DNA of 64,000 bases from a virus, in IMG/VR virus record IMGVR_UViG_3300017731_000001. One strand, 5' to 3'. Positions 1 to 64,000 of the stretch are shown here, piece after piece. The stretch's first letter is position 1. Every line of letters begins with the position of its first letter. The position numbers and the translations under genes were made by a program. The notes under the pieces are model-generated. The model was not told where the DNA came from and did no database searches. It saw only the letters and a list, made by a program, of their open reading frames with translations.

Positions 1-1045
1 TGATGATTCTAATATCACTCCCAGAGTACCAAATGCGACAGAGAATGAGAATGTCGCGACATCATCTAATTGGAGTACATCACAATTAAGAGATTCGATT
101 GTAGAATATAATATCACACAAAGTGGAAATGATGAAGAATTAGAATTTGCGGATACGAATGCATCACAATGGAATTCTAATTTATCAAAGAATGTTCCAA
201 AGAGAATGGATGTGGAGGGTGTTGTTTATGCGAATGAGACCAGTAAGTATGCACTGAAGTTTAGTCAGGGAGAATATAATAATCTAACGATTAATGTACC
301 GGACGGTGGTGCAATCTATGGTGAGGGTGGTGCTGCCGGAGGAGGAAATGGTGGTGGTGCCCTGTATATTGAGAATACTGCCAGTTATGATAATGTATCG
401 ATCACATTAGGAAGTAATGGTCGAATATGGGCCGGAGGTGGCGGTGGAAATAGTGGGAATCCTGGAAATAGTGGTTCATCTATTAGTTGCAGTAGTACAA
501 GTAGTGCCGGTACGCAGGTCAATAGTGGAATGAATGCCGAGCGATATTGGAATTATAGTGTAGCAGCTGCTGCATGTAGAAGTGCATATGGAAATAATGC
601 AAAGTTAGTAAATGCTGCTCCGGTTGCCGGAACTGTAAGAAATCGTTGTCGTGGTTCAGGTGGAATAGGATTTCGTAGAGGACAAGGATGGAATGGTTTG
701 AGTGGATATAGTTGTAATCCGTCTTGGAATTTAGATTGTAGTTTTACTAACTATAATAATATTGGTGGTGGTAGTGGAGGTTCTGGAGGTAGTGGAGGAG
801 TCGGACAAGGATTTAGTAATCAAGGTGGACCTGGTGCCGGTAATCCTGGTAATAGTGGTAATACTAACTCATGTGCGAACTCAGGTGCAAGTAGCAGTGG
901 AAATCCTGGAAATAGTGGTGGCACAGGAGGAACATGGGGAGTTTCGGCAGGAGGTAGTGCCGGATTTGCGATTAAGAAAAAGAGTACAAGTGTCAATCAA
1001 GGATTATCGGTTAATACTGTCAAGGGCAGTATCAGTAATATATAA
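1..1045 (+). CDS. Glycine-rich tail fibre tip / gp38-like adhesin, 5'-truncated by the window
   Basis: Frame is open from base 2 with no stop before the 206 ATG. IYGEGG, GRIWAGGGGG, GGTWG and GGSAGFAI motifs and many Gly-rich segments resemble T-even gp38 polyglycine adhesins. Confidence 0.6.
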   Translation, partial: DDSNITPRVPNATENENVATSSNWSTSQLRDSIVEYNITQSGNDEELEFADTNASQWNSNLSKNVPKRMDVEGVVYANETSKYALKFSQGEYNNLTINVPDGGAIYGEGGAAGGGNGGGALYIENTASYDNVSITLGSNGRIWAGGGGGNSGNPGNSGSSISCSSTSSAGTQVNSGMNAERYWNYSVAAAACRSAYGNNAKLVNAAPVAGTVRNRCRGSGGIGFRRGQGWNGLSGYSCNPSWNLDCSFTNYNNIGGGSGGSGGSGGVGQGFSNQGGPGAGNPGNSGNTNSCANSGASSSGNPGNSGGTGGTWGVSAGGSAGFAIKKKSTSVNQGLSVNTVKGSISNI

Positions 1046-1066
1046 TTGAAAGTATGATATAATAGT

Positions 1067-1405
1067 ATGATGAATGATGTGAAACTTGCGACAATTGTAT
1101 TTCATTTTCTGGATGAATTCTTTTTGCAGGAAGCATCCGGAAAGGAATGGAGTGCATCAAAGAACTGTCAAAAGGAAAGGTGGTCAATTTGTGATGAATG
1201 TGAGTATTTTGATGAACCCGAGGAGGGATGTAAGTATTGTGGATGTTATCTACCACATAAGATAAAGGATCCATTTGGTGATTGTCCATTAGATAAGTGG
1301 ATATCAAATAGTGAGCAGTGGTATGATGAGGACTATGATTATCTCAAACAATTAATTATTGAAAAGAACCCAGAACTGAAGGAGTATTTGAATGGAAACA
1401 ATTGA
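1067..1405 (+). CDS. Small Cys-rich protein (R..IC..C...C..CGC....K.....CP..KW), DUF6171-like
   Basis: ERWSICDECEYF...GCKYCGCYLPHKIK...CPLDKW; paralogue at 1987-2283. Confidence 0.7.
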   Translation: MMNDVKLATIVFHFLDEFFLQEASGKEWSASKNCQKERWSICDECEYFDEPEEGCKYCGCYLPHKIKDPFGDCPLDKWISNSEQWYDEDYDYLKQLIIEKNPELKEYLNGNN

Positions 1406-1994
1406 ACTCAAAGGTGAATATAGTGATTTTATAGGAACGTATTCTAATGTATATGATTCTAAGTTCTGTGATGGTATTATAAAGTCTTTTGATTATTATC
1501 AGGATATTGATGCAGTGTTCTGTGAAGACAATCAATTTGAGAACAGTAATGCCGGACGATTTGATTGGGCATTAGATTTGGCAGAGATGAATCCTGCAAT
1601 GAAAGATAATCAATCACAGTTATTAAATGAAACATTACAACCATGTTTTAATGAATATGTAAATGTCTTTGGTCATCTAAAGACTGTACCAATGTATTCA
1701 CTCTCACAGAAGATACAGAAGACTCCTGCCGGTGGTGGTTATCATGTCTGGCACGATGAGAACTCAAACTTAGAACAATCCAATCGATGTCTTGTATGGA
1801 TGATCTATTTGAATGATGATTATCAAGGTGGAGAAACAGAGTTTTTATATTATAAGAAAAGAATACAACCTGAGAAGGGAAAGTTACTAATATGGCCCGC
1901 AGGTATGACACATTGCCATAGAGGAGGGTTAGTCTTAGAAGGAACAAAGTATATTGCAACAGGTTGGTTCTATTTGGCAAATTACAATGGATGA
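1392..1994 (+). CDS. 2OG-Fe(II) oxygenase, prolyl-4-hydroxylase-like
   Basis: HxD (YHVWHDE), YLNDDYQGGETEF, distal His (THCHRG) and KYIATGW. Confidence 0.9.
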   Translation: METIELKGEYSDFIGTYSNVYDSKFCDGIIKSFDYYQDIDAVFCEDNQFENSNAGRFDWALDLAEMNPAMKDNQSQLLNETLQPCFNEYVNVFGHLKTVPMYSLSQKIQKTPAGGGYHVWHDENSNLEQSNRCLVWMIYLNDDYQGGETEFLYYKKRIQPEKGKLLIWPAGMTHCHRGGLVLEGTKYIATGWFYLANYNG

Positions 1995-2283
1995 TAATAA
2001 CAAGGACGCACAGAGTGCTCATCCCCAGGGGGAAGAGTTTCCTACAATTAAGGAACAAGGAAAGAGTCTTGCAAAGTTTACATTTGAAGTGGTCAAGGAT
2101 GGTGTATTAAATCTATCACCAGGAGAAGTATTCGCAAGTGATGAATTAAAAAAAGAACGATTGGATATATGTAAGAAGTGTGAGTATTATAGTATGAGAC
2201 AGAATAGATGTAAACACTGTGGTTGTTGGTTAGAACATAAGGTTAAGTTCAAGGTAAGTGAGTGTCCTATCTACAAATGGTGA
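1987..2283 (+). CDS. Small Cys-rich protein, paralogue of 1067-1405
   Basis: ERLDICKKCEYY...RCKHCGCWLEHKVK...CPIYKW. Start moved to ATG 1987, which overlaps the oxygenase end. Confidence 0.7.
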   Translation: MDDNNKDAQSAHPQGEEFPTIKEQGKSLAKFTFEVVKDGVLNLSPGEVFASDELKKERLDICKKCEYYSMRQNRCKHCGCWLEHKVKFKVSECPIYKW

Positions 2284-2496
2284 ATGATAATGAATGAGAT
2301 AGTTAAGGTATGGAAGTATACTCTGGGTAGTTTTAATGATGAAAAGACTGAGAGATATGATAATATTATTTGTATTCTAAGAACGGGTATATTACTGACT
2401 TATCTGTTGACGAATGTCTTTATTGTGGCAGGAGTGGTGAGACACTGGAATTCAGTTAAAAGTGTATCCATTGATACAGAATACATTAAAAAATAG
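2284..2496 (+). CDS. Small membrane protein, cyanophage hypothetical
   Basis: One hydrophobic segment, VWKYTLGSF...VVRHW pattern, directly follows the previous stop. Confidence 0.65.
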   Translation: MIMNEIVKVWKYTLGSFNDEKTERYDNIICILRTGILLTYLLTNVFIVAGVVRHWNSVKSVSIDTEYIKK

Positions 2497-2527
2497 GTTT
2501 TAAATATGATTATAAATATAAAACTCT

Positions 2528-2601
2528 TTTTTAACAAGGTTGTGGAAAAGTGTATTATTTGTGTGGATAAACCCTTATATTAGTTGTTTATCTGTGGAAA
2601 A
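2528..2601. promoter_or_regulatory. Cluster of DnaA-box matches
   Basis: TGTGGAAAA at 2541 and 2593 (reverse complement TTTTCCACA), TGTGGATAA at 2562 (reverse complement TTATCCACA), and a degenerate opposite-orientation TTTTTAACA at 2528. Confidence 0.6.
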
Positions 2602-2611
2602 CTATGAGTAT

Positions 2612-2703
2612 AGTATCTTCCAAGTATCTTCCAAGTATCTTCTAAGTATCTCTTAAACCTTAGATCTAATATCTTTAAGTATCTCATAAACCTCACATCT
2701 TAT
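2612..2703. repeat. 11-bp phased tandem repeat (AGTATCTTCCA) with a 33-bp higher-order unit
   Basis: Units at 2612, 2623, 2634, 2645 and an in-phase copy at 2678; 2643-2670 resembles 2676-2703. Confidence 0.9.
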
Positions 2704-2715
2704 GCAAGTTTAGCG

Positions 2716-2744
2716 AGCGTATCATGGAGAGCGCGGTTTGTCAA
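2716..2744 (-). promoter_or_regulatory. Sigma70-type promoter firing leftwards into the repeat/DnaA-box region
   Basis: Minus strand reads TTGACA-17bp-TACGCT with TG of an extended -10. Confidence 0.6.
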
Positions 2745-2845
2745 CCCACGGGACGCGAAATTTTTCTCGACGAGACATAAATTGTAACATAAAGACATCT
2801 TATAGTATAAATATATTGATTATAAATCTCGTCTAGATCTTACAT

Positions 2846-2875
2846 TTGACATAGAACGAGATTACATGATATAAT
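2846..2875 (+). promoter_or_regulatory. Consensus sigma70 early promoter
   Basis: TTGACA(2846)-18bp-TATAAT(2870) with TGn extension. Confidence 0.8.
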
Positions 2876-2902
2876 CATACAATAGATATCTCGACGAGAA
2901 CC

Positions 2903-3082
2903 ATGAACGACTACGAGACATTCTACATATGGGACTACGAGACATCATGTCATGATACTCGCGACGAGATGTATATGCTCGACGAGATGCATCATGATAC
3001 ACAATACACATATGATCTAGATGATGAATATGCACGAGATAGCACAGACTATCAGGCACTTGCATATAGACATTACGCATGA
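2903..3082 (+). CDS. 59-aa acidic Tyr-rich protein (not in ORF track)
   Basis: MNDYETFYIWDYETSCHDTRDEMYMLDEMHHDTQYTYDLDDEYARDSTDYQALAYRHYA, directly downstream of the 2846 promoter. Confidence 0.6.
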   Translation: MNDYETFYIWDYETSCHDTRDEMYMLDEMHHDTQYTYDLDDEYARDSTDYQALAYRHYA

Positions 3083-3088
3083 TATAAT
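3060..3088 (+). promoter_or_regulatory. Sigma70-type promoter
   Basis: TTGCAT-17bp-TATAAT with TG extension, overlapping the 3082 stop. Confidence 0.6.
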
Positions 3089-3112
3089 ACGTAAACATCA
3101 CACGAGATACAC

Positions 3113-3265
3113 ATGTACGCACAGAAACGAATTGTGAGTGTTACATTAGACATTGAGTGTTATGAAGATCTAGATGTAGAGAATATCGATTGGACTGATA
3201 TTCTAGGTCTAGAAGGTGATGAACATATTGACATTAGTATAAAAGAAACAGTTAACAACTACTAG
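3113..3265 (+). CDS. 50-aa acidic protein (not in ORF track)
   Basis: MYAQKRIVSVTLDIECYEDLDVENIDWTDILGLEGDEHIDISIKETVNNY, downstream of the 3060 promoter. Confidence 0.6.
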   Translation: MYAQKRIVSVTLDIECYEDLDVENIDWTDILGLEGDEHIDISIKETVNNY

Positions 3266-3363
3266 TGTGTCAGTTTGTAGATTGGCACACTTAAAACTAG
3301 TGTCTTGTGCCAATCGAACTAGTGTCACACGAGGCGGCCACAGACCTGAAAATCGTGTATTGT
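3266..3363 (+). promoter_or_regulatory. Early promoter element copy 1 with tandem palindromic operators
   Basis: GTGTCAGT-N6-ATTGGCAC, then GTGCCAAT-N6-AGTGTCAC, then CACAGACCTGAAAATCGTGTATTGT. Confidence 0.75.
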
Positions 3364-3388
3364 AGTTAAGTCATCAGAAATTCACCAA

Positions 3389-3628
3389 ATGCAAGGTTAC
3401 AACGGTTGGGCAAATTGGGAGACCTGGAATGTTGCTCTCTGGATCGGAAATGATCCTGGTTTGTATGAACTGGCATGTGAAACTGCAAGGGATGGTGGAA
3501 CTTATGGTCACCTGGTAAGTATGATTCTCGATTGTGGAAGTAAAGAAACACCAGACGGATGTAAGTGGGACGATGTAAAGATAGACGGAATCGAGGTTAA
3601 TAACATGATGAAAGAACTTATAGACTAA
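3389..3628 (+). CDS. Early hypothetical protein (YNGWxNWETW family)
   Basis: Intact ORF after promoter element; its stop TAA lies inside the 15-bp element. Confidence 0.8.
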   Translation: MQGYNGWANWETWNVALWIGNDPGLYELACETARDGGTYGHLVSMILDCGSKETPDGCKWDDVKIDGIEVNNMMKELID

Positions 3629-3710
3629 GTAACACTCAGGTCAGCTGACCGTGGACAGTCGGACTAGTGTCACAAGGTTTCGGCACAGACCTCAAAACCG
3701 TGTATTGTAG
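3622..3710 (+). repeat. About 89-bp intergenic repeat (15-bp end element + operator + promoter), copy A
   Basis: Nearly identical to 4394-4482. Confidence 0.9.
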
Positions 3711-3736
3711 TTTCAAGTCAAACAATTTTCATCAAA

Positions 3737-3886
3737 ATGGATTACGACACTTTCGACACTGACATTTTCTCTGAGATTAATGACATGCCAGGAGAGATTT
3801 ATGATGTGATTGAATACAAGGAAGAAGGAGAAGATGATAAGAAGTTTGATGTGGAAGAATATATTGAAGGAAATACAGACTACTAA
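3737..3886 (+). CDS. 49-aa highly acidic protein (not in ORF track)
   Basis: MDYDTFDTDIFSEINDMPGEIYDVIEYKEEGEDDKKFDVEEYIEGNTDY; stop lies inside ACTAAGTAACACTCA. Confidence 0.7.
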   Translation: MDYDTFDTDIFSEINDMPGEIYDVIEYKEEGEDDKKFDVEEYIEGNTDY

Positions 3887-3896
3887 GTAACACTCA
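3882..3896 (+). repeat. 15-bp ORF-end element ACTAAGTAACACTCA
   Basis: Exact copies at 3624, 3882, 4081 and 4396. Confidence 0.9.
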
Positions 3897-3921
3897 CTCA
3901 TTCACCCTATCTAACACTACC

Positions 3922-4077
3922 ATGACCGAACTTGAAATGCAAGCAATTGAAGTCCTTGAAATCGTTGAGGATTCAGTAGAATACATTTGTGCCGAAAATG
4001 TTATCAGTGGAGAAAAGGTCTGGACTATGATAGCAGCACTTGCAGATGCCAAACTTGCACAATTCCCTGATAATTGA
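3922..4077 (+). CDS. 51-aa acidic protein (not in ORF track)
   Basis: MTELEMQAIEVLEIVEDSVEYICAENVISGEKVWTMIAALADAKLAQFPDN, lying between two 15-bp elements. Confidence 0.7.
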   Translation: MTELEMQAIEVLEIVEDSVEYICAENVISGEKVWTMIAALADAKLAQFPDN

Positions 4078-4080
4078 GAG

Positions 4081-4095
4081 ACTAAGTAACACTCA
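4081..4095 (+). repeat. 15-bp ORF-end element ACTAAGTAACACTCA
   Basis: Exact copy 3 nt after the TGA at 4077. Confidence 0.9.
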
Positions 4096-4113
4096 CCTCA
4101 CTTCATTCAAATC

Positions 4114-4404
4114 ATGAACTACACTCTCAAGCAACTTCAAGACCGTGTTAATAGTATGATCAAAGAACAGGGAGAAGATGCAGAATGTGCCGCATGGATT
4201 TATACCAAGGAAGATATTCATATGAAGGATGAAAATGGTGAGGTTGATTATGATATTGAGGTAAATGATCCTACACTTGTTGCACGTATCTTTGATGATG
4301 TTGGGCAGATAGATTACATCTACACCATGATTCAAGACTGTGTGGATGAGGTTACAGAGGAGCAACTAATGTTACAACAGCAGGAATTAGTGGAGACTAA
4401 GTAA
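4114..4404 (+). CDS. Early acidic hypothetical protein, 96 aa
   Basis: Intact ORF whose stop is the second TAA of the 15-bp element. Confidence 0.8.
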   Translation: MNYTLKQLQDRVNSMIKEQGEDAECAAWIYTKEDIHMKDENGEVDYDIEVNDPTLVARIFDDVGQIDYIYTMIQDCVDEVTEEQLMLQQQELVETK

Positions 4405-4482
4405 CACTCAGGTCCGCTGCCCGTGGACGGTTGAGTTAGTGTCACACGATTTTGGCACAGACCTCAAAACCGTGTATTGTAG
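4394..4482 (+). repeat. About 89-bp intergenic repeat, copy B
   Basis: Matches 3622-3710; includes TTGGCA-17bp-TATTGT and a stem-loop CACGATTTTG/CAAAACCGTG. Confidence 0.9.
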
Positions 4483-4504
4483 AAGGGTGAAAAAAATCAA
4501 CCAA

Positions 4505-4720
4505 ATGCAAACCTACACCGACCCTTGCACCTATGCCATGCAAAGTGACATGCGCCAACTGAAAGAGATGATCGCATCAGACCTTGCAAACTACATGTTG
4601 GAGATGATGCCTCCCCTTGATATGTGTGTCGATTGGGTATGTGATCGTTTTGCATTGGATGCAACCGACGAACTGATAGATTTCGTTGCTGATTGTCATG
4701 ATGAGTTCTTCGGTAACTGA
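4505..4720 (+). CDS. Early acidic hypothetical protein, 71 aa
   Basis: Start moved to ATG 4505 because the track start lies inside the promoter element. Confidence 0.7.
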   Translation: MQTYTDPCTYAMQSDMRQLKEMIASDLANYMLEMMPPLDMCVDWVCDRFALDATDELIDFVADCHDEFFGN

Positions 4721-4729
4721 TTCAAACCT

Positions 4730-4837
4730 ATGAAATTCACCATCGTTAAGTTCAAAGGTCGTTGGGTCAAAGTATCCAACAAACTATCACCTCCGACTGA
4801 ATGGGTTACAGTCATCAACAAAGCAAACCTTAAGTAA
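4730..4837 (+). CDS. 35-aa basic peptide (not in ORF track)
   Basis: MKFTIVKFKGRWVKVSNKLSPPTEWVTVINKANLK; ends in the degenerate element CTTAAGTAACAC. Confidence 0.55.
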   Translation: MKFTIVKFKGRWVKVSNKLSPPTEWVTVINKANLK

Positions 4838-4846
4838 CACAAACTC

Positions 4847-4978
4847 ATGCGTATCTGTCTTTCTGCCATTGTTATTTTGTTGGGTGCTAATCTTCTCATC
4901 GATCTGCTGGATTCTGATATGGTACAAATTATGCAAGAACGTAACGAAACAATCCAGCGCAGCATAGACCGCATGTGA
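4847..4978 (+). CDS. 43-aa membrane-anchored peptide (not in ORF track)
   Basis: MRICLSAIVILLGANLLIDLLDSDMVQIMQERNETIQRSIDRM; stop overlaps the next operator. Confidence 0.6.
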   Translation: MRICLSAIVILLGANLLIDLLDSDMVQIMQERNETIQRSIDRM

Positions 4979-5031
4979 CAGTCGGACTAGTGCCACACGA
5001 TTTTGGCACGACCCTCAAAACCGTGTATTGT
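4975..5031 (+). promoter_or_regulatory. Early promoter element copy 4
   Basis: GTGACAGT-N6-AGTGCCAC...TTGGCA-17bp-TATTGT. Confidence 0.8.
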
Positions 5032-5084
5032 ATAGAAGTGGAGGGGACAACGCCCGCCACACGCTCTAAACCTCTTCTCTTCTC

Positions 5085-5411
5085 ATGCGTAAAATCGAAA
5101 CCCAGATGAACGTCGCAGTCCAGGCGAACCAGAACTGGACCTCCGGCAACACCAGCGTTTTGACAGAGGACGGCATCTCCAAAGTCTATCTCCATGGCAA
5201 CCTGATCGCTGAGGTTGATGAAGATTCAATGAAACTCTACGACGGCGGTTTCCAGTCCAATACCACCAAATCTCGTCTCAACGCTCTCTGTGATGCGTTC
5301 GGTTATTCTGGCGAAGGCGTATTCCAGAAGAACTGGACCTGGTTCGTCCGTCTCTGGACTGGCACCGAATTCCATACCACTGAGTTCCGGAACGGTATGC
5401 GCCTCGCCTGA
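5085..5411 (+). CDS. Early hypothetical protein, 108 aa
   Basis: Intact ORF after the promoter and a 5' hairpin; VYLHGNLIA and TTKSRLNAL pattern seen in phage early proteins. Confidence 0.8.
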   Translation: MRKIETQMNVAVQANQNWTSGNTSVLTEDGISKVYLHGNLIAEVDEDSMKLYDGGFQSNTTKSRLNALCDAFGYSGEGVFQKNWTWFVRLWTGTEFHTTEFRNGMRLA

Positions 5412-5452
5412 TACAAATCTCCCTCTAATCCTTCAAAATCCTAATTCACAAC

Positions 5453-6364
5453 ATGACAAAAAACCTTCACATCGAACATCCCGAAGACACAATCCTTACC
5501 GGAGATACTTCGTTTTTGGTATCTCTCAAACTGAAGGGTGATTTATCAGTGAAGATTGATGGTGCTCCGGCAATCGTTTGGGGGACCAATCCTGCATCGG
5601 GTGAGTTCTTCGTTGGGACCAAATCCGTATTCAACAAAGTAAAGATCAAAATCAACGAATCGCATCAGGACATCGATGCAAACCACACGGGAGAGGTTGC
5701 AACAATTCTGCATAAGTGCTTCGACTATCTACCACGGGTCGGGGGTATTATTCAGGGGGACTTCATCGGATTCGGTGGGTCTGATGAATACACACCGAAC
5801 ACAATCACGTATCAATTCGATGATACCGTAGAAGAGGAAATCATCGTGGCACCTCATACGCTCTACACGGCAGAATCCGACCTACGTGATGCCGTGGCAG
5901 AACCGCTAAGGTTTATGATTACCGATACAGTTTATTGTAAGTTCGTGTTCCCTAAGGCATATATCTGGAGCGGGTATTATGATGACGGATTGGATCAGTT
6001 TGAGATGCCTCCCGTCATAGACTTGATTCGTCAGGTGTATGATAAGACAACATTCGTAAGTGATAGAGACGCCGCACAGATTAAGCAAAATGTGAATAAG
6101 TCAATTCGCGAAGGTTATCCTATGACGAATGAGGACTTCATGGGCAATGAGTCACTTATGCACCTCTACGGGTTGATGATAGTTTTGAAAGAAGAGTTGA
6201 TGAATCAGTGCCGCAATGTAGGTCCTGAGGCATACCTAGGTCAGGATAGAATCGATGGTGAGGGTTATGTTTATTCCACTGAGTTAGGTACATATAAGTT
6301 GGTTAATCGTCAGCAGTTTTCTGTTGCTAACTTCAACAACACTAAGTTCACAACAGTCTCATAA
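5453..6364 (+). CDS. Ligase-like nucleotidyltransferase-fold protein (DUF6267-like)
   Basis: Candidate motif I SVKIDG, motif III IQGDF, motif IV DGEGYV and motif V YKLVNR. Confidence 0.6.
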   Translation: MTKNLHIEHPEDTILTGDTSFLVSLKLKGDLSVKIDGAPAIVWGTNPASGEFFVGTKSVFNKVKIKINESHQDIDANHTGEVATILHKCFDYLPRVGGIIQGDFIGFGGSDEYTPNTITYQFDDTVEEEIIVAPHTLYTAESDLRDAVAEPLRFMITDTVYCKFVFPKAYIWSGYYDDGLDQFEMPPVIDLIRQVYDKTTFVSDRDAAQIKQNVNKSIREGYPMTNEDFMGNESLMHLYGLMIVLKEELMNQCRNVGPEAYLGQDRIDGEGYVYSTELGTYKLVNRQQFSVANFNNTKFTTVS

Positions 6365-6386
6365 TCAGTCGTTCGTGAATACAGCA

Positions 6387-6408
6387 GTCCCCCCGTTTAA
6401 GGGGGGGC
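6387..6408 (+). terminator. GC-rich hairpin closing the early island
   Basis: GTCCCCCC-gtttaa-GGGGGGGC followed by GTTTA; the U-tract is short. Confidence 0.5.
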
Positions 6409-6523
6409 GTTTATAAAAACCCATGACTCCCCTAACCTACAAAGGTTTCCAAGAGCGCGATAAAATTCCAAGGCACATAAAATTTTTTTTCGCTATATAA
6501 AATCAAGTGTAAGGTTCGCGTAT

Positions 6524-6700
6524 ATGCAAAAAAATTCCGAGAAAATTTTTAGTGAAGTAGAGGTCGATCCTGTGACTGGGGATTATTATGTAACGGTGCC
6601 CGAAGTAATTTTGAATGAGATGCAATGGTATGAGGGCACTACTTTAAGGTGGTTAGTGGATGGAGATGAGATTGTTTTAGCAGAAGAAAAGAGTCCTTGA
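6524..6700 (+). CDS. 58-aa AbrB/MazE-like DNA-binding protein (not in ORF track)
   Basis: YYVTVPEVILNEMQWYEGTTLRWLVDGDEIVL matches the swapped-hairpin pattern (vtiP..i...lgw..G..l.w......i.l). Confidence 0.6.
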   Translation: MQKNSEKIFSEVEVDPVTGDYYVTVPEVILNEMQWYEGTTLRWLVDGDEIVLAEEKSP

Positions 6701-6725
6701 CAATCGCTATATAATGTTGTATGAT
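6697..6725 (+). promoter_or_regulatory. Sigma70-type promoter
   Basis: TTGACA-17bp-TATGAT upstream of the glycosyltransferase. Confidence 0.7.
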
Positions 6726-6747
6726 TCGAAAGTAAATTGTTATTCTT

Positions 6748-7500
6748 ATGGCAAAGGGATTCACAGTAAAGGCAAAAACGCCGGTCAAAAAAACTGCAGA
6801 GTGGGATTATGATAAAGCAAAAGAGATGGTAAGAGGAAAGGCAATTGTCTTTTGTCTTCCAGGGAGAGGATGTTCTTATGCTTATCTAAAGAATTTCGTA
6901 CAACTTTGTTTTGACTTAGTACAATCGGGAGCAAGCATCCAGATTTCGCAGGACTATTCGTCCATGGTTAACTTTGCAAGGTGCAAGTGTCTTGGAGCAA
7001 ATGTATTGCGTGGTCCGGACCAATTGCCCTGGGACGGAAAATTAAAGTATGATTATCAGTTATGGATTGATAGTGATATTATTTTTAATACTGAGAAGTT
7101 TTGGCAATTGGTTCTAATGGATCAAGACATTGCATCCGGATGGTATGCCACAGAAGATGGTAGAACGACCTCAGTAGCACACTGGATGGAAGAGGATGAT
7201 TTCCGTAATAATGGCGGTGTGATGAATCATGAAACGGTTGAGAGTATTTCAAAGCGCAGATCTCCATTCACCGTAGATTATGCCGGATTTGGATGGTTAC
7301 TCATCAAGCACGGAGTCTGGGAGAATAGTGAGATGAAGTATCCATGGTTTGCTCCGAAGATGCAAGTCTTCGAGAGTGGCGAAGTACAGGATATGTGTGG
7401 AGAGGATGTCTCATTCTGCCTTGATGCAAAGGAGGCAGGTTTCGAGATTTGGTGTGATCCTCGTGTTCGCGTTGGGCACGAAAAGATGCGAGTAATCTAA
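6748..7500 (+). CDS. GT-A fold glycosyltransferase (GT2-like)
   Basis: DxD motif WIDSDI, GFGWLLIK, GEDVSFC and RVGHEK. Confidence 0.75.
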   Translation: MAKGFTVKAKTPVKKTAEWDYDKAKEMVRGKAIVFCLPGRGCSYAYLKNFVQLCFDLVQSGASIQISQDYSSMVNFARCKCLGANVLRGPDQLPWDGKLKYDYQLWIDSDIIFNTEKFWQLVLMDQDIASGWYATEDGRTTSVAHWMEEDDFRNNGGVMNHETVESISKRRSPFTVDYAGFGWLLIKHGVWENSEMKYPWFAPKMQVFESGEVQDMCGEDVSFCLDAKEAGFEIWCDPRVRVGHEKMRVI

Positions 7501-7501
7501 G

Positions 7502-7663
7502 ATGGCACGTCAGGAATTTTATAGAATTCTTGTAGATGATAAAATTCTTTATGATCAATTGAGCACTGAAGAATTTTTTGATAAGATAGAGGACCTGTCC
7601 ATAGAATTTTATGAGACAGGTCAATCAGGTAACATTAGAACTGAAATTATTATTGAGGAATAA
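7502..7663 (+). CDS. 53-aa acidic hypothetical protein (not in ORF track)
   Basis: MARQEFYRILVDDKILYDQLSTEEFFDKIEDLSIEFYETG..., tightly packed after the upstream stop. Confidence 0.65.
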   Translation: MARQEFYRILVDDKILYDQLSTEEFFDKIEDLSIEFYETGQSGNIRTEIIIEE

Positions 7664-7671
7664 GGAGTCTT

Positions 7672-7821
7672 ATGGCAGTACGATCAAAGGTTGGTTTAAA
7701 TGGTGAAAGAAACATTGAATCAAAACCGAAAAAAACTCGTCAAGGTAGTGGTAAGAACACGACGTATTCTGCAACATCCAGAAACGCGGCTCGTAAAAAG
7801 TATAGAGGTCAGGGAAGATAA
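7672..7821 (+). CDS. 49-aa highly basic protein (not in ORF track)
   Basis: AAGGAG ribosome-binding site; MAVRSKVG...KPKKTRQGSG...AARKKYRGQGR. Confidence 0.7.
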   Translation: MAVRSKVGLNGERNIESKPKKTRQGSGKNTTYSATSRNAARKKYRGQGR

Positions 7822-7850
7822 TAGATAGTATTAACTATTAAACTTTCTTC

Positions 7851-8525
7851 ATGTCTTGTTTGATCTCAAATTTACCTGCCTATGAAGTATGGGTAAGAAA
7901 AGAATATCTCACCGATCATCAAAGTGGTCATGGTGAATTTGTAAAGGGCGTCTGGGTATCGGTTAAATCGATGCCTGGGCGTGCTTTTTATTTTGAAACG
8001 TACTTACCAGAGTATGCCGCAATGTATGATAAGTTACCTATAAGCGCGTTTGTCTCGTCTCCGGAAAAACCAACTCCTGATATGACACTTCATAATCTAC
8101 AATTTTGGAACTGTATGGATTATGGTGTTACAACAATTCAAAAGCAATTCATTGGTTCAATGCATTTTGAAGTTTATACTCGTGATTATGGAACTCAAAC
8201 GGGCACTTATGTTTGCACGATCGATAATTATCATCAAGATGCTGATGCAATTGATTATTCGACCAGTGAAAATCCATCAGAACACAAGTCTCATAACCTA
8301 ATTGAACTTGATAATGGGCAGTTCTGTCTCTATCCAAATAATAGAACTCGTATTTTTGATAATAGTCTGACACCAGAGACGCCAAAGATTCCAGATTTTA
8401 AAGTTTCGACTGTTTATTACCAGGTAGAAAATGGTCATGATCGTGATGGACTTGGTAATGATGACAATTATTTTTGGAAAACTGCCAAAGAACATAAAAC
8501 CGAGGATCAAATTCCTAATTATTAA
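7851..8525 (+). CDS. Conserved cyanophage hypothetical protein
   Basis: Long intact ORF upstream of gp25; no function recognised. Confidence 0.8.
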   Translation: MSCLISNLPAYEVWVRKEYLTDHQSGHGEFVKGVWVSVKSMPGRAFYFETYLPEYAAMYDKLPISAFVSSPEKPTPDMTLHNLQFWNCMDYGVTTIQKQFIGSMHFEVYTRDYGTQTGTYVCTIDNYHQDADAIDYSTSENPSEHKSHNLIELDNGQFCLYPNNRTRIFDNSLTPETPKIPDFKVSTVYYQVENGHDRDGLGNDDNYFWKTAKEHKTEDQIPNY

Positions 8526-8527
8526 GT

Positions 8528-8535
8528 TATAAATA
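8528..8535 (+). promoter_or_regulatory. T4-type late promoter
   Basis: TATAAATA immediately upstream of gp25. Confidence 0.8.
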
Positions 8536-8553
8536 AAGAAAAACTCCTTGTCA

Positions 8554-8955
8554 ATGGCCATTCAAAGGATATCAAGAGCATTTAAAGATATTAGTTTGTC
8601 TTTTGACGCACATCCTATCACCAAAGATCTACAAATATTAAAAAATGAGAACGCGATTCGTAGATCCGTAAGAAATATAGTAGAAACTATCCCCACTGAA
8701 AGATTTTTTAATTCCTTATTAGGATCTGAAGTGAGAAGTAGTCTCTTCGAATTTGTTGATTTTGGTACTGCATCAGTAATTCAAAATCAAATAGAGATTG
8801 CACTTGAAAACTTTGAACCAAGAATTGATAACGTACAGGTCCAGGTTGATCCTTTTCCGGATAGGAATACCTTTAATGCTACAATCATCTTTGATATCAT
8901 CGGACAAGAGTTTCCAACTCAAGAATTTTCTTTCCTATTAGAGGCAACGAGATAA
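8554..8955 (+). CDS. gp25: Baseplate wedge subunit gp25
   Basis: FKDISLSF, AIRRSVRNIVET..TERFFN..LGS, FEPRI; synteny with gp6. Confidence 0.92.
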   Translation: MAIQRISRAFKDISLSFDAHPITKDLQILKNENAIRRSVRNIVETIPTERFFNSLLGSEVRSSLFEFVDFGTASVIQNQIEIALENFEPRIDNVQVQVDPFPDRNTFNATIIFDIIGQEFPTQEFSFLLEATR

Positions 8956-8956
8956 T

Positions 8957-10867
8957 ATGCCTTTTACTAAGTATACAAATCTAGATTTTGATCAAATAAA
9001 AACATCCATCAAGGATTATCTTCGTGCAAATTCAACTTTCACCGATTTTGATTTTGAGGGATCTAACTTTTCTGTCTTAATAGACACTCTAGCATATAAC
9101 ACATATATCACAGCATTCAACTCAAATATGATTGTGAATGAATCCTTTTTGGATTCTGCCACTCTCAGAGAGAATGTTGTTTCATTAGCAAGAAATATTG
9201 GTTATGTACCCCGCTCTAGAACCTCTGCAAGGGCACAAATATCATTTTCAATACAAAGACCCGATGGAGATTCATCTGCTCAGGTGACGCTTCAGAGAGG
9301 TCTTGTATGCACAGGCACTTCTGCTAATACTTCATACGTATTTTCAATACCCGAGGACCTTACTAGAGGTTTTGTTAATGGAGTTGCAACTTTTGATAAT
9401 ATTGAAATTTATGAAGGCACATATTTAACCAAACAATTCTTATATGATGGTTCTCTCGATCAAAAATTTATCATTGATAATTCATTTGTCGATACCTCTA
9501 CCTTAAAAGTTTATATCAAAAAAGAAAATGATATAGGAATTGGGATCGAATACTCTTTAGTTGATAATATTGTTAATGTAACTCCAAGTTCTCAGATTTA
9601 TCTTCTTCAAGAGATACAAGATGAAAAATATCAATTGCTTTTTGGTGATGGATTAATAGGAAAAAAACTTGGAACCGATCAAAATTCCGATGGTAATATA
9701 ATTGTTGCCAATTATATTATATCAAATGGGATTGAAGGCAATGGAGTATCTAATTTCTCCATGGCTGGAAGTTTTTTGACATCAGAAAACAACAATATCA
9801 ATCCATCTAATATAACAATCACGTTAAATCGTGCATCTCAGAATGGATCTGAAATTGAATCTATTGATTCAGTTAGATATTACGCTCCAAAGATATATTC
9901 TGCACAATCTAGAGCAGTAACGGGTCGTGATTATGAGGCAATTATTAAGAGCATTTATCCAGATACAGAATCTGTTGCCGTGGTTGGTGGAGAAGAGATG
10001 GTTCCTCCACAATTTGGTACTGTAAATATCAGCATTAAACCAAAAAATGGAACTTTTGTCTCTGATTTTAATAAATCTAGAATTTTATCACAATTAAAAC
10101 AATATACTGTCTCTGGAATAAACCAAAAAATAACAGATCTCAAAATTTTATATGTTGAAATTGATTCTTCAGTTTATTATGACTATTCAAGAATATCAAC
10201 TGCCGAAACTTTGAAAACAAGAGTGTTGGATACCCTTAAAACGTACTCAAATTCTTTAGAAATTAACAAATTTGGAGGAAGATTTAGATATAGTAAAATT
10301 CAACAAATTATTGACAATACTAATACTTCTATAACTTCTAATATTACTAAGGTTAGGATTAGAAGAGATTTAAAAGCAATTATAAATCAATTTGCACAGT
10401 ATGAATTGTGTTATGGAAATAGATTTCATATAAATTCAACTGGATATAACATTAAATCGACAGGATTTAGAATTGCATCTGATCCTGATGTTGTTTATTT
10501 GACAGATATTCCCAATTCTGATGGAATGACAGGAATTTTGTCAATTGTAAAACCAGTTAGTAATGAATCGACAAGAGTTGTTGTAAAATCAGCAGGAACT
10601 GTTGATTATATTAAAGGTGAACTTAATATTAACACTATAAAAATTACTTCAACAGAAAAACAAAACAATATTATTGAAATTCAGGCATTCCCAGAGTCAA
10701 ATGATGTGGTTGGATTGAAAGATTTATATCTTAATTTTAACATCTCAGCAAGTTCAATAAATATGGTGAAGGATGTTATTTCATCAGGAGACGAAATATC
10801 GGGAACGGTATTTAATAGAGACTATTACACATCAAGTTACTTAAACGGGAATTTAATAAGAGAGTAG
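8957..10867 (+). CDS. gp6: Baseplate wedge subunit gp6
   Basis: LDFDQIK, DFDFEGS, ESFLDSATLRENVVSLAR.IGY, FGDG..G, RAVT..DY. Confidence 0.95.
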   Translation: MPFTKYTNLDFDQIKTSIKDYLRANSTFTDFDFEGSNFSVLIDTLAYNTYITAFNSNMIVNESFLDSATLRENVVSLARNIGYVPRSRTSARAQISFSIQRPDGDSSAQVTLQRGLVCTGTSANTSYVFSIPEDLTRGFVNGVATFDNIEIYEGTYLTKQFLYDGSLDQKFIIDNSFVDTSTLKVYIKKENDIGIGIEYSLVDNIVNVTPSSQIYLLQEIQDEKYQLLFGDGLIGKKLGTDQNSDGNIIVANYIISNGIEGNGVSNFSMAGSFLTSENNNINPSNITITLNRASQNGSEIESIDSVRYYAPKIYSAQSRAVTGRDYEAIIKSIYPDTESVAVVGGEEMVPPQFGTVNISIKPKNGTFVSDFNKSRILSQLKQYTVSGINQKITDLKILYVEIDSSVYYDYSRISTAETLKTRVLDTLKTYSNSLEINKFGGRFRYSKIQQIIDNTNTSITSNITKVRIRRDLKAIINQFAQYELCYGNRFHINSTGYNIKSTGFRIASDPDVVYLTDIPNSDGMTGILSIVKPVSNESTRVVVKSAGTVDYIKGELNINTIKITSTEKQNNIIEIQAFPESNDVVGLKDLYLNFNISASSINMVKDVISSGDEISGTVFNRDYYTSSYLNGNLIRE

Positions 10868-10868
10868 T

Positions 10869-13800
10869 ATGATACAGACTGGATTTGAATCTAAAGTCAA
10901 GATTCAACAAATTATTGACAATCAACTTCCTGAGTTCATTTTGGATGAAAATCCAAAAACAGTAGAATTTTTAAAGCAATATTATATTTCTCAGGAATAT
11001 CAAGGCGGACCAGTTGATATTGTTGATAATTTGGATCAATATCTAAAATTAGATAATCTGACTCCAGAAGTTATAGTTGATAGCACCTATGCCACTTCAG
11101 GAATCTCTTCTACGGATACTACAATCGCCGTAAATAGCACTAAAGGATTCCCAAGTCAATATGGTCTATTTAAGATTAATAATGAGGTTATAACCTATAC
11201 TGGAATCACTACAAATTCATTCACTGGATGTCAACGTGGATTTAGTGGGATTACTTCATACCATAGTGAATTAAATCAAGAGGAACTTGTATTTTCTGAT
11301 ACCTCAAAAGAAAACCATAATGAAGATGCAACAGTATATAATTTAAGTTCTTTATTTTTAAGAGATTTTTATAAAAAATTAAAATATACTTTTGCTCCTG
11401 GATTAGAAGATGTTGATTTTGCAAAAGAATTAAATGCTGGAAATTTTATAAAAGAAGCAAAATCTTTTTATCAATCGAAAGGAACTGACGAATCATTTAG
11501 AATTTTATTTAATGTTTTATATGGAGCAACACCAAGAGTAGTAAATTTAGAAGATTATTTAATTAAACCATCTTCTGCAGAGTATCTCAGAAGAGAAATC
11601 GCAATTGCCGAAGTAATTAGTGGAGATCCTTCAAAATTAGTAGGACAAACAATAACCAAATCTACAGATTCTGGAACTACAGCAGCAATATCTGAACTAG
11701 AACCTTTCACTAGAAATAATAAGCAATATTTTAAATTATCTCTCTTTATTGGATATGACGAATCCTCGACAATTCAGGGCAATTTTGCTATTACCCCTAG
11801 CACAAAAAATATTGAAACTGTTGCCATAGGTGCTTCTGTAATTAGTGTAGACTCTACGATTGGTTTTGCACAGACTGGAATGGTTATTTCTGGTATCAAT
11901 AGCATAACTTATTCTGATAAAACTGTTAATCAATTTATTGGATGTACTGGAGTTGCATCGACAATCTCTTCTGCAAGTAATATTAGATCCGATGAGATTT
12001 ATTTTGGTTATGAAGATGGGGATTCGGATAAAAGAGTAGAAATAAGATTAACTGGAGTATTATCTAATTTTATTCAGGTGTCCGATGATTTAAATATTTC
12101 TGAAGGTGATACAATTTCTGTCAATAATGTTGGTGATTTAATTTTAAACCCAAGTATTGGCAACAGAACATACAAAGAAATTTTTGCAAATTCATGGATA
12201 TACAATACTAGTTCATCTTATGAAATAAAAGATTTTGGTGTTAATTTATCATTAACATTAAAAAGTGAAATCGACAAATCCAGTTTAAAAGAAGGAGATA
12301 GTGTCGAAATTATAGAAAGTAGTGGTAATAATCCAGGAAAAGTAGTATTTCCTACATCATCTTCAAGTATTACTCATGTAGTTGATATTTCTCCCGATAA
12401 AAAATCAATTAGTTTAGATAATTTTACTTTTAATCCAAGTCCCAATGTAGAGTATAGTTTAAGAAGAAAAATTAATAAAGCAAGAAGTACAGGTGCTCCC
12501 ATAGAATATGGAAATTCTGCCATCTTAGGAGATGTTCAAAACGTATATACTGATAGCACAGAAAATTTTGGATATGTTGCATCTAATTCTCTACCATCTT
12601 CAACAACAGGACTTACTACATTCTTTACATATGAAATAACTAAAGAAATTAATTCTGCGTTTATAGATTCTGAAGTAAGTTTAGGAAATATTAATGAACT
12701 TAACAATTATACGACTATTACTTTTTCGGAAAATGCACCATTTCTTACTGGAGATAAAATATTATATAAACCAGATGTCGATCCTCTTGAAGGACTAGTT
12801 GAAGGATCATATTTTGTTGAAGTTCTAGCATCTAATAAAAAAACCATTAAATTATACAATTCTTCATCTTTTATAGGATCGACGGATTTTGCAACTTTTT
12901 CAGTTCCAAGTTCTGGAATGAATAAGCATACTTTTACTTTATTTGAGCAGAGAATTGGAGAAATAGGGGCACAAAAACTTCTTAAAAAATTCTCTATTCC
13001 TCCAAATAATAAAAATGGAAAAGGAGAATTGACCATACCAGGAACTACTGGTATGTTGATTAATGGTGTTGAAGTTGTAAATTATAAATCAGAAGATAAA
13101 ATTTATTATGGACCTTTAAATTCTATAAAGGTATTAAATGGTGGTAGCAATTATGATGTGATTAATTTGCCACAATTATCAGTTTCTGCTGGTTTGGGGA
13201 CAACTGCATTATGTCGTCCGGTAATTCAGGGGTCTATTGAAAGAGTTGACATCGATACTCAGGATTTTGATATTGACAATGTTACTTCAATTAAAGTAAT
13301 TGGTGGAAATGGTACTGGAGCCGATATTAGGGCAGTAGTTGGTAAAAGAGTTAGAGAAGTAAATTTTGATGGACAGTTAATATCGTCAAATGGTGGAGTA
13401 GATAACAATACAAATCAAATAACTTTCTTAACGGATCATAATTTTTCAGATGGTCAAGAAGTAATTTACGATTCTAACAGAAATACAGGAATTGGAGTTG
13501 GAATAGGAACTTCATCTCTAGTTGATGAAGGTTCTTATTTTGTAAAAATTGATAATAATACGACAGTTCAATTATTTGAATCATATGATGATTATTCTTC
13601 AAATAGTAATGTTGTAGGTCTTAGTACTCTTTATACTACGGGTATTCATAAATTTAAAACAAAGGAAAAGACTAAAACAATTTCTTCTGTTGATGTAATT
13701 AATGGTGGAAGTGGATACACTAATAGAAAATTAATTGTTTCTCCAACGGGAATAACCACATCAAATGGTTTGATTAGTTTTAAAAATCATGGATTTGCTG

Positions 13801-16800
13801 ATGGTGATTTAATTCTTTATTCCACTGATGGAACATCAATTACTGGATTAACAACATCAACAGGAATAACAACAACATCAGTTCAGTACCAAATAATAAA
13901 AGTTGATAATAATTCATTTAAACTTGCTAATGCTGGAGTTGGTGGAACATCCCCCCTAAATTATCAAAATAACAATTTTGTTAAATTATCTTCAACGGGA
14001 GTTGGATATCAGAATTTCGCTTATCCTGATATTTCTGTTTCTATTGAATTTACATCTGTAGGCGTTGGAACAACTGTATCCACCAGAACATTATCAGCAA
14101 CTCCTTTAGTAAAAGGTAGTATTATTGATGCATACATTTATGATGCAGGAACTGGATATGGATCCAGTGCTATTAATTTTGAAAAGAAACCTTTAATTAC
14201 TCTAAAAAGTGGAAAGAAAGCACAATTAAAACCCATCATAGTTGGTGGAATGGTTGATGTAGTAAATGTTCAGTTTGGAGGAGTGGAATATTTTTCTGTT
14301 CCTGACTTAGAAGTTATAGATTCCAGTGGATCTGGATCTGGTGCTTTATTGAGACCGGTCATATCAACATCCGGAAAAATAACAGATGTTAAAATTATTA
14401 ACGCTGGTATAGGATACTCTAGTACTTCCACTTCCATTAAAGTTGTCCCTAGTGGGTCTGGTGCTATTTTTGACACTGAAGTTAGATCGTTGAGTGTTAA
14501 TAATATTCATAAGTACGGAAATGAAATATTAAGAGAGACTAAAAACAAATTGCAATATACTATTTCTGGATATTATACTGAGTTAAGATCTACATTTAAA
14601 GATGTTCAGAGTAAAGTTTCTGGAATAATTGGTTGGGCATACGATGGAAATCCGATATACGGACCATATGCAAACTCTGATGTGTTGGATACAAGTTCTG
14701 GTCCAATACGTTTAGAATCTGGATACACCAGTAATTCTTCTAGAATTATTGATAGACCCATGGGATTTGATGATGGATTTTTTATTGAGGATTACGAATA
14801 TACAAATTCTGGAGATTTGGATAGACACAATGGTAGATTTACAAAAACAGTAGATTTTCCTAACGGTGTTTATGCGTATTTTGCCACCATTGACAGCAAT
14901 GGAAACCCACAATTCCCATATTTTATCGGAGACAAATATAGGACAAATACTTTAGAAGAAAATAAACTTTTAAATCAAGAATTTAATTTTACAAATTCTA
15001 ATTTACTTAGAAATACTTTCCCATATAAAGTATCCGACCCTTTTGCAAATAATGACTTTTTAATTGAAACCAATGAAATTTCAAGACAAAAATCAGTTAT
15101 TGAATCTGTCACAGAAGGACCAATAGAAAAAATTGATATTCTCAATTCGGGCACAGGTTATAAAGTAAATGATTCTTTAAATTTTGATAATAATGAAACT
15201 AATGGTGATGGGGTTATTGCAAAAATAACTTCAATTTTAGGAAAAAATGTATATAATATACAAACTTCGATAGAAACTTATGATGATGCCATTTTTACTT
15301 GGAATGGAGAAAATGAGATAAAAGTTTCAATTTTACCTCAACATAATCTCAGAGATAAAGAGTATGTAACTATTTCCGGATTTAGTAGTGATTTATCTCA
15401 ATTAAATAATAATTTTCAGATTGGAATCAGTTCTTTTTACTCCAATCTTTCCTCACCAATAGTTGGGTCCGATGCATCTCCTGGAGCAGCAACTACGGAG
15501 ATATACGTATCTCAAATTCCAAGTTCCGTTTCTGCCGGAAGTAGTGTTGGAATTGGATCCGAAACTTTACAAATATTAAATATATTTCCCAATCTGAATA
15601 TTCTCAGAGTTAAGAGAGGTTTAGTCGGAACTTCTCATACTACCACCACAAAAATTGAATATATTCCAGATTCTTTTACAATATCAAAGAATGCGAGTTA
15701 TTTTGAGTCTTCAGTAAATGATAAAGCATACTTCAACCCTAAAGAATCAGTAGGTGTTGGCACGATTGTTGGAATATCAAGTTCAATGACTTTTGAATTT
15801 GGTGATTCTTCTGTGACAAGAGATATTCTAACACAAAGAATTTATATTGAAAATCATCCATTTATAACCAATCAACCTGTCAATTTGATTGTTCCGGCTG
15901 GTGGCGCAATTTCAATTTCCAACACATCTTTAAGCACTCCATATAACTTACCAATATCAGGAGTTACTACCACAGTATATGTTGTAAAAAAGACAATAAA
16001 TTCTATTGGTATTAAAACAGGAATTGGAAATGAATTTAAGGAAGTATTTTTCCGCAATAACGGAACTGATAGTGATGAATATTTATTTGAAAGTATTAGT
16101 CCACAAAAAAAATCAAAAGTTCAAAGAATTAATTCAGTTGTTTCAATTTCAACTGTTGGTCTGAATACGGTAGATCCCGGACAAACTTATCATAAATTGT
16201 CCTCTGGAGATAAAATTACTTTAAATGTTCAACCTAAAATTTTTGGAGGAATAGGAACGGATACATCAGTAATTGTAAAGAGAGACACTCTTACTGATAG
16301 TCTCATTGTAAATCCAATTACCATTGATCCTTCTAATATTGATTCTGTAACTAATCAGATTACAATCAATTCTCATAAATTAGAAACAGGTCAAAAAGTA
16401 AGTTATGCTGCATCTTTACCTGCTTCCGGACTATCTACCGGGTCTTACTATGTCTATAGAATAAATGAAAATATTATTCAACTTTCCGAGACATACATTA
16501 ACTCTACATCAAATCCACCCAATGTAGTGAGTATTGCAAACACTGGTGGCGGAACACAAACAATTTCTCCAATAAATCCAAAAATTAAGATAGTCAAAAA
16601 TAATAGTTTAGTTTTTGATCTGTCAGATTCCTCTTTAGATGGATATCTATTAAAAATTTATTATGATAATCAATTTAATAATGAATTTGTCTCTACTGGT
16701 TCAACTAGTGGAATAACTATTGCGGGTGTAGGAACTGTCGGTGTTAGTGCTAATGCCAAGTTGACTCTCAATTATAACACTGACAATTCTACCAATATTT

Positions 16801-19800
16801 TACCAGAAAAATTATATTATAACTTAGAAAAATCTGGATATATTAGCACTGCAGATGCCGAGGTTAATAATTATTCGGAAATAGAATATATTAAAAGTTC
16901 TTACAATTCTACATATCCTATTTCAGGAATTGGAGAAACGACATTTAATGTTGCACTTAATGAAATTCCAGAAAAACTATCTTATGAATCATCCGAATGT
17001 TCTACTTTGGAATATTCTACAACTTCATTAAATGCAGATGGACCAATTGAAAAAATTAATATTGTTTCTGGAGGGGCTGGATATAAAAAATTACCAAATT
17101 ATGTTGGTTCTTCAAATACCACAGCAAAAGATGCTAATTTGATTGCATCTTCCAAATCTGTTGGTAATACAAAAAATGTGAGAATAATTAATGAAGGATT
17201 TGAATATTCTTCTGATAGAACTTTACAACCAAAAGCAAATATACCAGCAATAGTTACAATTAAAAATTCAAATACTATTGGAATAGTTACAGTTATTAAT
17301 GGAGGAAAAAATTACACAGAATCTCCAAGAGTAGTGATAGTAGACACTGGTACTGGACAATCAATTGATAGAGGAATTTTATCAGCAAGTATTGTTGGAA
17401 ACTCTATTAGTTCAGTAGATGTTCTTCAGTCACCTAAAGGTCTTCCTGATAAATCAACAGAATTATTTACTGTAGAGAATACAAATGGAATTAGCATCCA
17501 AAGAGTCATCCAAGAAACAGACACTAGGTTTGTTTGTAGAATAACAACACCGGCTCTCGGATTTAGTACTAGTTCATTTAGTGTTGGAGAAAAAGTTTTT
17601 ATTGAGGGAATTCAAAAAGTTGGTGCTGCAGGTTCTGGATTTAACTCTGAAGATTATGGATATAAATTCTTCACTGTCAGTGAATATAAAAACTCTAAAT
17701 TTGTTGGAGGTATAACTCAAGATGAGGTTACAATTGATCTGAGTGAATTTACAACTAACATAGGAACTGCCAAGACAATTCAAGATTCTCTTGGAAATAT
17801 AATTAAAAAATCTGATTATCCAACTTTTGACATTGTTCAAGAAATATCTGAATTTACTTTAGGAGAAAAATTATCTATCAATGGACAAAATTCTAACTTA
17901 ATAGTTTCTGGACTTAATCCAGGATCTATAAAAATTTCCGGAGATGATAATGAAGATATAGTTGTTGGTGATATTCTTACAGGACAAGTAAGTTCAAATA
18001 TTGCTACTATAGATCACATTGTTAGAAATAATGGTAGATTTGAAGTTAGTTTCTCTAATAAAAAAAGAATAGGATGGGATAATAACATTGGTAAACTAAG
18101 TTCGGACGATCAAGTAATTCCTGATAACGATTATTATCAAAATCTTTCATATACAGTTAAGAGTCCTATTGAGTGGAGAGAATTTAGAACTCCTGTTAAT
18201 AGTCTTGTTCATACTAGTGGTCTTAAGAATTTTGGTGATCTTGGAATATCTTCAACAGCAAATGCTGGTATTGGTAGCACAACTGCATTTACTATAGTAC
18301 GTGATCTTTTAGAAGAACTTAGAGTAGATACCATTTATAATTTTGACAATGTTCTTGATATTGATGTTGTTGGATCTCAATCCAAATTCTTAAAATTACA
18401 AAATAGAAAATTAACTGATTTTACTTTATCAAAAAGTAATGTAGTTTTAAAAATTGATGATATCAGTGACACATTTTCTAATTCAAACAATATTGAAGAT
18501 ACTGATGTTAAAGATCTTTTCACATTTGCTAGTTCAGATTCCTTTGATGATGTTTTGGTTAGAGTAACTAATTCTAATAATAGCCAAATTCAATTAGCAG
18601 ATTTTACTATTATTAGTGATAATAGCGGAGGCAATTTCTTATTAGAAAAAGGAAATATTGCTAATATTGGGTCAGCTTTAACTTCTGTAGTGGGTGAGGA
18701 TTATGGAAGTTTTTCTGTGACGGATACAAATACATTAAGGTTTGCACCCAAAGATCCGGATAATATTGATTATAATTTTAAATTTATTAAAAACACTTTT
18801 GGATCTGCAACTTCTGGTGTTGGAACCACATCCATCGGATTTATAAATCTAACTGGTTTTAGTGGTGTTGTAACTTCTGGTGGTTCTGGAATAACCAGTT
18901 CTATTATCGGAGTTGCTACTGATAAATTTACTTCATTACATGTTAATACTCAAATTATTCAGTCTAATACAAATGAACTGAATTTTGTAGAATTGTATAT
19001 TACCCATAATGGTACAGATACTTTCTTATCAGAGTATTATTTTGATACTAATGAAAATGCTTCATCTTTCAATTTTATCGGTTCTTTTGGTGCTGATATT
19101 AGTTCTGGAGTTTTAAATCTAAGTTATACTAATGATACTGCAAATGATGTTCAACTGAGATCTAAGATTGTTGGATTTGGAACCACCTCAGTGGGAGTTG
19201 GAACACATAGATTTATCTTACCATCTCAACCAGAAGGATCTGAAAGAAGTGCAATAATCAAATCTGCATATGAAACTACAGTTTCAGCGGCCGCGACAAC
19301 AGTCATAAGTTTTGATAGAAATCTATTCAACTCAGTTAAATCTTTAGTTGAAGTAAGTATGGGGTCTACAAAAGCAGTTCATAATGTATTGGCTTTACAA
19401 GACAATACTTTTGATAATTATGTTCAACAATCATCTTTCCTTTCTGCTGGGGGAATAGGAGTAACTGATGCACAGAGTGGAATGGGAACATTTGGTGTGG
19501 AATATTCTGGAGAAAACTTTATACTTAAATTCTATCCAGATGCTGCAATGACATCATCTTTACAAGTTTCGTCTCTCAACGAAATGTTGTATACAGAATT
19601 AGATTTAAATAATACTGCACCCATTCATCAATATGGCGACATAACACAATCTTTAAATGCTGAATTCTATAATGCGGTAAATGGAAGTAGAATTGATAAA
19701 ACTGATTTTATAGCACAATCTAATGGAATTCCAATTTTTGGAAAAACTTTTAACCCAACTAACCCTTTACAATTAAATCTCAGTACTGGCGTATTTACAA

Positions 19801-22800
19801 TTGACAATCACTTCTTCAGAACTGGCGAAGCTCTTTCATATACTCCCCAATCAACTTTTGTTGGAGTTGGGTCAACTGCAATGACGTATGGTACTGGAAC
19901 GCCTTTACCATCAGTTGTATATGCAATTAGAGAAAATGATGATGAATTTAAACTTGCCACAACTAGAGCAAATGCGGAAGCAGGTGTAAATGTATCTTTC
20001 GGATCATCTGGTGAAGGAAATGCTCATGAATTGTCAATGTTATTAGGTAATGAAAAAACATTAATAACCATAGACAGTATAGCACAATACCCACTGAAGT
20101 TTACTCCAATTGCACATACACTATCAGGAAACCCTGGGGGTCAGATTGGAACCACATCCACATTTTTGAGTTTAAGTGGAATTTCTTCAATAACCCCGAC
20201 AGATTTAATAAAAATTAATGATGAATATATGAAGATTATAAGTGTTGGTATTGGAACTACAGCAGTTGGACCAATAACTGGAATAGGTCAGTCATCTTTG
20301 GTTGAAGTCAAGAGAGGAGTAGTTGGTTCCACAGCAACATCTCATTCTGCTGGGAATGAAGTTAGAGTATATAAAGGTTCGTATAATATTTCCGGTAGAA
20401 ATATTCACTTTGTTGATCCTCCAAAAGGAAACACTTCAGTTAAAAAAGATGTAAGTAATCTCGAACCAGCAAAATCAGATTTTACTGGCAGAGTTTATCT
20501 TAGAAATAATTATGATACAAATCAAATATATGACGATATTTCTAATCAATTTACTGGAATAGGGGCAACATTTACATTGACTGTTGGTGGAGCAAACACT
20601 ACTGGAATTGGAAGTACTGGTGGTAATGGCATTCTGTTTATAAATGGCATTTTCCAGACTCCTTCAACAGCCAATAATCCGGATAATAATTTTTCGTTAA
20701 ATGATGAAAGTACTGTGGGTGTAACAAGTGTTACCTTCAGTGGAATAACTTCTACGGATGGAACTAAGTATTTGTCAAATACTGATTATAATGCAAATCA
20801 ATTGCCGAGAGGAGGAGTAATTGTTTCCCTAGGATCCTCTGGTGGACTTGGATATGCACCCCTAGTTGGTGCTGCTGTGAGTGCCGTAGTTGGTGCCGGT
20901 GGTTCTATAGCAGGATTTACCACAGCATTAACTGGTGGTTCTTTTGGGTCTGGATATAATGGAATAGTATCAATAGGTGTGAGTGTTCATGAGAGTGGGC
21001 ATACTGGTGCTGCTGCAGTAGTATCAGCAACTGCTCTAGTTGGAGCCGGTGGAAGTTTATCTCTTATCGTAGTTGGAAATGGAGGATCGGGATATTCAAA
21101 TCCAGAAGTAATTGTTTCAGAACCAACTTATGAAGGTCTTGAGATAGAAGGAATTTCTAGATTAGGATTTGGTAATACTACACTAACTGGTGTTAATTTA
21201 TTGGTTGATATTGAGGTAGGTGCTGCAACAACAAGTGGAATAGGTTCTGATACATTTGAAGTTTCAAACTTTAAAATTGCAAGAAATGGATATGGATTCA
21301 GAAAAGGAGATATTATTAGACCAGTTGGTTTAGTCACACATAGTACTCTTTCATCAGCAACTTCCGAATTTTTATTGACAGTTGATGATGTATACAACGA
21401 TTCAATTGGAGCATGGCAATTTGGTGAATTTGATTACATAGATTCAATTAAAAATTTCCAAGATTCTAGTAGAACTAGATTCCCACTTTTCTATAATGAC
21501 GAACTTATAAGTTTTGAAGCACAGGAAGGAACACAAGTAAATCTTGCTAATGCATTATTAATTGTAATTAACGGCATTATTCAAGATCCTGGAGTTGCAT
21601 ATTTCTTTGAAGGTGGAACTTCATTCAGTTTTATTGAAGCACCTAAACCAGAAGATAATATTGATATTTTCTTCTATAGAGGAACCAGGAATGGTGATGA
21701 TCAATTGGTCACAAGTATCAATCAAACCATCAAACGGGGCGATTTGGTACAGGTTTATAAAAATAATGCAATTAATGGAACAATATCACAAAATAAAAGA
21801 ACTGTATTTGACTTATCATTCTCGGATAAATTCGAAACAAACTTATATTCTGGCAACGGAATTGATGAGACAAATTACAAACCACTTGCATGGACAAAAC
21901 AAAAAATAGATAAAATTATTAATGGTGAAATTGTTTATAAGTCCAGAGATTCTATAGAGACACAAGTATTCCCGACTGCTAAAATTATCAATACGGTAGA
22001 AAGCAGCGATACTGAAGTATTTGTAGAAAATTTGAAGTTGTTTGATTATGATTCTGCCAGTGATTTTAGTGGTTTGATTGTTAGTGGTTCTACAGATCCA
22101 GTAGCAGCTGCTATAACGGCCACTGTTTCGACTGCAGGAACTATCACTGGATATACAATTTCATCTGGTGGTAGTGGATATACCTCAATTCCGACTATTT
22201 CAGTTGTTGCTCCGCCAGAAGTTGGAGTTGGAGTAGGAACAACTGCGACTGCGACTGCCACTATTTCTGCCGGTGCAGTTTCATCAATTTTAGTTAATAA
22301 TCCAGGACTTGGATATACGATTGCTCCACAGGTTATCGTATCTCTTCCAAATCCAACTTATGAGAATATATCTAGCATTGACGTAATTCAAGGTTTTAGT
22401 GGTATTGTTACTGGAATTACTACCGTAAATGCTCAGGGAATAGGAACATTAGCAATTCAATTTAACTTACATAGATTAGATAGCATATCAAATTACAATA
22501 ATCTTGTTGTTGGATATCCAATTTACATCTATGATACTTCAGTCGGAAATGGCGTAACTTCAATTGCTAATAATGATTTATCTGTTGTTGGTGTTGGTAC
22601 AACTTTCGTAGATAATGTATACTTCATTCAGGAAATATCTAACGTTGGTCTTGCGGGTTCTATTGTTTGTTATGTAAATTCAGGAACTTCAGTTGTTGGT
22701 ATTGCAACAACATCAAATTCGAGCAATCCTGTTGGAAGATTCTCATGGGGAAGATTTGCTGGAATAAGTAGATCTAGTTCCCCAGTTTCTATAGCAGTAA

Positions 22801-22898
22801 CTGGAAATACTGTTGATGTTGGATTGACAACTTTCCCAACAATTCAGAGAAGAGGTACTGGATTAAGGGATGGAGGAGCACTTCCAAAAAATATATAA
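10869..22898 (+). CDS. gp7: Baseplate wedge initiator gp7-like giant protein, 4009 aa
   Basis: Lies between gp6 and gp8; FYQSKGT..SFRILF and YYQNLSYTVKS...VHTSG motifs; many repeated beta-rich domains. Confidence 0.85.
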   Translation: MIQTGFESKVKIQQIIDNQLPEFILDENPKTVEFLKQYYISQEYQGGPVDIVDNLDQYLKLDNLTPEVIVDSTYATSGISSTDTTIAVNSTKGFPSQYGLFKINNEVITYTGITTNSFTGCQRGFSGITSYHSELNQEELVFSDTSKENHNEDATVYNLSSLFLRDFYKKLKYTFAPGLEDVDFAKELNAGNFIKEAKSFYQSKGTDESFRILFNVLYGATPRVVNLEDYLIKPSSAEYLRREIAIAEVISGDPSKLVGQTITKSTDSGTTAAISELEPFTRNNKQYFKLSLFIGYDESSTIQGNFAITPSTKNIETVAIGASVISVDSTIGFAQTGMVISGINSITYSDKTVNQFIGCTGVASTISSASNIRSDEIYFGYEDGDSDKRVEIRLTGVLSNFIQVSDDLNISEGDTISVNNVGDLILNPSIGNRTYKEIFANSWIYNTSSSYEIKDFGVNLSLTLKSEIDKSSLKEGDSVEIIESSGNNPGKVVFPTSSSSITHVVDISPDKKSISLDNFTFNPSPNVEYSLRRKINKARSTGAPIEYGNSAILGDVQNVYTDSTENFGYVASNSLPSSTTGLTTFFTYEITKEINSAFIDSEVSLGNINELNNYTTITFSENAPFLTGDKILYKPDVDPLEGLVEGSYFVEVLASNKKTIKLYNSSSFIGSTDFATFSVPSSGMNKHTFTLFEQRIGEIGAQKLLKKFSIPPNNKNGKGELTIPGTTGMLINGVEVVNYKSEDKIYYGPLNSIKVLNGGSNYDVINLPQLSVSAGLGTTALCRPVIQGSIERVDIDTQDFDIDNVTSIKVIGGNGTGADIRAVVGKRVREVNFDGQLISSNGGVDNNTNQITFLTDHNFSDGQEVIYDSNRNTGIGVGIGTSSLVDEGSYFVKIDNNTTVQLFESYDDYSSNSNVVGLSTLYTTGIHKFKTKEKTKTISSVDVINGGSGYTNRKLIVSPTGITTSNGLISFKNHGFADGDLILYSTDGTSITGLTTSTGITTTSVQYQIIKVDNNSFKLANAGVGGTSPLNYQNNNFVKLSSTGVGYQNFAYPDISVSIEFTSVGVGTTVSTRTLSATPLVKGSIIDAYIYDAGTGYGSSAINFEKKPLITLKSGKKAQLKPIIVGGMVDVVNVQFGGVEYFSVPDLEVIDSSGSGSGALLRPVISTSGKITDVKIINAGIGYSSTSTSIKVVPSGSGAIFDTEVRSLSVNNIHKYGNEILRETKNKLQYTISGYYTELRSTFKDVQSKVSGIIGWAYDGNPIYGPYANSDVLDTSSGPIRLESGYTSNSSRIIDRPMGFDDGFFIEDYEYTNSGDLDRHNGRFTKTVDFPNGVYAYFATIDSNGNPQFPYFIGDKYRTNTLEENKLLNQEFNFTNSNLLRNTFPYKVSDPFANNDFLIETNEISRQKSVIESVTEGPIEKIDILNSGTGYKVNDSLNFDNNETNGDGVIAKITSILGKNVYNIQTSIETYDDAIFTWNGENEIKVSILPQHNLRDKEYVTISGFSSDLSQLNNNFQIGISSFYSNLSSPIVGSDASPGAATTEIYVSQIPSSVSAGSSVGIGSETLQILNIFPNLNILRVKRGLVGTSHTTTTKIEYIPDSFTISKNASYFESSVNDKAYFNPKESVGVGTIVGISSSMTFEFGDSSVTRDILTQRIYIENHPFITNQPVNLIVPAGGAISISNTSLSTPYNLPISGVTTTVYVVKKTINSIGIKTGIGNEFKEVFFRNNGTDSDEYLFESISPQKKSKVQRINSVVSISTVGLNTVDPGQTYHKLSSGDKITLNVQPKIFGGIGTDTSVIVKRDTLTDSLIVNPITIDPSNIDSVTNQITINSHKLETGQKVSYAASLPASGLSTGSYYVYRINENIIQLSETYINSTSNPPNVVSIANTGGGTQTISPINPKIKIVKNNSLVFDLSDSSLDGYLLKIYYDNQFNNEFVSTGSTSGITIAGVGTVGVSANAKLTLNYNTDNSTNILPEKLYYNLEKSGYISTADAEVNNYSEIEYIKSSYNSTYPISGIGETTFNVALNEIPEKLSYESSECSTLEYSTTSLNADGPIEKINIVSGGAGYKKLPNYVGSSNTTAKDANLIASSKSVGNTKNVRIINEGFEYSSDRTLQPKANIPAIVTIKNSNTIGIVTVINGGKNYTESPRVVIVDTGTGQSIDRGILSASIVGNSISSVDVLQSPKGLPDKSTELFTVENTNGISIQRVIQETDTRFVCRITTPALGFSTSSFSVGEKVFIEGIQKVGAAGSGFNSEDYGYKFFTVSEYKNSKFVGGITQDEVTIDLSEFTTNIGTAKTIQDSLGNIIKKSDYPTFDIVQEISEFTLGEKLSINGQNSNLIVSGLNPGSIKISGDDNEDIVVGDILTGQVSSNIATIDHIVRNNGRFEVSFSNKKRIGWDNNIGKLSSDDQVIPDNDYYQNLSYTVKSPIEWREFRTPVNSLVHTSGLKNFGDLGISSTANAGIGSTTAFTIVRDLLEELRVDTIYNFDNVLDIDVVGSQSKFLKLQNRKLTDFTLSKSNVVLKIDDISDTFSNSNNIEDTDVKDLFTFASSDSFDDVLVRVTNSNNSQIQLADFTIISDNSGGNFLLEKGNIANIGSALTSVVGEDYGSFSVTDTNTLRFAPKDPDNIDYNFKFIKNTFGSATSGVGTTSIGFINLTGFSGVVTSGGSGITSSIIGVATDKFTSLHVNTQIIQSNTNELNFVELYITHNGTDTFLSEYYFDTNENASSFNFIGSFGADISSGVLNLSYTNDTANDVQLRSKIVGFGTTSVGVGTHRFILPSQPEGSERSAIIKSAYETTVSAAATTVISFDRNLFNSVKSLVEVSMGSTKAVHNVLALQDNTFDNYVQQSSFLSAGGIGVTDAQSGMGTFGVEYSGENFILKFYPDAAMTSSLQVSSLNEMLYTELDLNNTAPIHQYGDITQSLNAEFYNAVNGSRIDKTDFIAQSNGIPIFGKTFNPTNPLQLNLSTGVFTIDNHFFRTGEALSYTPQSTFVGVGSTAMTYGTGTPLPSVVYAIRENDDEFKLATTRANAEAGVNVSFGSSGEGNAHELSMLLGNEKTLITIDSIAQYPLKFTPIAHTLSGNPGGQIGTTSTFLSLSGISSITPTDLIKINDEYMKIISVGIGTTAVGPITGIGQSSLVEVKRGVVGSTATSHSAGNEVRVYKGSYNISGRNIHFVDPPKGNTSVKKDVSNLEPAKSDFTGRVYLRNNYDTNQIYDDISNQFTGIGATFTLTVGGANTTGIGSTGGNGILFINGIFQTPSTANNPDNNFSLNDESTVGVTSVTFSGITSTDGTKYLSNTDYNANQLPRGGVIVSLGSSGGLGYAPLVGAAVSAVVGAGGSIAGFTTALTGGSFGSGYNGIVSIGVSVHESGHTGAAAVVSATALVGAGGSLSLIVVGNGGSGYSNPEVIVSEPTYEGLEIEGISRLGFGNTTLTGVNLLVDIEVGAATTSGIGSDTFEVSNFKIARNGYGFRKGDIIRPVGLVTHSTLSSATSEFLLTVDDVYNDSIGAWQFGEFDYIDSIKNFQDSSRTRFPLFYNDELISFEAQEGTQVNLANALLIVINGIIQDPGVAYFFEGGTSFSFIEAPKPEDNIDIFFYRGTRNGDDQLVTSINQTIKRGDLVQVYKNNAINGTISQNKRTVFDLSFSDKFETNLYSGNGIDETNYKPLAWTKQKIDKIINGEIVYKSRDSIETQVFPTAKIINTVESSDTEVFVENLKLFDYDSASDFSGLIVSGSTDPVAAAITATVSTAGTITGYTISSGGSGYTSIPTISVVAPPEVGVGVGTTATATATISAGAVSSILVNNPGLGYTIAPQVIVSLPNPTYENISSIDVIQGFSGIVTGITTVNAQGIGTLAIQFNLHRLDSISNYNNLVVGYPIYIYDTSVGNGVTSIANNDLSVVGVGTTFVDNVYFIQEISNVGLAGSIVCYVNSGTSVVGIATTSNSSNPVGRFSWGRFAGISRSSSPVSIAVTGNTVDVGLTTFPTIQRRGTGLRDGGALPKNI

Positions 22899-22921
22899 TG
22901 AATATATAATGACAATTCTCT

Positions 22922-22929
22922 TATAAATA
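22922..22929 (+). promoter_or_regulatory. T4-type late promoter
   Basis: TATAAATA upstream of gp8. Confidence 0.8.
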
Positions 22930-22946
22930 TCTAAAAAACTATTAAT

Positions 22947-24494
22947 ATGGCTGCGGTAGTAACAGATCAATTTAGAATATCAAATGCAAATAATTTTGTA
23001 GACTCTGTAGCAAATACGAGCAATTCTTATTATGTATTTTTAGGATTACCAAATCCAGCTAATCCAGTATCTGGTTTTGGTAGAACTACTTCAGATACTG
23101 AATGGAATAGTAATACTCCAACTCCAACAGATAATTTGCAGTTTACTTCACAATATAGAGATACTGCTTTATTTGGAAAAAAAGTGACAACATCTAATGT
23201 TAGAAGACTTATACGAAAAGTTAATTGGGCTTCTAATACTAGATATGACATGTACAGGCATGATTATAGTATTTCAAATCCTGCCCCCAATTCCAATCTA
23301 AGTAGATTATATGATACGAATTATTATGTGATTAATAGTGACTTTAGAGTTTATATTTGTATCGATAATGGTTCTTCAGGTTCTAATTTGAAAGGAAATG
23401 TATCAAAGGATGAACCAACATTTACTGACTTAGAACCATCAGCAGCTGGAACTAGTGGTGATGGATATATTTGGAAATATCTTTTTTCAGTAGCTCCTAG
23501 CGATATTATAAAATTTGATTCTACCGAGTATGTTGTAGTCCCTAATGACTGGGCAACAACAACAGATACCCAAATTCAAAGTATTAGAGAAGCAGGTGAT
23601 TCTGATATAAATTTGAATCAGATTAAGAAAATATACATTGCTAATGGTGGATCTAATTACACCTCCGGAATTGTGGCAATTAACGGTGATGGAAGTGGTG
23701 CCAAAGCATTAATTGATGTAAATTCTTCCGGAACAATAACTTCTGCCACTGTAACTGCTGGTGGTAGTGGATATACTTATGGAATAGTCGATTTAGGATC
23801 TCTTCAACCTTCCGGAACATTGGCAGATCCTGCAAATTTAATACCAATTATTCCACCATCAAGAGGTCATGGTTATGATATCTATACTGAATTAGGTACA
23901 GATAAAATATTAATCTATGCCAGATTTGATGATTCGAATAGGGATTTTCCAATTGACACCAAATTTACTCAAATTGGAGTATTAAAAAATCCGCAACAAT
24001 ATTCATCTGCTACAATATATACTGCCAATCAATATTCATCTTTATTTTCAGTAAGATTGAATTCAGTTACATCAACTCCAGTTGTAGGTGCAGCAATGTC
24101 ACAATCGGTAAGTGGAGGTGCTGCTAAAGGATATGTTGCATCATATGACGATGAAACTAAAGTATTAAAATATTTTCAAGATAGATCATTATACTTTGGA
24201 AATACAAAAGATCATACTGACATTGATAATGTTAGTAGTAATAGTAAATTATTATCTTTTGAATCTTCAGGTAATAATATTTCCCCATTTACAGGATCAA
24301 TTGATACTGGATTTTCTGGAATTAAAACAACCATAAATTCTAAGGAAATTGATTTGGGAGTCAATTTTACAAATGGACTTGCAAATCCCGAGATAAATAA
24401 GAAGACAGGGGAAATCATTTACATTGATAATAGACCTCTAATTCAAAGAGATTCTCGCCAAAAAGAAGACGTTAAAATTATTCTGGAATTCTAA
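22947..24494 (+). CDS. gp8: Baseplate wedge subunit gp8
   Basis: YDMYRHDY, FRVYICIDN, DGYIWKYLF and C-terminal GEIIYIDNR...QKEDVKIILEF. Confidence 0.92.
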   Translation: MAAVVTDQFRISNANNFVDSVANTSNSYYVFLGLPNPANPVSGFGRTTSDTEWNSNTPTPTDNLQFTSQYRDTALFGKKVTTSNVRRLIRKVNWASNTRYDMYRHDYSISNPAPNSNLSRLYDTNYYVINSDFRVYICIDNGSSGSNLKGNVSKDEPTFTDLEPSAAGTSGDGYIWKYLFSVAPSDIIKFDSTEYVVVPNDWATTTDTQIQSIREAGDSDINLNQIKKIYIANGGSNYTSGIVAINGDGSGAKALIDVNSSGTITSATVTAGGSGYTYGIVDLGSLQPSGTLADPANLIPIIPPSRGHGYDIYTELGTDKILIYARFDDSNRDFPIDTKFTQIGVLKNPQQYSSATIYTANQYSSLFSVRLNSVTSTPVVGAAMSQSVSGGAAKGYVASYDDETKVLKYFQDRSLYFGNTKDHTDIDNVSSNSKLLSFESSGNNISPFTGSIDTGFSGIKTTINSKEIDLGVNFTNGLANPEINKKTGEIIYIDNRPLIQRDSRQKEDVKIILEF

Positions 24495-24500
24495 AGAAAA

Positions 24501-27500
24501 ATGTCACAAAAAACAAACTTAAATATCAATCCATATTATGATGACTATGATTCTGAAAAGAATTTTTATAAGGTCTTATTTAAACCAGGATTTCCAGTTC
24601 AAGCAAGAGAATTAACAACGTTACAATCTGTTCTGCAGGGACAGGTAGAATCTTTTGGTAGTCATATATTTAAAGAAGGTTCAGTTGTTATACCGGGAAA
24701 TATTTCTTATGATGGCCAGTTTTATGCTGTAAAACTTAATGCTACTAGTGCTGGAATTGATGTCGCACTGTATATTGAAAATTTTATAGGTAAAAAAATA
24801 ATTGGTCAAGAATCAGGCACTACTGCCAAAATTCAACAAATTGAATTTGCTGATAATAATAATTTTGAATTTTTGACAATTTACGTAAAATATCTAGACT
24901 CTGATAACGATTTTGAATTTACTCCGTTTCAAGATGGAGAATCCTTATCTTGTGTGGATAATGTAACTTATGGAAACACTACTATTCCTGCAGAAACAGA
25001 ATTTGCATCTTTAATCGCATCAGATGCAACTGCTATTGGTTCTGCAGCTTCCATTGGTAAGGGGGTTTATTTTATTAGAGGATATTTTGTAAATGTTTCG
25101 CAGCAAACTTTACTTTTAGATAATTATACGAATACACCATCATATAGAGTTGGTTTAAAAATTGATGAGTTAATTTTAGGGTCTAAAGATGATGAGTCTT
25201 TATTTGATAATGCAAAAGGATTTACAAATTTTGCCGCGCCAGGTGCAGATAGATTTAAAATAAATTTAACTCTTACCAAAAAATTAATATCAGACGTTAA
25301 TGATACAGATTTTGTTGAACTTTTAAGATTAAAAGATGGTAAGATTCAAAAAATTACCACAAAAACACAATATAATCAAATTCGTGATTATATGGCTGAA
25401 AGAACATATGATGAATCTGGTGATTATGCAGTAATACCATTTGATCCGTCAGTTCATAATTCATTGAATAATAGACTAGGGAATAACGGTCTTTTCTTCT
25501 CCAATGAATTAACAGAACAAAGAAATACACCATCCGAAGATTTGATGTGTTTCAAAATATCTCCAGGAAAAGCATATGGGAGGGGATATGATGTAGAAAA
25601 AGTTGGAACTACAATAATTGATGTAGACAAACCTAGAGATACACAAAAAGAATCTAACGTAACTGTCCCATTTGAGATGGGAAATTTACTTAGAGTTAAT
25701 AACGTTACTGGTGTTCCTCAAAACAAAGCAACAATTCAATTATTAAATAGAAAAACAGGTGATACAGAATCAGTAATAGGTGACGCTAGAGTATATACCT
25801 TTAATCTTACAGATGCTGCATATTCTGGAGTAGAAACAAAGTATGATTTGAGATTATATGATATTCAAACATATACAAAATTATCCCTCAATCAGAGCGT
25901 AGATGCCACTGATATGCCAGAGGGATCTTTTATTAAAGGTAAGAGTAGTGGTGCAAGTGGATTTCTTGTTGGTGCTGGTGGAGGAGCGTCTGTAGGTATT
26001 TTATTGAGACAAACTTCTGGTTCTTTTGCTAAAGGAGAGCAAATAACTATTAATGGAGTTGATTTCTCAAGAACAATTTCAGATTTTATTGAATATGGAA
26101 CTCAAAATATTAAATCAGTAAAACAGGCAGCGGGTAGTGGTTTTCCTGCATTTACGGCAGATTCAGTTCTTGAAAAATTTGATATGCCCAATGGAATATC
26201 ACAAATATCAATTCCATTAGTTGGTAATTTAGGAAATACTGGTGTTTCAACAGTAACAGTAACAGGAAACGTATTCAGTGGAATAAAAACTGATACTCTT
26301 ATTTCATATCAAAGACCAGGATTTAGTACCGAAACTGTTAATAGAGTTTCTTCTATCTCTGCGGATAAACTTTCTATAGAACTTAGTCCAGTCAGTGCTG
26401 GTGCCGGAATCACTGGTGTTTATGATGGCAAGTTACCTTCTGGAAGTGGAAATCTTTTAGTTACACCACTTGCTCGTGGACCAATTATTGATAGTGAAAA
26501 TGCACAGTTATTTTCACGATTGCCAGATATTAATATTTCTTCAGTAGATTTACTTAATTCAACATTTACAGTTGTCGATCAAATAACTGGAGAATCTACC
26601 GATTCTTCTGGCACATTGACATTTGATCTTTCAAGTATTTCTGGAATAACCAGTGCTTCTTTTGCAACTTTTGATCAGGAGAGATATGGCGTTCATTATT
26701 CTACCGGAATAGCAGGAACAATTACAAGTGATACTTTTGATTTAACAAATAATGTCGTAACAATTAAAGGATTGAGAGCAAGTCAATCAAATATTATTGT
26801 AAATACAACTCTTACTAAATTTGGAGTTCAAAGTAAGATTAAGCAATATAATAGAAGTCAGACATTAAATATAACAAGATCAAAATATTCCGATTCTGGA
26901 GTTGGTATTAATACTTCCAACAATGATGGACTCAATTTTAATACTCAATATGGATTAAGAGTTCAGGATGAAGAAATTTCTTTAAACTATCCAGATGTTG
27001 CAAAAGTTATAGTAATTTATGAATCTTTGGGAACAGGAAATCCCACTTTAGATAAATTTCAGTTTACTTCAACCGCTAATGTTCAAACGAATGCAATAAT
27101 TGGGGAAAATATAGTAGGAAATTCTAGTAATGCGATTGCTAGAGTTGTTTCATCTCCATCTGCAAATAATTTAGAGTTAGTATATTTGTCCGACGATGTA
27201 TTTAATGTTGGCGAAACAGTAACTTTCCAAGAATCAAATATAATTACAGAAATAGAAACTATTACATTGGGAAGTTATAAAGATGTAACTCAATTATTTA
27301 AATTGAATAAGGGACAGAAGGATGAATATTATGATTATTCCAGAATTGTTAGAAATAAAAATGTTCCAGAACCAACTCGTAGATTATTAGTCATCTTCGA
27401 TTATTATTCTGTGCCATCTGATGATAATGGAGATGCATTTACTGTATTGAGTTATGATGAAGAAAGATTTGCACAAGATATACCAACCATAGGTCGTTAT

Positions 27501-30500
27501 AGAATAAGAGCAACGGACACTTTAGATTTCCGTCCAAGAGTATCCGTATTTGATCCAACTACTGCAACAATTTCTCCGTTTGATTTTAGTTCTAGAAGTT
27601 TTGATTCGGTTCCAAAACTTTTAATGGCACCTGGAGAAGGGTCCATTGTAGGGTATGAGTATTATCTTCCTAGAATTGATAAATTATATATTGATAAATA
27701 TGGAACTTTTATTGTTGAAAAAGGAATATCATCAAAGTATCCCAAAGCACCCACTAAAAATGATGCATTGTTAGAAATTGCTAGCATCAATCTTCCACCT
27801 TACTTATATGTTCCACAAAATGCTTCTATAACTCTGATTGATAATAGAAGATTTACCATGAGAGACATTGGTGATATTGAAGATCGGGTTGAAAATTTGG
27901 AAAGAATAACTTCATTATCGTTATTAGAGTTAAATACACAGACGTTACAAATTAGAGATGCTGACGGAAAAAATAGATTTAAAAGTGGATTCTTTGTTGA
28001 CGATTTTAAAAATTATTCTTTAATTGACAGACCATTATCTTCTATACAAATTAATCCAACAGCAGAAGAATTAATACCAATTATTAGTAGAAATTCTCTT
28101 AAATCACAAATTGCACAAATTGATGATATTATCCCTCAAAGTTTAGATTTTATTAGTAATTTTGATTTATTAGATCCAAATGTTCAGAAGACTGGAGATT
28201 CGGTAACTTTAAAGTATGACGAGATAGATTGGATTGAACAACCAATAGCAACTACAGTAGAAAATGTTAATCCATTTCATGTTGTTGTATATACTGGAGA
28301 TATTGAATTGAATCCAGCAGTTGATACTTGGGTTAGAACTATTCAACTTCCAGATAGAAGTATTAGAACTTCCACCAGTAGATCTAGAACTCTTACACAA
28401 AATCTTACCAGCAGGATAAATTTAAATCTAGGCACAGCATCGATTGATGGTCAAACCACTACTAACACTAATCTGGACCGTATAGGAACAAGAGATCTTA
28501 GATTAGTTCACAGAACTGGAGTAAGAACTAATGTAAGAAACCAAAATCTCAGTGCCAGTAGTTCAAGTTTTGATTCTAGCACAACTGTTGATACTATTAG
28601 TTTTGATGATATTAGTATTAGGAATGAACATATTTCATCTTCGGATGAAGTATTCATGAGATCTAGAAATACTGAATTTTTAGTATCTAATCTCAAACCA
28701 TCCACAAGATTCTATCAATTTCTTGATGGAAACAGTGGCGTTGATTTTATTCCAAAATTAATTGAAATTGCAAATAGTGAATCTTTGGCAACTTACGGAA
28801 CTTCCAATGGTTCTTTCGTAATTGGAGAGACGGTAGTTGGATCTGCCGCAGGTGCAGGTGGAATTGGTCCATCTATTTCATTCAGAGTTGCTACACCAAA
28901 TCATAAATATGGAGGATTTAATAATCCGTCATCAGTATTTAATGTAAATCCATATGTAACCTCAGAGTCTATACCCTCAACATATAGTCAATCCTCCAAA
29001 ATTCTCAATGTTGATACTTCTTCTTTATCTGAAGAAGCACAGGGATTATATTCTGGTTATATTATACAAGGAATGAAATTAGTTGGTCAAACTAGCGGCG
29101 CAATTGCATATGTAAAAGATATTAGATTAATTTCAGATAACTATGGAGATTTAATAGGATCCTTCTTTATAAGAGATCCAAATGCAATACCAGTCCCTTC
29201 AGTTAGACTCCAGACTGGAACAAAGACATTTAAAGTTACTTCTAGTGCTTCAAATGATTTGGGTCTTCCAGGAAGCAATTCAGTTTCTTTTGCAGAAGCA
29301 AATTATAGTTCTACAGGTTCTTTAGAGCAGTGGCAAAATGAAGTTACTACTCGCACTGATAACCTTACAACTACATCCGTAATAAATCTTAGAACTCAAG
29401 CATCCGCATCTCTAGCAATTTCACAATCAGACACTGTAATTACTGAAACATATTCTGATCCATTAGCTCAAACATTTATTGTTGGAGGAAATGTAGAGGC
29501 ACCATCAGATATTGATACTAGTGAAGATATAAATGGAGCATTCTTAACTGCTGTTGATATTTTCTTTGCCAGAATAGACGAAGGAAACTCTCCAGTTAAA
29601 ATTCAAATCAGAACTACAGAATTAGGATTCCCAACTAGAACTGTTTTGGGAAAAACAGTCACTTTAAGACCTACAACTGTCGATGCTAATGGCAATATTG
29701 TAAAAAATATTCAAACATCAGATACTGGAGATATTGCTACAAAAGTAATATTCCCAGAACCTATTTTTCTACCACCCGGAAGAGAATATGCTGTTGTTCT
29801 CTTGGCACCAACTAGTGATGAATATGAAGTGTGGACGGCCACCATGGGCGAAACTTCTGTAGCATCTGTCAATCTTCCACCAAATTCAAATGCACAAAGT
29901 GCTGTTTATTCAAGACAATTTGCGCTTGGAAGTTTATTCAAATCTCAAAATGGATCTATTTGGACTCCTAATCAGTATCAAGATCTTAAATTTAAACTTT
30001 ATAAAGCACAATTTACTTCTCAAACAGGAACAGCATTCTTCTACAATCCAGTATTGGATAAGAGTAATGATTATGTTTCTAAATTATCTATCGATCCGGT
30101 AAGAACTTTACCAAAAACTGGAACAATTGGTATTACCACCATCAGCGGATCTTCTGCTAATATTGGAATACTGACCACAGGAAGAAAACTTGCAGGTGCC
30201 AATAATACTAATGGATCTGCAATTGTTGTCGGTAGAGGAAGTTCTATAACAACATTAGGTGTGACTGAAGGTGGTTCTGGTTATGTGGTAGATTCTAGTG
30301 TAAATACTTTTAATGTAGTCGGTGGTGGTTCTGGATTAAAATTAAATATTAGTGGTATTAATGCTGATACCGGTGCAATTACTGGTATTGCTGCAGCATC
30401 CGCAAAAGAAGATCGTGGTAATGGATATAAAATAGGTGATGTTGTTGGTATTGTTACCTCAACTGTTTCTAGTTCAACTGGAAAAGATGCGAGAATTACA

Positions 30501-32033
30501 ATTACCGGAATTTCAACAGATGTTGATACACTTTATGTTTCGAATGTTCAAGGAGAATTTGGTTCTAGTGGTACTGGAAAAGCATTTACAGTAGGCGCTG
30601 GAATAAGTTACTTTGCTAATGATGGAACATTAACTTCTATAGGAACTAATGATATATTAACTGTTACTGGAACAGGTGGTGTATATTCTGGAAACTATAT
30701 GAGGGTAAATCATTTCAATCATGGAATGTACTCCAATACAAATAAGGTGATATTGAGTGATGTTCAGTCTAATATTGAACCGACAACTTTATCTGCAACA
30801 TTATCAGTTAGCGATATTACTAGTGTCAGCGTAGCAAACACTAGCAACTTTACCACGTTTGAAGGTGTGGATGTAAGTGCATCAAATCCGGGATACATTA
30901 AAATAAATAATGAAATTATTACTTATGATGGTGTAGGTTCTGGATCACTTTCAATTGCTAGTGATGGAAGAGCAACGGATTCTACTATTGCAGAATTGCA
31001 TGATATTAATAACATCGTTTATAAGTATGAACTTAATGGAATCTCTTTGAGAAGAATAAATAAAACTCACACTATTGCGGAACCAATTGAAATTGACAAT
31101 TATAGTATTGTTGTTGATGTATCCGCAAATGGGGTTGATAGAAGTGTTGATGGAACTCCTGAAGGAATGCCGCAACTTAATTTCTCTAATGAAGCATCTA
31201 CTGGCGGAAATGCTATTAGAGCAACAGAAAATATTCTGTATGATTCTATAGTTCCAACTTATGACATAATTACTCCAGGTTCTTCTACTTCCATAAATGG
31301 GACAATAAGAACTATTAGTGGAACTAGTGTTGATGGAAATGAATCTTCATTCAATGATAATGGATTTGAACCAATTGGGATAAATGTGTTAAATACTTTG
31401 AATTCTCCGAGAATTGTTTGTTCTGAAGTAAATGAAAAACAATTCTTACCAAATCTCCCCAAAAACAAATCTTTTACAACAGGAATAACTTTAAATTCTA
31501 ATGATTCTAATTTATCTCCACAAATAAATTTAGATACTGCATTTACAGAGTTTAGATTTAGTCGTTTTAATAAACCAGTTATCGATTATGCGTCTGATGG
31601 TAGAGTCAAATCAATTTTCAATGATCCACACTCTGCAATATATGTTTCTAACACTGTATTTTTGTCAAATCCTGCTACATCACTCAAAGTAATTTTAAAT
31701 GCATATAGACATCAATCTGCAGACTTTAGAGTTCTTTATAATTTAATAAGATCAGATTCTGGGGAAGTTGATCAAACATTTGAATTATTCCCTGGATATG
31801 ATAATTTAACTTTTACTGATGATCTTGGATATACTATCATAGATTCATCTAAGAATAGTGGACTACCGGATAAGTTTGTTCCAGCAAGTTTGTCTAATCA
31901 ATTTTTAGAATATGATTTTACTGCAAATGAATTGCCATTGTTCATTGGATACACAATTAAAATTGTAATGTCTGGTACTAATCAGGCATATCCCCCAAGA
32001 ATTAGTGAATTGAGGACTATAGCAGTAAGATGA
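24501..32033 (+). CDS. Large virion structural protein (VrlC / DUF4815-like), 2510 aa
   Basis: PYYDDY...VLFKPG.PVQARELTTLQ, APGADR, RTYDESGDY, RFKSGFFVDDF, DPLAQTF and GSLFKSQN motifs. Confidence 0.85.
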   Translation: MSQKTNLNINPYYDDYDSEKNFYKVLFKPGFPVQARELTTLQSVLQGQVESFGSHIFKEGSVVIPGNISYDGQFYAVKLNATSAGIDVALYIENFIGKKIIGQESGTTAKIQQIEFADNNNFEFLTIYVKYLDSDNDFEFTPFQDGESLSCVDNVTYGNTTIPAETEFASLIASDATAIGSAASIGKGVYFIRGYFVNVSQQTLLLDNYTNTPSYRVGLKIDELILGSKDDESLFDNAKGFTNFAAPGADRFKINLTLTKKLISDVNDTDFVELLRLKDGKIQKITTKTQYNQIRDYMAERTYDESGDYAVIPFDPSVHNSLNNRLGNNGLFFSNELTEQRNTPSEDLMCFKISPGKAYGRGYDVEKVGTTIIDVDKPRDTQKESNVTVPFEMGNLLRVNNVTGVPQNKATIQLLNRKTGDTESVIGDARVYTFNLTDAAYSGVETKYDLRLYDIQTYTKLSLNQSVDATDMPEGSFIKGKSSGASGFLVGAGGGASVGILLRQTSGSFAKGEQITINGVDFSRTISDFIEYGTQNIKSVKQAAGSGFPAFTADSVLEKFDMPNGISQISIPLVGNLGNTGVSTVTVTGNVFSGIKTDTLISYQRPGFSTETVNRVSSISADKLSIELSPVSAGAGITGVYDGKLPSGSGNLLVTPLARGPIIDSENAQLFSRLPDINISSVDLLNSTFTVVDQITGESTDSSGTLTFDLSSISGITSASFATFDQERYGVHYSTGIAGTITSDTFDLTNNVVTIKGLRASQSNIIVNTTLTKFGVQSKIKQYNRSQTLNITRSKYSDSGVGINTSNNDGLNFNTQYGLRVQDEEISLNYPDVAKVIVIYESLGTGNPTLDKFQFTSTANVQTNAIIGENIVGNSSNAIARVVSSPSANNLELVYLSDDVFNVGETVTFQESNIITEIETITLGSYKDVTQLFKLNKGQKDEYYDYSRIVRNKNVPEPTRRLLVIFDYYSVPSDDNGDAFTVLSYDEERFAQDIPTIGRYRIRATDTLDFRPRVSVFDPTTATISPFDFSSRSFDSVPKLLMAPGEGSIVGYEYYLPRIDKLYIDKYGTFIVEKGISSKYPKAPTKNDALLEIASINLPPYLYVPQNASITLIDNRRFTMRDIGDIEDRVENLERITSLSLLELNTQTLQIRDADGKNRFKSGFFVDDFKNYSLIDRPLSSIQINPTAEELIPIISRNSLKSQIAQIDDIIPQSLDFISNFDLLDPNVQKTGDSVTLKYDEIDWIEQPIATTVENVNPFHVVVYTGDIELNPAVDTWVRTIQLPDRSIRTSTSRSRTLTQNLTSRINLNLGTASIDGQTTTNTNLDRIGTRDLRLVHRTGVRTNVRNQNLSASSSSFDSSTTVDTISFDDISIRNEHISSSDEVFMRSRNTEFLVSNLKPSTRFYQFLDGNSGVDFIPKLIEIANSESLATYGTSNGSFVIGETVVGSAAGAGGIGPSISFRVATPNHKYGGFNNPSSVFNVNPYVTSESIPSTYSQSSKILNVDTSSLSEEAQGLYSGYIIQGMKLVGQTSGAIAYVKDIRLISDNYGDLIGSFFIRDPNAIPVPSVRLQTGTKTFKVTSSASNDLGLPGSNSVSFAEANYSSTGSLEQWQNEVTTRTDNLTTTSVINLRTQASASLAISQSDTVITETYSDPLAQTFIVGGNVEAPSDIDTSEDINGAFLTAVDIFFARIDEGNSPVKIQIRTTELGFPTRTVLGKTVTLRPTTVDANGNIVKNIQTSDTGDIATKVIFPEPIFLPPGREYAVVLLAPTSDEYEVWTATMGETSVASVNLPPNSNAQSAVYSRQFALGSLFKSQNGSIWTPNQYQDLKFKLYKAQFTSQTGTAFFYNPVLDKSNDYVSKLSIDPVRTLPKTGTIGITTISGSSANIGILTTGRKLAGANNTNGSAIVVGRGSSITTLGVTEGGSGYVVDSSVNTFNVVGGGSGLKLNISGINADTGAITGIAAASAKEDRGNGYKIGDVVGIVTSTVSSSTGKDARITITGISTDVDTLYVSNVQGEFGSSGTGKAFTVGAGISYFANDGTLTSIGTNDILTVTGTGGVYSGNYMRVNHFNHGMYSNTNKVILSDVQSNIEPTTLSATLSVSDITSVSVANTSNFTTFEGVDVSASNPGYIKINNEIITYDGVGSGSLSIASDGRATDSTIAELHDINNIVYKYELNGISLRRINKTHTIAEPIEIDNYSIVVDVSANGVDRSVDGTPEGMPQLNFSNEASTGGNAIRATENILYDSIVPTYDIITPGSSTSINGTIRTISGTSVDGNESSFNDNGFEPIGINVLNTLNSPRIVCSEVNEKQFLPNLPKNKSFTTGITLNSNDSNLSPQINLDTAFTEFRFSRFNKPVIDYASDGRVKSIFNDPHSAIYVSNTVFLSNPATSLKVILNAYRHQSADFRVLYNLIRSDSGEVDQTFELFPGYDNLTFTDDLGYTIIDSSKNSGLPDKFVPASLSNQFLEYDFTANELPLFIGYTIKIVMSGTNQAYPPRISELRTIAVR

Positions 32034-32242
32034 TTAAAGTTAAAGGTTATCAAAATTTATATCGTGATGAAACAAGTGGAGCTATAATTAATACTGATTC
32101 TATGGCATATAATCAGTATGTAAGTTCTTTGGAACAAAGAAATCTCCAAAAAAGAGAAATCTCTGAAATGAAAAATGATATTAACGAGATAAAATCTCTT
32201 CTCAGAAATTTATTGATGAATTCTGAGAATATAAATATCTAA
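32030..32242 (+). CDS. Small coiled-coil hypothetical protein
   Basis: LYRD..SGAIINTD motif; overlaps the upstream stop (ATGA). Confidence 0.75.
   Translation: MIKVKGYQNLYRDETSGAIINTDSMAYNQYVSSLEQRNLQKREISEMKNDINEIKSLLRNLLMNSENINI
32230..32237 (+). promoter_or_regulatory. T4-type late promoter
   Basis: TATAAATA upstream of 32270. Confidence 0.7.
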
Positions 32243-32269
32243 AGATAAGATAGCATAATTTTTTGAATA

Positions 32270-32605
32270 ATGGCAGTATTTGTATCTAACATCACGATTG
32301 AACAAGGTTTCGACTTTGATACTTCTTTTCAGTTAGAAGATACCAGAACAAACACCCCATTGGTTTTAACCGGTGCTGCGACAGAAGGCATGTTGAGAAA
32401 AAGTTACACTAGTGCAAGTGCCGTTTCCTTTGCTTCTACAGTCTCTGACGATGTTAATGGGATTATTTCAATATCTCTAACATCTTCGCAAACAGTAGGA
32501 CTAAAAGCAGGAAGATATGTATATGATGTAAAAATAACTAGTGCCGGAAAAGAATATAAAGCTGTTGAAGGGTCAGCATTAGTAAGAGCCGGAGTCACTA
32601 GGTAA
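32270..32605 (+). CDS. Virion structural protein, probable fibre-attachment Ig-like domain
   Basis: NITIEQG.DF and LKAGRYVYDV...VEG...V..GVT; directly precedes the fibre gene. Confidence 0.7.
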   Translation: MAVFVSNITIEQGFDFDTSFQLEDTRTNTPLVLTGAATEGMLRKSYTSASAVSFASTVSDDVNGIISISLTSSQTVGLKAGRYVYDVKITSAGKEYKAVEGSALVRAGVTR

Positions 32606-34554
32606 TGCCAAGCATAAACGATAGAATTGGATCACAAAACGTAATTCGCGTATTATCCAATGCTTCTGCGCCACCATCAAGATTACTCAATCTAACTGAC
32701 GTTGATTCAACATCTCAGACAGATGGTAATTTATTAATCTGGGATTCTACAGATAATAAATTCTTCATGAGTCGTACTCTCGATTCAACAGAGGGATACG
32801 AATTTACTGGTGGAACAAATTCAGTAGGAATAGTATCATTTTCGGGAAGCACTCAATCAGAATCAACTGTAACTGGTGCAGTAATTGTTAGTGGTGGTTT
32901 TGCAGTAGGAAAAAATGTAAATTTTGCTGCCGGATTAAATGTTGTTGGTATTGCAACTTTCTCAAATGAACTTGATATTAATGCCGCTGTTGATATTTTA
33001 AGGGGATTAAATGTCTCCGGTATTACGAGTGTAGCATCCCTCAATATAGGTGCCACACAAGTAATTAGTAGCGGAAGAGAACTTCAAAATATTGCTTCTT
33101 TAGATGCTACCACCACAGCAACTATTGAGGCAGCAATTGAAGTAGCTCCAAATAAATTTACTGATTTAAAAATTACCGGTGTATCAACTTTCATCGGTAT
33201 CGCAACATATGCCGCAGGACTTCAAGTCTTTTCCGGTGTATCAACATTTAATGCTGCGGTTGACATTGATGCGGGATTAGATGTAGATGGACAGACTGAC
33301 CTAGATGAACTAGTCGTTCCTGGTGTTTCAACTTTTAGTAATACAGTTGATATAAATGCTGGCGGTCAGGCAAATACATTTAAAGTAGAGGATCTTACAG
33401 ATAATCGAGTAGTAATTGCCGGAACTGGTGGAGAACTTGAGGATGATTCAAATTTCACCTTTGATGGTGCTACATTATCAGTTGGTGTAAAATTAGATGT
33501 AGATGGAGACACTCAAGTAGATGATCTAAATGTTGCAGGTGTTGCGACTTTTAGTTCTCTCGTTGATGCAAATAATCGTCTTGATGTAGTCGGTGGTGCC
33601 AATCTAGACCAACTAAATGTATCCGGTATTACTACACTTGGTGCTGTTGATATTAACGGCATAATAGACATTGATGGTCAATTAGATGTAGATGAGTTAA
33701 TAGTTGCTGGTGTTTCCACTTTCAATTCTGCGGTTGACATTGATGCAGGATTGGATGTAGATGGACAAACAGATTTAGATGAACTAGTCGTTGCTGGTGT
33801 TTCTACATTCTCTAATGCGGTTGATATTAACAGCACATTAGATGTAGATGGCGATACTCAAGTAGACGATTTAAATGTTGCTGGTGTTGCAACCTTCAGT
33901 TCTCTCGTTGATGCCAACAACAGATTAGATGTTGTTGGTGGTGCTAATTTAGATCAATTAAATGTTGCTGGTGTATCTACATTTAGTGCTGCTGTTGATA
34001 TCAATAGCACCTTAGATGTTGATGGAGACACTCAAGTAGATGATCTCAATGTTGCCGGTGTTGCAACATTTAGTTCACTTATAGATGCTAACAACAGATT
34101 AGATGTTGTTGGTGGTGCTAATCTGGATCAACTTAATGTTGCCGGAATTGCCACATTTACTACTATTGACGCTAATGGTGGTTTAGATATTGATGGACAA
34201 TTGGATGTTGATGAACTGGTTGTTGCCGGTGTTTCTACATTCTTGAATGCTGTAGATATCAATAACACTCTTGATGTTGATGGTGATACTCAAGTAGATG
34301 ACCTCAACGTTGCCGGTGTTGCGACCTTCAGTTCTTTAATAGATGCCAATAACAGATTAGATGTTGTTGGTGGTGCAAATTTAGATCAATTAAATGTTGC
34401 TGGAGTATCGACCTTTGGTAATGTTTCTATTTTCAATGATGATGTAAGAATTACTGCCGGGGGATTGAATGTTGTTGGTGTTTCAACATTCTCTACTAAT
34501 GTAAATGTTACAGGAACACTTGATGCCGGACTCATCGATGGAGGTACATACTGA
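32605..34554 (+). CDS. Repeat-rich fibre protein
   Basis: About 12 tandem 29-aa repeats (LDVDG...DxLNVAGVxTF) and C-terminal IDGGTY. Confidence 0.75.
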   Translation: MPSINDRIGSQNVIRVLSNASAPPSRLLNLTDVDSTSQTDGNLLIWDSTDNKFFMSRTLDSTEGYEFTGGTNSVGIVSFSGSTQSESTVTGAVIVSGGFAVGKNVNFAAGLNVVGIATFSNELDINAAVDILRGLNVSGITSVASLNIGATQVISSGRELQNIASLDATTTATIEAAIEVAPNKFTDLKITGVSTFIGIATYAAGLQVFSGVSTFNAAVDIDAGLDVDGQTDLDELVVPGVSTFSNTVDINAGGQANTFKVEDLTDNRVVIAGTGGELEDDSNFTFDGATLSVGVKLDVDGDTQVDDLNVAGVATFSSLVDANNRLDVVGGANLDQLNVSGITTLGAVDINGIIDIDGQLDVDELIVAGVSTFNSAVDIDAGLDVDGQTDLDELVVAGVSTFSNAVDINSTLDVDGDTQVDDLNVAGVATFSSLVDANNRLDVVGGANLDQLNVAGVSTFSAAVDINSTLDVDGDTQVDDLNVAGVATFSSLIDANNRLDVVGGANLDQLNVAGIATFTTIDANGGLDIDGQLDVDELVVAGVSTFLNAVDINNTLDVDGDTQVDDLNVAGVATFSSLIDANNRLDVVGGANLDQLNVAGVSTFGNVSIFNDDVRITAGGLNVVGVSTFSTNVNVTGTLDAGLIDGGTY

Positions 34555-35405
34555 TGGCAAAACCAGCAAGCAGACAGGAATTAGTTGATTATTCACTGAG
34601 GCAGTTGGGAGCTCCTGTATTGGAAATCAATATAGATGATGATCAACTAGATGACTTAGTTGATGATGCTCTTCAATATTTTCAGGAACGCCATTTTGAT
34701 GGTATTGAGAGAATGTATCTCAAATATAAACTTACCGAAGATGATATTAATAGAGGAACTGCTCAAGTTGGCGGGACTAATACAGTAGGTATTGTAACAA
34801 CATCTGGAATCACTACCACAGTAAGTGGTATGACTACAGCAACTAATTATTTTTACGAAAATTCTAATTTCCTTCAAGTTCCAGATTCGGTTATTGGAAT
34901 TGAAAAGGTGTTTAGATTTGATAGTAGCACTATATCAAACGGAATGTTTAATATTAAATATCAGTTATTTCTGAATGATATATATCAGTTCAATTCAATA
35001 GAACTCCTTCAATATTCAATGGTAAAAACTTATTTGGAAGATATTGAATTTTTACTGAGCACCGATAAGCAGATTAGATTTAATAAAAGACAAAATAGAT
35101 TGTATTTAGATATTGATTGGAAATCAGAAAAGAAAGATACTTTTCTGATTCTTGATTGTTATAGAATTTTAGATCCCAACACATTTACTAATGTGTATAA
35201 TGATAGTTTTTTAAAGAAATATTTAACTGCTCTCATAAAAAAACAATGGGGACAAAATTTATTGAAATTTAGAGGTGCAAAACTTCCAGGTGGATTGGAA
35301 CTTAATGGAAGAGAATTGTATGATGATGCTTTGAGAGAATTAGATGATATAAAGCAAAGAATGTCATCAGAATATGAACTACCACCTCTTGATTTAATCG
35401 GATAG
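34554..35405 (+). CDS. gp13: Neck protein gp13
   Basis: LRQLGAPVLEIN, KKQWGQNL.KF.G..LPGG..LNG; synteny. Confidence 0.93.
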   Translation: MAKPASRQELVDYSLRQLGAPVLEINIDDDQLDDLVDDALQYFQERHFDGIERMYLKYKLTEDDINRGTAQVGGTNTVGIVTTSGITTTVSGMTTATNYFYENSNFLQVPDSVIGIEKVFRFDSSTISNGMFNIKYQLFLNDIYQFNSIELLQYSMVKTYLEDIEFLLSTDKQIRFNKRQNRLYLDIDWKSEKKDTFLILDCYRILDPNTFTNVYNDSFLKKYLTALIKKQWGQNLLKFRGAKLPGGLELNGRELYDDALRELDDIKQRMSSEYELPPLDLIG

Positions 35406-35410
35406 TTATC

Positions 35411-36859
35411 ATGGTATTAAATTCTTATTTTTTGCAAGGGAGTACTGGTGAGCAAACGCTCATGCAGGATTTGGTTAATGAGCACATACAAATTCATGGC
35501 ATAGAGGTATACTATCTACCAAGAAAAATATTTAAAACTGACAATATCATCAAAGAAATTCAGTCCTCAAAATTCGATGATAGTTTTCTTATAGAAGTAT
35601 ATTTAAATAATGTTGATGGTTATACGCCAGACAGCGATATAATGACAAAGTTTGGTTTAAGATTAAAAAATGAAATAAATTTAACAATATCAAGAGAAAG
35701 ATATGAGGATTTTATTGCTCCCTTTCTTGAAGGAATTTCTTCTGGTATTAGAGATGGTCAAATTTTAGAATATACTTTTGGAGATTTGATTGAAAGACCC
35801 AAGGAAGGAGATTTAATTTACTTTCCTCTTGGAGAAAGATTGTTTGAAATAAAAAGAGTAGAACACGAAAAACCATTTTATCAACTTGGCAAACTTTATA
35901 CGTATGATTTGAGTTGTGAATTGTTTGAATATGAAAATGAATTTATTGATACTAGTATTGCCGAAGTTGATAATCAACTGAAAGATGAAGGTTATATTAC
36001 AACAATTGACCTTGTTGGAATTGGACGAACTGCAGATGCAACTGTCGGAGTATCAAGTGGTCGTGTCACTGAGATATTCTTAAATAACGATGGTTCAGGT
36101 TTTACATCTGCACCTACTATTACTTTCTCGGATCCGCAAAATGGTGGATTTACTGCTTCTGCAGTTGCCATTACAACTCAGAGAGCTAATGTCACTTCAA
36201 TCTTTAGGATTGAAATGACAAATGCTGGTGCTGGATATACATTGGCACCAACCATTACAATTTCTGGTGGTGGTGGTTCAGGTGCTGCCGCAACATGTTC
36301 TATCTCCACTACTTTTGGTGTTCAGAACGTTGTTGTTGGTACTGCCGGAACTGGGTACTCATTTGCTCCAGATTTTACTATTGCTACTCCTCCATCAGGA
36401 ATTAACACTGCCGTTCTTAATCCAGTATTCGCATCTTCTGTCGGTGCTGGAATTAATACAGTAAGAATTCTGAATTCTGGTATTGGTTATACATCCGGTC
36501 CAATAAGTCTTGAGTTCTCTGGACCCACTTCTGGAGTTGGAACTTTCCGCTATAATGAAACGGTCACGGGTCAAAGTTCTGGAGTTACTGCTGTTGTTAA
36601 AGACTTTGATTCTGGTGTCCTAGTTTCTGTTGCAGGAACAGTAACGGTTATTGAAGAAACTAAACTGAGAGTATCACTCAATACAGGTCAATTCTTTGAA
36701 GGAGAAACTATTGTCGGAAGTGCATCCACTGCTACATATATTGTAAAGGCTCATGATCTTGATAGTCATGATCAACCATCGGACTCAAATGAAGAAATTG
36801 AATTAGAAGCAGATTCTCTTTTAGATTTTAGCGAAAGTAATCCCTTTGGAGAATATTAA
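35411..36859 (+). CDS. gp14: Neck protein gp14
   Basis: YYLPR, RPKEGDLIYFP, PFYQLGK, DFSESNPFG; carries a Gly/Thr-rich insertion. Confidence 0.92.
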   Translation: MVLNSYFLQGSTGEQTLMQDLVNEHIQIHGIEVYYLPRKIFKTDNIIKEIQSSKFDDSFLIEVYLNNVDGYTPDSDIMTKFGLRLKNEINLTISRERYEDFIAPFLEGISSGIRDGQILEYTFGDLIERPKEGDLIYFPLGERLFEIKRVEHEKPFYQLGKLYTYDLSCELFEYENEFIDTSIAEVDNQLKDEGYITTIDLVGIGRTADATVGVSSGRVTEIFLNNDGSGFTSAPTITFSDPQNGGFTASAVAITTQRANVTSIFRIEMTNAGAGYTLAPTITISGGGGSGAAATCSISTTFGVQNVVVGTAGTGYSFAPDFTIATPPSGINTAVLNPVFASSVGAGINTVRILNSGIGYTSGPISLEFSGPTSGVGTFRYNETVTGQSSGVTAVVKDFDSGVLVSVAGTVTVIEETKLRVSLNTGQFFEGETIVGSASTATYIVKAHDLDSHDQPSDSNEEIELEADSLLDFSESNPFGEY

Positions 36860-37656
36860 TGTTAGGAACTTATTACTACCACGAAATAATACGAAAGACA
36901 ATTATTTCTTTCGGAACTTTGTTTAATAACATTAATATTAAGCATAAAAAATCAGATGGAACGATTCTTGATGATATTAAAGTTGGTTTGGCATATGGAC
37001 CACAACAAAAGTATTTGGCAAAAATTCAAGAACAAGCAGAGTTGTCAAAATCAATTGCCATAACTTTACCAAGAATGTCATTTGAGATGACAAATATTCA
37101 ATATGATCCTACAAGAAAATCTGGAATAACACAAACATTCAAGGCATCAGATGGGACAAATTTGAAAAAAGTTTTTATGCCTGTTCCTTATAATATTGGA
37201 TTTGAGTTAAGTATTTTCAGTAAATTGAATGATGATGCATTACAAATTATTGAACAGATACTTCCATTTTTTCAACCATCATTTAATTTAACAGTAGATC
37301 TAGTAAGTTCTATTGGAGAAAAAAGAGACATACCCATAGTGCTAGAAAATATTTCTTTCCAAGATGATTATGAAGGATCTTTTGAAACTAGAAGAGCATT
37401 AATATACACTTTAAGTTTCACTGCAAAAACTTATTTGTTTGGTCCGGTTGCCGAAAGTACAGAAGGACTTATCAAAAAAGTTATTGTCGATCAACATTCT
37501 GGCACAAATACTCAAACTGCAAAACGAGAGGTCAGATATACCGTTACTCCAGATCCATCGGATGCCGGACCAAATGATGATTTTGGATTCTCCGAAACTT
37601 GGACTGATTATGATGATTCAAAAGACCCCAGTCCTACAAGACAAATAGATTTGTAA
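36859..37656 (+). CDS. gp15: Tail sheath terminator gp15
   Basis: FGTLFNNI, LPRMSFE, PVPYN and QIIEQILPFFQP. Confidence 0.93.
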   Translation: MLGTYYYHEIIRKTIISFGTLFNNINIKHKKSDGTILDDIKVGLAYGPQQKYLAKIQEQAELSKSIAITLPRMSFEMTNIQYDPTRKSGITQTFKASDGTNLKKVFMPVPYNIGFELSIFSKLNDDALQIIEQILPFFQPSFNLTVDLVSSIGEKRDIPIVLENISFQDDYEGSFETRRALIYTLSFTAKTYLFGPVAESTEGLIKKVIVDQHSGTNTQTAKREVRYTVTPDPSDAGPNDDFGFSETWTDYDDSKDPSPTRQIDL

Positions 37657-37662
37657 TTTGAT

Positions 37663-38103
37663 ATGAAAAATAACTATGATAATTTAGATCAAGCACTTAA
37701 TGTTGAGAGCAGCATTGTTGAGGTTGATAAAACACCTAAATCTCTTGATGTTGTTCCTCCAAAATCTGCATCAAAACCAGAAGATATTAAAAAAGATTAT
37801 GATTATACCCGAGCAAATTTATATTCTCTGATCGAAAAAGGTCAGGAAACTTTAAATGGTATAATGGAACTTGCCAGCGAAGGCGGAAGTCCCAGAGCAT
37901 ATGAAGTTGCAGGTCAACTTATTAAATCAGTTGCTGATACGACTGATAAATTGATGGACCTACAGAAAAAGGTAAAAGAGGTAGATGAAGAATCGACAAG
38001 TAAAACTAGCAGTGTCACAAACAATGCAGTGTTTATTGGTTCTACCTCAGACTTATCAAAAATGTTAAAGAAAGGATTTTTAGATAGTAATTCCGAAAAA
38101 TAG
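37663..38103 (+). CDS. gp16: Terminase small subunit gp16
   Basis: DYDYTRANL, PRAYEVAGQLIK, VFIGSTSDL; precedes gp17. Confidence 0.92.
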   Translation: MKNNYDNLDQALNVESSIVEVDKTPKSLDVVPPKSASKPEDIKKDYDYTRANLYSLIEKGQETLNGIMELASEGGSPRAYEVAGQLIKSVADTTDKLMDLQKKVKEVDEESTSKTSSVTNNAVFIGSTSDLSKMLKKGFLDSNSEK

Positions 38104-38118
38104 TTTTGTATTTAAATT

Positions 38119-39768
38119 ATGACTGATAGTGTATACCTAGGTAATCCCAACCTAAAAAAAGCAAATACGCCGATTGAATTTAGTGAAGAACAAATCATAG
38201 AATTCCTCAAGTGTAAAGAAGATCCCGTATATTTTGCAAATAATTATATAAAAATTATTTCTCTGGATGAAGGATTGACACAGTTCCATCCATATCATTT
38301 TCAGAAAAAATTAATTAATAATTTTCATAACAACAGATTTAATATTTGTAAGATGCCACGACAGACTGGTAAATCTACAACTGTTATTTCATATCTCCTT
38401 CATTATCTTATTTTCAATGATAGTGTCAATATTGGAATTCTTGCAAACAAAGCAGCAACTGCCAGAGAACTTTTAGCAAGACTTGCAACAGCATATGAGA
38501 ATCTTCCTAAGTGGATGCAACAGGGTGTATTAGTTTGGAATAAAGGTAATATTGAATTAGAAAACGGAAGTAAAATTTTAGCAGCATCTACATCTGCAAG
38601 TGCTGTCCGAGGAATGTCATTTAACATTTTGTTTCTTGACGAATTTGCATTCGTTCCAAATCATGTTGCAGATTCTTTCTTTGCATCTGTTTATCCTACT
38701 ATTACTTCCGGTAAAAACACCAAGGTAATTATCGTATCTACACCACATGGTATGAATCACTTCTACCGTATGTGGCACGATGCTGAGAGGGGAAAGAACG
38801 AATATATCCCGACTGATGTCCATTGGAGTGAAGTTCCCGGCAGGGATGCCGAATGGAAGGATACTACGATTGCAAACACATCTGAACAACAGTTTAAGGT
38901 TGAGTTTGAATGCGAATTCTTAGGTTCTGTTAATACACTAATCAATCCATCAAAACTTAGAAACCTTGTATATGAAGATCCGATAAAAAGAAATGCTGGT
39001 CTTGATATCTATGAGAATCCAATAAAGGAACATAATTATATAATGACTGTTGATGTCGCAAGGGGACTTGGAAATGATTACTCTGCATTCATAGTTTTTG
39101 ATACAACAGAATTTCCATATAAAGCTATTGCCAAATACAGAAACAACGAAATAAAACCAATGTTGTTTCCAAATATTATTCTTGATGTTGCTAAAGCATA
39201 TAATCAAGCATACTTAATGATAGAAGTAAATGACATTGGAGATCAGGTTGCAAGTATTCTTCAATATGATTTAGAATATCAAAATATTTTAATGGCTTCC
39301 ATGAGAGGAAGAAATGGTCAGATTGTCGGACAGGGATTTTCTGGAAAGAAAACTCAACTCGGTGTAAGAATGACTGCTGCAGTTAAAAAATTAGGATGCT
39401 CTAATTTAAAGACACTTTTAGAGGATGATAAGTTACTTACGGTAGATTATGATATCATTTCAGAACTAACTACATTCTCTCAAAAACATAATTCTTTTGA
39501 AGCAGAGGAAGGATGTAATGATGACCTTGCAATGTGTCTTGTTATTTTTTCTTGGTTAGTGCAACAAGAATATTTCAAAGAAATGACTGATCAGGATGTA
39601 AGAAAAAGATTGTACGAAGATCAAAGAGACCAGATAGAACAGGACATGGCTCCATTTGGATTTATATCCGATGGATTTGAGGATAGTGGTAGTTTTGTAG
39701 ATAATAATGGAGATCGTTGGCATACCGATGAATATGGCGATAAATCATATATGTGGGATTATATGTGA
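38119..39768 (+). CDS. gp17: Terminase large subunit gp17
   Basis: Walker A PRQTGKST, Walker B LFLDEFAF, nuclease VDVARG and NDDLAM. Confidence 0.97.
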   Translation: MTDSVYLGNPNLKKANTPIEFSEEQIIEFLKCKEDPVYFANNYIKIISLDEGLTQFHPYHFQKKLINNFHNNRFNICKMPRQTGKSTTVISYLLHYLIFNDSVNIGILANKAATARELLARLATAYENLPKWMQQGVLVWNKGNIELENGSKILAASTSASAVRGMSFNILFLDEFAFVPNHVADSFFASVYPTITSGKNTKVIIVSTPHGMNHFYRMWHDAERGKNEYIPTDVHWSEVPGRDAEWKDTTIANTSEQQFKVEFECEFLGSVNTLINPSKLRNLVYEDPIKRNAGLDIYENPIKEHNYIMTVDVARGLGNDYSAFIVFDTTEFPYKAIAKYRNNEIKPMLFPNIILDVAKAYNQAYLMIEVNDIGDQVASILQYDLEYQNILMASMRGRNGQIVGQGFSGKKTQLGVRMTAAVKKLGCSNLKTLLEDDKLLTVDYDIISELTTFSQKHNSFEAEEGCNDDLAMCLVIFSWLVQQEYFKEMTDQDVRKRLYEDQRDQIEQDMAPFGFISDGFEDSGSFVDNNGDRWHTDEYGDKSYMWDYM

Positions 39769-39998
39769 TGGACTTTGATGATCAATTAGAACTTGAACAT
39801 CTTCTTTTTTATGAAAGAAAGTGTAGAGTTTGTGGTCAGAAGAAAGATTTAATGGATGGATTTTACTTGATAAGAAAGGGTAGGGGAACTTTGCCCTCGG
39901 CATATTCTTATGAATGTAAGGAATGTACGAAAAATAGAATATTGAAAAAAAGAAAAGATAAAGGTTTAAAAAGTGTGTGGGAATATCCGGATTGGTAA
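39768..39998 (+). CDS. Small zinc-ribbon protein
   Basis: CRVC...CKEC; ATG overlaps the gp17 TGA. Confidence 0.7.
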   Translation: MDFDDQLELEHLLFYERKCRVCGQKKDLMDGFYLIRKGRGTLPSAYSYECKECTKNRILKKRKDKGLKSVWEYPDW

Positions 39999-40081
39999 TG
40001 TTCATGCATTGTTTCCCCAATGAAAATACCCGTTTTAATAAATATTTTTAGAATAAACTAGGACTGAGAGAGGAACTTAAG

Positions 40082-42262
40082 ATGCCGCTAAATTTAGCAT
40101 CTCCCGGTATTGTCGTAAGAGAAGTAGACCTTACTCAAGGAAGAATTGACTCTTCAACTAATAAGACAGGCGGAATGGTTGGTGCTTTTGCACAGGGACC
40201 AGTAGAATTGCCAACCCTTGTTGGAAACGAAAATGATTTACTGAATAATTTTGGTCAACCATATGGTTCTGATAAGCAATATGAAACCTGGATGGTTGCC
40301 TCATCATTCTTGGCATATGGTGGGTCATTAAGAATTGTAAGAGCAGATGATGACGACCTTAAGAATGCTGTAGATAGTAGCAATAGTTCTACAAGTATTA
40401 AAATTAAGAGTACAGAACATTATGAAGAATTAAGTTATGACGAAAATGTCGTTCCTAATGTAATCGTAACTGGCAAGAACCCTGGTTCTTGGGCAAACGG
40501 AGTCAGAGTTGCCATTCTTGACTGCAAGGCAGACCAAATTTTAGAACTTCCTGCTGCAGGAATTGCCACTGTAGGATTGGGTGTAACTCAAGCTATCGAT
40601 AGTGTCCTTCCTGGTGTCGGTGCAGGAACAACTCTTGACGGAGTTCTGAAAGGAATCATTACTCAAGTAGAGGGAGCACAAGCATACGTTAAAGTCGTAT
40701 CTCATGTTTCTGCTGCAGGAACAGAAACTGCTGTTGATTATCAACAGAACGGAATTTATCAGTTTGGTACATCCAATAATATTACAGTTGTTACTAACGC
40801 TGGAGTTGCTGCTGCACATACAAGTGTCAATGCAACAGCAGATTGGTTTGATCAGCAAACTCTTGCAACTTCAACAAATAATGTTGGTGTTGGAACCAGT
40901 GTAGCAACTATTCAGTGGAACATTCTTGCTGATAGACCAGGGACTTCCGATTATGCTTCAGCAAGAGGATCAAGATTTGATGAACTTCATGTTGTAGTTC
41001 TTGACGGAGACGGAAAAATTACCGGAAATGCCGGAACTGTTCTTGAAAAACATCTTAATCTTTCCAAAGCAAAGGATGCAGAGTTCTCTGCTGGTTCTAC
41101 TGCTTATTGGAGAAAATATCTAAAAAATAATTCAAACTTCATTTTTGGTGGTGGTGCTCCCACTGGATTAACAACCACCGGATTTAGTGCTGCCTTCACC
41201 GAACAGGGTGATTTTGGTTGGGATCAGAATGCTAAAGGAATTATATTTGGTGCAACTGGAAAACAAGACCTGACTTTGGTAAACGGCAAAGATTATAATG
41301 GTGCTTCCGGAATCGGAACAGTTGATAGTTTGAAAGCAACTGTTTCTAAGTTATCGACAGGATATCAGTTATTCCAAAATAATGATGCTTATGCAGTAGA
41401 TTTCTTATTGATGGGTTCAGGAAATCACGGTAAGACAGAAGCGCAAAATCTTGCTCAACAAGTTATTGCAGTTGCTGACATCAGAAAGGATGCAGTCGCA
41501 TTTATTTCACCTTATAGAGGTGCATTCATAAATGACTCTTCTGCCGGTTCTGTAACCGTTAATAATGATGTTGAGATCACTAGCAATGTTCTGAGTTTCT
41601 ATTCTCCATTAACATCATCATCCTATGCTGTATTTGATAGTGGATACAAGTACATGTATGATAGATTTGCAGACACTTTCCGCTATGTACCTCTGAACGG
41701 CGATATTGCCGGAACATGTGTCAGAACAGACATTAATAGTTTCCCCTGGTTCTCTCCAGCAGGAACTGCTAGAGGTGCCATTCTTAATGCAGTTAAACTT
41801 ACATACAATCCATCAAAAGAGCAAAGAGACGTTCTGTATTCCAACAGAATTAATCCAGTCGTATTCCAAGCTGGTTCAGGAATCGTTCTTTTCGGAGACA
41901 AAACAGCACTTGCCAAGTCTTCGGCATTTGATCGCATCAATGTTCGTCGCTTATTCATCTATCTGGAAAATGCCATCGAGGCTGCTGCCAGAGATCAATT
42001 GTTTGAATTCAACGATGAAATCACGAGAACTAATTTCGTGAATATTGTTGAACCTTTCCTCCGTGATGTAACGGCAAAGAGAGGTATTCAAGATTACGTT
42101 GTTGTCTGCGATGAGACAAACAACACTGCTGCTATTATAGATAATAATGAGTTTGTAGCAGACATCTTTGTCAAACCAGCAAGATCGATTAACTTCATTG
42201 GTCTGACATTTGTTGCCACACGCACAGGTGTCTCATTCGAAGAAGTTATTGGTTCTGTTTAA
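40082..42262 (+). CDS. gp18: Tail sheath protein gp18
   Basis: SPGIVVREVD, PWFSPAG..RG, FDRINVRRLF and KPARSINFI. Confidence 0.97.
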   Translation: MPLNLASPGIVVREVDLTQGRIDSSTNKTGGMVGAFAQGPVELPTLVGNENDLLNNFGQPYGSDKQYETWMVASSFLAYGGSLRIVRADDDDLKNAVDSSNSSTSIKIKSTEHYEELSYDENVVPNVIVTGKNPGSWANGVRVAILDCKADQILELPAAGIATVGLGVTQAIDSVLPGVGAGTTLDGVLKGIITQVEGAQAYVKVVSHVSAAGTETAVDYQQNGIYQFGTSNNITVVTNAGVAAAHTSVNATADWFDQQTLATSTNNVGVGTSVATIQWNILADRPGTSDYASARGSRFDELHVVVLDGDGKITGNAGTVLEKHLNLSKAKDAEFSAGSTAYWRKYLKNNSNFIFGGGAPTGLTTTGFSAAFTEQGDFGWDQNAKGIIFGATGKQDLTLVNGKDYNGASGIGTVDSLKATVSKLSTGYQLFQNNDAYAVDFLLMGSGNHGKTEAQNLAQQVIAVADIRKDAVAFISPYRGAFINDSSAGSVTVNNDVEITSNVLSFYSPLTSSSYAVFDSGYKYMYDRFADTFRYVPLNGDIAGTCVRTDINSFPWFSPAGTARGAILNAVKLTYNPSKEQRDVLYSNRINPVVFQAGSGIVLFGDKTALAKSSAFDRINVRRLFIYLENAIEAAARDQLFEFNDEITRTNFVNIVEPFLRDVTAKRGIQDYVVVCDETNNTAAIIDNNEFVADIFVKPARSINFIGLTFVATRTGVSFEEVIGSV

Positions 42263-42295
42263 TTCTACTTAATTACAAACGAGGTTTAAAGAAAA

Positions 42296-42889
42296 ATGCC
42301 TAGTCGTCAGCAACTAAACACCACTCCACTAAGAACAATTAGTGATTTCAAAAGTAGATTATCTGGTGGTGGAGCAAGACCAAATCTATTTGAAGTAGAA
42401 TTAGCATTCCCGGATGCTGTTGCAATTAATAATGATATTTTGCAGAAAGCAAGATTCCTTGTGAAAGCAGCTGCTCTTCCAGCATCTACCATTGCTCCTA
42501 TTGATGTTCCATTCAGAGGGCGTATCTTAAAGATTGCCGGAGATAGAACTTTCGAAACTTGGACAATTACCGTCATCAACGATACTGATTTCTCCATTCG
42601 CTCTGCCTTTGAGAAATGGATGAATACAATTAACAAAATGTCGGATGCAACAGGTGTTGTGGACCCAGAAGCATATCAAAAAGATGCTACTGTGAAGCAA
42701 TTAGATCGTGATGGTTCTGTTCTTAGATCCTATAAATTCTGGGATATTTTCCCAACTAATATTTCTACAATTGACTTAAGTTACGAAACAACTGATACTC
42801 TCGAAGAGTTTACAGTTGAACTTCAAGTTCAGTGGTGGGAAGCATATAGAGGAACTTCACCAGCAGCAGGTGGTGAAAATATCAGCTAA
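42296..42889 (+). CDS. gp19: Tail tube protein gp19
   Basis: GGARPNLFEV, FRGR.LKIAGDRTF..WTITV.ND. Confidence 0.96.
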   Translation: MPSRQQLNTTPLRTISDFKSRLSGGGARPNLFEVELAFPDAVAINNDILQKARFLVKAAALPASTIAPIDVPFRGRILKIAGDRTFETWTITVINDTDFSIRSAFEKWMNTINKMSDATGVVDPEAYQKDATVKQLDRDGSVLRSYKFWDIFPTNISTIDLSYETTDTLEEFTVELQVQWWEAYRGTSPAAGGENIS

Positions 42890-42918
42890 ATAGTCAAACA
42901 GAGTAAAACTACTATAAT

Positions 42919-44592
42919 ATGGCCAAACTTTTTGGTTTTTCTATTGGGGACAAAGAAAAAAAATCTGCTTCCATAGTTTCCCCCGTTCCCGCTAATAACG
43001 AGGACGGGGTTGATAACTTTGTTGCAAGTAGCTTTTATGGTTCCTATGTAGATATTGAAGGTGCATACAGAAATGAGTCGGAACTAATAAAAAGATATCG
43101 TGAAATGGCACTTCATCCAGAAGCGGATGGTGCCATTGAAGACGTTATCAGTGAAGCAATTGTAAGTGATTTGTATGACTCACCGATTGAAATTGAACTC
43201 AGTAATCTAAATGCTAGTGATAAATTAAAAAAAGTAATTAGAGAAGAATTTAAGACAATTAAAGAAATAATGGACTTTGATTCAAAGTCTCATGAAATTT
43301 TTAGGAATTGGTATGTTGATGGAAGACTTTATTACTTAAAAGTAATTGATGTCAAAAAACCAGAAGAAGGAATCAAAGATTTGAGATATATTGATCCAAT
43401 GAAGATGAAGTTTGTTCGTCAGGAGAAAAAACCTGATAAGAACACTGCCATAACTTTAAGATCAAATAGAGATGAAGATGCATCAAATGCATTGTCTCCA
43501 GAAATTGAAGAATATTTTGTCTATACACCAAAACCAAGTTATCCATCAAATTCTCTATCTGGAGGAGGTGGTGGTAAAGGAGTTAAGATAGCAAAAGATT
43601 CTGTCACTTATGTTACGTCAGGACTTGTAGATCGTAATAAAGGAACGGTTCTTTCTTATCTTCACAAAGCAATCAAAGCACTCAATCAACTAAGAATGAT
43701 TGAAGATTCTTTGGTCATCTATAGATTATCAAGAGCACCAGAGCGTCGTATTTTCTATATCGATGTTGGCAATCTTCCCAAAGTAAAAGCAGAGCAATAC
43801 CTTAAAGAGGTCATGTCTCGTTATAGAAATAAACTCGTCTATGATGCGAATACTGGAGAAATCCGTGATGATCGCAAATTTATGAGTATGATGGAAGACT
43901 TCTGGCTTCCTAGAAGAGAAGGTGGTCGTGGAACTGAGATTACAACTCTTCCTGGTGGACAAAACTTGGGAGAACTTGCTGATATTGAGTATTTCCAAAA
44001 GAAACTTTATAGAGCACTTGGAGTTCCAGAATCAAGAATTGCTGCCGATGGTGGATTTAATCTTGGTCGTTCTTCAGAAATTCTTCGTGATGAACTTAAG
44101 TTTTCTAAGTTTGTTGGAAGACTAAGAAAGCGTTTTGCAAACATGTTTAATGACATGTTGAGAACTCAATTAATTCTAAAAAATATTTGTACTCCAGAAG
44201 ATTGGAATCAAATTAGTGATCATATTCAATATGATTTCCTTTATGATAATCAATTTGCAGAATTAAAAGAAACTGAAATGATGAATGAGCGTTTAGGAAC
44301 GCTTGCAACAATTGAACCTTACATCGGCAAATTCTACTCAAATGAGTATGTTCGTAAGAAGGTTCTTCGTCAAACTGATGCTGAAATTATTGAAATTGAT
44401 GAGCAAATTCAAAAAGAAATTGAAGATGGAATTATTCCAGACCCCAATGCTATTGATCCTATAACAGGAGAACCATTACCTGCAGAAGGTGGGGATATTG
44501 GAGCAATGGGTGATGTCCCAATGGAACCAGAAATTGATGGTGGTATCACTGATGCAGAGATGCAAAAAGATACTAAAAAAGCAGAGATATAA
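42919..44592 (+). CDS. gp20: Portal protein gp20
   Basis: RAPERRIFYIDVGNLPK.KAEQY and EDFWLPRREGGRGTEITTLPGG. Confidence 0.98.
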   Translation: MAKLFGFSIGDKEKKSASIVSPVPANNEDGVDNFVASSFYGSYVDIEGAYRNESELIKRYREMALHPEADGAIEDVISEAIVSDLYDSPIEIELSNLNASDKLKKVIREEFKTIKEIMDFDSKSHEIFRNWYVDGRLYYLKVIDVKKPEEGIKDLRYIDPMKMKFVRQEKKPDKNTAITLRSNRDEDASNALSPEIEEYFVYTPKPSYPSNSLSGGGGGKGVKIAKDSVTYVTSGLVDRNKGTVLSYLHKAIKALNQLRMIEDSLVIYRLSRAPERRIFYIDVGNLPKVKAEQYLKEVMSRYRNKLVYDANTGEIRDDRKFMSMMEDFWLPRREGGRGTEITTLPGGQNLGELADIEYFQKKLYRALGVPESRIAADGGFNLGRSSEILRDELKFSKFVGRLRKRFANMFNDMLRTQLILKNICTPEDWNQISDHIQYDFLYDNQFAELKETEMMNERLGTLATIEPYIGKFYSNEYVRKKVLRQTDAEIIEIDEQIQKEIEDGIIPDPNAIDPITGEPLPAEGGDIGAMGDVPMEPEIDGGITDAEMQKDTKKAEI

Positions 44593-44595
44593 ATA
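44588..44595 (+). promoter_or_regulatory. T4-type late promoter
   Basis: TATAAATA at the end of gp20. Confidence 0.75.
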
Positions 44596-44621
44596 ACTGA
44601 ATAGGACTTATATTAATTTTT

Positions 44622-44804
44622 ATGGAAGAAATTGTAGATTTGATTGCTGTTGATTCGTCGGCAGCAGAAATCAGTGATAAAATTAAAGATCTTTTATACA
44701 CAAAAGCAACTGAAAGGATTGATAATCTTAAACCAGAAGTTGCATCTTCTATGTTCGGTGAAGTAGAACCTGAGGACCAATCATCATCTGAGGATCAAGA
44801 ATAA
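44622..44804 (+). CDS. Small acidic prohead-core-like protein (position of T4 gp67)
   Basis: Position between gp20 and gp21; acidic C-terminal tail. Confidence 0.6.
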   Translation: MEEIVDLIAVDSSAAEISDKIKDLLYTKATERIDNLKPEVASSMFGEVEPEDQSSSEDQE

Positions 44805-45379
44805 TGGCACATAAACCGGTAGGAAGCGGAGTATCCTTTGCTGCTTCTGCAGCAACAGCGACATCTGGTATCATGACTCATTTTACCGATACTGTTAGGA
44901 TAACTGCTTTTGGTGGAGATGCACATGTTGTAACTGGAATTGATCCTACTTCATCCAAATTTGACTATTATATTCCAACAGGTACTTCGGCAACACTGAG
45001 TATTGGAAGACCAAAATCGCAAAAAGTTGTTGGTGTCACAACTGGTGCTACTACAACTATTGATTTCCCTGCAGGAAGTGGAAGTCCATTCGAAGTTGGA
45101 GATAAAGTTCAACTGACTGGAATTGTTCCTGCCGGTGCTAATGGTGGTACTTCTGGAATAGGACTTACAGTTCTTTCAGTTCTCGATGGATCTTTTAGTA
45201 GAAATTCTAACGGAGATCCTGGATATTTTAGCACTAGACTTACTCTTGCTCACAACACTGCTAGTGTAGGACCAATCACTGATGGTGAGGGTGAACTGAG
45301 AGATGTTTTCCAAGTAGCAGCAGTTGGAACTGCTTCGGGTGTATATGTCCAACAAGTTCAAATTACCGGAGTAGCCTGA
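44804..45379 (+). CDS. Putative virion structural protein
   Basis: Gly/Thr-rich beta-type sequence, translationally coupled within the head operon. Confidence 0.65.
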   Translation: MAHKPVGSGVSFAASAATATSGIMTHFTDTVRITAFGGDAHVVTGIDPTSSKFDYYIPTGTSATLSIGRPKSQKVVGVTTGATTTIDFPAGSGSPFEVGDKVQLTGIVPAGANGGTSGIGLTVLSVLDGSFSRNSNGDPGYFSTRLTLAHNTASVGPITDGEGELRDVFQVAAVGTASGVYVQQVQITGVA

Positions 45380-46029
45380 TGAAACTAATCACGGAAGAAA
45401 TTTCTAGCGTCAAATTTGTCACCGAAGGCAAAGGTTCTAGTAAAAAGATGTATATTGAGGGCACTTTCCTTCAGGGCGAAATTAAAAATCGCAATGGAAG
45501 AATGTATCCTGTTTCAACTCTTGCAAAAGAAGTTGGAAGATATAACGAATCATTCGTCAATAAAGGACGTGCTCTTGGAGAACTTGGACACCCCGATGGT
45601 CCTACTGTCAATTTAGATCGTGTTTCTCATAAGATTGTTTCTCTTCGTCAGGAAGGGAATAATTTTGTAGGTAAAGCACAACTGCTTGATACTCCGATGG
45701 GTAAGATTGCAAAATCACTTCTTGATGAAGGTGTGATGCTTGGAGTCTCTTCTCGTGGTATTGGTTCCATTAAAGAAGATACTAATGGTGTCAAAGTTGT
45801 AGGTGAAGATTTCATGTTAGCAACTGCTGCTGATATCGTTGCCGATCCTTCTGCACCTGATGCTTTTGTATCAGGAATTATGGAAGGAAAAGAGTGGATT
45901 TGGGAAGGAGGAATCCTTCGCGAACAACTTGCAGAAAGAACACAACAAAGAATTAATACTCTTGTCTCTCAAAAAAGACTTGAGGAACATAAGCTGGAGT
46001 TATTTAATAATTTCCTCTCAAATCTTTAA
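45379..46029 (+). CDS. gp21: Prohead protease gp21
   Basis: NRNGRMY, ALGELGHP, GVSSRG.GS and DIVADPSAPDAFV. Confidence 0.97.
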   Translation: MKLITEEISSVKFVTEGKGSSKKMYIEGTFLQGEIKNRNGRMYPVSTLAKEVGRYNESFVNKGRALGELGHPDGPTVNLDRVSHKIVSLRQEGNNFVGKAQLLDTPMGKIAKSLLDEGVMLGVSSRGIGSIKEDTNGVKVVGEDFMLATAADIVADPSAPDAFVSGIMEGKEWIWEGGILREQLAERTQQRINTLVSQKRLEEHKLELFNNFLSNL

Positions 46030-46031
46030 AT

Positions 46032-46039
46032 TATAAATA
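46032..46039 (+). promoter_or_regulatory. T4-type late promoter
   Basis: TATAAATA upstream of gp22. Confidence 0.8.
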
Positions 46040-46058
46040 AATATAGATTAATACAATC

Positions 46059-47210
46059 ATGTCTAATCAAATGTCCGTTGGTAGCAATTTACAAGAAATG
46101 GAAAACGTAGTAACTAAAAACGCTGCGCCTGGAGAACCAATGCAGAAGTTAACCACAGGTGGTACTCCTGCTACGTATGAGGATCTAGGTGGGCCGACCC
46201 CAGAAAACTCTAGACCCGATGACGATTCTAACAAACTCGCCACTCCTGGTGCATCTCTTAAACAAGTTAGAGATGTTGTAAACAAAGGTGCCAAACCTGC
46301 GGAAACTGCAAAAGGCATGAAGGAAGAGGAAACTGAAGTAGAAGTAGAAGAGGATCAAGAAATTGTATCCGAAGAGGAAACAACCGAAGAAGAAGTAGTC
46401 TCTGAAGAAGAGACCACTGAAGAAGAAGTTGTTGCCGAAACTACTGAAGATTCAGAAGAAGCAATTGTCGAGGAAGAAGTAATTGATGTTGAAGAAGACA
46501 TCAATGCTCTTATTTCTGGAGAAGAACTTTCCGAAGAATTCCAAGAAAAGGCACGCACCATCTTTGAAGCAGCAATTAGAACTAAGATTGCAGAAATCAA
46601 AGAAGAGATGAAGTCTGAGTATGAGAATTCTCTTGTAGAGGAAGTTGCTGCTGTTAAGGCAGAACTCTCCGAGCGTACCGACGCTTATCTTGAGTATGTT
46701 GCTGATGAGTGGATTTCTGAAAATCAACTCGCAGTTGAGCACGGTCTTAAGACCGAAATGACCGAATCATTCCTCACTGGAATGAGAGGACTTTTTGAAG
46801 ATCATTATGTAACTATCCCTGAAGAAAAATATGATGTAATTCATAGTATGGTAGAAAAACTTGATGAAATGGAAGATAAACTCAATGAGCAAATCAATAA
46901 GAACGTTGCTCTAAACAAAAGATTATCAGAATCGGTTGCCGATGTAATCCTTGCGGATGTATCAGAGGGTCTTGCTCTCTCCCAAAAGGAAAAACTCGCT
47001 TCTCTTGCTGAAAATGTTGAGTTTGAAAGTGAATCTAACTATCGTGAAAAACTGGCAACGCTGAGAGATTCTTATTTCTCTGCTAATCCCAGCGCACAGA
47101 GAAACCATTCAGAAAATATTTCTGAAGGTGCAGAAGGAGGACATCAACCAGAAGTGTCTGGATTGATGGAATCATATCTTCAGACTCTGAATAGAGTTTC
47201 GAAAAAGTGA
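46059..47210 (+). CDS. gp22: Prohead core scaffold gp22
   Basis: Glu-rich; LSEEF.EKA.TIFEAA and YLEYVADEW..EN; lies between gp21 and gp23. Confidence 0.93.
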   Translation: MSNQMSVGSNLQEMENVVTKNAAPGEPMQKLTTGGTPATYEDLGGPTPENSRPDDDSNKLATPGASLKQVRDVVNKGAKPAETAKGMKEEETEVEVEEDQEIVSEEETTEEEVVSEEETTEEEVVAETTEDSEEAIVEEEVIDVEEDINALISGEELSEEFQEKARTIFEAAIRTKIAEIKEEMKSEYENSLVEEVAAVKAELSERTDAYLEYVADEWISENQLAVEHGLKTEMTESFLTGMRGLFEDHYVTIPEEKYDVIHSMVEKLDEMEDKLNEQINKNVALNKRLSESVADVILADVSEGLALSQKEKLASLAENVEFESESNYREKLATLRDSYFSANPSAQRNHSENISEGAEGGHQPEVSGLMESYLQTLNRVSKK

Positions 47211-47265
47211 TTTTTTAAATTATTAACAACAAACAAAACAAAAAAATTTAAGAGGCAAAATTCAA

Positions 47266-48639
47266 ATGCAAATGTTCAACGCCGAACAACTGCAGGAGAA
47301 GTGGGCACCAATCCTTAATCATGACGGTCTCGGAGAAATCCAAGATCCTCATAAGAGAATGGTTACCTCAGTTCTTCTGGAGAACCAAGAAAAAATGCTT
47401 AGAGAGGAATCTGAATTCCTCGGAGAAGCAGCTCCTACTAACTCCACTACCGGTGGTACTGGAGCAATCAGTAATTTCGACCCCGTTCTGATCTCTCTGA
47501 TCAGACGCTCTATGCCTAACCTGGTCGCTTATGACCTGGCTGGCGTTCAACCGATGAACGGTCCTACTGGACTGATCTTCGCAATGCGCTCTCGCTATGC
47601 CGGACAAGGCGGCGAAGAAGCATTCTACAACGAAGCAGATTCTGCATTCTCTGGTCAGAATAACAACTTCGACCTGACCGGTGGAATGACTCAGGCTGCT
47701 GTTGGTTTGGGTACTACCAACCAGCAAGGAACCAACCCTGGCGCTCTTGATGGCACTTTCCCTGCTACTGCTGATGCCACTACCTACAACTTAGGTAACG
47801 GCATGACCACCCAGAATGCTGAAGCATTGGGTGATGGCACGAATAATGAGTTCAACGAGATGGCTTTCTCGATTGAGAAAGTTACCGTTACTGCCAAGTC
47901 ACGCGCTCTGAAAGCTGAGTATTCACTCGAACTCGCTCAGGACTTGAAAGCAATTCATGGTCTGAATGCTGAAGCGGAACTCGCAAATATTCTCTCCACA
48001 GAGATTCTTGCTGAGATCAACCGCGAAGTCATCAGAACCATCTATAACGTTGCTGTTCCTGGTGCTCAGGCTAATGTTGCAACCGGTGGTACTTTCGACC
48101 TTGACATCGACTCTAACGGACGTTGGTCTGTTGAGAAGTTCAAGGGTCTCATCTTCCAGATGGAAAGAGATGCTAACGCTATCGCGCAGCAAACTCGTAG
48201 AGGAAAGGGTAATATGATCCTCTGCTCTGCTGACGTTGCTTCGGCACTCACCATGGCAGGTGTTCTTGATTACACCCCTGCACTCAACGCTAATCTTAAC
48301 GTTGACGACTCCGGTAACACCTTCGCTGGTGTTCTTCAAGGTAAGTATCGCGTCTACATCGATCCTTATGCTGCTAACGTTGCTGCTAACCAGTACTACG
48401 TTGTTGGATATAAAGGTTCTTCACCTTATGACGCAGGTCTGTTCTACTGCCCTTACGTTCCTCTTCAGATGGTTCGTGCAGTTGGAGAGAACACCTTCCA
48501 GCCCAAAATCGGATTTAAGACTCGCTACGGCATGGTCGCAAACCCATTCGCCCGTGGCGCTTCAATGGATAACCCTGGTGTTATCGCTCGTAACTCTAAC
48601 CGCTACTATCGTCGCGTTAAGGTTCTCAACCTTATGTGA
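47266..48639 (+). CDS. gp23: Major capsid protein gp23
   Basis: GVQPM.GPTGLIFAMR, AKSRALKAEYSLELAQDLKAIHGL and FQPKIGFKTRYG. Confidence 0.99.
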   Translation: MQMFNAEQLQEKWAPILNHDGLGEIQDPHKRMVTSVLLENQEKMLREESEFLGEAAPTNSTTGGTGAISNFDPVLISLIRRSMPNLVAYDLAGVQPMNGPTGLIFAMRSRYAGQGGEEAFYNEADSAFSGQNNNFDLTGGMTQAAVGLGTTNQQGTNPGALDGTFPATADATTYNLGNGMTTQNAEALGDGTNNEFNEMAFSIEKVTVTAKSRALKAEYSLELAQDLKAIHGLNAEAELANILSTEILAEINREVIRTIYNVAVPGAQANVATGGTFDLDIDSNGRWSVEKFKGLIFQMERDANAIAQQTRRGKGNMILCSADVASALTMAGVLDYTPALNANLNVDDSGNTFAGVLQGKYRVYIDPYAANVAANQYYVVGYKGSSPYDAGLFYCPYVPLQMVRAVGENTFQPKIGFKTRYGMVANPFARGASMDNPGVIARNSNRYYRRVKVLNLM

Positions 48640-48663
48640 TCCATCGGATACACAAAGTTCATC

Positions 48664-48689
48664 AGACCTCCGCAAGGGGGTCTTTTTTT
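48664..48689 (+). terminator. Rho-independent terminator after gp23
   Basis: AGACCTCC-GCAA-GGGGGTCT followed by a T tract. Confidence 0.9.
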
Positions 48690-48718
48690 GTCTAAATACA
48701 GATAAAAGCATTCTTGAA

Positions 48719-48874
48719 ATGAAACCGACACCTAGAGAGCATAAAGAAGCACTAAACCGTCATGCTACACTTGTGAAGCATTTGATTGATGAAGGTTATG
48801 CTCAAGATGAAGAGTCTGCAAATAATATCATAATAGGTATGAGTGAACAGTGGTATTCTTTGATTATTGACTGA
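48719..48874 (+). CDS. 51-aa hypothetical protein (real part of the 48236-48874 track ORF)
   Basis: MKPTPREH...LIDEGYA...MSEQW, after the late-like promoter TCTAAATA at 48691. Confidence 0.7.
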   Translation: MKPTPREHKEALNRHATLVKHLIDEGYAQDEESANNIIIGMSEQWYSLIID

Positions 48875-49149
48875 TGAAAGACTTTAATAAGTTTATTGAG
48901 GAGGCAGCATCAAAGAGATGTCCCTTAGGTCAATACTATTGCTATACAGATAAAAAATGTAAGCAAATTCCCAAAGGATATAAGATGGTGGGTCCTGCTG
49001 GATATCTCCGTAAAGAAAACGGACATTCGGTAGATGATAGTGGTGATAGTGAAAGTAATAAAAATGGCAATGGTGGAAATGGAAATGGTGGCAATGGTAA
49101 TGGTGGAGGCAACGGTGGCGGAAATGGTGGCGGTGGTAATGGAGGATAA
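48874..49149 (+). CDS. Small Cys-motif protein with GNG tail; possible internal head protein
   Basis: N-terminal MKDFNKFIEEA, CP..QYYC..DKKC and C-terminal (GNG)n. Confidence 0.7.
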   Translation: MKDFNKFIEEAASKRCPLGQYYCYTDKKCKQIPKGYKMVGPAGYLRKENGHSVDDSGDSESNKNGNGGNGNGGNGNGGGNGGGNGGGGNGG

Positions 49150-49151
49150 TA

Positions 49152-49703
49152 ATGGCCAGAGCATTTGACAATCAAATACAAAACAGGAACTTTTTAGCAC
49201 CTGTTGGATTTAAATTTACCTTGGCAAAAGAACCTAAGATTTCTTTTTTCTGTAACTCAGCAAGAATACCTGAAATAACACTAGGAAATTCTGTTCAACC
49301 GACATATCTCAAGGACATTGACATCCCTGGAGAGAAATTAACTTATGGTGATTTTTCTTTAAGATTTTTAGTTGATGAAAATCTTGAAAATTATATGAAG
49401 ATGCACAACTGGTTAACTGGACTTGGATTTCCAGAAACCCCCCAACAGTTTAAAACTTTAACAACTGATGAAATTTCGGGTGAAGGAGCACTCGATCAAC
49501 AGTTTAGCGATGCAAGTCTTCATATTTTGAATAGTAATTATAGAGATGTTGCTATTGTAAAATTTAGAGATTTGTTTCCGGTTTCTCTTTCGTCCTTGGA
49601 ATTTGATGCATCAGAAGCAGATATTCAATATTTTACGGCAGATGTCACATTTAAATATACAATATATGATATACTAGGAGCAGACGGAAGAACACCTTTA
49701 TAA
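49152..49703 (+). CDS. gp3: Tail completion protein gp3
   Basis: NFL.P.GFKF and PG.KLTYG..SLRFLVDENLENY; cyanophage order gp23-gp3-uvsY-uvsW. Confidence 0.85.
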   Translation: MARAFDNQIQNRNFLAPVGFKFTLAKEPKISFFCNSARIPEITLGNSVQPTYLKDIDIPGEKLTYGDFSLRFLVDENLENYMKMHNWLTGLGFPETPQQFKTLTTDEISGEGALDQQFSDASLHILNSNYRDVAIVKFRDLFPVSLSSLEFDASEADIQYFTADVTFKYTIYDILGADGRTPL

Positions 49704-49720
49704 CCATTTGATTTTTTATT

Positions 49721-50152
49721 ATGGACCTTGATAAAATTCAATTAATGTGGGAAAATGATTCAGTCATTGATCCAGACAATCTTCATGACGAAAGTTTAAA
49801 GATTCCTCAATTACATTGTAAATATTATACCATCTACAATACAATTACTCTGTTGAGAGAAAGAGCAAGAGACTCTTATAACAAAGTAAAGTTAGAAAGA
49901 TACAATTACTATACCGGGAAAGCACCAGCAGAGGTATATGCCGAAGAACCATTTCCTTATAAAGTAAGAGAGAAAGATGCCATCCAAAGATATATTGAAG
50001 CAGATGAAAAATTAACTAAGTTTGACCTTAAGATTAGATATTATGATACAACACTTAAGTTTTTAGAAGAAATTATTAAAACAGTTTCTAATAGAACCTT
50101 TCAAATTAAAAACGCAATTGAATGGCATAAGTTTCAATCCGGATTCAATTAA
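49721..50152 (+). CDS. uvsY: Recombination mediator UvsY
   Basis: IPQLH.KY, YYTGKA and R.FQIKNAIEW.KF.SG. Confidence 0.92.
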   Translation: MDLDKIQLMWENDSVIDPDNLHDESLKIPQLHCKYYTIYNTITLLRERARDSYNKVKLERYNYYTGKAPAEVYAEEPFPYKVREKDAIQRYIEADEKLTKFDLKIRYYDTTLKFLEEIIKTVSNRTFQIKNAIEWHKFQSGFN

Positions 50153-50156
50153 GGTC

Positions 50157-50164
50157 TATAAATA
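50157..50164 (+). promoter_or_regulatory. T4-type late promoter
   Basis: TATAAATA upstream of uvsW. Confidence 0.75.
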
Positions 50165-50185
50165 TTTTTATATTGATCTAGATGA

Positions 50186-51652
50186 ATGTCACATTTGATT
50201 ATATCAAAGAAGAATGAAGTATATCTTCATGTCGATTCTGAGGTCCATATTCATTATGAATTAGCAGATCAATTTACATTTGAAGTACCTGGTGCTCAAT
50301 TTTCTCCATCTTATAAGAAGAAATATTGGGATGGAAAAATTCGTTTATTTAATATTCAAACTAAGGAAATATATATTGGTCTTCTAGATCGCATCGTTCA
50401 ATTTTGTAAGGATCACGGATACACTTACGAATTTAAAGATAATAAGTATTACGGATTGCCATTTGAAATTAATGATGGCATATCCAAAGAAGGTGTTAAA
50501 GATTACGTAACTGCAATATCAAAATACAAACCTAGAGATTACCAGATAGAAGGTGTATACGACGCCTTAAGACATAATCGTAAGTTGCTAATATCTCCAA
50601 CTGCTTCTGGAAAGTCTTTGATGATATATTCTCTCGTGAGATACTATGTTGAGAAGCGACAAAATATCTTGATAGTTGTTCCGACGACTTCGCTAGTAGA
50701 GCAGATGTATAAAGATTTTGAAGATTATGGGTGGAATGTGGGTTCATATTGCCACAAAATCTATGCCGGAAAGGAAAGAGAAACTGATTCTCAAGTGATT
50801 ATAACAACTTGGCAGTCTATCTATAAATTGCCAAGACAGTATTTCTCTAGATTTAATGTGGTTATTGGAGATGAAGCACATCAATTCAAAAGTAAATCAT
50901 TAATATCCATAATGACAAAACTTGCTGATGCCAAATATAGATTTGGATTTACAGGAACTCTTGATGGATCTCAAACTCATAAGTGGGTGTTAGAAGGATT
51001 GTTTGGTCCTTCATATAAAATTATTAAAACTGACGAATTAATGAGTAAGGGGCATTTGGCTAAACTGGATATTAATGTAATTCTACTGAAGCACTTACCG
51101 AATAAATTTGAAACTTATGAGGATGAAGTCCAGTATATCATAGGTCATGAACGAAGGAATAGGTTCATTAAAAATCTAGCACTTGATCTAAAAGGAAATA
51201 CTTTAATACTTTTTGCAAGAGTCGAAGGTCATGGTCAACCGCTATATGAATTAATAAATAATAGTAACTTGATTGAAAATCGTCATGTGTTTTTTGTTCA
51301 TGGTGGTGTTGCCACTGAGGACAGAGAAAAAGTGAGAGAGATTACCGAAAAAGAAACTGGTGCAATTATTGTAGCATCTTATGGAACTTTCTCCACAGGA
51401 ATTAATATTAAAAACCTTCATAACGTCATTTTTGCTTCTCCATCTAAGTCAAGAATTAGAAATTTACAGTCAATAGGAAGAGTCCTCAGAAAGGGCGATA
51501 AAAAAACAAAAGCAACTTTATATGATATTGCCGATGATATCAGTTACAAGTCCAGAAAAAATTATACATTAAATCACTTGATTGAAAGAATTAAAATTTA
51601 TAACGAAGAAAATTTTAATTATGATATTGTAAACATACCGCTTAAAAACTAA
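50186..51652 (+). CDS. uvsW: SF2 helicase UvsW
   Basis: WDGKIRLF, PTASGKS, DEAH and QSIGRVLR. Confidence 0.96.
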   Translation: MSHLIISKKNEVYLHVDSEVHIHYELADQFTFEVPGAQFSPSYKKKYWDGKIRLFNIQTKEIYIGLLDRIVQFCKDHGYTYEFKDNKYYGLPFEINDGISKEGVKDYVTAISKYKPRDYQIEGVYDALRHNRKLLISPTASGKSLMIYSLVRYYVEKRQNILIVVPTTSLVEQMYKDFEDYGWNVGSYCHKIYAGKERETDSQVIITTWQSIYKLPRQYFSRFNVVIGDEAHQFKSKSLISIMTKLADAKYRFGFTGTLDGSQTHKWVLEGLFGPSYKIIKTDELMSKGHLAKLDINVILLKHLPNKFETYEDEVQYIIGHERRNRFIKNLALDLKGNTLILFARVEGHGQPLYELINNSNLIENRHVFFVHGGVATEDREKVREITEKETGAIIVASYGTFSTGINIKNLHNVIFASPSKSRIRNLQSIGRVLRKGDKKTKATLYDIADDISYKSRKNYTLNHLIERIKIYNEENFNYDIVNIPLKN

Positions 51653-52080
51653 TGGGTGAAGAATTCTATTCAATAATAAAACTAGTATCAGGAGAAGAAA
51701 TATTTTCTCTCATCTCAATTGAAGATGAAGAGGACCCAACAATCATTCTTCAAAATCCTGTAATTATGAAGTTAATTCATCATAAATCAGGAATGCATGT
51801 CAAGATAAAACAATGGATTGATTTATCTGATGAAGATATTTTTATAATTAAATCTGATAAAATCATTACAATGACAGAAAGTAATGATCAGAAACTAATT
51901 GGAATTTATAATGACTTTGTTGAAGAGTCTGATGATGAAAATATTGATCTTGGGAATCCGGATAGTTTCTACACTAGACCATCTACTAAAATGGGATACA
52001 TATCTTCTGTTGAAAAGGCAAGAAAGGAGTTAGAAGATATATTCAATAAAGAAATTCAAGAAAATCAATCTCCTGAATAA
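51652..52080 (+). CDS. Sm-like fold hypothetical protein
   Basis: IKLVSGEEI N-terminus; conserved position between uvsW and gp55. Confidence 0.65.
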   Translation: MGEEFYSIIKLVSGEEIFSLISIEDEEDPTIILQNPVIMKLIHHKSGMHVKIKQWIDLSDEDIFIIKSDKIITMTESNDQKLIGIYNDFVEESDDENIDLGNPDSFYTRPSTKMGYISSVEKARKELEDIFNKEIQENQSPE

Positions 52081-52117
52081 TAGCTAGCTAGAACTTATCT
52101 TTAACGGGGACAAACCT

Positions 52118-52167
52118 AGTCTACATGTGATTACCAATCTTGTCAAGCTTTAAAAGTATGCTATAAT
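52118..52167. promoter_or_regulatory. Overlapping divergent sigma70 promoters before gp55
   Basis: Plus strand TTGTCA-16bp-TATAAT with TG extension; minus strand TTGACA-17bp-TAGACT. Confidence 0.6.
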
Positions 52168-52207
52168 AATATTAATAATATTAATAAAGGCGAGGAAACT
52201 CAATGCT

Positions 52208-52723
52208 ATGCCTAAGAAAAAACCAGAACATTACGTAAATAACAAAGAGTTGCTAGAAGCAATGATTGTCTATCGCACCAAAGTTGGTATTGCGAGAGAA
52301 AAATTTATTGAGAAATATGATAAAGATCCACCAAAGTCCGGGGCATGGGAAGGCAAACCCAGAATTCCTAATTATCTTGGCGAATGTTTTTTAAAGATTG
52401 CAACTCATCTTTCATATAAACCAAACTTTGTGAATTACATGTTCCGTGAGGATATGATTTCTGATGGTATTGAAAACTGCGTTCAATACATCCATAATTT
52501 TAATCCAGAGAAATCTCAAAATCCCTTTGCCTATTTTACTCAAATTATTCACTATGCTTTCTTGAGAAGAATTCAAAAAGAGAAAAAGCAATTAGAAATC
52601 AAAACAAAGATTATTGAACGCACAGGATTTGATGAAGTCATGGTTATTGACAACAATGAACTTTCGGGTAATAATGCTGAGTATAATTCCATAAAAGATA
52701 ACATTCAATATCGTAACCGATAA
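52208..52723 (+). CDS. gp55: Late transcription sigma factor gp55
   Basis: HYVNNKE, PNFVNY..REDMISDGIENC and NPFAYFTQI...AFLRRI.KEK. Confidence 0.96.
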   Translation: MPKKKPEHYVNNKELLEAMIVYRTKVGIAREKFIEKYDKDPPKSGAWEGKPRIPNYLGECFLKIATHLSYKPNFVNYMFREDMISDGIENCVQYIHNFNPEKSQNPFAYFTQIIHYAFLRRIQKEKKQLEIKTKIIERTGFDEVMVIDNNELSGNNAEYNSIKDNIQYRNR

Positions 52724-52729
52724 AAAATT

Positions 52730-53014
52730 ATGAAAGATTATTCACGATATCTTGAGTTATATCAAATTGATGAACTCAAAGATCTCTTTGACAAATATGG
52801 ATGGGAAGAATCTGACAATATTGTCGTTGAGATGGCTGGCACTCAAGTTTCTGGTATTGATGTAGGCGAGGAGTATAATAAGAAGTGGCAGTCTCCTATT
52901 GGCACTCGTAAATATAACAAAGATGCATTCATTGTTATCAAAAACCTTTCTCGTGATCCCGTTGTATCTTCTAAACCAATGGACCGGGAGCATACTCCAC
53001 ATCATTCCAAATGA
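52730..53014 (+). CDS. Hypothetical protein
   Basis: Intact ORF coupled to gp47. Confidence 0.7.
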   Translation: MKDYSRYLELYQIDELKDLFDKYGWEESDNIVVEMAGTQVSGIDVGEEYNKKWQSPIGTRKYNKDAFIVIKNLSRDPVVSSKPMDREHTPHHSK

Positions 53015-54045
53015 AAATAGCAATCATTACAGATACTCATTATGGTGCTAGAAAGGGTTCTAAGCACCTTCATGACTACTTTGAGAAGTTCTATGATGAT
53101 GTGTTCTTTCCGACCTTAGAGGAGCAAGGAATCACAACTGTGGTTCACATGGGTGATGCTTTTGATAGTCGCAAGTCAATTGATTATCAAAGTCTTGAAT
53201 GGTCGAAGAGAGTTGTGTTTGAGAGACTCAAAAACTACGATGTTCACATGATTGTAGGAAATCATGATTGTTATTATAAGAATACCAATAATGTAAACTC
53301 TCCAGAACTTCTTCTACAGACTTATAATAATATTAAAACTTACAATAAAGTCACTGAAGTATTTCTAGATAAAACTAAAGTATTGTTTATTCCTTGGATC
53401 AATGCAGAAAACTTTGAGAATACTGTCAAGGTTGTCAAAACTACTGATAGCATATGTGCGATGGGGCACCTTGAGCTCAACGGATTCAGAGCGCATCGTG
53501 GACACGTCATGGAAGATGGTATGGCGTGCGACTTATTTGACAAGTTCGACAAAGTGTTTTCAGGACACTACCATACACGGTCAGACAACGGAAAAATCTT
53601 CTACTTAGGAAATCCTTATGAGATGTTCTGGAATGATGTGAATGATACAAGAGGATTTCATATCTTTGATACGGATACCCTCACTCATACCCCAGTTAAT
53701 AATCCTTATAAATTATTTTATAATATCTATTATGAGGATACTAATCATAAACTCTTCAATGCAACTGAATACGAGAACAAGATTGTAAAGGTTATTGTTC
53801 GTAAAAAAACAAAACCCAAAGATTTTGAAAAGTTTATTGATAAGTTGTATTCTATTGGCGTCCAAGATCTAAAAATCATTGAAAACTTTGATATTCAAGA
53901 AAATGAAGATTTTGAAATAGGAGAGGAAGAAAATACTCTTTCAATTCTAAGTCGTTATATTGATGAATCTGAAACACAATATGATAAAAATATTATTAAA
54001 AATATTTTTCAAGAACTCTATAAACAAGCTTGCGAGGTAGAATAA
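53011..54045 (+). CDS. gp47: Recombination endonuclease subunit gp47 (Mre11/SbcD-like)
   Basis: DTHYG, GD.FD.R, GNHD and SGHYH phosphoesterase motifs. Confidence 0.95.
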   Translation: MKIAIITDTHYGARKGSKHLHDYFEKFYDDVFFPTLEEQGITTVVHMGDAFDSRKSIDYQSLEWSKRVVFERLKNYDVHMIVGNHDCYYKNTNNVNSPELLLQTYNNIKTYNKVTEVFLDKTKVLFIPWINAENFENTVKVVKTTDSICAMGHLELNGFRAHRGHVMEDGMACDLFDKFDKVFSGHYHTRSDNGKIFYLGNPYEMFWNDVNDTRGFHIFDTDTLTHTPVNNPYKLFYNIYYEDTNHKLFNATEYENKIVKVIVRKKTKPKDFEKFIDKLYSIGVQDLKIIENFDIQENEDFEIGEEENTLSILSRYIDESETQYDKNIIKNIFQELYKQACEVE

Positions 54046-54046
54046 A

Positions 54047-54313
54047 ATGTATCTCCTCACTCTCAAAGAAAGTAAAGATGAGGGTGCTTATGCCGTGCAG
54101 GATAAGTATGGAGATAAGGTTCTTTTTCTTTTTGAGGAGGAAGATGATGCCGTTCGTTATGCTATGATGCTTGAAGAGCAAGAAGAACAAACTATGGATG
54201 TTGTTGAGGTTGACGATGAACTTGCTATAAAAACTTGTAAAATACACAGTTACAAATATACTGTAATTACTTCTGATGACATTGTGATTCCCCCCAAGAA
54301 TGATAACTTTTAA
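54047..54313 (+). CDS. Hypothetical protein (DUF3110-like)
   Basis: LFEEEDDAVRYAMML motif; between gp47 and gp46. Confidence 0.7.
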   Translation: MYLLTLKESKDEGAYAVQDKYGDKVLFLFEEEDDAVRYAMMLEEQEEQTMDVVEVDDELAIKTCKIHSYKYTVITSDDIVIPPKNDNF

Positions 54314-56012
54314 AAATATTAAGTACAAGAATTTTTTAAGTACTGGAAATAATTGGACTGAGATTGACTTTCAACAATATAATACAAACCTCATCATTGG
54401 AACGAATGGTGCGGGAAAAAGTTCTATGTTGGATGCACTTACCTTTGTATTGTTTAATAAACCATTTCGCAAAATTAATAAACCACAACTAATCAATACC
54501 ACAAATGAGAGGGATTGTTTGGTTGAGATTGAGTTCTCTGTGAATAGTCGTGATTATTTGGTTCGTCGTGGAATTAAACCAAATGTATTTGATATTGAGG
54601 TGAATGGTAATCCACTTCATAAGGAAGCAGATGATCGTGCCAATCAACGCATTCTTGAAGAGAGTATTCTCAAGGTAAATTATAAGTCATTTACACAAAT
54701 TGTAATCTTAGGTAGCAGCACCTTTGTGCCTTTCATGCAACTCACAACTTCTAATCGTCGTGAAGTGATTGAAGATTTGTTAGACATTCGCATCTTCTCT
54801 GCGATGAATAATTTGGTTAAAGAAAAACTTAGGATAATGAGGGATCAATCCAAATCTTTAGATCTGAAAAAAGATAATGTCAGAGATAAGATTGGGATGC
54901 AGGAAAACTTTATTAGCGAACTTGAAGAAAGGGGAAATGCCAATATAAATGCAAACCAAGAAAAAATTAATTCTTTGGATGCAGAAGTTCTTTCCTATAT
55001 GAAAGAGAATTCTATCCTTGAAGAAAATGTATTTAAGTTTATTAAGGAACAAGAAACTGTCATTGGAGCAGGAGAAAAATTAGTAAAACTAAACAATCTT
55101 AAAGGAAAACTCTCTCAAAAAGTAGGCACAATTACCAAAGAACATAAGTTTTTCACCGAAAATACGGTTTGTCCTACTTGCACTCAGGACATAGAAGAGG
55201 AGTTTAGGTTAAATAAGATTGTAGACGTTCAAAATAGAGCAAAAGAACTTCAGAGTGGTTATCAAGAACTGGAAACCACCATTAAGTTTGAACAAGAAAA
55301 AGAACGTCAATTCAACTCACTATCTAAGGAGATTACTAAACTCAATAATGGCATTTCTCAAAACAATACTAGAGTATCTGGATGTCAACGACAAATCCGA
55401 GATTTGGAATCGGAAATTCAGAGACTTACCCAGCAAGTTGCAAATAGAAATACTGAACATGAGAAGTTAGCAGAGTTTAAAGTAACCCTCCAAAATACAA
55501 TTGAAGACCTGTCTGATAAAAGGATTGAAATGTCAAATTATGACTTTGCATATTCATTGCTTAAAGATGACGGTGTAAAAACAAAAATCATTAAAAAATA
55601 TATTCCTTTCATTAATCAACAGGTTAATCGTTATCTGCAGATGATGGATTTCTATATTAACTTCAATTTGGATGGTGAATTTAATGAGACAGTAAAATCG
55701 CCAATTCATGAAGATTTTTCTTATGCTTCTTTCAGTGAGGGTGAGAAAATGAGAATTGATCTAGCACTTCTTTTCACATGGAGAGAAGTTGCCCGTGTTA
55801 AGAATTCTGTAAATACGAATCTTTTAATTATGGACGAAGTATTTGATTCTTCACTTGATGGATTTGGCACAGAAGAATTTCTTAAAATTATTAAATATGT
55901 CATTAAGGGTGCTAACATTTTTGTAATATCTCATAAATCAGATTTGCATGATAAATTTGACAATGTAATAAAATTTGATAAGATAAAGGGGTTCAGTAGA
56001 AAGGTATCATGA
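54300..56012 (+). CDS. gp46: Recombination ATPase gp46 (Rad50/SbcC-like)
   Basis: GTNGAGKS, zinc hook CPTC, FSEGEK, DEVFD and ISH. Confidence 0.96.
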   Translation: MITFKNIKYKNFLSTGNNWTEIDFQQYNTNLIIGTNGAGKSSMLDALTFVLFNKPFRKINKPQLINTTNERDCLVEIEFSVNSRDYLVRRGIKPNVFDIEVNGNPLHKEADDRANQRILEESILKVNYKSFTQIVILGSSTFVPFMQLTTSNRREVIEDLLDIRIFSAMNNLVKEKLRIMRDQSKSLDLKKDNVRDKIGMQENFISELEERGNANINANQEKINSLDAEVLSYMKENSILEENVFKFIKEQETVIGAGEKLVKLNNLKGKLSQKVGTITKEHKFFTENTVCPTCTQDIEEEFRLNKIVDVQNRAKELQSGYQELETTIKFEQEKERQFNSLSKEITKLNNGISQNNTRVSGCQRQIRDLESEIQRLTQQVANRNTEHEKLAEFKVTLQNTIEDLSDKRIEMSNYDFAYSLLKDDGVKTKIIKKYIPFINQQVNRYLQMMDFYINFNLDGEFNETVKSPIHEDFSYASFSEGEKMRIDLALLFTWREVARVKNSVNTNLLIMDEVFDSSLDGFGTEEFLKIIKYVIKGANIFVISHKSDLHDKFDNVIKFDKIKGFSRKVS

Positions 56013-56167
56013 ACTGGAGAGAAGAATATAAGAAGATGAAGAAACTGTCTTTGAGGGAAATGGAACTTCTCAAAAACGGACCAGATAGTCTGGCATCTTC
56101 TTGGAGACTTCAATCCATGTATAATAACTGGAAACGTATCAAAGGTATTTCTGATGACAACACCTAA
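56009..56167 (+). CDS. 52-aa hypothetical protein (not in ORF track)
   Basis: MNWREEYKKM...LLKNGPDSLASSWRLQSMYNNWKRIKG; ATGA overlap with gp46. Confidence 0.65.
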   Translation: MNWREEYKKMKKLSLREMELLKNGPDSLASSWRLQSMYNNWKRIKGISDDNT

Positions 56168-56345
56168 TTGGCAACATCACTCCAAGAAAGAACGGAAACG
56201 TACTCTCAAACCTCAGGCACTGAGGTCTAGTAGAGAAGCACTCAGACAATTTAAGAAGTGTCACATGAACCCGTTCAAGAAGCGGGTTTCGTCGTATTAT
56301 GAGTCCATACGAACGAACTTCAATGACCGTTTCTCACGAGATTAA
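56154..56345 (+). CDS. Small basic hypothetical protein
   Basis: PNWQHHSKKE.KR.LKPQALR motif; 3' end overlaps the promoter element. Confidence 0.6.
   Translation: MTTPNWQHHSKKERKRTLKPQALRSSREALRQFKKCHMNPFKKRVSSYYESIRTNFNDRFSRD
56244..56300 (+). promoter_or_regulatory. Early operator/promoter element
   Basis: GACAAT-N6-AGTGTCAC, hairpin AACCCG/CGGGTT and -10 TATTAT. Confidence 0.65.
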
Positions 56346-58437
56346 ATCTCAACTGGCCAAACTACTGGCAACCGAAGATTTAATTGTAGAGCACAAGAAT
56401 GTTGAAACTGCTTGCTTCAACGTCCATACTCGGGTTCTGACGCTTCCAATGTGGGAAAAGGCAAGTAATAGTGTTTATGATATGTTAGTGGGTCATGAGG
56501 TGGGACATGCACTTTATACGCCTGATAGAGATTGGTTTTTGGAACTAAAGATTCCTCCACAGTTTGTGAATGTGGTTGAAGATGTCCGCATTGAAAAACT
56601 TATAAAACGTAGGTATGCGGGTATTGGCAAAACATTCTATCGTGGTTACCAGGAACTTGCCGATCAAGATTTTTTTCAGATTGCTAATGAAAATGTCAAT
56701 CTTATGAATCTTGCTGACAAAGCAAATCTATATTTTAAGATTGGAAATTTTACGAACATTTCTTTTACTGAAGAGGAGATGGCAATCATTCGCATAATTG
56801 ATGGTTGTGAGGATTTTGATGATACTCTATTTGCAGCAGAGGTTCTGTATAAATTTTGTAAAAAAGAACAAGAAAAAGAACAAGATACTAATATTGATAA
56901 TCAAAATGGTCAACAATCTGATGATGGAGATTCTACTGAAGAATCTGAATCCGGAGATTCCGAAGAAGGAGATTCGGCAGACTTAGAAACTCCTTCATAT
57001 GAGCAGAAGGGGGGAGATGTTGGTAATGAAACTTTGAATGATGAACCAGAAGTCTCTACTGCAACTAATCTAGAAGATGCACTTAAACAACTCATAGATC
57101 ATAGTGGATTTGAAAATGTCTATTTGGAGTTTCCTAAACTTGACTTAAAAAAAGTTGTCGTTCCCAATTCTAAGATTCATGAACTTTGTGCAGAGAACTG
57201 GAAATCTTATGCGGAAAACGAGAATGAATATGGAAAATCATTTCCATTAAGTTTCAGTATTTCTAAGGTCGATCAACAATATTCTAAATTCAAACGTTCT
57301 GCTCAGAAAGAAGTTAGTTATTTGGTAAAGGAGTTTGAATGTAAGAAAGCAGCAGATGCTTATTCTCGTGCTTCTACATCTCGCACTGGCATTTTAGATT
57401 GCTCTAAACTTCATACCTACAAATATAACGAAGACCTCTTTAAAAAAATTACTACCATTCCCGATGGTAAAAATCATGGTCTGGTATTTGTTCTGGATTG
57501 GAGTGGTTCTATGGGTAATGTTTTACTTGATACTATGAAACAACTTTTTAATCTGGTTTGGTTTTGTAAGAAAGTAAATATTCCATTTGAAGTGTATGCA
57601 TTCACTAATGATTATCCTTTAATGGATGAGGTAACAGGTCATAGGGAAATTTCTTATGAGAAAAAACCTGGTCTTGTTTATGTTCCTGAATGGTTTTCTA
57701 TGATGAATTTTCTTACCAGTAAGGTAAATGGAAAAGTTCTAGATGAGCAAATGAAAAATATTTTCAGAATTGCATATAGTCATGATTATCATTGTTCTTT
57801 TAGAGCTCCTGTTGGTTTGGGACTCTCTGGAACTCCCTTGAATGAGGCAATGATTTCTCTCCATCAAATCCTACCAAAATTTAAAGAAGAGCATAAACTT
57901 CAAAAAGTTCAGTGTGTCGTTTTGACTGATGGAGAGGGATGTTCTTTAAGATATCATCGTCAGATTGATCGCGGATATGTCGATGGTCCTTTTCTTGGGA
58001 CTGGTACTATTGGACATAGGTGCGTTTTGAGAGATAGGGGAACTGGAAATACATATACCTTCAGTGATGAATGGGACGAAATGACTGATGTTCTTCTTCG
58101 CAACCTAAGGGATAATTTTGTTGATATAAATTTCATCGGTATTCGTATTCTTCAATCCCGTGATGCCAAATCGTTTATGCGTAAGTACTATAAATTTTAT
58201 TCTGAGGAATTTCGTAAACTAGAAAGTGTATGGAAAAAAAGAAAATCTTTTACAATTAAAACTTCTGGATATCACAGTTATTTTGGTTTATCATCTTCTG
58301 CCTTAAATAGTGATGATGAATTTGAAGTGAATGAAGACGCAACCAAAACTCAGATTAAGAGTGCGTTTGCAAAATCTCTCAACTCCAAAAAAATGAATAA
58401 GAAGATTCTTGGTGAGTTTATTTCTTTGGTGGCATAA
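56323..58437 (+). CDS. Metallopeptidase-like plus VWA domain protein (CobT-like partner)
   Basis: HEVGH zincin motif, acidic linker, MIDAS DWSGS, GTPL and LTDGE. Confidence 0.85.
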   Translation: MTVSHEIKSQLAKLLATEDLIVEHKNVETACFNVHTRVLTLPMWEKASNSVYDMLVGHEVGHALYTPDRDWFLELKIPPQFVNVVEDVRIEKLIKRRYAGIGKTFYRGYQELADQDFFQIANENVNLMNLADKANLYFKIGNFTNISFTEEEMAIIRIIDGCEDFDDTLFAAEVLYKFCKKEQEKEQDTNIDNQNGQQSDDGDSTEESESGDSEEGDSADLETPSYEQKGGDVGNETLNDEPEVSTATNLEDALKQLIDHSGFENVYLEFPKLDLKKVVVPNSKIHELCAENWKSYAENENEYGKSFPLSFSISKVDQQYSKFKRSAQKEVSYLVKEFECKKAADAYSRASTSRTGILDCSKLHTYKYNEDLFKKITTIPDGKNHGLVFVLDWSGSMGNVLLDTMKQLFNLVWFCKKVNIPFEVYAFTNDYPLMDEVTGHREISYEKKPGLVYVPEWFSMMNFLTSKVNGKVLDEQMKNIFRIAYSHDYHCSFRAPVGLGLSGTPLNEAMISLHQILPKFKEEHKLQKVQCVVLTDGEGCSLRYHRQIDRGYVDGPFLGTGTIGHRCVLRDRGTGNTYTFSDEWDEMTDVLLRNLRDNFVDINFIGIRILQSRDAKSFMRKYYKFYSEEFRKLESVWKKRKSFTIKTSGYHSYFGLSSSALNSDDEFEVNEDATKTQIKSAFAKSLNSKKMNKKILGEFISLVA

Positions 58438-58441
58438 CCAT

Positions 58442-58496
58442 AGACACTTAATTAAGTGTCTGTCAAATGAAATTCAAAGCAATTTTCGACTATAAT
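58442..58496 (+). promoter_or_regulatory. Early operator/promoter element
   Basis: Perfect 20-bp palindrome AGACACTTAATTAAGTGTCT and TATAAT at 58491. Confidence 0.7.
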
Positions 58497-58520
58497 AACT
58501 TCAGTCAAACAAAACAACCA

Positions 58521-59636
58521 ATGTCTCTGACCACCGACTACATTCGTACCTCTCTTCAAAATTTGTATGGTGAGTCTGTAACCTCTGCCGACATTCGTGC
58601 ATGGTGTATGATGAATGATTCTAATTATCAAACTGTAACTAAAAAACTTTCTGAGTGTAAAGTTGGTCGTGGTAAATGGAATCTTGAATTGACAAAAGAA
58701 ACCGTGGATGAATTGGAAGTATCTTACAGTTCTCCTGCAGCATTGCCTGCCATTGAACAAAACCTTATTCCTCGGAAAGATGATACTTTCGTCCAGTTTG
58801 GTAACTTTAGTGATATTAAAAAAATTATTCAGTCCAATCTTTTTTATCCGACATTTATTACTGGACTCTCGGGTAATGGTAAAACTCTTTCGGTGGAGCA
58901 AGCATGTGCTCAAACAAAACGAGAACTTATCCGCGTAAACATTACTATTGAAACTGATGAAGACGATCTTATTGGCGGTTTTCGCCTTGTTAATGGTGCA
59001 ACCGTCTGGCACAATGGCCCGGTTATTGAAGCACTCCAGCGAGGAGCTATCCTGCTCCTTGACGAGATCGACCTTGCCTCTAATAAAATTCTCTGTCTTC
59101 AGTCTATCCTTGAAGGAAATGGAGTCTTTCTCAAGAAAATTGGGCAGTTTGTCCGTCCCAGTGCAGGTTTCAACGTCATCGCAACCGCAAACACTAAAGG
59201 TAAAGGTAGCGACGACGGACGATTCATTGGAACTAACGTGCTCAATGAAGCATTCCTTGAGCGATTCCCTGTGACTTTTGAGCAGGAGTATCCTACTCCT
59301 TCTAATGAGGTAAAGATTCTTTTAGGTGTTGCTGCTTCTGTTGGTAAGCACGATGAAGACTTCTGTAGGAGACTCGTAGATTGGGCTGACATTATTCGTA
59401 AGACTTTCTATGATGGTGGTATTGAAGAAATTATCAGTACTCGTAGATTGGTTCACATTATCCATGCATATTCAATCTTCGGTAAGAAGGAAAAAGCAAT
59501 TCAAGTTTGTGTGAATCGTTTTGATGATGAAACCAAACAGGCATTCCTAGAATTGTATGATAAAGTGGATGCTGATTTTGAAATGCCTGCAGAAACCGAT
59601 CGCATTTATGTGATTGACGGCGGAGCAAATATTTGA
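58521..59636 (+). CDS. cobS: CobS-like MoxR-type AAA+ ATPase
   Basis: GLSGNGKT, LLLDEID, ATANTKG.G and NEAFLERF; start moved downstream of the promoter. Confidence 0.88.
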   Translation: MSLTTDYIRTSLQNLYGESVTSADIRAWCMMNDSNYQTVTKKLSECKVGRGKWNLELTKETVDELEVSYSSPAALPAIEQNLIPRKDDTFVQFGNFSDIKKIIQSNLFYPTFITGLSGNGKTLSVEQACAQTKRELIRVNITIETDEDDLIGGFRLVNGATVWHNGPVIEALQRGAILLLDEIDLASNKILCLQSILEGNGVFLKKIGQFVRPSAGFNVIATANTKGKGSDDGRFIGTNVLNEAFLERFPVTFEQEYPTPSNEVKILLGVAASVGKHDEDFCRRLVDWADIIRKTFYDGGIEEIISTRRLVHIIHAYSIFGKKEKAIQVCVNRFDDETKQAFLELYDKVDADFEMPAETDRIYVIDGGANI

Positions 59637-59642
59637 TATAAT
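59614..59642 (+). promoter_or_regulatory. Sigma70-type promoter
   Basis: TTGACG-17bp-TATAAT with TG extension. Confidence 0.65.
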
Positions 59643-59647
59643 AAATT

Positions 59648-60067
59648 ATGACTAATTCTTGGTCCATGCTCTATGATGAAATTTTGAAAATGGATGAAAA
59701 CACTTTGAACATAGGTACTCACCTTCGAGGTGCCGAAGGTGATGACCACATTTCTTTAAATATGTCTAAAAATAGTAATAGTCGATATAAGTATAGTGAA
59801 GAAAAAATTCTTAAGGAACTAACTGACTATATTGTTAGAACATATGATCAGCATTATTCTGCTGGTGATGACAGGATTCAAACACTTGATCTGATTGAAG
59901 CATGTGGTGATGGTGAAGCATTTTGCCGATCTAATATTCTCAAGTATGCTTCTCGTTATGATAGGAAAGGCACCGCCCGACGTGACATTATGAAGATTCT
60001 GCATTATGCTGTTCTTCTGATGCACTTCAATGATAAGAATGCTGAGAAAGAGAATTACAATCAATGA
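59648..60067 (+). CDS. DUF3310-like protein
   Basis: QHY, FC..NILKY..RY.RKG...DI.K..HY pattern. Confidence 0.75.
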   Translation: MTNSWSMLYDEILKMDENTLNIGTHLRGAEGDDHISLNMSKNSNSRYKYSEEKILKELTDYIVRTYDQHYSAGDDRIQTLDLIEACGDGEAFCRSNILKYASRYDRKGTARRDIMKILHYAVLLMHFNDKNAEKENYNQ

Positions 60068-60759
60068 CCATGAAATTACGCGAACGCACTATGAAACTAA
60101 GTGATTCAACTCTGTCCATCCTGAGAAACTTTGCAGGAATTAACAACTCAATTCTTGTAAAGAGAGGTAATCGTCTTCGCACAATTTCTGTTGCCAAGAA
60201 CATTTTGGCAGAAGCAAATCTTGATGAAGATTTTCCTTCAGACTTTGCACTCTATGACCTCAATCAATTTCTCAATGTAAATAACAGTCTTTTCAGAAAT
60301 CCTGAATTGGATTTTACTGATAATGGTTATGTTGTTATTAGTGAAGGTAAGTCTAAACAAACCTTTTTCTTTGCCGATCCAAATGTAATTGTTACTCCTC
60401 CCGATAAGGAAATTACTCTTCCCACTGAAGATGTTTGTTTTGAACTGAGCACAGAACAACTAGACAAACTGCTTAAAGCAGCTGCCATCAATCAACTACC
60501 TGATTTTTCTGCGATTGGTAGGAATGGTAAAGTGACTTTGGTTGTTCGTGATAAGAAGAACGATACTTCTAACAACTTTAATATTGTTGTCGGAGAAACT
60601 AGTTCTGAATTCGCATTCAACTTTAAAGTGGAGAACATCAAGATTCTTCCAGGAACCTATGATGTGGTTGTCTCGCAAAAACTTTTGTCACGATTCACCT
60701 CTAAAAATCATGATCTGACTTATTATATTGCTCTGGAACCTGATTCTACTTTCGAGTGA
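60064..60759 (+). CDS. gp45: Sliding clamp gp45
   Basis: MKLS..T..IL.NFA.IN.SI, F.LYDLNQFL and YYIALE; true start may be 60091. Confidence 0.95.
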   Translation: MTMKLRERTMKLSDSTLSILRNFAGINNSILVKRGNRLRTISVAKNILAEANLDEDFPSDFALYDLNQFLNVNNSLFRNPELDFTDNGYVVISEGKSKQTFFFADPNVIVTPPDKEITLPTEDVCFELSTEQLDKLLKAAAINQLPDFSAIGRNGKVTLVVRDKKNDTSNNFNIVVGETSSEFAFNFKVENIKILPGTYDVVVSQKLLSRFTSKNHDLTYYIALEPDSTFE

Positions 60760-60760
60760 T

Positions 60761-61288
60761 ATGAACATCTTTGTTACTTCTCCTGACCCCTGGGAGTGTG
60801 CTAGGGTCCTCCCTGACAAGCATATTGTCAAGATGCCTTTGGAGACCTGTCAGATGCTTGCTATTGTATGCTCTGACAAATGGGGTCATAACTTTGGCAC
60901 TCTTCCTAGAGCAGATGGCAGTGCCTATGCTACTGAGAAGGGTGCATTTCGCAATCATCCCTGTACTAAATGGGCGAATGAATTTGTGACCAATTGGCAG
61001 TGGTTACTTGCTCATGGACTTGCTATGTGTGAAGAGTACACTGCTCGTTATGGTAAGGTTCATACATGTCAGAAGACTCTTCTAGCAGCAAAGGAGATAC
61101 TTCCTACCGCAGATCCGCAAGGTCGCAGTGGAAAGGATACAACACCCTTTGTATTTGCGGGACCTGATGAATTCAAGTATGATACTAGCATTGATATTTT
61201 CACTGCTTACAAGATGTATATTGCATCTAAACCATGGGTAAAAGATAATTATCTTCGCATCCCATCCAGAAAACCGGATTGGATATAA
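60761..61288 (+). CDS. Pyrimidine-dimer DNA glycosylase-like protein
   Basis: MNIF...DKHIVKM.LE..QML, NHPCT.W and EYT.RYGK.H pattern. Confidence 0.7.
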   Translation: MNIFVTSPDPWECARVLPDKHIVKMPLETCQMLAIVCSDKWGHNFGTLPRADGSAYATEKGAFRNHPCTKWANEFVTNWQWLLAHGLAMCEEYTARYGKVHTCQKTLLAAKEILPTADPQGRSGKDTTPFVFAGPDEFKYDTSIDIFTAYKMYIASKPWVKDNYLRIPSRKPDWI

Positions 61289-61624
61289 ATGATACACATT
61301 CTCTTCACCCTTAAGGGATGTCCATATGGATTACTAGATGATGAAGCACACATTCGCAATGTGTTGGCAAATGCATCAAATCTTGCCGAAAGCACATTGC
61401 TGAATATTTCATCTCATAAGTTTGATCCTCATGGAGTAACTGCCATAGCACTTCTTGCCGAGTCTCACATTAGTATTCATACATGGCCGGAGAATGGTAT
61501 GGCAGTATGTGATGTGTTTACCTGTGGTGAGCATACAAATCCACGATCTGGTGCCACATACATGTATGAAGCAATGGGTGCAACAGACATTGTATCCGAA
61601 ATTTTTACTCGACCTTTGAAATGA
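61289..61624 (+). CDS. speD: Pyruvoyl-dependent S-adenosylmethionine decarboxylase-like proenzyme
   Basis: Cleavage motif LAE-SHISIHTWPE and DVFTCG. Confidence 0.9.
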   Translation: MIHILFTLKGCPYGLLDDEAHIRNVLANASNLAESTLLNISSHKFDPHGVTAIALLAESHISIHTWPENGMAVCDVFTCGEHTNPRSGATYMYEAMGATDIVSEIFTRPLK

Positions 61625-61836
61625 CTAAAGTTGATGTCCCAATGAGAATAACTGGTAGTATCCTAGTGATTACTGCATACTTTGTTGTTCTTCACATTAA
61701 TATAACTCTCGGAGTTTTTTTGCACTTTGTTGCTGATATGATTTCAGTTCCTTACTTTATAAGGACAAAATCTTGGGATGTTGTTATTATGCTAGGATTC
61801 CTTCTAGCGATTAGTTTTAGTAAATTACTTTTTTGA
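61621..61836 (+). CDS. Small membrane protein
   Basis: Two to three hydrophobic segments; ATGA coupling to the speD-like gene. Confidence 0.7.
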   Translation: MTKVDVPMRITGSILVITAYFVVLHINITLGVFLHFVADMISVPYFIRTKSWDVVIMLGFLLAISFSKLLF

Positions 61837-61838
61837 TT

Positions 61839-62783
61839 ATGCGTAATGAATTCCTTTGGGTTGAAAAATACCGACCCAAAACAATTGAAGAATGTATTCT
61901 TCCTGAGAATACCAAAGAAACATTTCAAAAGTTCCTAGATAAAGGTGAGATACCTAACATGCTTCTCGCAGGTCCTGCGGGGTGCGGCAAAACAACGGTA
62001 GCAAAGGCACTGTGTAATCAACTGGGAGTAGACTATTATGTCATCAATGGATCGGATGAGGGACGCTTCCTTGATACTGTCAGAAACAATGCGAAAAACT
62101 TTGCTTCGACCGTATCACTTCAAGCAACTGCAAAACACAAAGTCATCATCATTGATGAGGCAGATAACACAACGAACGACGTACAACTCCTCTTACGGGC
62201 GTTTATTGAGGAGTTTAGTAGTAATTGCAGGTTCATCTTTACATGTAACTTTAAAAACCGAATTGTCGAACCACTCCACTCAAGATGTGCCGTCGTTGAA
62301 TTTGGAATCAAAGGAAAAGATAGACAAACAATTGCTGCTCAGTTCTTCAAAAGAATCCAAGAAATCTTGGGTGCAGAAGGTGTTGAATATGATAACAAGG
62401 TCCTGGTAGAATTAATCAACAAGCACTTCCCTGATTGGCGTCGTGTCTTGAATGAGTGCCAGCGTTATTCTGTAAGTGGAAAGATTGATGCTGGTATCCT
62501 TGCTACTTTTTCTGATGTTGCCGTAAATGATCTCCTCAAAAATCTCAAAGAGAAGAACTTCCCGGAAGTTCGGAAGTGGGTGGTATCTAACATGGATAAT
62601 GATACTACTGTACTTTTGCGTCGTATTTACGATGCTCTTTATGTTTCCCTTGAAAACAATAGCGTTCCTGCTGCTGTGCTCGTGCTTGCTAAGTATCAGT
62701 ATCAGTCGGCATTCGTCGCGGATCAGGAGATAAATATGCTTGCTTGTTTAACCGAAATTATGGTTGAATGTGAGTTTAGTTGA
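61839..62783 (+). CDS. gp44: Clamp loader large subunit gp44
   Basis: LWVEKYRP, GPAGCGKTT, IIDEAD and SRC. Confidence 0.96.
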   Translation: MRNEFLWVEKYRPKTIEECILPENTKETFQKFLDKGEIPNMLLAGPAGCGKTTVAKALCNQLGVDYYVINGSDEGRFLDTVRNNAKNFASTVSLQATAKHKVIIIDEADNTTNDVQLLLRAFIEEFSSNCRFIFTCNFKNRIVEPLHSRCAVVEFGIKGKDRQTIAAQFFKRIQEILGAEGVEYDNKVLVELINKHFPDWRRVLNECQRYSVSGKIDAGILATFSDVAVNDLLKNLKEKNFPEVRKWVVSNMDNDTTVLLRRIYDALYVSLENNSVPAAVLVLAKYQYQSAFVADQEINMLACLTEIMVECEFS

Positions 62784-62794
62784 GGTAGATTAAA

Positions 62795-63088
62795 ATGATT
62801 GATGTAAAACTGCTACGAATTGTGACCGGAGAAGAAGTTATTGCAGAACTTCTATCTGAAACAGAAGAAACTATTACAGTCCAAAATGGTCTTGCAGTTC
62901 TTCCAACAAATAATGGTGTTGGATTTGCTCCATGGGCAACTGTGATTAGTAAAGAAAACCCAGAGATTACGATCTCTAAAACTCATCTTGTATATGTTGC
63001 AGAAGTCCAAGAGGATGTCTGTAAGAAGTACAATGAAATGTTTGGTAGTAAATTGATTACTCCAGATTCTAAAAAACTAATTGTATAA
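62795..63088 (+). CDS. Sm-like fold hypothetical protein
   Basis: VKLLRIVTGEEVIAE, FAPW and Y..MFGS.LI.P. Confidence 0.7.
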   Translation: MIDVKLLRIVTGEEVIAELLSETEETITVQNGLAVLPTNNGVGFAPWATVISKENPEITISKTHLVYVAEVQEDVCKKYNEMFGSKLITPDSKKLIV

Positions 63089-63090
63089 TT

Positions 63091-63282
63091 ATGAAACAAA
63101 AGAAACGGTGCCAAGTTAAGTCTAAGTTCTACTATATCTTTTGGGGAACTGCTACACTATCAGTTTTATTCGGACAACTATATGTTGGAACTGGATATCG
63201 TGTATTACATGATGATATGCGAGAACTATTGAATAATGTTGATGGCGTTCTTCTTCGTGCGGATGAACCGAACTACCTATGA
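63091..63282 (+). CDS. Small membrane protein
   Basis: FYYIFWG.AT..V..GQLYVG.GY hydrophobic segment. Confidence 0.65.
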   Translation: MKQKKRCQVKSKFYYIFWGTATLSVLFGQLYVGTGYRVLHDDMRELLNNVDGVLLRADEPNYL

Positions 63283-63515
63283 GTTTTTTAAAAACTGACA
63301 AAAGTAATTTAGTTGAACCAAAGGTAAAAACTACTCCCCAAAATGTGGCAGAATCAAACGATAGTTTATTTCGTGCTACAATGAATTTACCTAATGCCGC
63401 AAAGCATTGTGGTATGACCGAGAAGGAAATGAAACTAACCTTCTGGGAATATTTGAAATATAACAAACCTGATTATGAAATCTCTCAAGACTCCCCTCAG
63501 GTATCCAGGGGGTAA
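63279..63515 (+). CDS. Hypothetical protein
   Basis: KTTP.NV.E.N..LF.A.MNLP.AA.HCGMT..EMKLTF pattern. Confidence 0.7.
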   Translation: MSFLKTDKSNLVEPKVKTTPQNVAESNDSLFRATMNLPNAAKHCGMTEKEMKLTFWEYLKYNKPDYEISQDSPQVSRG

Positions 63516-64000
63516 ATCCCGTGCCTGTGTTAAAATGGATGAGTTTATTCCCGATCTAAGGGAGTATAATAATTACCATGAACCATTTCTTGGTGGTGGT
63601 AGTGTTGCCATTCACATTACAAAAAAATATCCACACTTAGATATCTGGGTAAATGATTTATATGAACCACTCTATAATTTTTGGAGAGTTCTACAGGATG
63701 ATGGATATAAACTTTATAAGAGACTTCAAGAATTAAAGTCTAGATATCCAGATCGTGGATCTGCCAAAGGTCTATTTCTTGAGGCAAAAACTGTTGTAAA
63801 TGATTATGATCAAACCAATTTATTTCGTGCTTGTGCTTTTTACGTTGTTAACAAGTGCTCTTTTTCTGGTCTCACTGAGTCCTCATCCTTTAGTGCCCAA
63901 GCATCTGATTCAAACTTCTCAATGCGAGGCATAGAAAAACTACAAGGATATACGAAAATAATTAAAGATTGGAAAATTACTAATCTTAGTTATGAACAAC
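63475..64000 (+). CDS. dam: DNA adenine methyltransferase (Dam/D12 class), 3'-truncated by the window; not in ORF track
   Basis: MKSLKTPLRYPGGKSRA, motif I EPFLGGGS and WVNDL; frame stays open to the window end. Confidence 0.88.
   Translation, partial: MKSLKTPLRYPGGKSRACVKMDEFIPDLREYNNYHEPFLGGGSVAIHITKKYPHLDIWVNDLYEPLYNFWRVLQDDGYKLYKRLQELKSRYPDRGSAKGLFLEAKTVVNDYDQTNLFRACAFYVVNKCSFSGLTESSSFSAQASDSNFSMRGIEKLQGYTKIIKDWKITNLSYEQ

Follow-up and report, generated by a model that had tools for sequence, protein, structure and literature searches.

A short intergenic module shared by about 100 related loci is the best candidate that we can put forward for the place where a T4-like cyanophage starts or times its replication. 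In all of these loci, which include those of phages S-SKS1 and P-SSM2, the module has an A+T-rich block, called module 1, at one end and a leftward promoter at the other, with a repeat zone of variable make-up between them. In the 64-kb window, that is, the whole stretch of DNA which was analysed, the variable zone contains three DnaA boxes. Comparison between loci indicates that these boxes are under purifying selection, and that together with a set of neighbouring 11-mers they make up an optional, swappable cassette. T4-like cyanophages rank among the commonest viruses that infect the main photosynthetic bacteria of the ocean, and to our knowledge no replication origin has been mapped in them; the origins of T4 are understood as being DnaA-independent. 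A search of the available literature revealed no paper on DnaA boxes, or on this module, in cyanophages. What is contributed here is a conserved, single-copy module which can be recognised from sequence alone and which occupies a compact fragment of 130–300 bp.

The window derives from a T4-like cyanophage, the nearest sequenced relative of which is Synechococcus phage S-SKS1 (identity approximately 86%, patchy). The boxes, the 11-mers and the leftward promoter are contained in a 406-bp gene-free gap (2497–2902), the edge of which is straddled by the AT block (2485–2534). The genes around this gap lie on the + strand throughout. Upstream are found those for a 2OG-Fe(II) oxygenase, two DUF6171 cysteine-rich proteins and a 70-aa ORF (+ strand) which ends at 2496, while downstream there is a series of tiny early genes beginning at 2903, with a gp6-like baseplate gene some 6 kb beyond. 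The small early genes are served by a rightward early promoter (TTGACA-18-TATAAT, 2846–2875, + strand; 12/12 match with TG) which possesses TCTCGNCGAGA-type palindromes on its flanks.

The approximately 100 loci were gathered from IMG/VR with two independent baits, namely the AT-block core and the promoter block, and genome-wide counts were taken from S-SKS1, P-SSM2 and Syn9 alongside the 64-kb window. In the complete S-SKS1 genome the module is located at about 151.3–151.5 kb. The homologous gap in S-SKS1 (L001 3944–4432) displays an order of elements identical to that of the window: the AT block is nearly identical and there are three boxes at unchanged offsets with diverged spacers, the 11-mers are replaced by five 22-bp tandem repeats, and the minus-strand promoter is TTGACA-17-TAGAGT. 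P-SSM2 and one single-cell viral contig have kept the AT block and the promoter, and the boxes are absent. The genes upstream of the module vary from lineage to lineage.

The three DnaA boxes which the first-pass annotation had described are present where it placed them, all three perfect, co-oriented on the minus strand and with a total span of 61 bp. These are box 1 (2541–2549; TGTGGAAAA on the + strand, TTTTCCACA on the minus strand), box 2 (2562–2570; TGTGGATAA on the + strand, TTATCCACA on the minus strand) and box 3 (2593–2601; again TGTGGAAAA and TTTTCCACA). Box 2 is 21 bp from box 1 and box 3 is 31 bp from box 2, spacings of approximately two and three helical turns. Box 1 begins approximately 20 bp past the conserved AT core (2495–2520), and the intervening bases are also A+T-rich. 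A degenerate box in the opposite orientation, likewise reported earlier, occurs at 2528–2536 (+ strand, TTTTTAACA) with one mismatch to TTWTNCACA; at the equivalent first position loci L032, L099 and L118 possess a perfect inverted box. The earlier assignment of the boxes to the cyanobacterial type is also borne out, TTTTCCACA being the cyanobacterial DnaA-box consensus (PMC4674748).

A genome-wide box count had been named beforehand as a test of this cluster. Loose boxes (TGTGNAWAA) are not enriched across the 64-kb window as a whole, where nine were observed versus 11.5 expected. Strict boxes occur at a background of 2.6e-5 per bp in the window, S-SKS1, P-SSM2 and Syn9 (outside such clusters), from which the Poisson expectation for three boxes in 61 bp is approximately 2e-6 per 64 kb, and none of 300 Markov simulations reached three boxes. 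The local cluster is therefore far above background. No DnaA homologue was found among the proteins of S-SKS1 or P-SSM2, and with no phage-encoded protein of this kind it is host DnaA which would be the reader of the boxes. A genome scan for two boxes 21 bp apart returned at least 120 matches from many phyla, with many cyanobacteria among them; since the 21-bp pair is generic to this degree we see in it no sign of capture from a host oriC.

Boxes were found, in seven arrangements, in 28 of 87 evaluable loci, about two thirds of the related loci being box-less. In some of the arrangements all three boxes point forward, with spacings of 21/31, 21/22 or 21/21 bp; in others an inverted box precedes two or three forward ones, or is paired with a single forward box after it. 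They occur on different module backbones and in every case adjoin the AT block, those of L103 and L104 on its opposite side. When 12 distinct three-box loci are compared, the mean pairwise difference over the 27 box columns is 0.006 per site. Boxes 2 and 3 do not vary at all and box 1 has one variant, A/T at the permitted W (0.019 per site pairwise); in the same 12 loci the fixed 12-nt spacer differs by 0.20 per site and the flanks by 0.23 and 0.46, and the spacer before box 3 varies in length (12, 13 or 22 nt) as well as in sequence. Box density over 81 distinct loci is 2.88 per kb in the zone versus 0.019 per kb in the flanks, which total 672 kb, a difference of approximately 150-fold. On this comparative evidence we conclude that the boxes are under purifying selection, and the limitation of change to a DnaA-tolerated A/T within a 9-bp consensus points to a site which is read at the level of DNA. 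The conservation in relatives that the first-pass annotation had proposed to check is thus partial: the sequence of the boxes is kept, as is the trio of S-SKS1, but only the 28 loci carry boxes. Because these are absent from most loci, DnaA cannot be the general initiator for the module.

The A+T-rich stretch (2485–2535), which had been noted previously, is present and represents a candidate DNA unwinding element. Over 2485–2534, 45 of the 50 bases are A+T (90%), which makes this the sixth least stable 50-bp stretch in the 64 kb (z 2.8), and hence not a unique one. Its core (2495–2520) fits the pattern AGGTTTTAAATA-N3-TTATAAATATA, an exact match to which occurs in 58 IMG/VR contigs; the complete genomes of S-SKS1 and P-SSM2 have one copy each, and lineages which were sampled via the promoter bait have degenerate forms of the core. 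The block lies 175–225 nt downstream of the predicted leftward start, with a minimum of approximately 60 nt in box-less relatives. The shortest distance between the AT block and a −10 hexamer is 97 bp, and the minimal module is approximately 130 bp. The DnaA-trio rule asks for at least three repeats of (NAN) no further than 16 bp from the proximal box (PMC8287927). The sequence AAA-AAA-GAG begins 8 nt from box 1 toward the AT block, a match which by rough estimate about half of such AT-rich sequences would give by chance. Module 1 was also considered as a T4-type late promoter (TATAAATA) and rejected as a general reading, promoter-sampled lineages often having TTTAAATA or TTTTAAATA.

Beyond the boxes there are four tandem 11-mers with an AGTATC core (2612–2655, + strand; AGTATCTTCCA twice, then AGTATCTTCTA and AGTATCTCTTA) and a fifth AGTATC at 2678–2683 (+ strand). 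The phased 11-mers of the first-pass annotation do exist in four tandem copies, but they are a local expansion of a widespread AGTATC motif and their copy number is unstable. In 44 distinct loci AGTATC is found at 7.4 per kb in the zone versus 0.48 per kb in the flanks (15-fold), with a strand bias of 47 forward to 7 reverse, and it is present in 27 of the 44 distinct zones. The number of 11-mers ranges from one to four among near-identical relatives, and one RNA-library contig is without 66 bp of the array. Box-less lineages have an AGTATC pair 20 and 30 bp past module 1, at the place where the first box of the window starts, and relative to these lineages the AGTATC copies of the window are displaced approximately 70 bp rightward. 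Just downstream of the predicted leftward start a 28-nt unit containing CTYWTAAACCT occurs twice, at a distance of 33 bp (2643–2703, + strand); most lineages keep a related motif, YTCATAAA ... CAGRTCTTRTG, at the equivalent of 2643–2703 (alignment A1).

That the box trio and the 11-mers are an optional, swappable cassette is our conclusion from the box counts and from the alignment with locus L016. This locus aligns to the window through 2533 (83%) and again from 2672 (81%), and between the alignable parts it possesses 75 unrelated bases from which boxes are absent. The break places the exchangeable cassette, consisting of the box trio and the 11-mer array, at 2534–2671. The boxes had been presented as part of an origin signature. 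They are real, selected and adjoin the AT block, but are better described as an exchangeable add-on than as part of the core. The natural variants with and without the cassette allow comparison, and a cultured model with the same box trio is available in S-SKS1, which grows on Synechococcus WH7803.

The putative leftward promoter (2716–2744, minus strand) is of the sigma-70 type, with the −35 hexamer TTGACA at 2744–2739, a 17-bp spacer and the −10 hexamer TACGCT at 2721–2716. It has an extended −10 TG (2724–2723, minus strand), one base upstream of the −10, and the leftward start is predicted near 2709. TACGCT matches TATAAT at three of six positions, and a simple promoter scanner did not list this promoter; our assignment draws on comparative support. 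In a count confined to loci which had been found by the AT block alone, with the promoter not in the bait, TTGACA-17-TAnnnT was present in 57 of the 59 loci with enough flank; the spacer was always 17 and the other two loci had TTGACG. The variants of the −10 are TACGCT, TAGCCT, TATGCT, TAGAGT, TACGGT and TAGCGT. An alignment of 44 distinct sequences shows no variation at the −35 hexamer, at the TG or at the first two bases, TA, of the −10, and at least 90% of the sequences keep the last T of that hexamer. The idea of a GC-rich block forming a structured RNA was rejected, RNAalifold having given zero pairs over 44 promoter-region sequences. Since conservation is confined to the bases contacted by the polymerase, with zero RNA pairs, we read this block as a sigma-70-type promoter rather than as a structured RNA. 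The TTGACA-17-TACGCT promoter of the first-pass annotation is accordingly found at its place, and it is conserved across the approximately 100 related loci. An A/T tract at 2757–2766 (minus strand), approximately 50–58 bp upstream of the leftward start, is a possible UP element, and a AAATTTTT-like tract is seen at the UP-element position in many lineages. A 35-codon minus-strand ORF starting from the ATG in GGTTTATGAG was discarded, relatives having CTCTTAAACC or CTTATAAACC without the ATG.

We suggest that the module is an origin resembling T4 oriF and oriE, that is, a promoter combined with an unwinding element, in which host DnaA would be a lineage-specific helper; we would put the chance that this is correct at a little short of even. 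A leftward transcript made by host RNA polymerase would enter the easily melted AT block and form an R-loop there, priming leading-strand synthesis. Host DnaA on the cassette boxes would help to open the AT block, or would gate the transcript or the R-loop, and phage initiation would thereby be tied to the state of host DnaA. We infer DnaA binding, promoter activity, the R-loop and replication initiation at the module from the DNA sequence. The reading as an origin is favoured because the boxes are beyond chance, selected and recurrently next to the AT block, and because the conserved promoter with its AT element is about the size of the T4 minimal origins. At R-loop origins a promoter active before replication sends its transcript into the origin, and at the level of sequence the leftward promoter is placed to do so.

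Several observations count against an origin. No initiator gene was found in the ten flanking ORFs, the AT block is not the least stable stretch, the number of 11-mers is variable and the −10 hexamer would count as weak in E. coli. The box-less majority makes DnaA unnecessary for the general role of the module. T4-like phages can replicate largely through recombination, so that a conserved origin is not a necessity for them. A single theta origin has been predicted for Syn9 (PMC2984593), the sole statement on an origin which we found for these phages, and this too counts against the origin reading, since with three patterns a recognisable module was not found in that phage. Two close boxes in Syn9 fall within an annotated gene, and the module could not be matched to the published prediction.

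The cumulative GC skew is monotonic in S-SKS1 and P-SSM2, owing to the co-orientation of the genes, and does not change sign at the locus. In the detrended curves P-SSM2 has an extremum at the locus which is a maximum, whereas a minimum would be expected of a bacterial origin, and S-SKS1 has none. We regard GC/AT skew, which was examined in S-SKS1, P-SSM2 and Syn9, as uninformative. Of the hybrid origin which the first-pass annotation had proposed (DnaA plus R-loop), the architecture and the conserved elements have held up, but the skew shows no inversion and boxes occur in 28 of the 87 loci only.

T4 oriF (uvsY) and oriG (gene 34) are R-loop origins which combine a promoter with an A+T-rich unwinding element, within which the transcript pairs as an R-loop and serves to prime the leading strand; they are approximately 100 bp in minimal form (PMC3016281). 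The module resembles them in being compact and non-coding, with a candidate unwinding element, rich in A+T, lying on the side toward which its promoter points, and the minimal sizes are similar. The promoters differ, those of oriF and oriG being MotA-dependent middle promoters whereas that of the module is of the host sigma-70 type, with a perfect −35 (TTGACA), an extended −10 and no MotA box. The module is thus not a strict member of the oriF/oriG class, although by analogy it may work in the same manner despite its non-MotA promoter. Furthermore, T4 origins have no DnaA boxes and their sequence is not conserved from one origin to another, whereas the module has both boxes and a conserved sequence. 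T4 oriE offers a further likeness, in that it too has an early-mode host-type promoter together with even, short direct repeats (12 nt in T4, 11 nt here, where the copy number is unstable). The oriE "iterons" have counterparts at syntenic positions in related phages, and their role is unproven (PMC3016281). OriE is without DnaA boxes, which the module possesses, and no sequence similarity between the two was seen.

With bacterial oriC, its basal unwinding system (PMC8287927) and its cyanobacterial form with TTTTCCACA boxes (PMC4674748) the module shares a cluster of consensus boxes, co-oriented and helically phased, which abuts an A+T-rich, presumptive unwinding region. In contrast to oriC the boxes number only three to four, neither dnaA nor dnaN lies nearby and a promoter fires through the boxes; the latter are dispensable in most related phages, and DnaA-trios are seen at the loosest level only. 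The R1 box of E. coli oriC presumably has the same orientation relative to the unwinding element, with AT-rich DNA being followed by TGTGGATAA.

The combination of an AT-rich region, DnaA boxes and tandem repeats in a short non-coding stretch is also reminiscent of P1 oriR, F oriS, pSC101 and RK2 oriV. These need an adjacent rep gene, the product of which binds the iterons. By contrast, a rep gene was not found beside the module: a Rep-like domain is absent from the ten flanking ORFs, in which Pfam identified only 2OG-Fe(II) oxygenase, DUF6171 and DUF7249. With no initiator gene in these ten ORFs the module falls outside the iteron class of plasmid and phage origins, and a distant initiator, or one of a novel type, may be encoded elsewhere. 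Lambda ori is activated by transcription from pR, which DnaA stimulates, and the phage has its own initiator, O, with the iterons inside the O gene. The likeness here would be that host DnaA assists an activation of the origin which is coupled to transcription, and is not itself the initiator; it does not extend to the DnaA sites, which in lambda act on pR, nor to the type of phage.

A more specific version of the proposal, which we regard as less likely than not, is that in a group of lytic T4-like cyanophages the swappable box cassette plugs host DnaA into a promoter-plus-unwinding origin belonging to the phage, and that sister cassettes recruit other factors. If this is true then initiation would be gated by the host DnaA-ATP state and hence by cell cycle, light and energy, and the module would be a hybrid of oriC-type melting with a T4-type R-loop and the first defined cyanomyovirus origin. 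Should host DnaA act at the module, phage replication would be coupled to the host replication state, a coupling which, if true, is relevant to how cyanophage infection depends on nutrients and on the diel cycle.

The boxes might instead serve transcription. In that case the module would be a DnaA-responsive transcriptional switch or insulator at the boundary between the upstream and the early genes, and not an origin; DnaA occupying +110 to +170 would act as a block on, or a modulator of, leftward transcripts or late transcripts which read through from the left, and the phage would sense the replication or energy state of its host. DnaA acts as a transcription factor at dnaA, nrd and mioC, and stimulates lambda pR. 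The position of the boxes inside the predicted leftward transcription unit, between the promoter and the AT block, suits such a role, and they are optional and exchangeable, as a regulatory add-on would be. The module is directly upstream of strong early promoters with operator-like palindromes, GC skew is without an origin signal, and DnaA is an established transcription factor (PMC4447404). It is difficult, on the other hand, to say what would be regulated: the leftward transcript has neither conserved coding capacity nor a conserved or unusually stable structure, and thus no evident product, and differences in the upstream genes between lineages make antisense control of any one gene unlikely. 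The boxes, moreover, stay by the AT block and not by the promoter, lying across the block in L103 and L104. We consider a switch rather unlikely.

A datA-like sink for DnaA had been offered in the first-pass annotation as the alternative to a hybrid origin. The amplified phage genome would titrate host DnaA and stop re-initiation by the host, and the boxes would have no role in phage replication. The box cluster which this reading calls for is present in a phage without a DnaA gene, and consensus boxes, described as high-affinity, are here helically phased and strongly conserved; in E. coli, clusters of chromosomal sites have been documented to titrate DnaA (PMC12371093), and datA, a box cluster which lowers free or active DnaA there, has an IHF site as well. 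The placement of a sink is in principle free, yet all seven independent arrangements are located in this module beside the AT block. There are only three boxes per genome, boxes elsewhere are at background density, and host DNA is in any case commonly degraded or shut off in infections by T4-like phages. The sink is thus a possible reading which nothing specific supports and which the fixed placement of the boxes renders improbable.

It might also be argued that the product of the leftward promoter is a small non-coding RNA of approximately 200 nt which ends at an AT-rich palindrome with flanking T runs, the repeated GAUACU/GGAAGAUACUU units binding or sponging protein or RNA and the box matches being incidental. 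The promoter is conserved, the first approximately 40 nt after the leftward start are moderately so, and the AT block is an imperfect palindrome with A and T runs on its flanks. RNA-library contigs from two studies span 2416–2749, but these show neither strand nor transcript ends and may represent DNA carry-over. The body of the RNA is not alignable between lineages, in which whole cassettes are swapped. It yields no consensus structure (zero pairs), the predicted leftward RNA folds no better than shuffles (z −0.99), and Rfam and tRNA scans gave chance-level AT-rich matches only, with no family. Selection, in addition, fits the 9-bp DnaA consensus and with it a DNA-level site. Such an RNA is in our opinion quite improbable.

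It is very improbable that the boxes hold the incoming genome through membrane-associated DnaA, as has been proposed for T5, the injection-stop region of which resembles the module as conserved DnaA boxes in repeat-rich non-coding DNA of a lytic phage, T5-like phages keeping approximately eight boxes in non-coding repeats which are not believed to act as an origin (bioRxiv 10.1101/866236). T4-like genomes are circularly permuted; no one end of them always enters first, and they are not injected in two steps (PMC3016281). In T5, where they are proposed to serve a two-step entry of the DNA, the eight boxes form pairs 3 bp apart inside the inverted repeats of the terminal repeat, whereas the boxes of the module are co-oriented, 21/31 bp apart and outside inverted repeats.

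Two further observations relate to the DNA on either side of the leftward start. RNA-library contigs of three runs end at 2749, the position at which co-occurring lineages split (cccac then G or A), and because of this coincidence we read the stop as an assembly branch point and not as an RNA end. In one lineage a gene for an HNH homing endonuclease is found directly downstream of the leftward promoter, on the minus strand.

The repeat array of the module (window 2620–2687), which is built of tandem 11-mers with an AGTATC core, is length-polymorphic in nature. A contig assembled from an RNA library (run X17) is missing 66 bp of the array, and the number of 11-mer copies among the IMG/VR relatives ranges from one to four.

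The lineages represented by loci L103 and L104 possess an inverted-then-forward pair of DnaA boxes (TTTTCCACA, 14 nt, TGTGGAWAA) which, seen from the promoter, is situated beyond the AT block instead of in the interval separating the two (L103 5838–5961 and L104 8477–8600, together with approximately 250 bp to the left of each). In phage Syn9, two perfect DnaA boxes that face opposite ways and whose starts are separated by 16 bp fall within annotated gp86 (NC_008296 52573–52597; L096 ca. 2074–2098), which belongs to the region of small early genes upstream of the baseplate genes. A third box is found at 54597.

In one lineage the gap that separates the leftward promoter from the genes upstream is filled by a gene for an HNH_3 homing endonuclease of 171 amino acids (L101 2567–3082, minus strand; also L105, L113 and L131). 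Its orientation is that of transcription from the leftward promoter, and the members of this lineage do not have the usual AT block.

A second very unstable A+T stretch (2777–2826), the fifth least stable 50-mer of the window, lies in the interval separating the leftward promoter from the rightward early one. The strong early promoter itself (2846–2875) is flanked by TCTCGNCGAGA-type palindromes and some ten copies of ACGAGA (2765–3110), a series which runs on inside a 59-aa ORF. In related phages the same palindrome accompanies early promoters, either in the spacer from -35 to -10 or next to these elements, as in P-SSM2 (L003 ca. 2640–2700). These palindromes look like an operator for some regulator.

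The first early gene past the module (window 2903–3082; L101 3417–3587; L001 4433–4636) specifies a very acidic, Tyr/Asp-rich product of approximately 56–67 amino acids, for which a Pfam search gave no match. The proteins of the window and L101 share the C-terminus DY.ALAY+HYA.

The detrended cumulative GC skew of S-SKS1 displays no extremum at the module of the kind found in P-SSM2 (AY939844), where the global maximum lies less than 1 kb from the module (L003, at about 66 kb).

Follow-up and report, generated by a model that had tools for sequence, protein, structure and literature searches.

The closest described counterparts of the element analysed here are the promoter-early stem-loops (PeSLs) of the T4-type phages RB49/phi1, T4/PST and KVP40/nt-1, which combine a sigma-70-like early promoter with a stable stem-loop (terminator/attenuator) and form mini-circles when adjacent repeats recombine with one another (Arbiol et al. 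2010, PMC2839356; Comeau et al. 2014, PMC4122927). At a more general level, the modular theory of lambdoid phages holds that short conserved gene-boundary sequences provide a foothold for homologous recombination between unrelated modules (discussed in PMC2839356). Here we describe a repeated 15-base motif in an array of tiny genes within a 64-kb stretch of viral DNA (hereafter the window, meaning the complete stretch), which comes from an uncultured T4-type cyanophage that is a relative of Synechococcus phage S-SKS1. Our best reading is that the motif represents a promoter-free and structure-free version of the PeSL-type shuffling cassettes known from T4-type phages. It probably is the portable core of a stop-linker between single-gene cassettes, at which crossovers take place by short homology via the general T4-type machinery.

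The motif, ACTAAGTAACACTCA, has four exact copies, all on the plus strand (Table 1); no further copies exist in the 64 kb and none was found in 100 dinucleotide-preserving shuffles of the window, so that its exact repetition is far above chance. The 10-base core TAAGTAACAC has one additional copy and no other site in the window; the surrounding sequence differs from the 15-mer at four positions, which makes this a core-only copy. All copies fall within 1.2 kb and three of them have a 17-mer in common. The first-pass annotation, made from the sequence of the window, had listed four exact copies and a degenerate one, and had assigned the stops of ORF3389 and ORF3737 to the first TAA of the motif, those of ORF4114 and ORF4730 to the second, and that of ORF3922 to a position 3 nt before it; all of this proved correct (the TGA of ORF3922 occupies 4075-4077), and the last two codons of ORF4114 (Thr-Lys) are in fact supplied by the motif. 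It had also considered the motif-bearing ORFs unrelated, and these indeed belong to separate PHROG families and yield no significant match in pairwise blastp. What it overlooked is a degenerate second core, TATCTAACAC, at 3908-3917, i.e. 24 nt past the core copy at 3884, which is the counterpart of a two-copy linker found in relatives.

Table 1. Coordinates of the motif copies, genes, repeats and exchangeable units of the array
Feature	Position	Strand	Remarks
Inverted repeat, head of array	3262..3333	.	28-nt arms; just upstream of, and overlapping, first promoter copy
Promoter repeat family D1	3277..3365 (copy 1), 3622-3710, 4394-4482, 4945-5033	+	89 nt
ORF3389 plus one promoter module	3374..3682	+	PeSL-type indel
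ORF3389	3389..3628	+	79 aa; DUF7249 / phrog_871
Motif copy 1	3624..3638	+	first TAA (3626-3628) is ORF3389 stop; promoter module directly 3'
ORF3737	3737..3886	+	49 aa, very acidic; 64 homologous loci in IMG/VR
Motif copy 2 (3882-3896) and G-poor linker to ORF3922 ATG	3882..3921	+	first TAA is ORF3737 stop
ORF3922	3922..4077	+	51 aa; no family match (PHROG comparison)
Motif copy 3 (4081-4095) and G-poor linker to ORF4114 ATG	4081..4113	+	
ORF4114 single-gene cassette (leader and gene)	4096..4395	+	bounded by direct repeats of 17 nt (4079-4095, 4394-4410)
ORF4114	4114..4404	+	96 aa; phrog_1255
Motif copy 4	4396..4410	+	second TAA (4402-4404) is ORF4114 stop; promoter module next
ORF4505, ORF4730, ORF4847	4505..4978	+	71 aa, phrog_10297; 35 aa; 43 aa, phrog_2517
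Core-only copy (core at 4831-4840) and 6-nt leader to ORF4847 ATG	4829..4846	+	second TAA is ORF4730 stop

The genes of the array are mostly strongly acidic and putatively early, a status taken only from their sigma-70-like promoters. ORF3737, ORF3922 and ORF4114 are joined by linkers only, between the promoter repeat that ends at 3710 and the one that starts at 4394, and ORF4505, ORF4730 and ORF4847 make up the third predicted transcription unit. Copies 3 and 4 of the 89-nt repeat contain a TTGGCA-17-TATTGT promoter. Motif copies 1 and 4 adjoin this repeat and copies 2 and 3 precede G-poor leaders in its place, which bears out the earlier view that motif and promoter repeat are distinct elements; for the copies at 3882, 4081 and 4831, no promoter was found in the stretch leading from the motif to the following ATG.

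Beyond the window, an intergenic linker that is almost devoid of G and has the motif as its core occurs in S-SKS1, in many ocean virus contigs and in some T4-like Kyanoviridae isolates. The 208-kb genome of S-SKS1 holds 12 TAASTAACAC sites, 10 of them within one 3.3-kb array, and in many cyanophage genomes the core is repeated in direct orientation across the gene ends of such arrays. It stands at the ends of many other gene families, the independent contigs concerned numbering more than 100, and it recurs in a further family of phages. Among loci fetched by gene homology it was found at about one quarter of the unique gene-end junctions (168 of 676), invariably on the sense strand and linked to a stop codon: 72 of these gene ends use its first TAA as the stop and 74 its second (146 together), and the other 22 have a stop of their own upstream of it. 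In this set the motif is independent of the upstream reading frame, as expected from the earlier claim that it is conserved independently of the proteins. An exact scan of IMG/VR with the 15-mer yielded a number of matches close to chance, several of the 1:1 flank groups being unrelated coding matches, and only multi-copy matches and those in a cyanophage context are meaningful.

The first-pass annotation had proposed a junction for gene capture or shuffling, to be checked by asking whether gene gain and loss in relatives map to the motif. For ORF4114 they do. Its cassette is missing in five contigs (L017, L018, L029, L040 and L046), the junction coinciding precisely with the motif copies on its two sides, and the close relatives that lack it show ~95% identity. 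ORF3389 together with a promoter module is missing in four contigs (L008, L034, L035 and L037), where the end points lie inside the flanking promoter repeats, and in L017 ORF3389 and ORF3737 are connected by a short linker, versus the motif plus promoter in the window. The homologues of ORF3737, ORF3922 and ORF4114 (the latter with 86-87% nucleotide identity in Kyanoviridae isolates) have many different neighbours, and homology stops at the motif; one gene has up to 11 distinct downstream partners, the linkage switching within an 11-base core, and the ORF3737 homologue, which ends in the motif in most of its unique contexts, has at least nine. In S-SKS1 the homologue of ORF4114, SWZG_00177, is likewise flanked by the motif. 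The cassette indel and these neighbour changes support the proposed role.

A set of 98 unique contexts was resolved into 19 left clusters and 37 right clusters, which combine in 54 ways; the 3 bases that precede the core go with the left gene, and the 2 bases that follow it go with the right partner. For pairs with the same left and a different right gene, homology ends 10-18 nt past the core start in 308 of 373 cases, and for pairs with the same right and a different left gene (n=100) it starts at -5 to 0, a pattern that arises partly by construction, as the breakpoint statistics were anchored on the motif. The neighbours of ORF4114 change about equally often at tight TGATG-type junctions that lack the motif, and the motif is therefore dispensable for shuffling. 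For genes of 60-97% identity, neighbour sharing amounts to 18-22% at motif junctions versus 7-13% at overlap junctions, but shared promoter modules inflate the value of the motif class, and we found no evidence that motif junctions are hotter than overlap junctions or that shuffling needs the motif.

The likeness to PeSLs, which the first-pass annotation had already noted, is considerable. Both are repeated intergenic linkers that start at the upstream stop among small non-essential T4-type genes (here ORFan genes in a plastic region), in both, the insertions, deletions and replacements that set related phages apart have their end points, and for neither is a dedicated recombinase known (PMC2839356, PMC4122927). 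The ORF3389 indel extends the likeness to the 89-nt promoter repeat. The 15-mer differs in that it sits at junctions inside operons, donates a stop codon in two frames, is common to S-SKS1-like phages and Kyanoviridae, and has neither a promoter, the TTGGCA-17-TATTGT sequence being confined to the separate repeat, nor a stable stem-loop: the consensus fold of 16 motif-plus-promoter copies reaches -2.6 kcal/mol with no compensatory pair, a search of Rfam gave no match, and no terminator-like site was found at the motif. A conserved RNA structure in this module was accordingly rejected, and so was an AU-rich hairpin formed with a variant second motif copy in S-SKS1 and contigs (AGTATCA / TGATACT), which, judged by eye, showed one compensatory change and several broken pairs and was too weak to use. 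From the lambdoid boundary sequences the linker differs in that the units are single micro-genes and the linker is a defined stop motif, present at roughly one in four array junctions.

With respect to mechanism, S-SKS1 carries a RecA/UvsX-like gene, and the window encodes UvsW, gp44/45 and a metallophosphatase that is possibly of the gp47/Mre11 type, Pfam giving the general family only. Crossovers would be carried out by this kind of general T4-type recombination and replication machinery, acting between copies of the motif through recombination at short homologies, annealing of strands or switching of templates, with no dedicated site-specific recombinase involved. Exchange within one genome would lead to deletion, possibly via small circles, and exchange between co-infecting phages to insertion and replacement. 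A joint inside the motif would end the upstream protein cleanly and leave the downstream start region intact; recombinants would therefore be viable, and the linker would spread with its cassettes. The fully shared block of 11-17 nt is short for RecA/UvsX-type recombination, compared with ~100 bp in PeSLs.

It is possible, albeit clearly less probable, that the motif is kept mainly for a job at the RNA level in a polycistronic early transcript and that recombination is a by-product of its repetition. Such a job could consist of termination in two frames combined with an unstructured, pyrimidine/A-rich re-initiation pad that lacks a Shine-Dalgarno sequence, for instance with S1-type initiation as in cyanobacteria, or of a site at which the mRNA is cleaved or bound and so divided into segments. 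The latter corresponds to the RNA-processing or protein-binding alternative of the first-pass annotation, and such a role may also exist in addition to recombination. The strict sense orientation and stop-codon linkage are consistent with this, and so is the composition of the linkers, which contain 1 G per 18-40 nt (the leaders after copies 2 and 3 have a single G each; for the 40-nt linker of copy 2 the mean predicted unpaired probability is 0.68) and rank at the 82nd-96th percentile of predicted unpaired probability. In addition, the last 15-20 nt before the ATGs of the early genes, promoter-proximal ones included, are free of G and lack any GGAG-like ribosome-binding sequence, a limited set of leader words is reused ahead of different genes, and in S-SKS1 the GTAACAC part is retained even where the first stop is TGA. 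Against it, however, the second core copy lies anywhere from 3 to 17 nt ahead of the ATG, unlike a ribosome-binding signal, two of the four copies precede a promoter and not a start codon, the conserved structure sought above is absent, and in other phages the same genes have overlapping stop and start codons without the motif.

The retention of GTAACAC goes beyond what stop donation and homology alone account for and hints that a sequence-specific reader exists. That the motif is a sequence-specific exchange signal, read by a phage protein or in single-stranded form and pooling micro-gene cassettes across cyanophage families, strikes us as rather improbable; if true, it would constitute an integrase-free counterpart of integrons acting across unrelated marine cyanophage families.

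In integrons proper, the attC sites consist of imperfect inverted repeats (R''-L''/L'-R'), which can form a hairpin and are bounded by the cores GTTRRRY and RYYYAAC. The array resembles integron cassettes in having one promoter-less, co-oriented gene per unit downstream of a promoter (joint transcription would follow from this layout) and junctions that overlap the stop codon. A dedicated integron-like or other site-specific cassette system, in which a specific phage or host protein reads the motif, would account for the precise indels of directly oriented units, the conservation of the core in two phage families and the retention of sequence beyond what a stop codon needs, but we consider it highly unlikely. 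No tyrosine recombinase (PF00589) was detected in S-SKS1 or in a 61-kb relative contig (G001), no serine recombinase or resolvase (PF00239) in the S-SKS1 genome, and no recombinase or integrase among the 30 window ORFs scanned with Pfam, in line with the earlier remark that the window shows no integrase. The motif has no dyad symmetry, no foldable inverted repeats and no core or inverse-core site, and other indels in the array rely on the promoter repeats, which is what one would predict if a repeat of any kind suffices. The integron analogy of the first-pass annotation consequently fails on mechanism, the crossovers fitting homology and not site-specific exchange by an IntI-type integrase. 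Hardly credible, finally, is that the copies are functionless remnants, left by tandem duplication within the locus or by the shared ancestry of intergenic DNA, for which their clustering and common 17-mer could be cited: on sequence comparison this is contradicted already by the unrelated flanking genes, the use of two reading frames and the spread over further gene families, contigs and another phage family.

In cyanophages, tiny early genes constitute an extensive reservoir of unknown functions, and their turnover is very fast. The stop-linker provides a concrete, sequence-defined seam for single-gene exchange among them, including that between S-SKS1-like phages and Kyanoviridae on the same Synechococcus hosts, and it adds a stop motif of 11-17 nt, devoid of promoter and structure, to the linkers that mediate modular shuffling. 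Its core can serve as a simple marker for cassette boundaries in viromes, and S-SKS1 on Synechococcus WH7803, which supports its growth, offers a testable system. No such linker is described in a comparative paper on cyanomyoviruses (PMC3037559) or in the titles and abstracts retrieved by keyword searching, and the literal motif strings had no match in a phage context. By eye, no NtcA (GTA-N8-TAC), Pho box or boxA-like sequence fits the motif. Inverted core copies lie inside ORF3113 (3136-3145 and 3155-3163), within the invariant peptide VSVTLDIECY; they were rejected as a partner site and attributed to coding coincidence, as the synonymous sites vary in distant homologues (GTT/GTA, AGT/TCC). 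At the position equivalent to the inverted repeat at the head of the array, S-SKS1 also has a long stem.

The 15-mer ACTAAGTAACACTCA (hereafter the stop-linker or motif) occurs as four exact copies in the 64-kb window, as the first-pass annotation had it, and was absent from all 100 dinucleotide-preserving shuffles; apart from these, the window holds just one further copy of the 10-nt core TAAGTAACAC. ORF coordinates and sequence bear out every earlier statement on the stop codons of the tiny array genes, and both arrangements that had been described are present, i.e. the motif fused to a promoter element (an 89-nt repeat, family D1, that carries TTGGCA-17-TATTGT) and the motif alone before a short leader. 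These leaders contain a single G each, namely the one within the motif, and folding prediction leaves them open (mean unpaired probability 0.66-0.72 vs 0.50 for the region). The flanking ORFs are indeed unrelated: their PHROG families differ from one another, and no significant pairwise similarity or paralogy was found among the array proteins. Most proteins encoded in window 3113-4720 are strongly acidic (e.g. 19 of 49 residues in ORF3737).

Stop-linker copies and other features in the window and in relatives (L001, array of Synechococcus phage S-SKS1; L032 and L077, other relatives' loci)
Feature	Location	Detail
15-mer, + strand	window 3624	first TAA stops ORF3389; promoter repeat directly 3'
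15-mer, + strand	window 3882	first TAA stops ORF3737; leader, then next ATG
15-mer, + strand	window 4081	TGA of ORF3922 lies 3 nt upstream; leader, then next ATG
15-mer, + strand	window 4396	second TAA stops ORF4114; promoter repeat directly 3'
10-nt core	window 4831	second TAA stops ORF4730; leader, then next ATG
Degenerate second core	window 3908-3917	24 nt downstream in the linker after 3882
Long two-core linker	L001 1331-1380	
Long two-core linker	L001 1571-1620	
Tandem pair, 25 nt apart	L001 2146-2185	
Tandem pair, 25 nt apart	L001 3831-3870	
Tandem pair, 25 nt apart	L032	
Tandem pair, 25 nt apart	L077 2807-2850	
Reverse complement of motif 3' part	window 3136-3145	within ORF3113
Reverse complement of motif 3' part	window 3155-3163	within ORF3113
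Inverted repeat	window 3262-3333	28-nt arms; between ORF3113 and the array's first promoter
Its S-SKS1 counterpart	L001 236-330	longer near-perfect stem
Three 11-nt tandem repeats	window 2612-2651	
28-nt repeat pair	window 2643-2703	
Very large ORF	window 10869-22898	4009 aa
Very large ORF	window 24501-32033	2510 aa

Gain and loss breakpoints at the motif had been proposed as the check to be made in relatives, and the most direct case is an indel of the ORF4114 cassette: five contigs (L018, L029, L046, L017 and L040) lack window 4096-4392 and carry at the junction a single motif copy with the left flank of 4081 and the right flank of 4396, the first three being ~95% identical to the window on either side. 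When the flanks of 98 unique contexts were clustered, 19 left and 37 right clusters formed 54 combinations, with up to 11 different right partners for one left gene. The three bases that precede the core vary with the left gene and the following two (CA, TA or AA) with the right partner, and the linkage therefore switches inside an 11-nt core. In breakpoint statistics that are anchored on the motif, homology between contexts with the same left gene and an unrelated right side stops 10-18 nt past the core start in 308 of 373 pairs, and in the converse 100 pairs (same right side, unrelated left gene) it begins at -5 to 0.

A motif-independent sample was obtained by fetching loci through protein homology to ORF4114 (80 loci) and ORF3737 (64 loci). 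Homologs of ORF4114 show two junction styles: at tight TGATG/ATGA overlaps the motif is missing and the protein ends in ...QELV, whereas at linker junctions two codons are read into the motif (...VETK) or a TAG stop immediately precedes it, which implies that the motif is imposed on the gene end and is not part of the gene. The homologs of ORF3737, at 84-98% protein identity, are followed by no fewer than nine distinct partners, and in most unique contexts their terminal Tyr-TAA is fused to the core. Overall, the motif is found at 168 of 676 unique gene-end junctions. Of these 168, 72 use the first TAA as stop codon, 74 use the second and 22 have a stop of their own upstream, so that two-frame stop donation is a general property. 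In T4-like cyanophage contigs (L092-L107, L124-L128 and L136-L156) TGATG/ATGA overlaps connect the ORF4114 homolog with the genes on either side, yet these genes are many and varied, so that single genes are also shuffled without any linker.

The nearest isolate, S-SKS1 (Llyrvirus), shows only ~77% nucleotide identity to the window in the terminase and neck genes and 84-86% in the small-gene array; its own array is of the same kind and holds 16 motif-like sites in 7 kb (0.37 expected). Of the 12 TAASTAACAC sites in its whole 208-kb genome, 10 lie within one 3.3-kb stretch, all in gene orientation. Its linkers are usually longer than those of the window and run from a stop-proximal core through a 12-13-nt G-free spacer to a second core (mostly TAACTAACAC, ~25 nt past the first), a T-rich or CA-rich leader and the ATG. 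The same linker words flank the ORF4114 homolog of the Kyanoviridae isolates ACG-2014j and ACG-2014d, and the element is therefore common to two phage families. Tandem motif pairs usually lie upstream of a promoter module; often the second copy has a variant sequence that lacks one TAA, contains a new TGA and can form a hairpin of 5-7 bp with the spacer.

With respect to mechanism, searches of the complete S-SKS1 genome gave neither a tyrosine nor a serine recombinase, a 61-kb relative contig likewise gave no tyrosine recombinase, and the 30 window ORFs scanned gave no recombinase; S-SKS1 has a RecA/UvsX-like gene, and T4-type recombination and replication genes lie inside the window. Indels occur at the motif or at the promoter repeat, depending on which flanks the gene, a pattern more in keeping with exchange between whatever direct repeats are available than with a dedicated site. 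For instance, ORF3389 and one promoter are absent from L008, L034, L035 and L037, where the end points fall within promoter repeats, and the ORF3389-ORF3737 joint is a plain linker in L017 vs motif plus promoter in the window. Taken together, these observations lead us to read the motif as a stop-linker that offers short patches of identity to the phage's general recombination system. A joint within it would end the upstream protein and keep the downstream start region, by which recombinants would be viable. Such homology-driven shuffling, by short-identity crossover, is most likely; against it stand the shortness of the shared block (11-17 nt), the changes of ORF4114 neighbours at motif-less overlap junctions and the anchoring of the breakpoint statistics on the motif. 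Alternatively, the motif may owe its conservation to a role in termination/re-initiation or RNA processing, recombination being a side effect, as the G-free, open leaders ahead of early-gene start codons and the retention of GTAACAC even where TGA is the stop would suggest; however, the distance from motif to ATG is variable, some copies precede promoters, and neither a conserved RNA structure nor an Rfam match was found. The recombination and RNA-level views are compatible. The inverted copies within ORF3113, considered as partner sites, are probably a coding coincidence, since both lie in a peptide that is invariant (VSVTLDIECY) and distant homologs differ at synonymous positions.

The closest described system is that of the PeSLs (promoter-early stem-loops), composite repeats of ~100 bp in hyperplastic regions of T4-type phages that begin at the upstream stop codon, form mini-circles and, through homologous exchange, bring about indels and replacements (PMC2839356, PMC4122927). 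The 89-nt promoter repeat behaves alike, and so does the 15-mer in its genetic consequence, but the latter lacks both defining features, promoter and stem-loop, and is therefore not a PeSL. A study of cyanophage S-PM2 that searched for PeSLs reported no dense arrays of them; a large cyanomyovirus comparison (PMC3037559), which treats mobile cassettes, tRNAs and endonucleases, does not mention such a linker, and literature searches with the literal motif strings returned nothing relevant. We thus class the stop-linker as a new, promoter-less form of a known type of phage gene-shuffling element; the initial observation as a whole is confirmed, and its shuffling interpretation is supported by the partner switching and the motif-bounded ORF4114 indel.

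The window further encodes the T4-type proteins gp23, gp15-like, gp19-like, prohead protease, UvsW and gp45/gp44, and a metallophosphatase, possibly of gp47/Mre11 type, for which Pfam resolves the general family only. G+C is 45% in 4001-6000, the 2-kb stretch with most of the array, vs 30-40% in the other 2-kb stretches, and one IMG/VR contig (L010) is 99.9% identical to the window across 4 kb. The two very large open reading frames lie amid virion genes, the tandem repeats and the 28-nt repeat pair in an ORF-poor stretch (2500-2900), and the inverted repeat at the array head may be a terminator or insulator.
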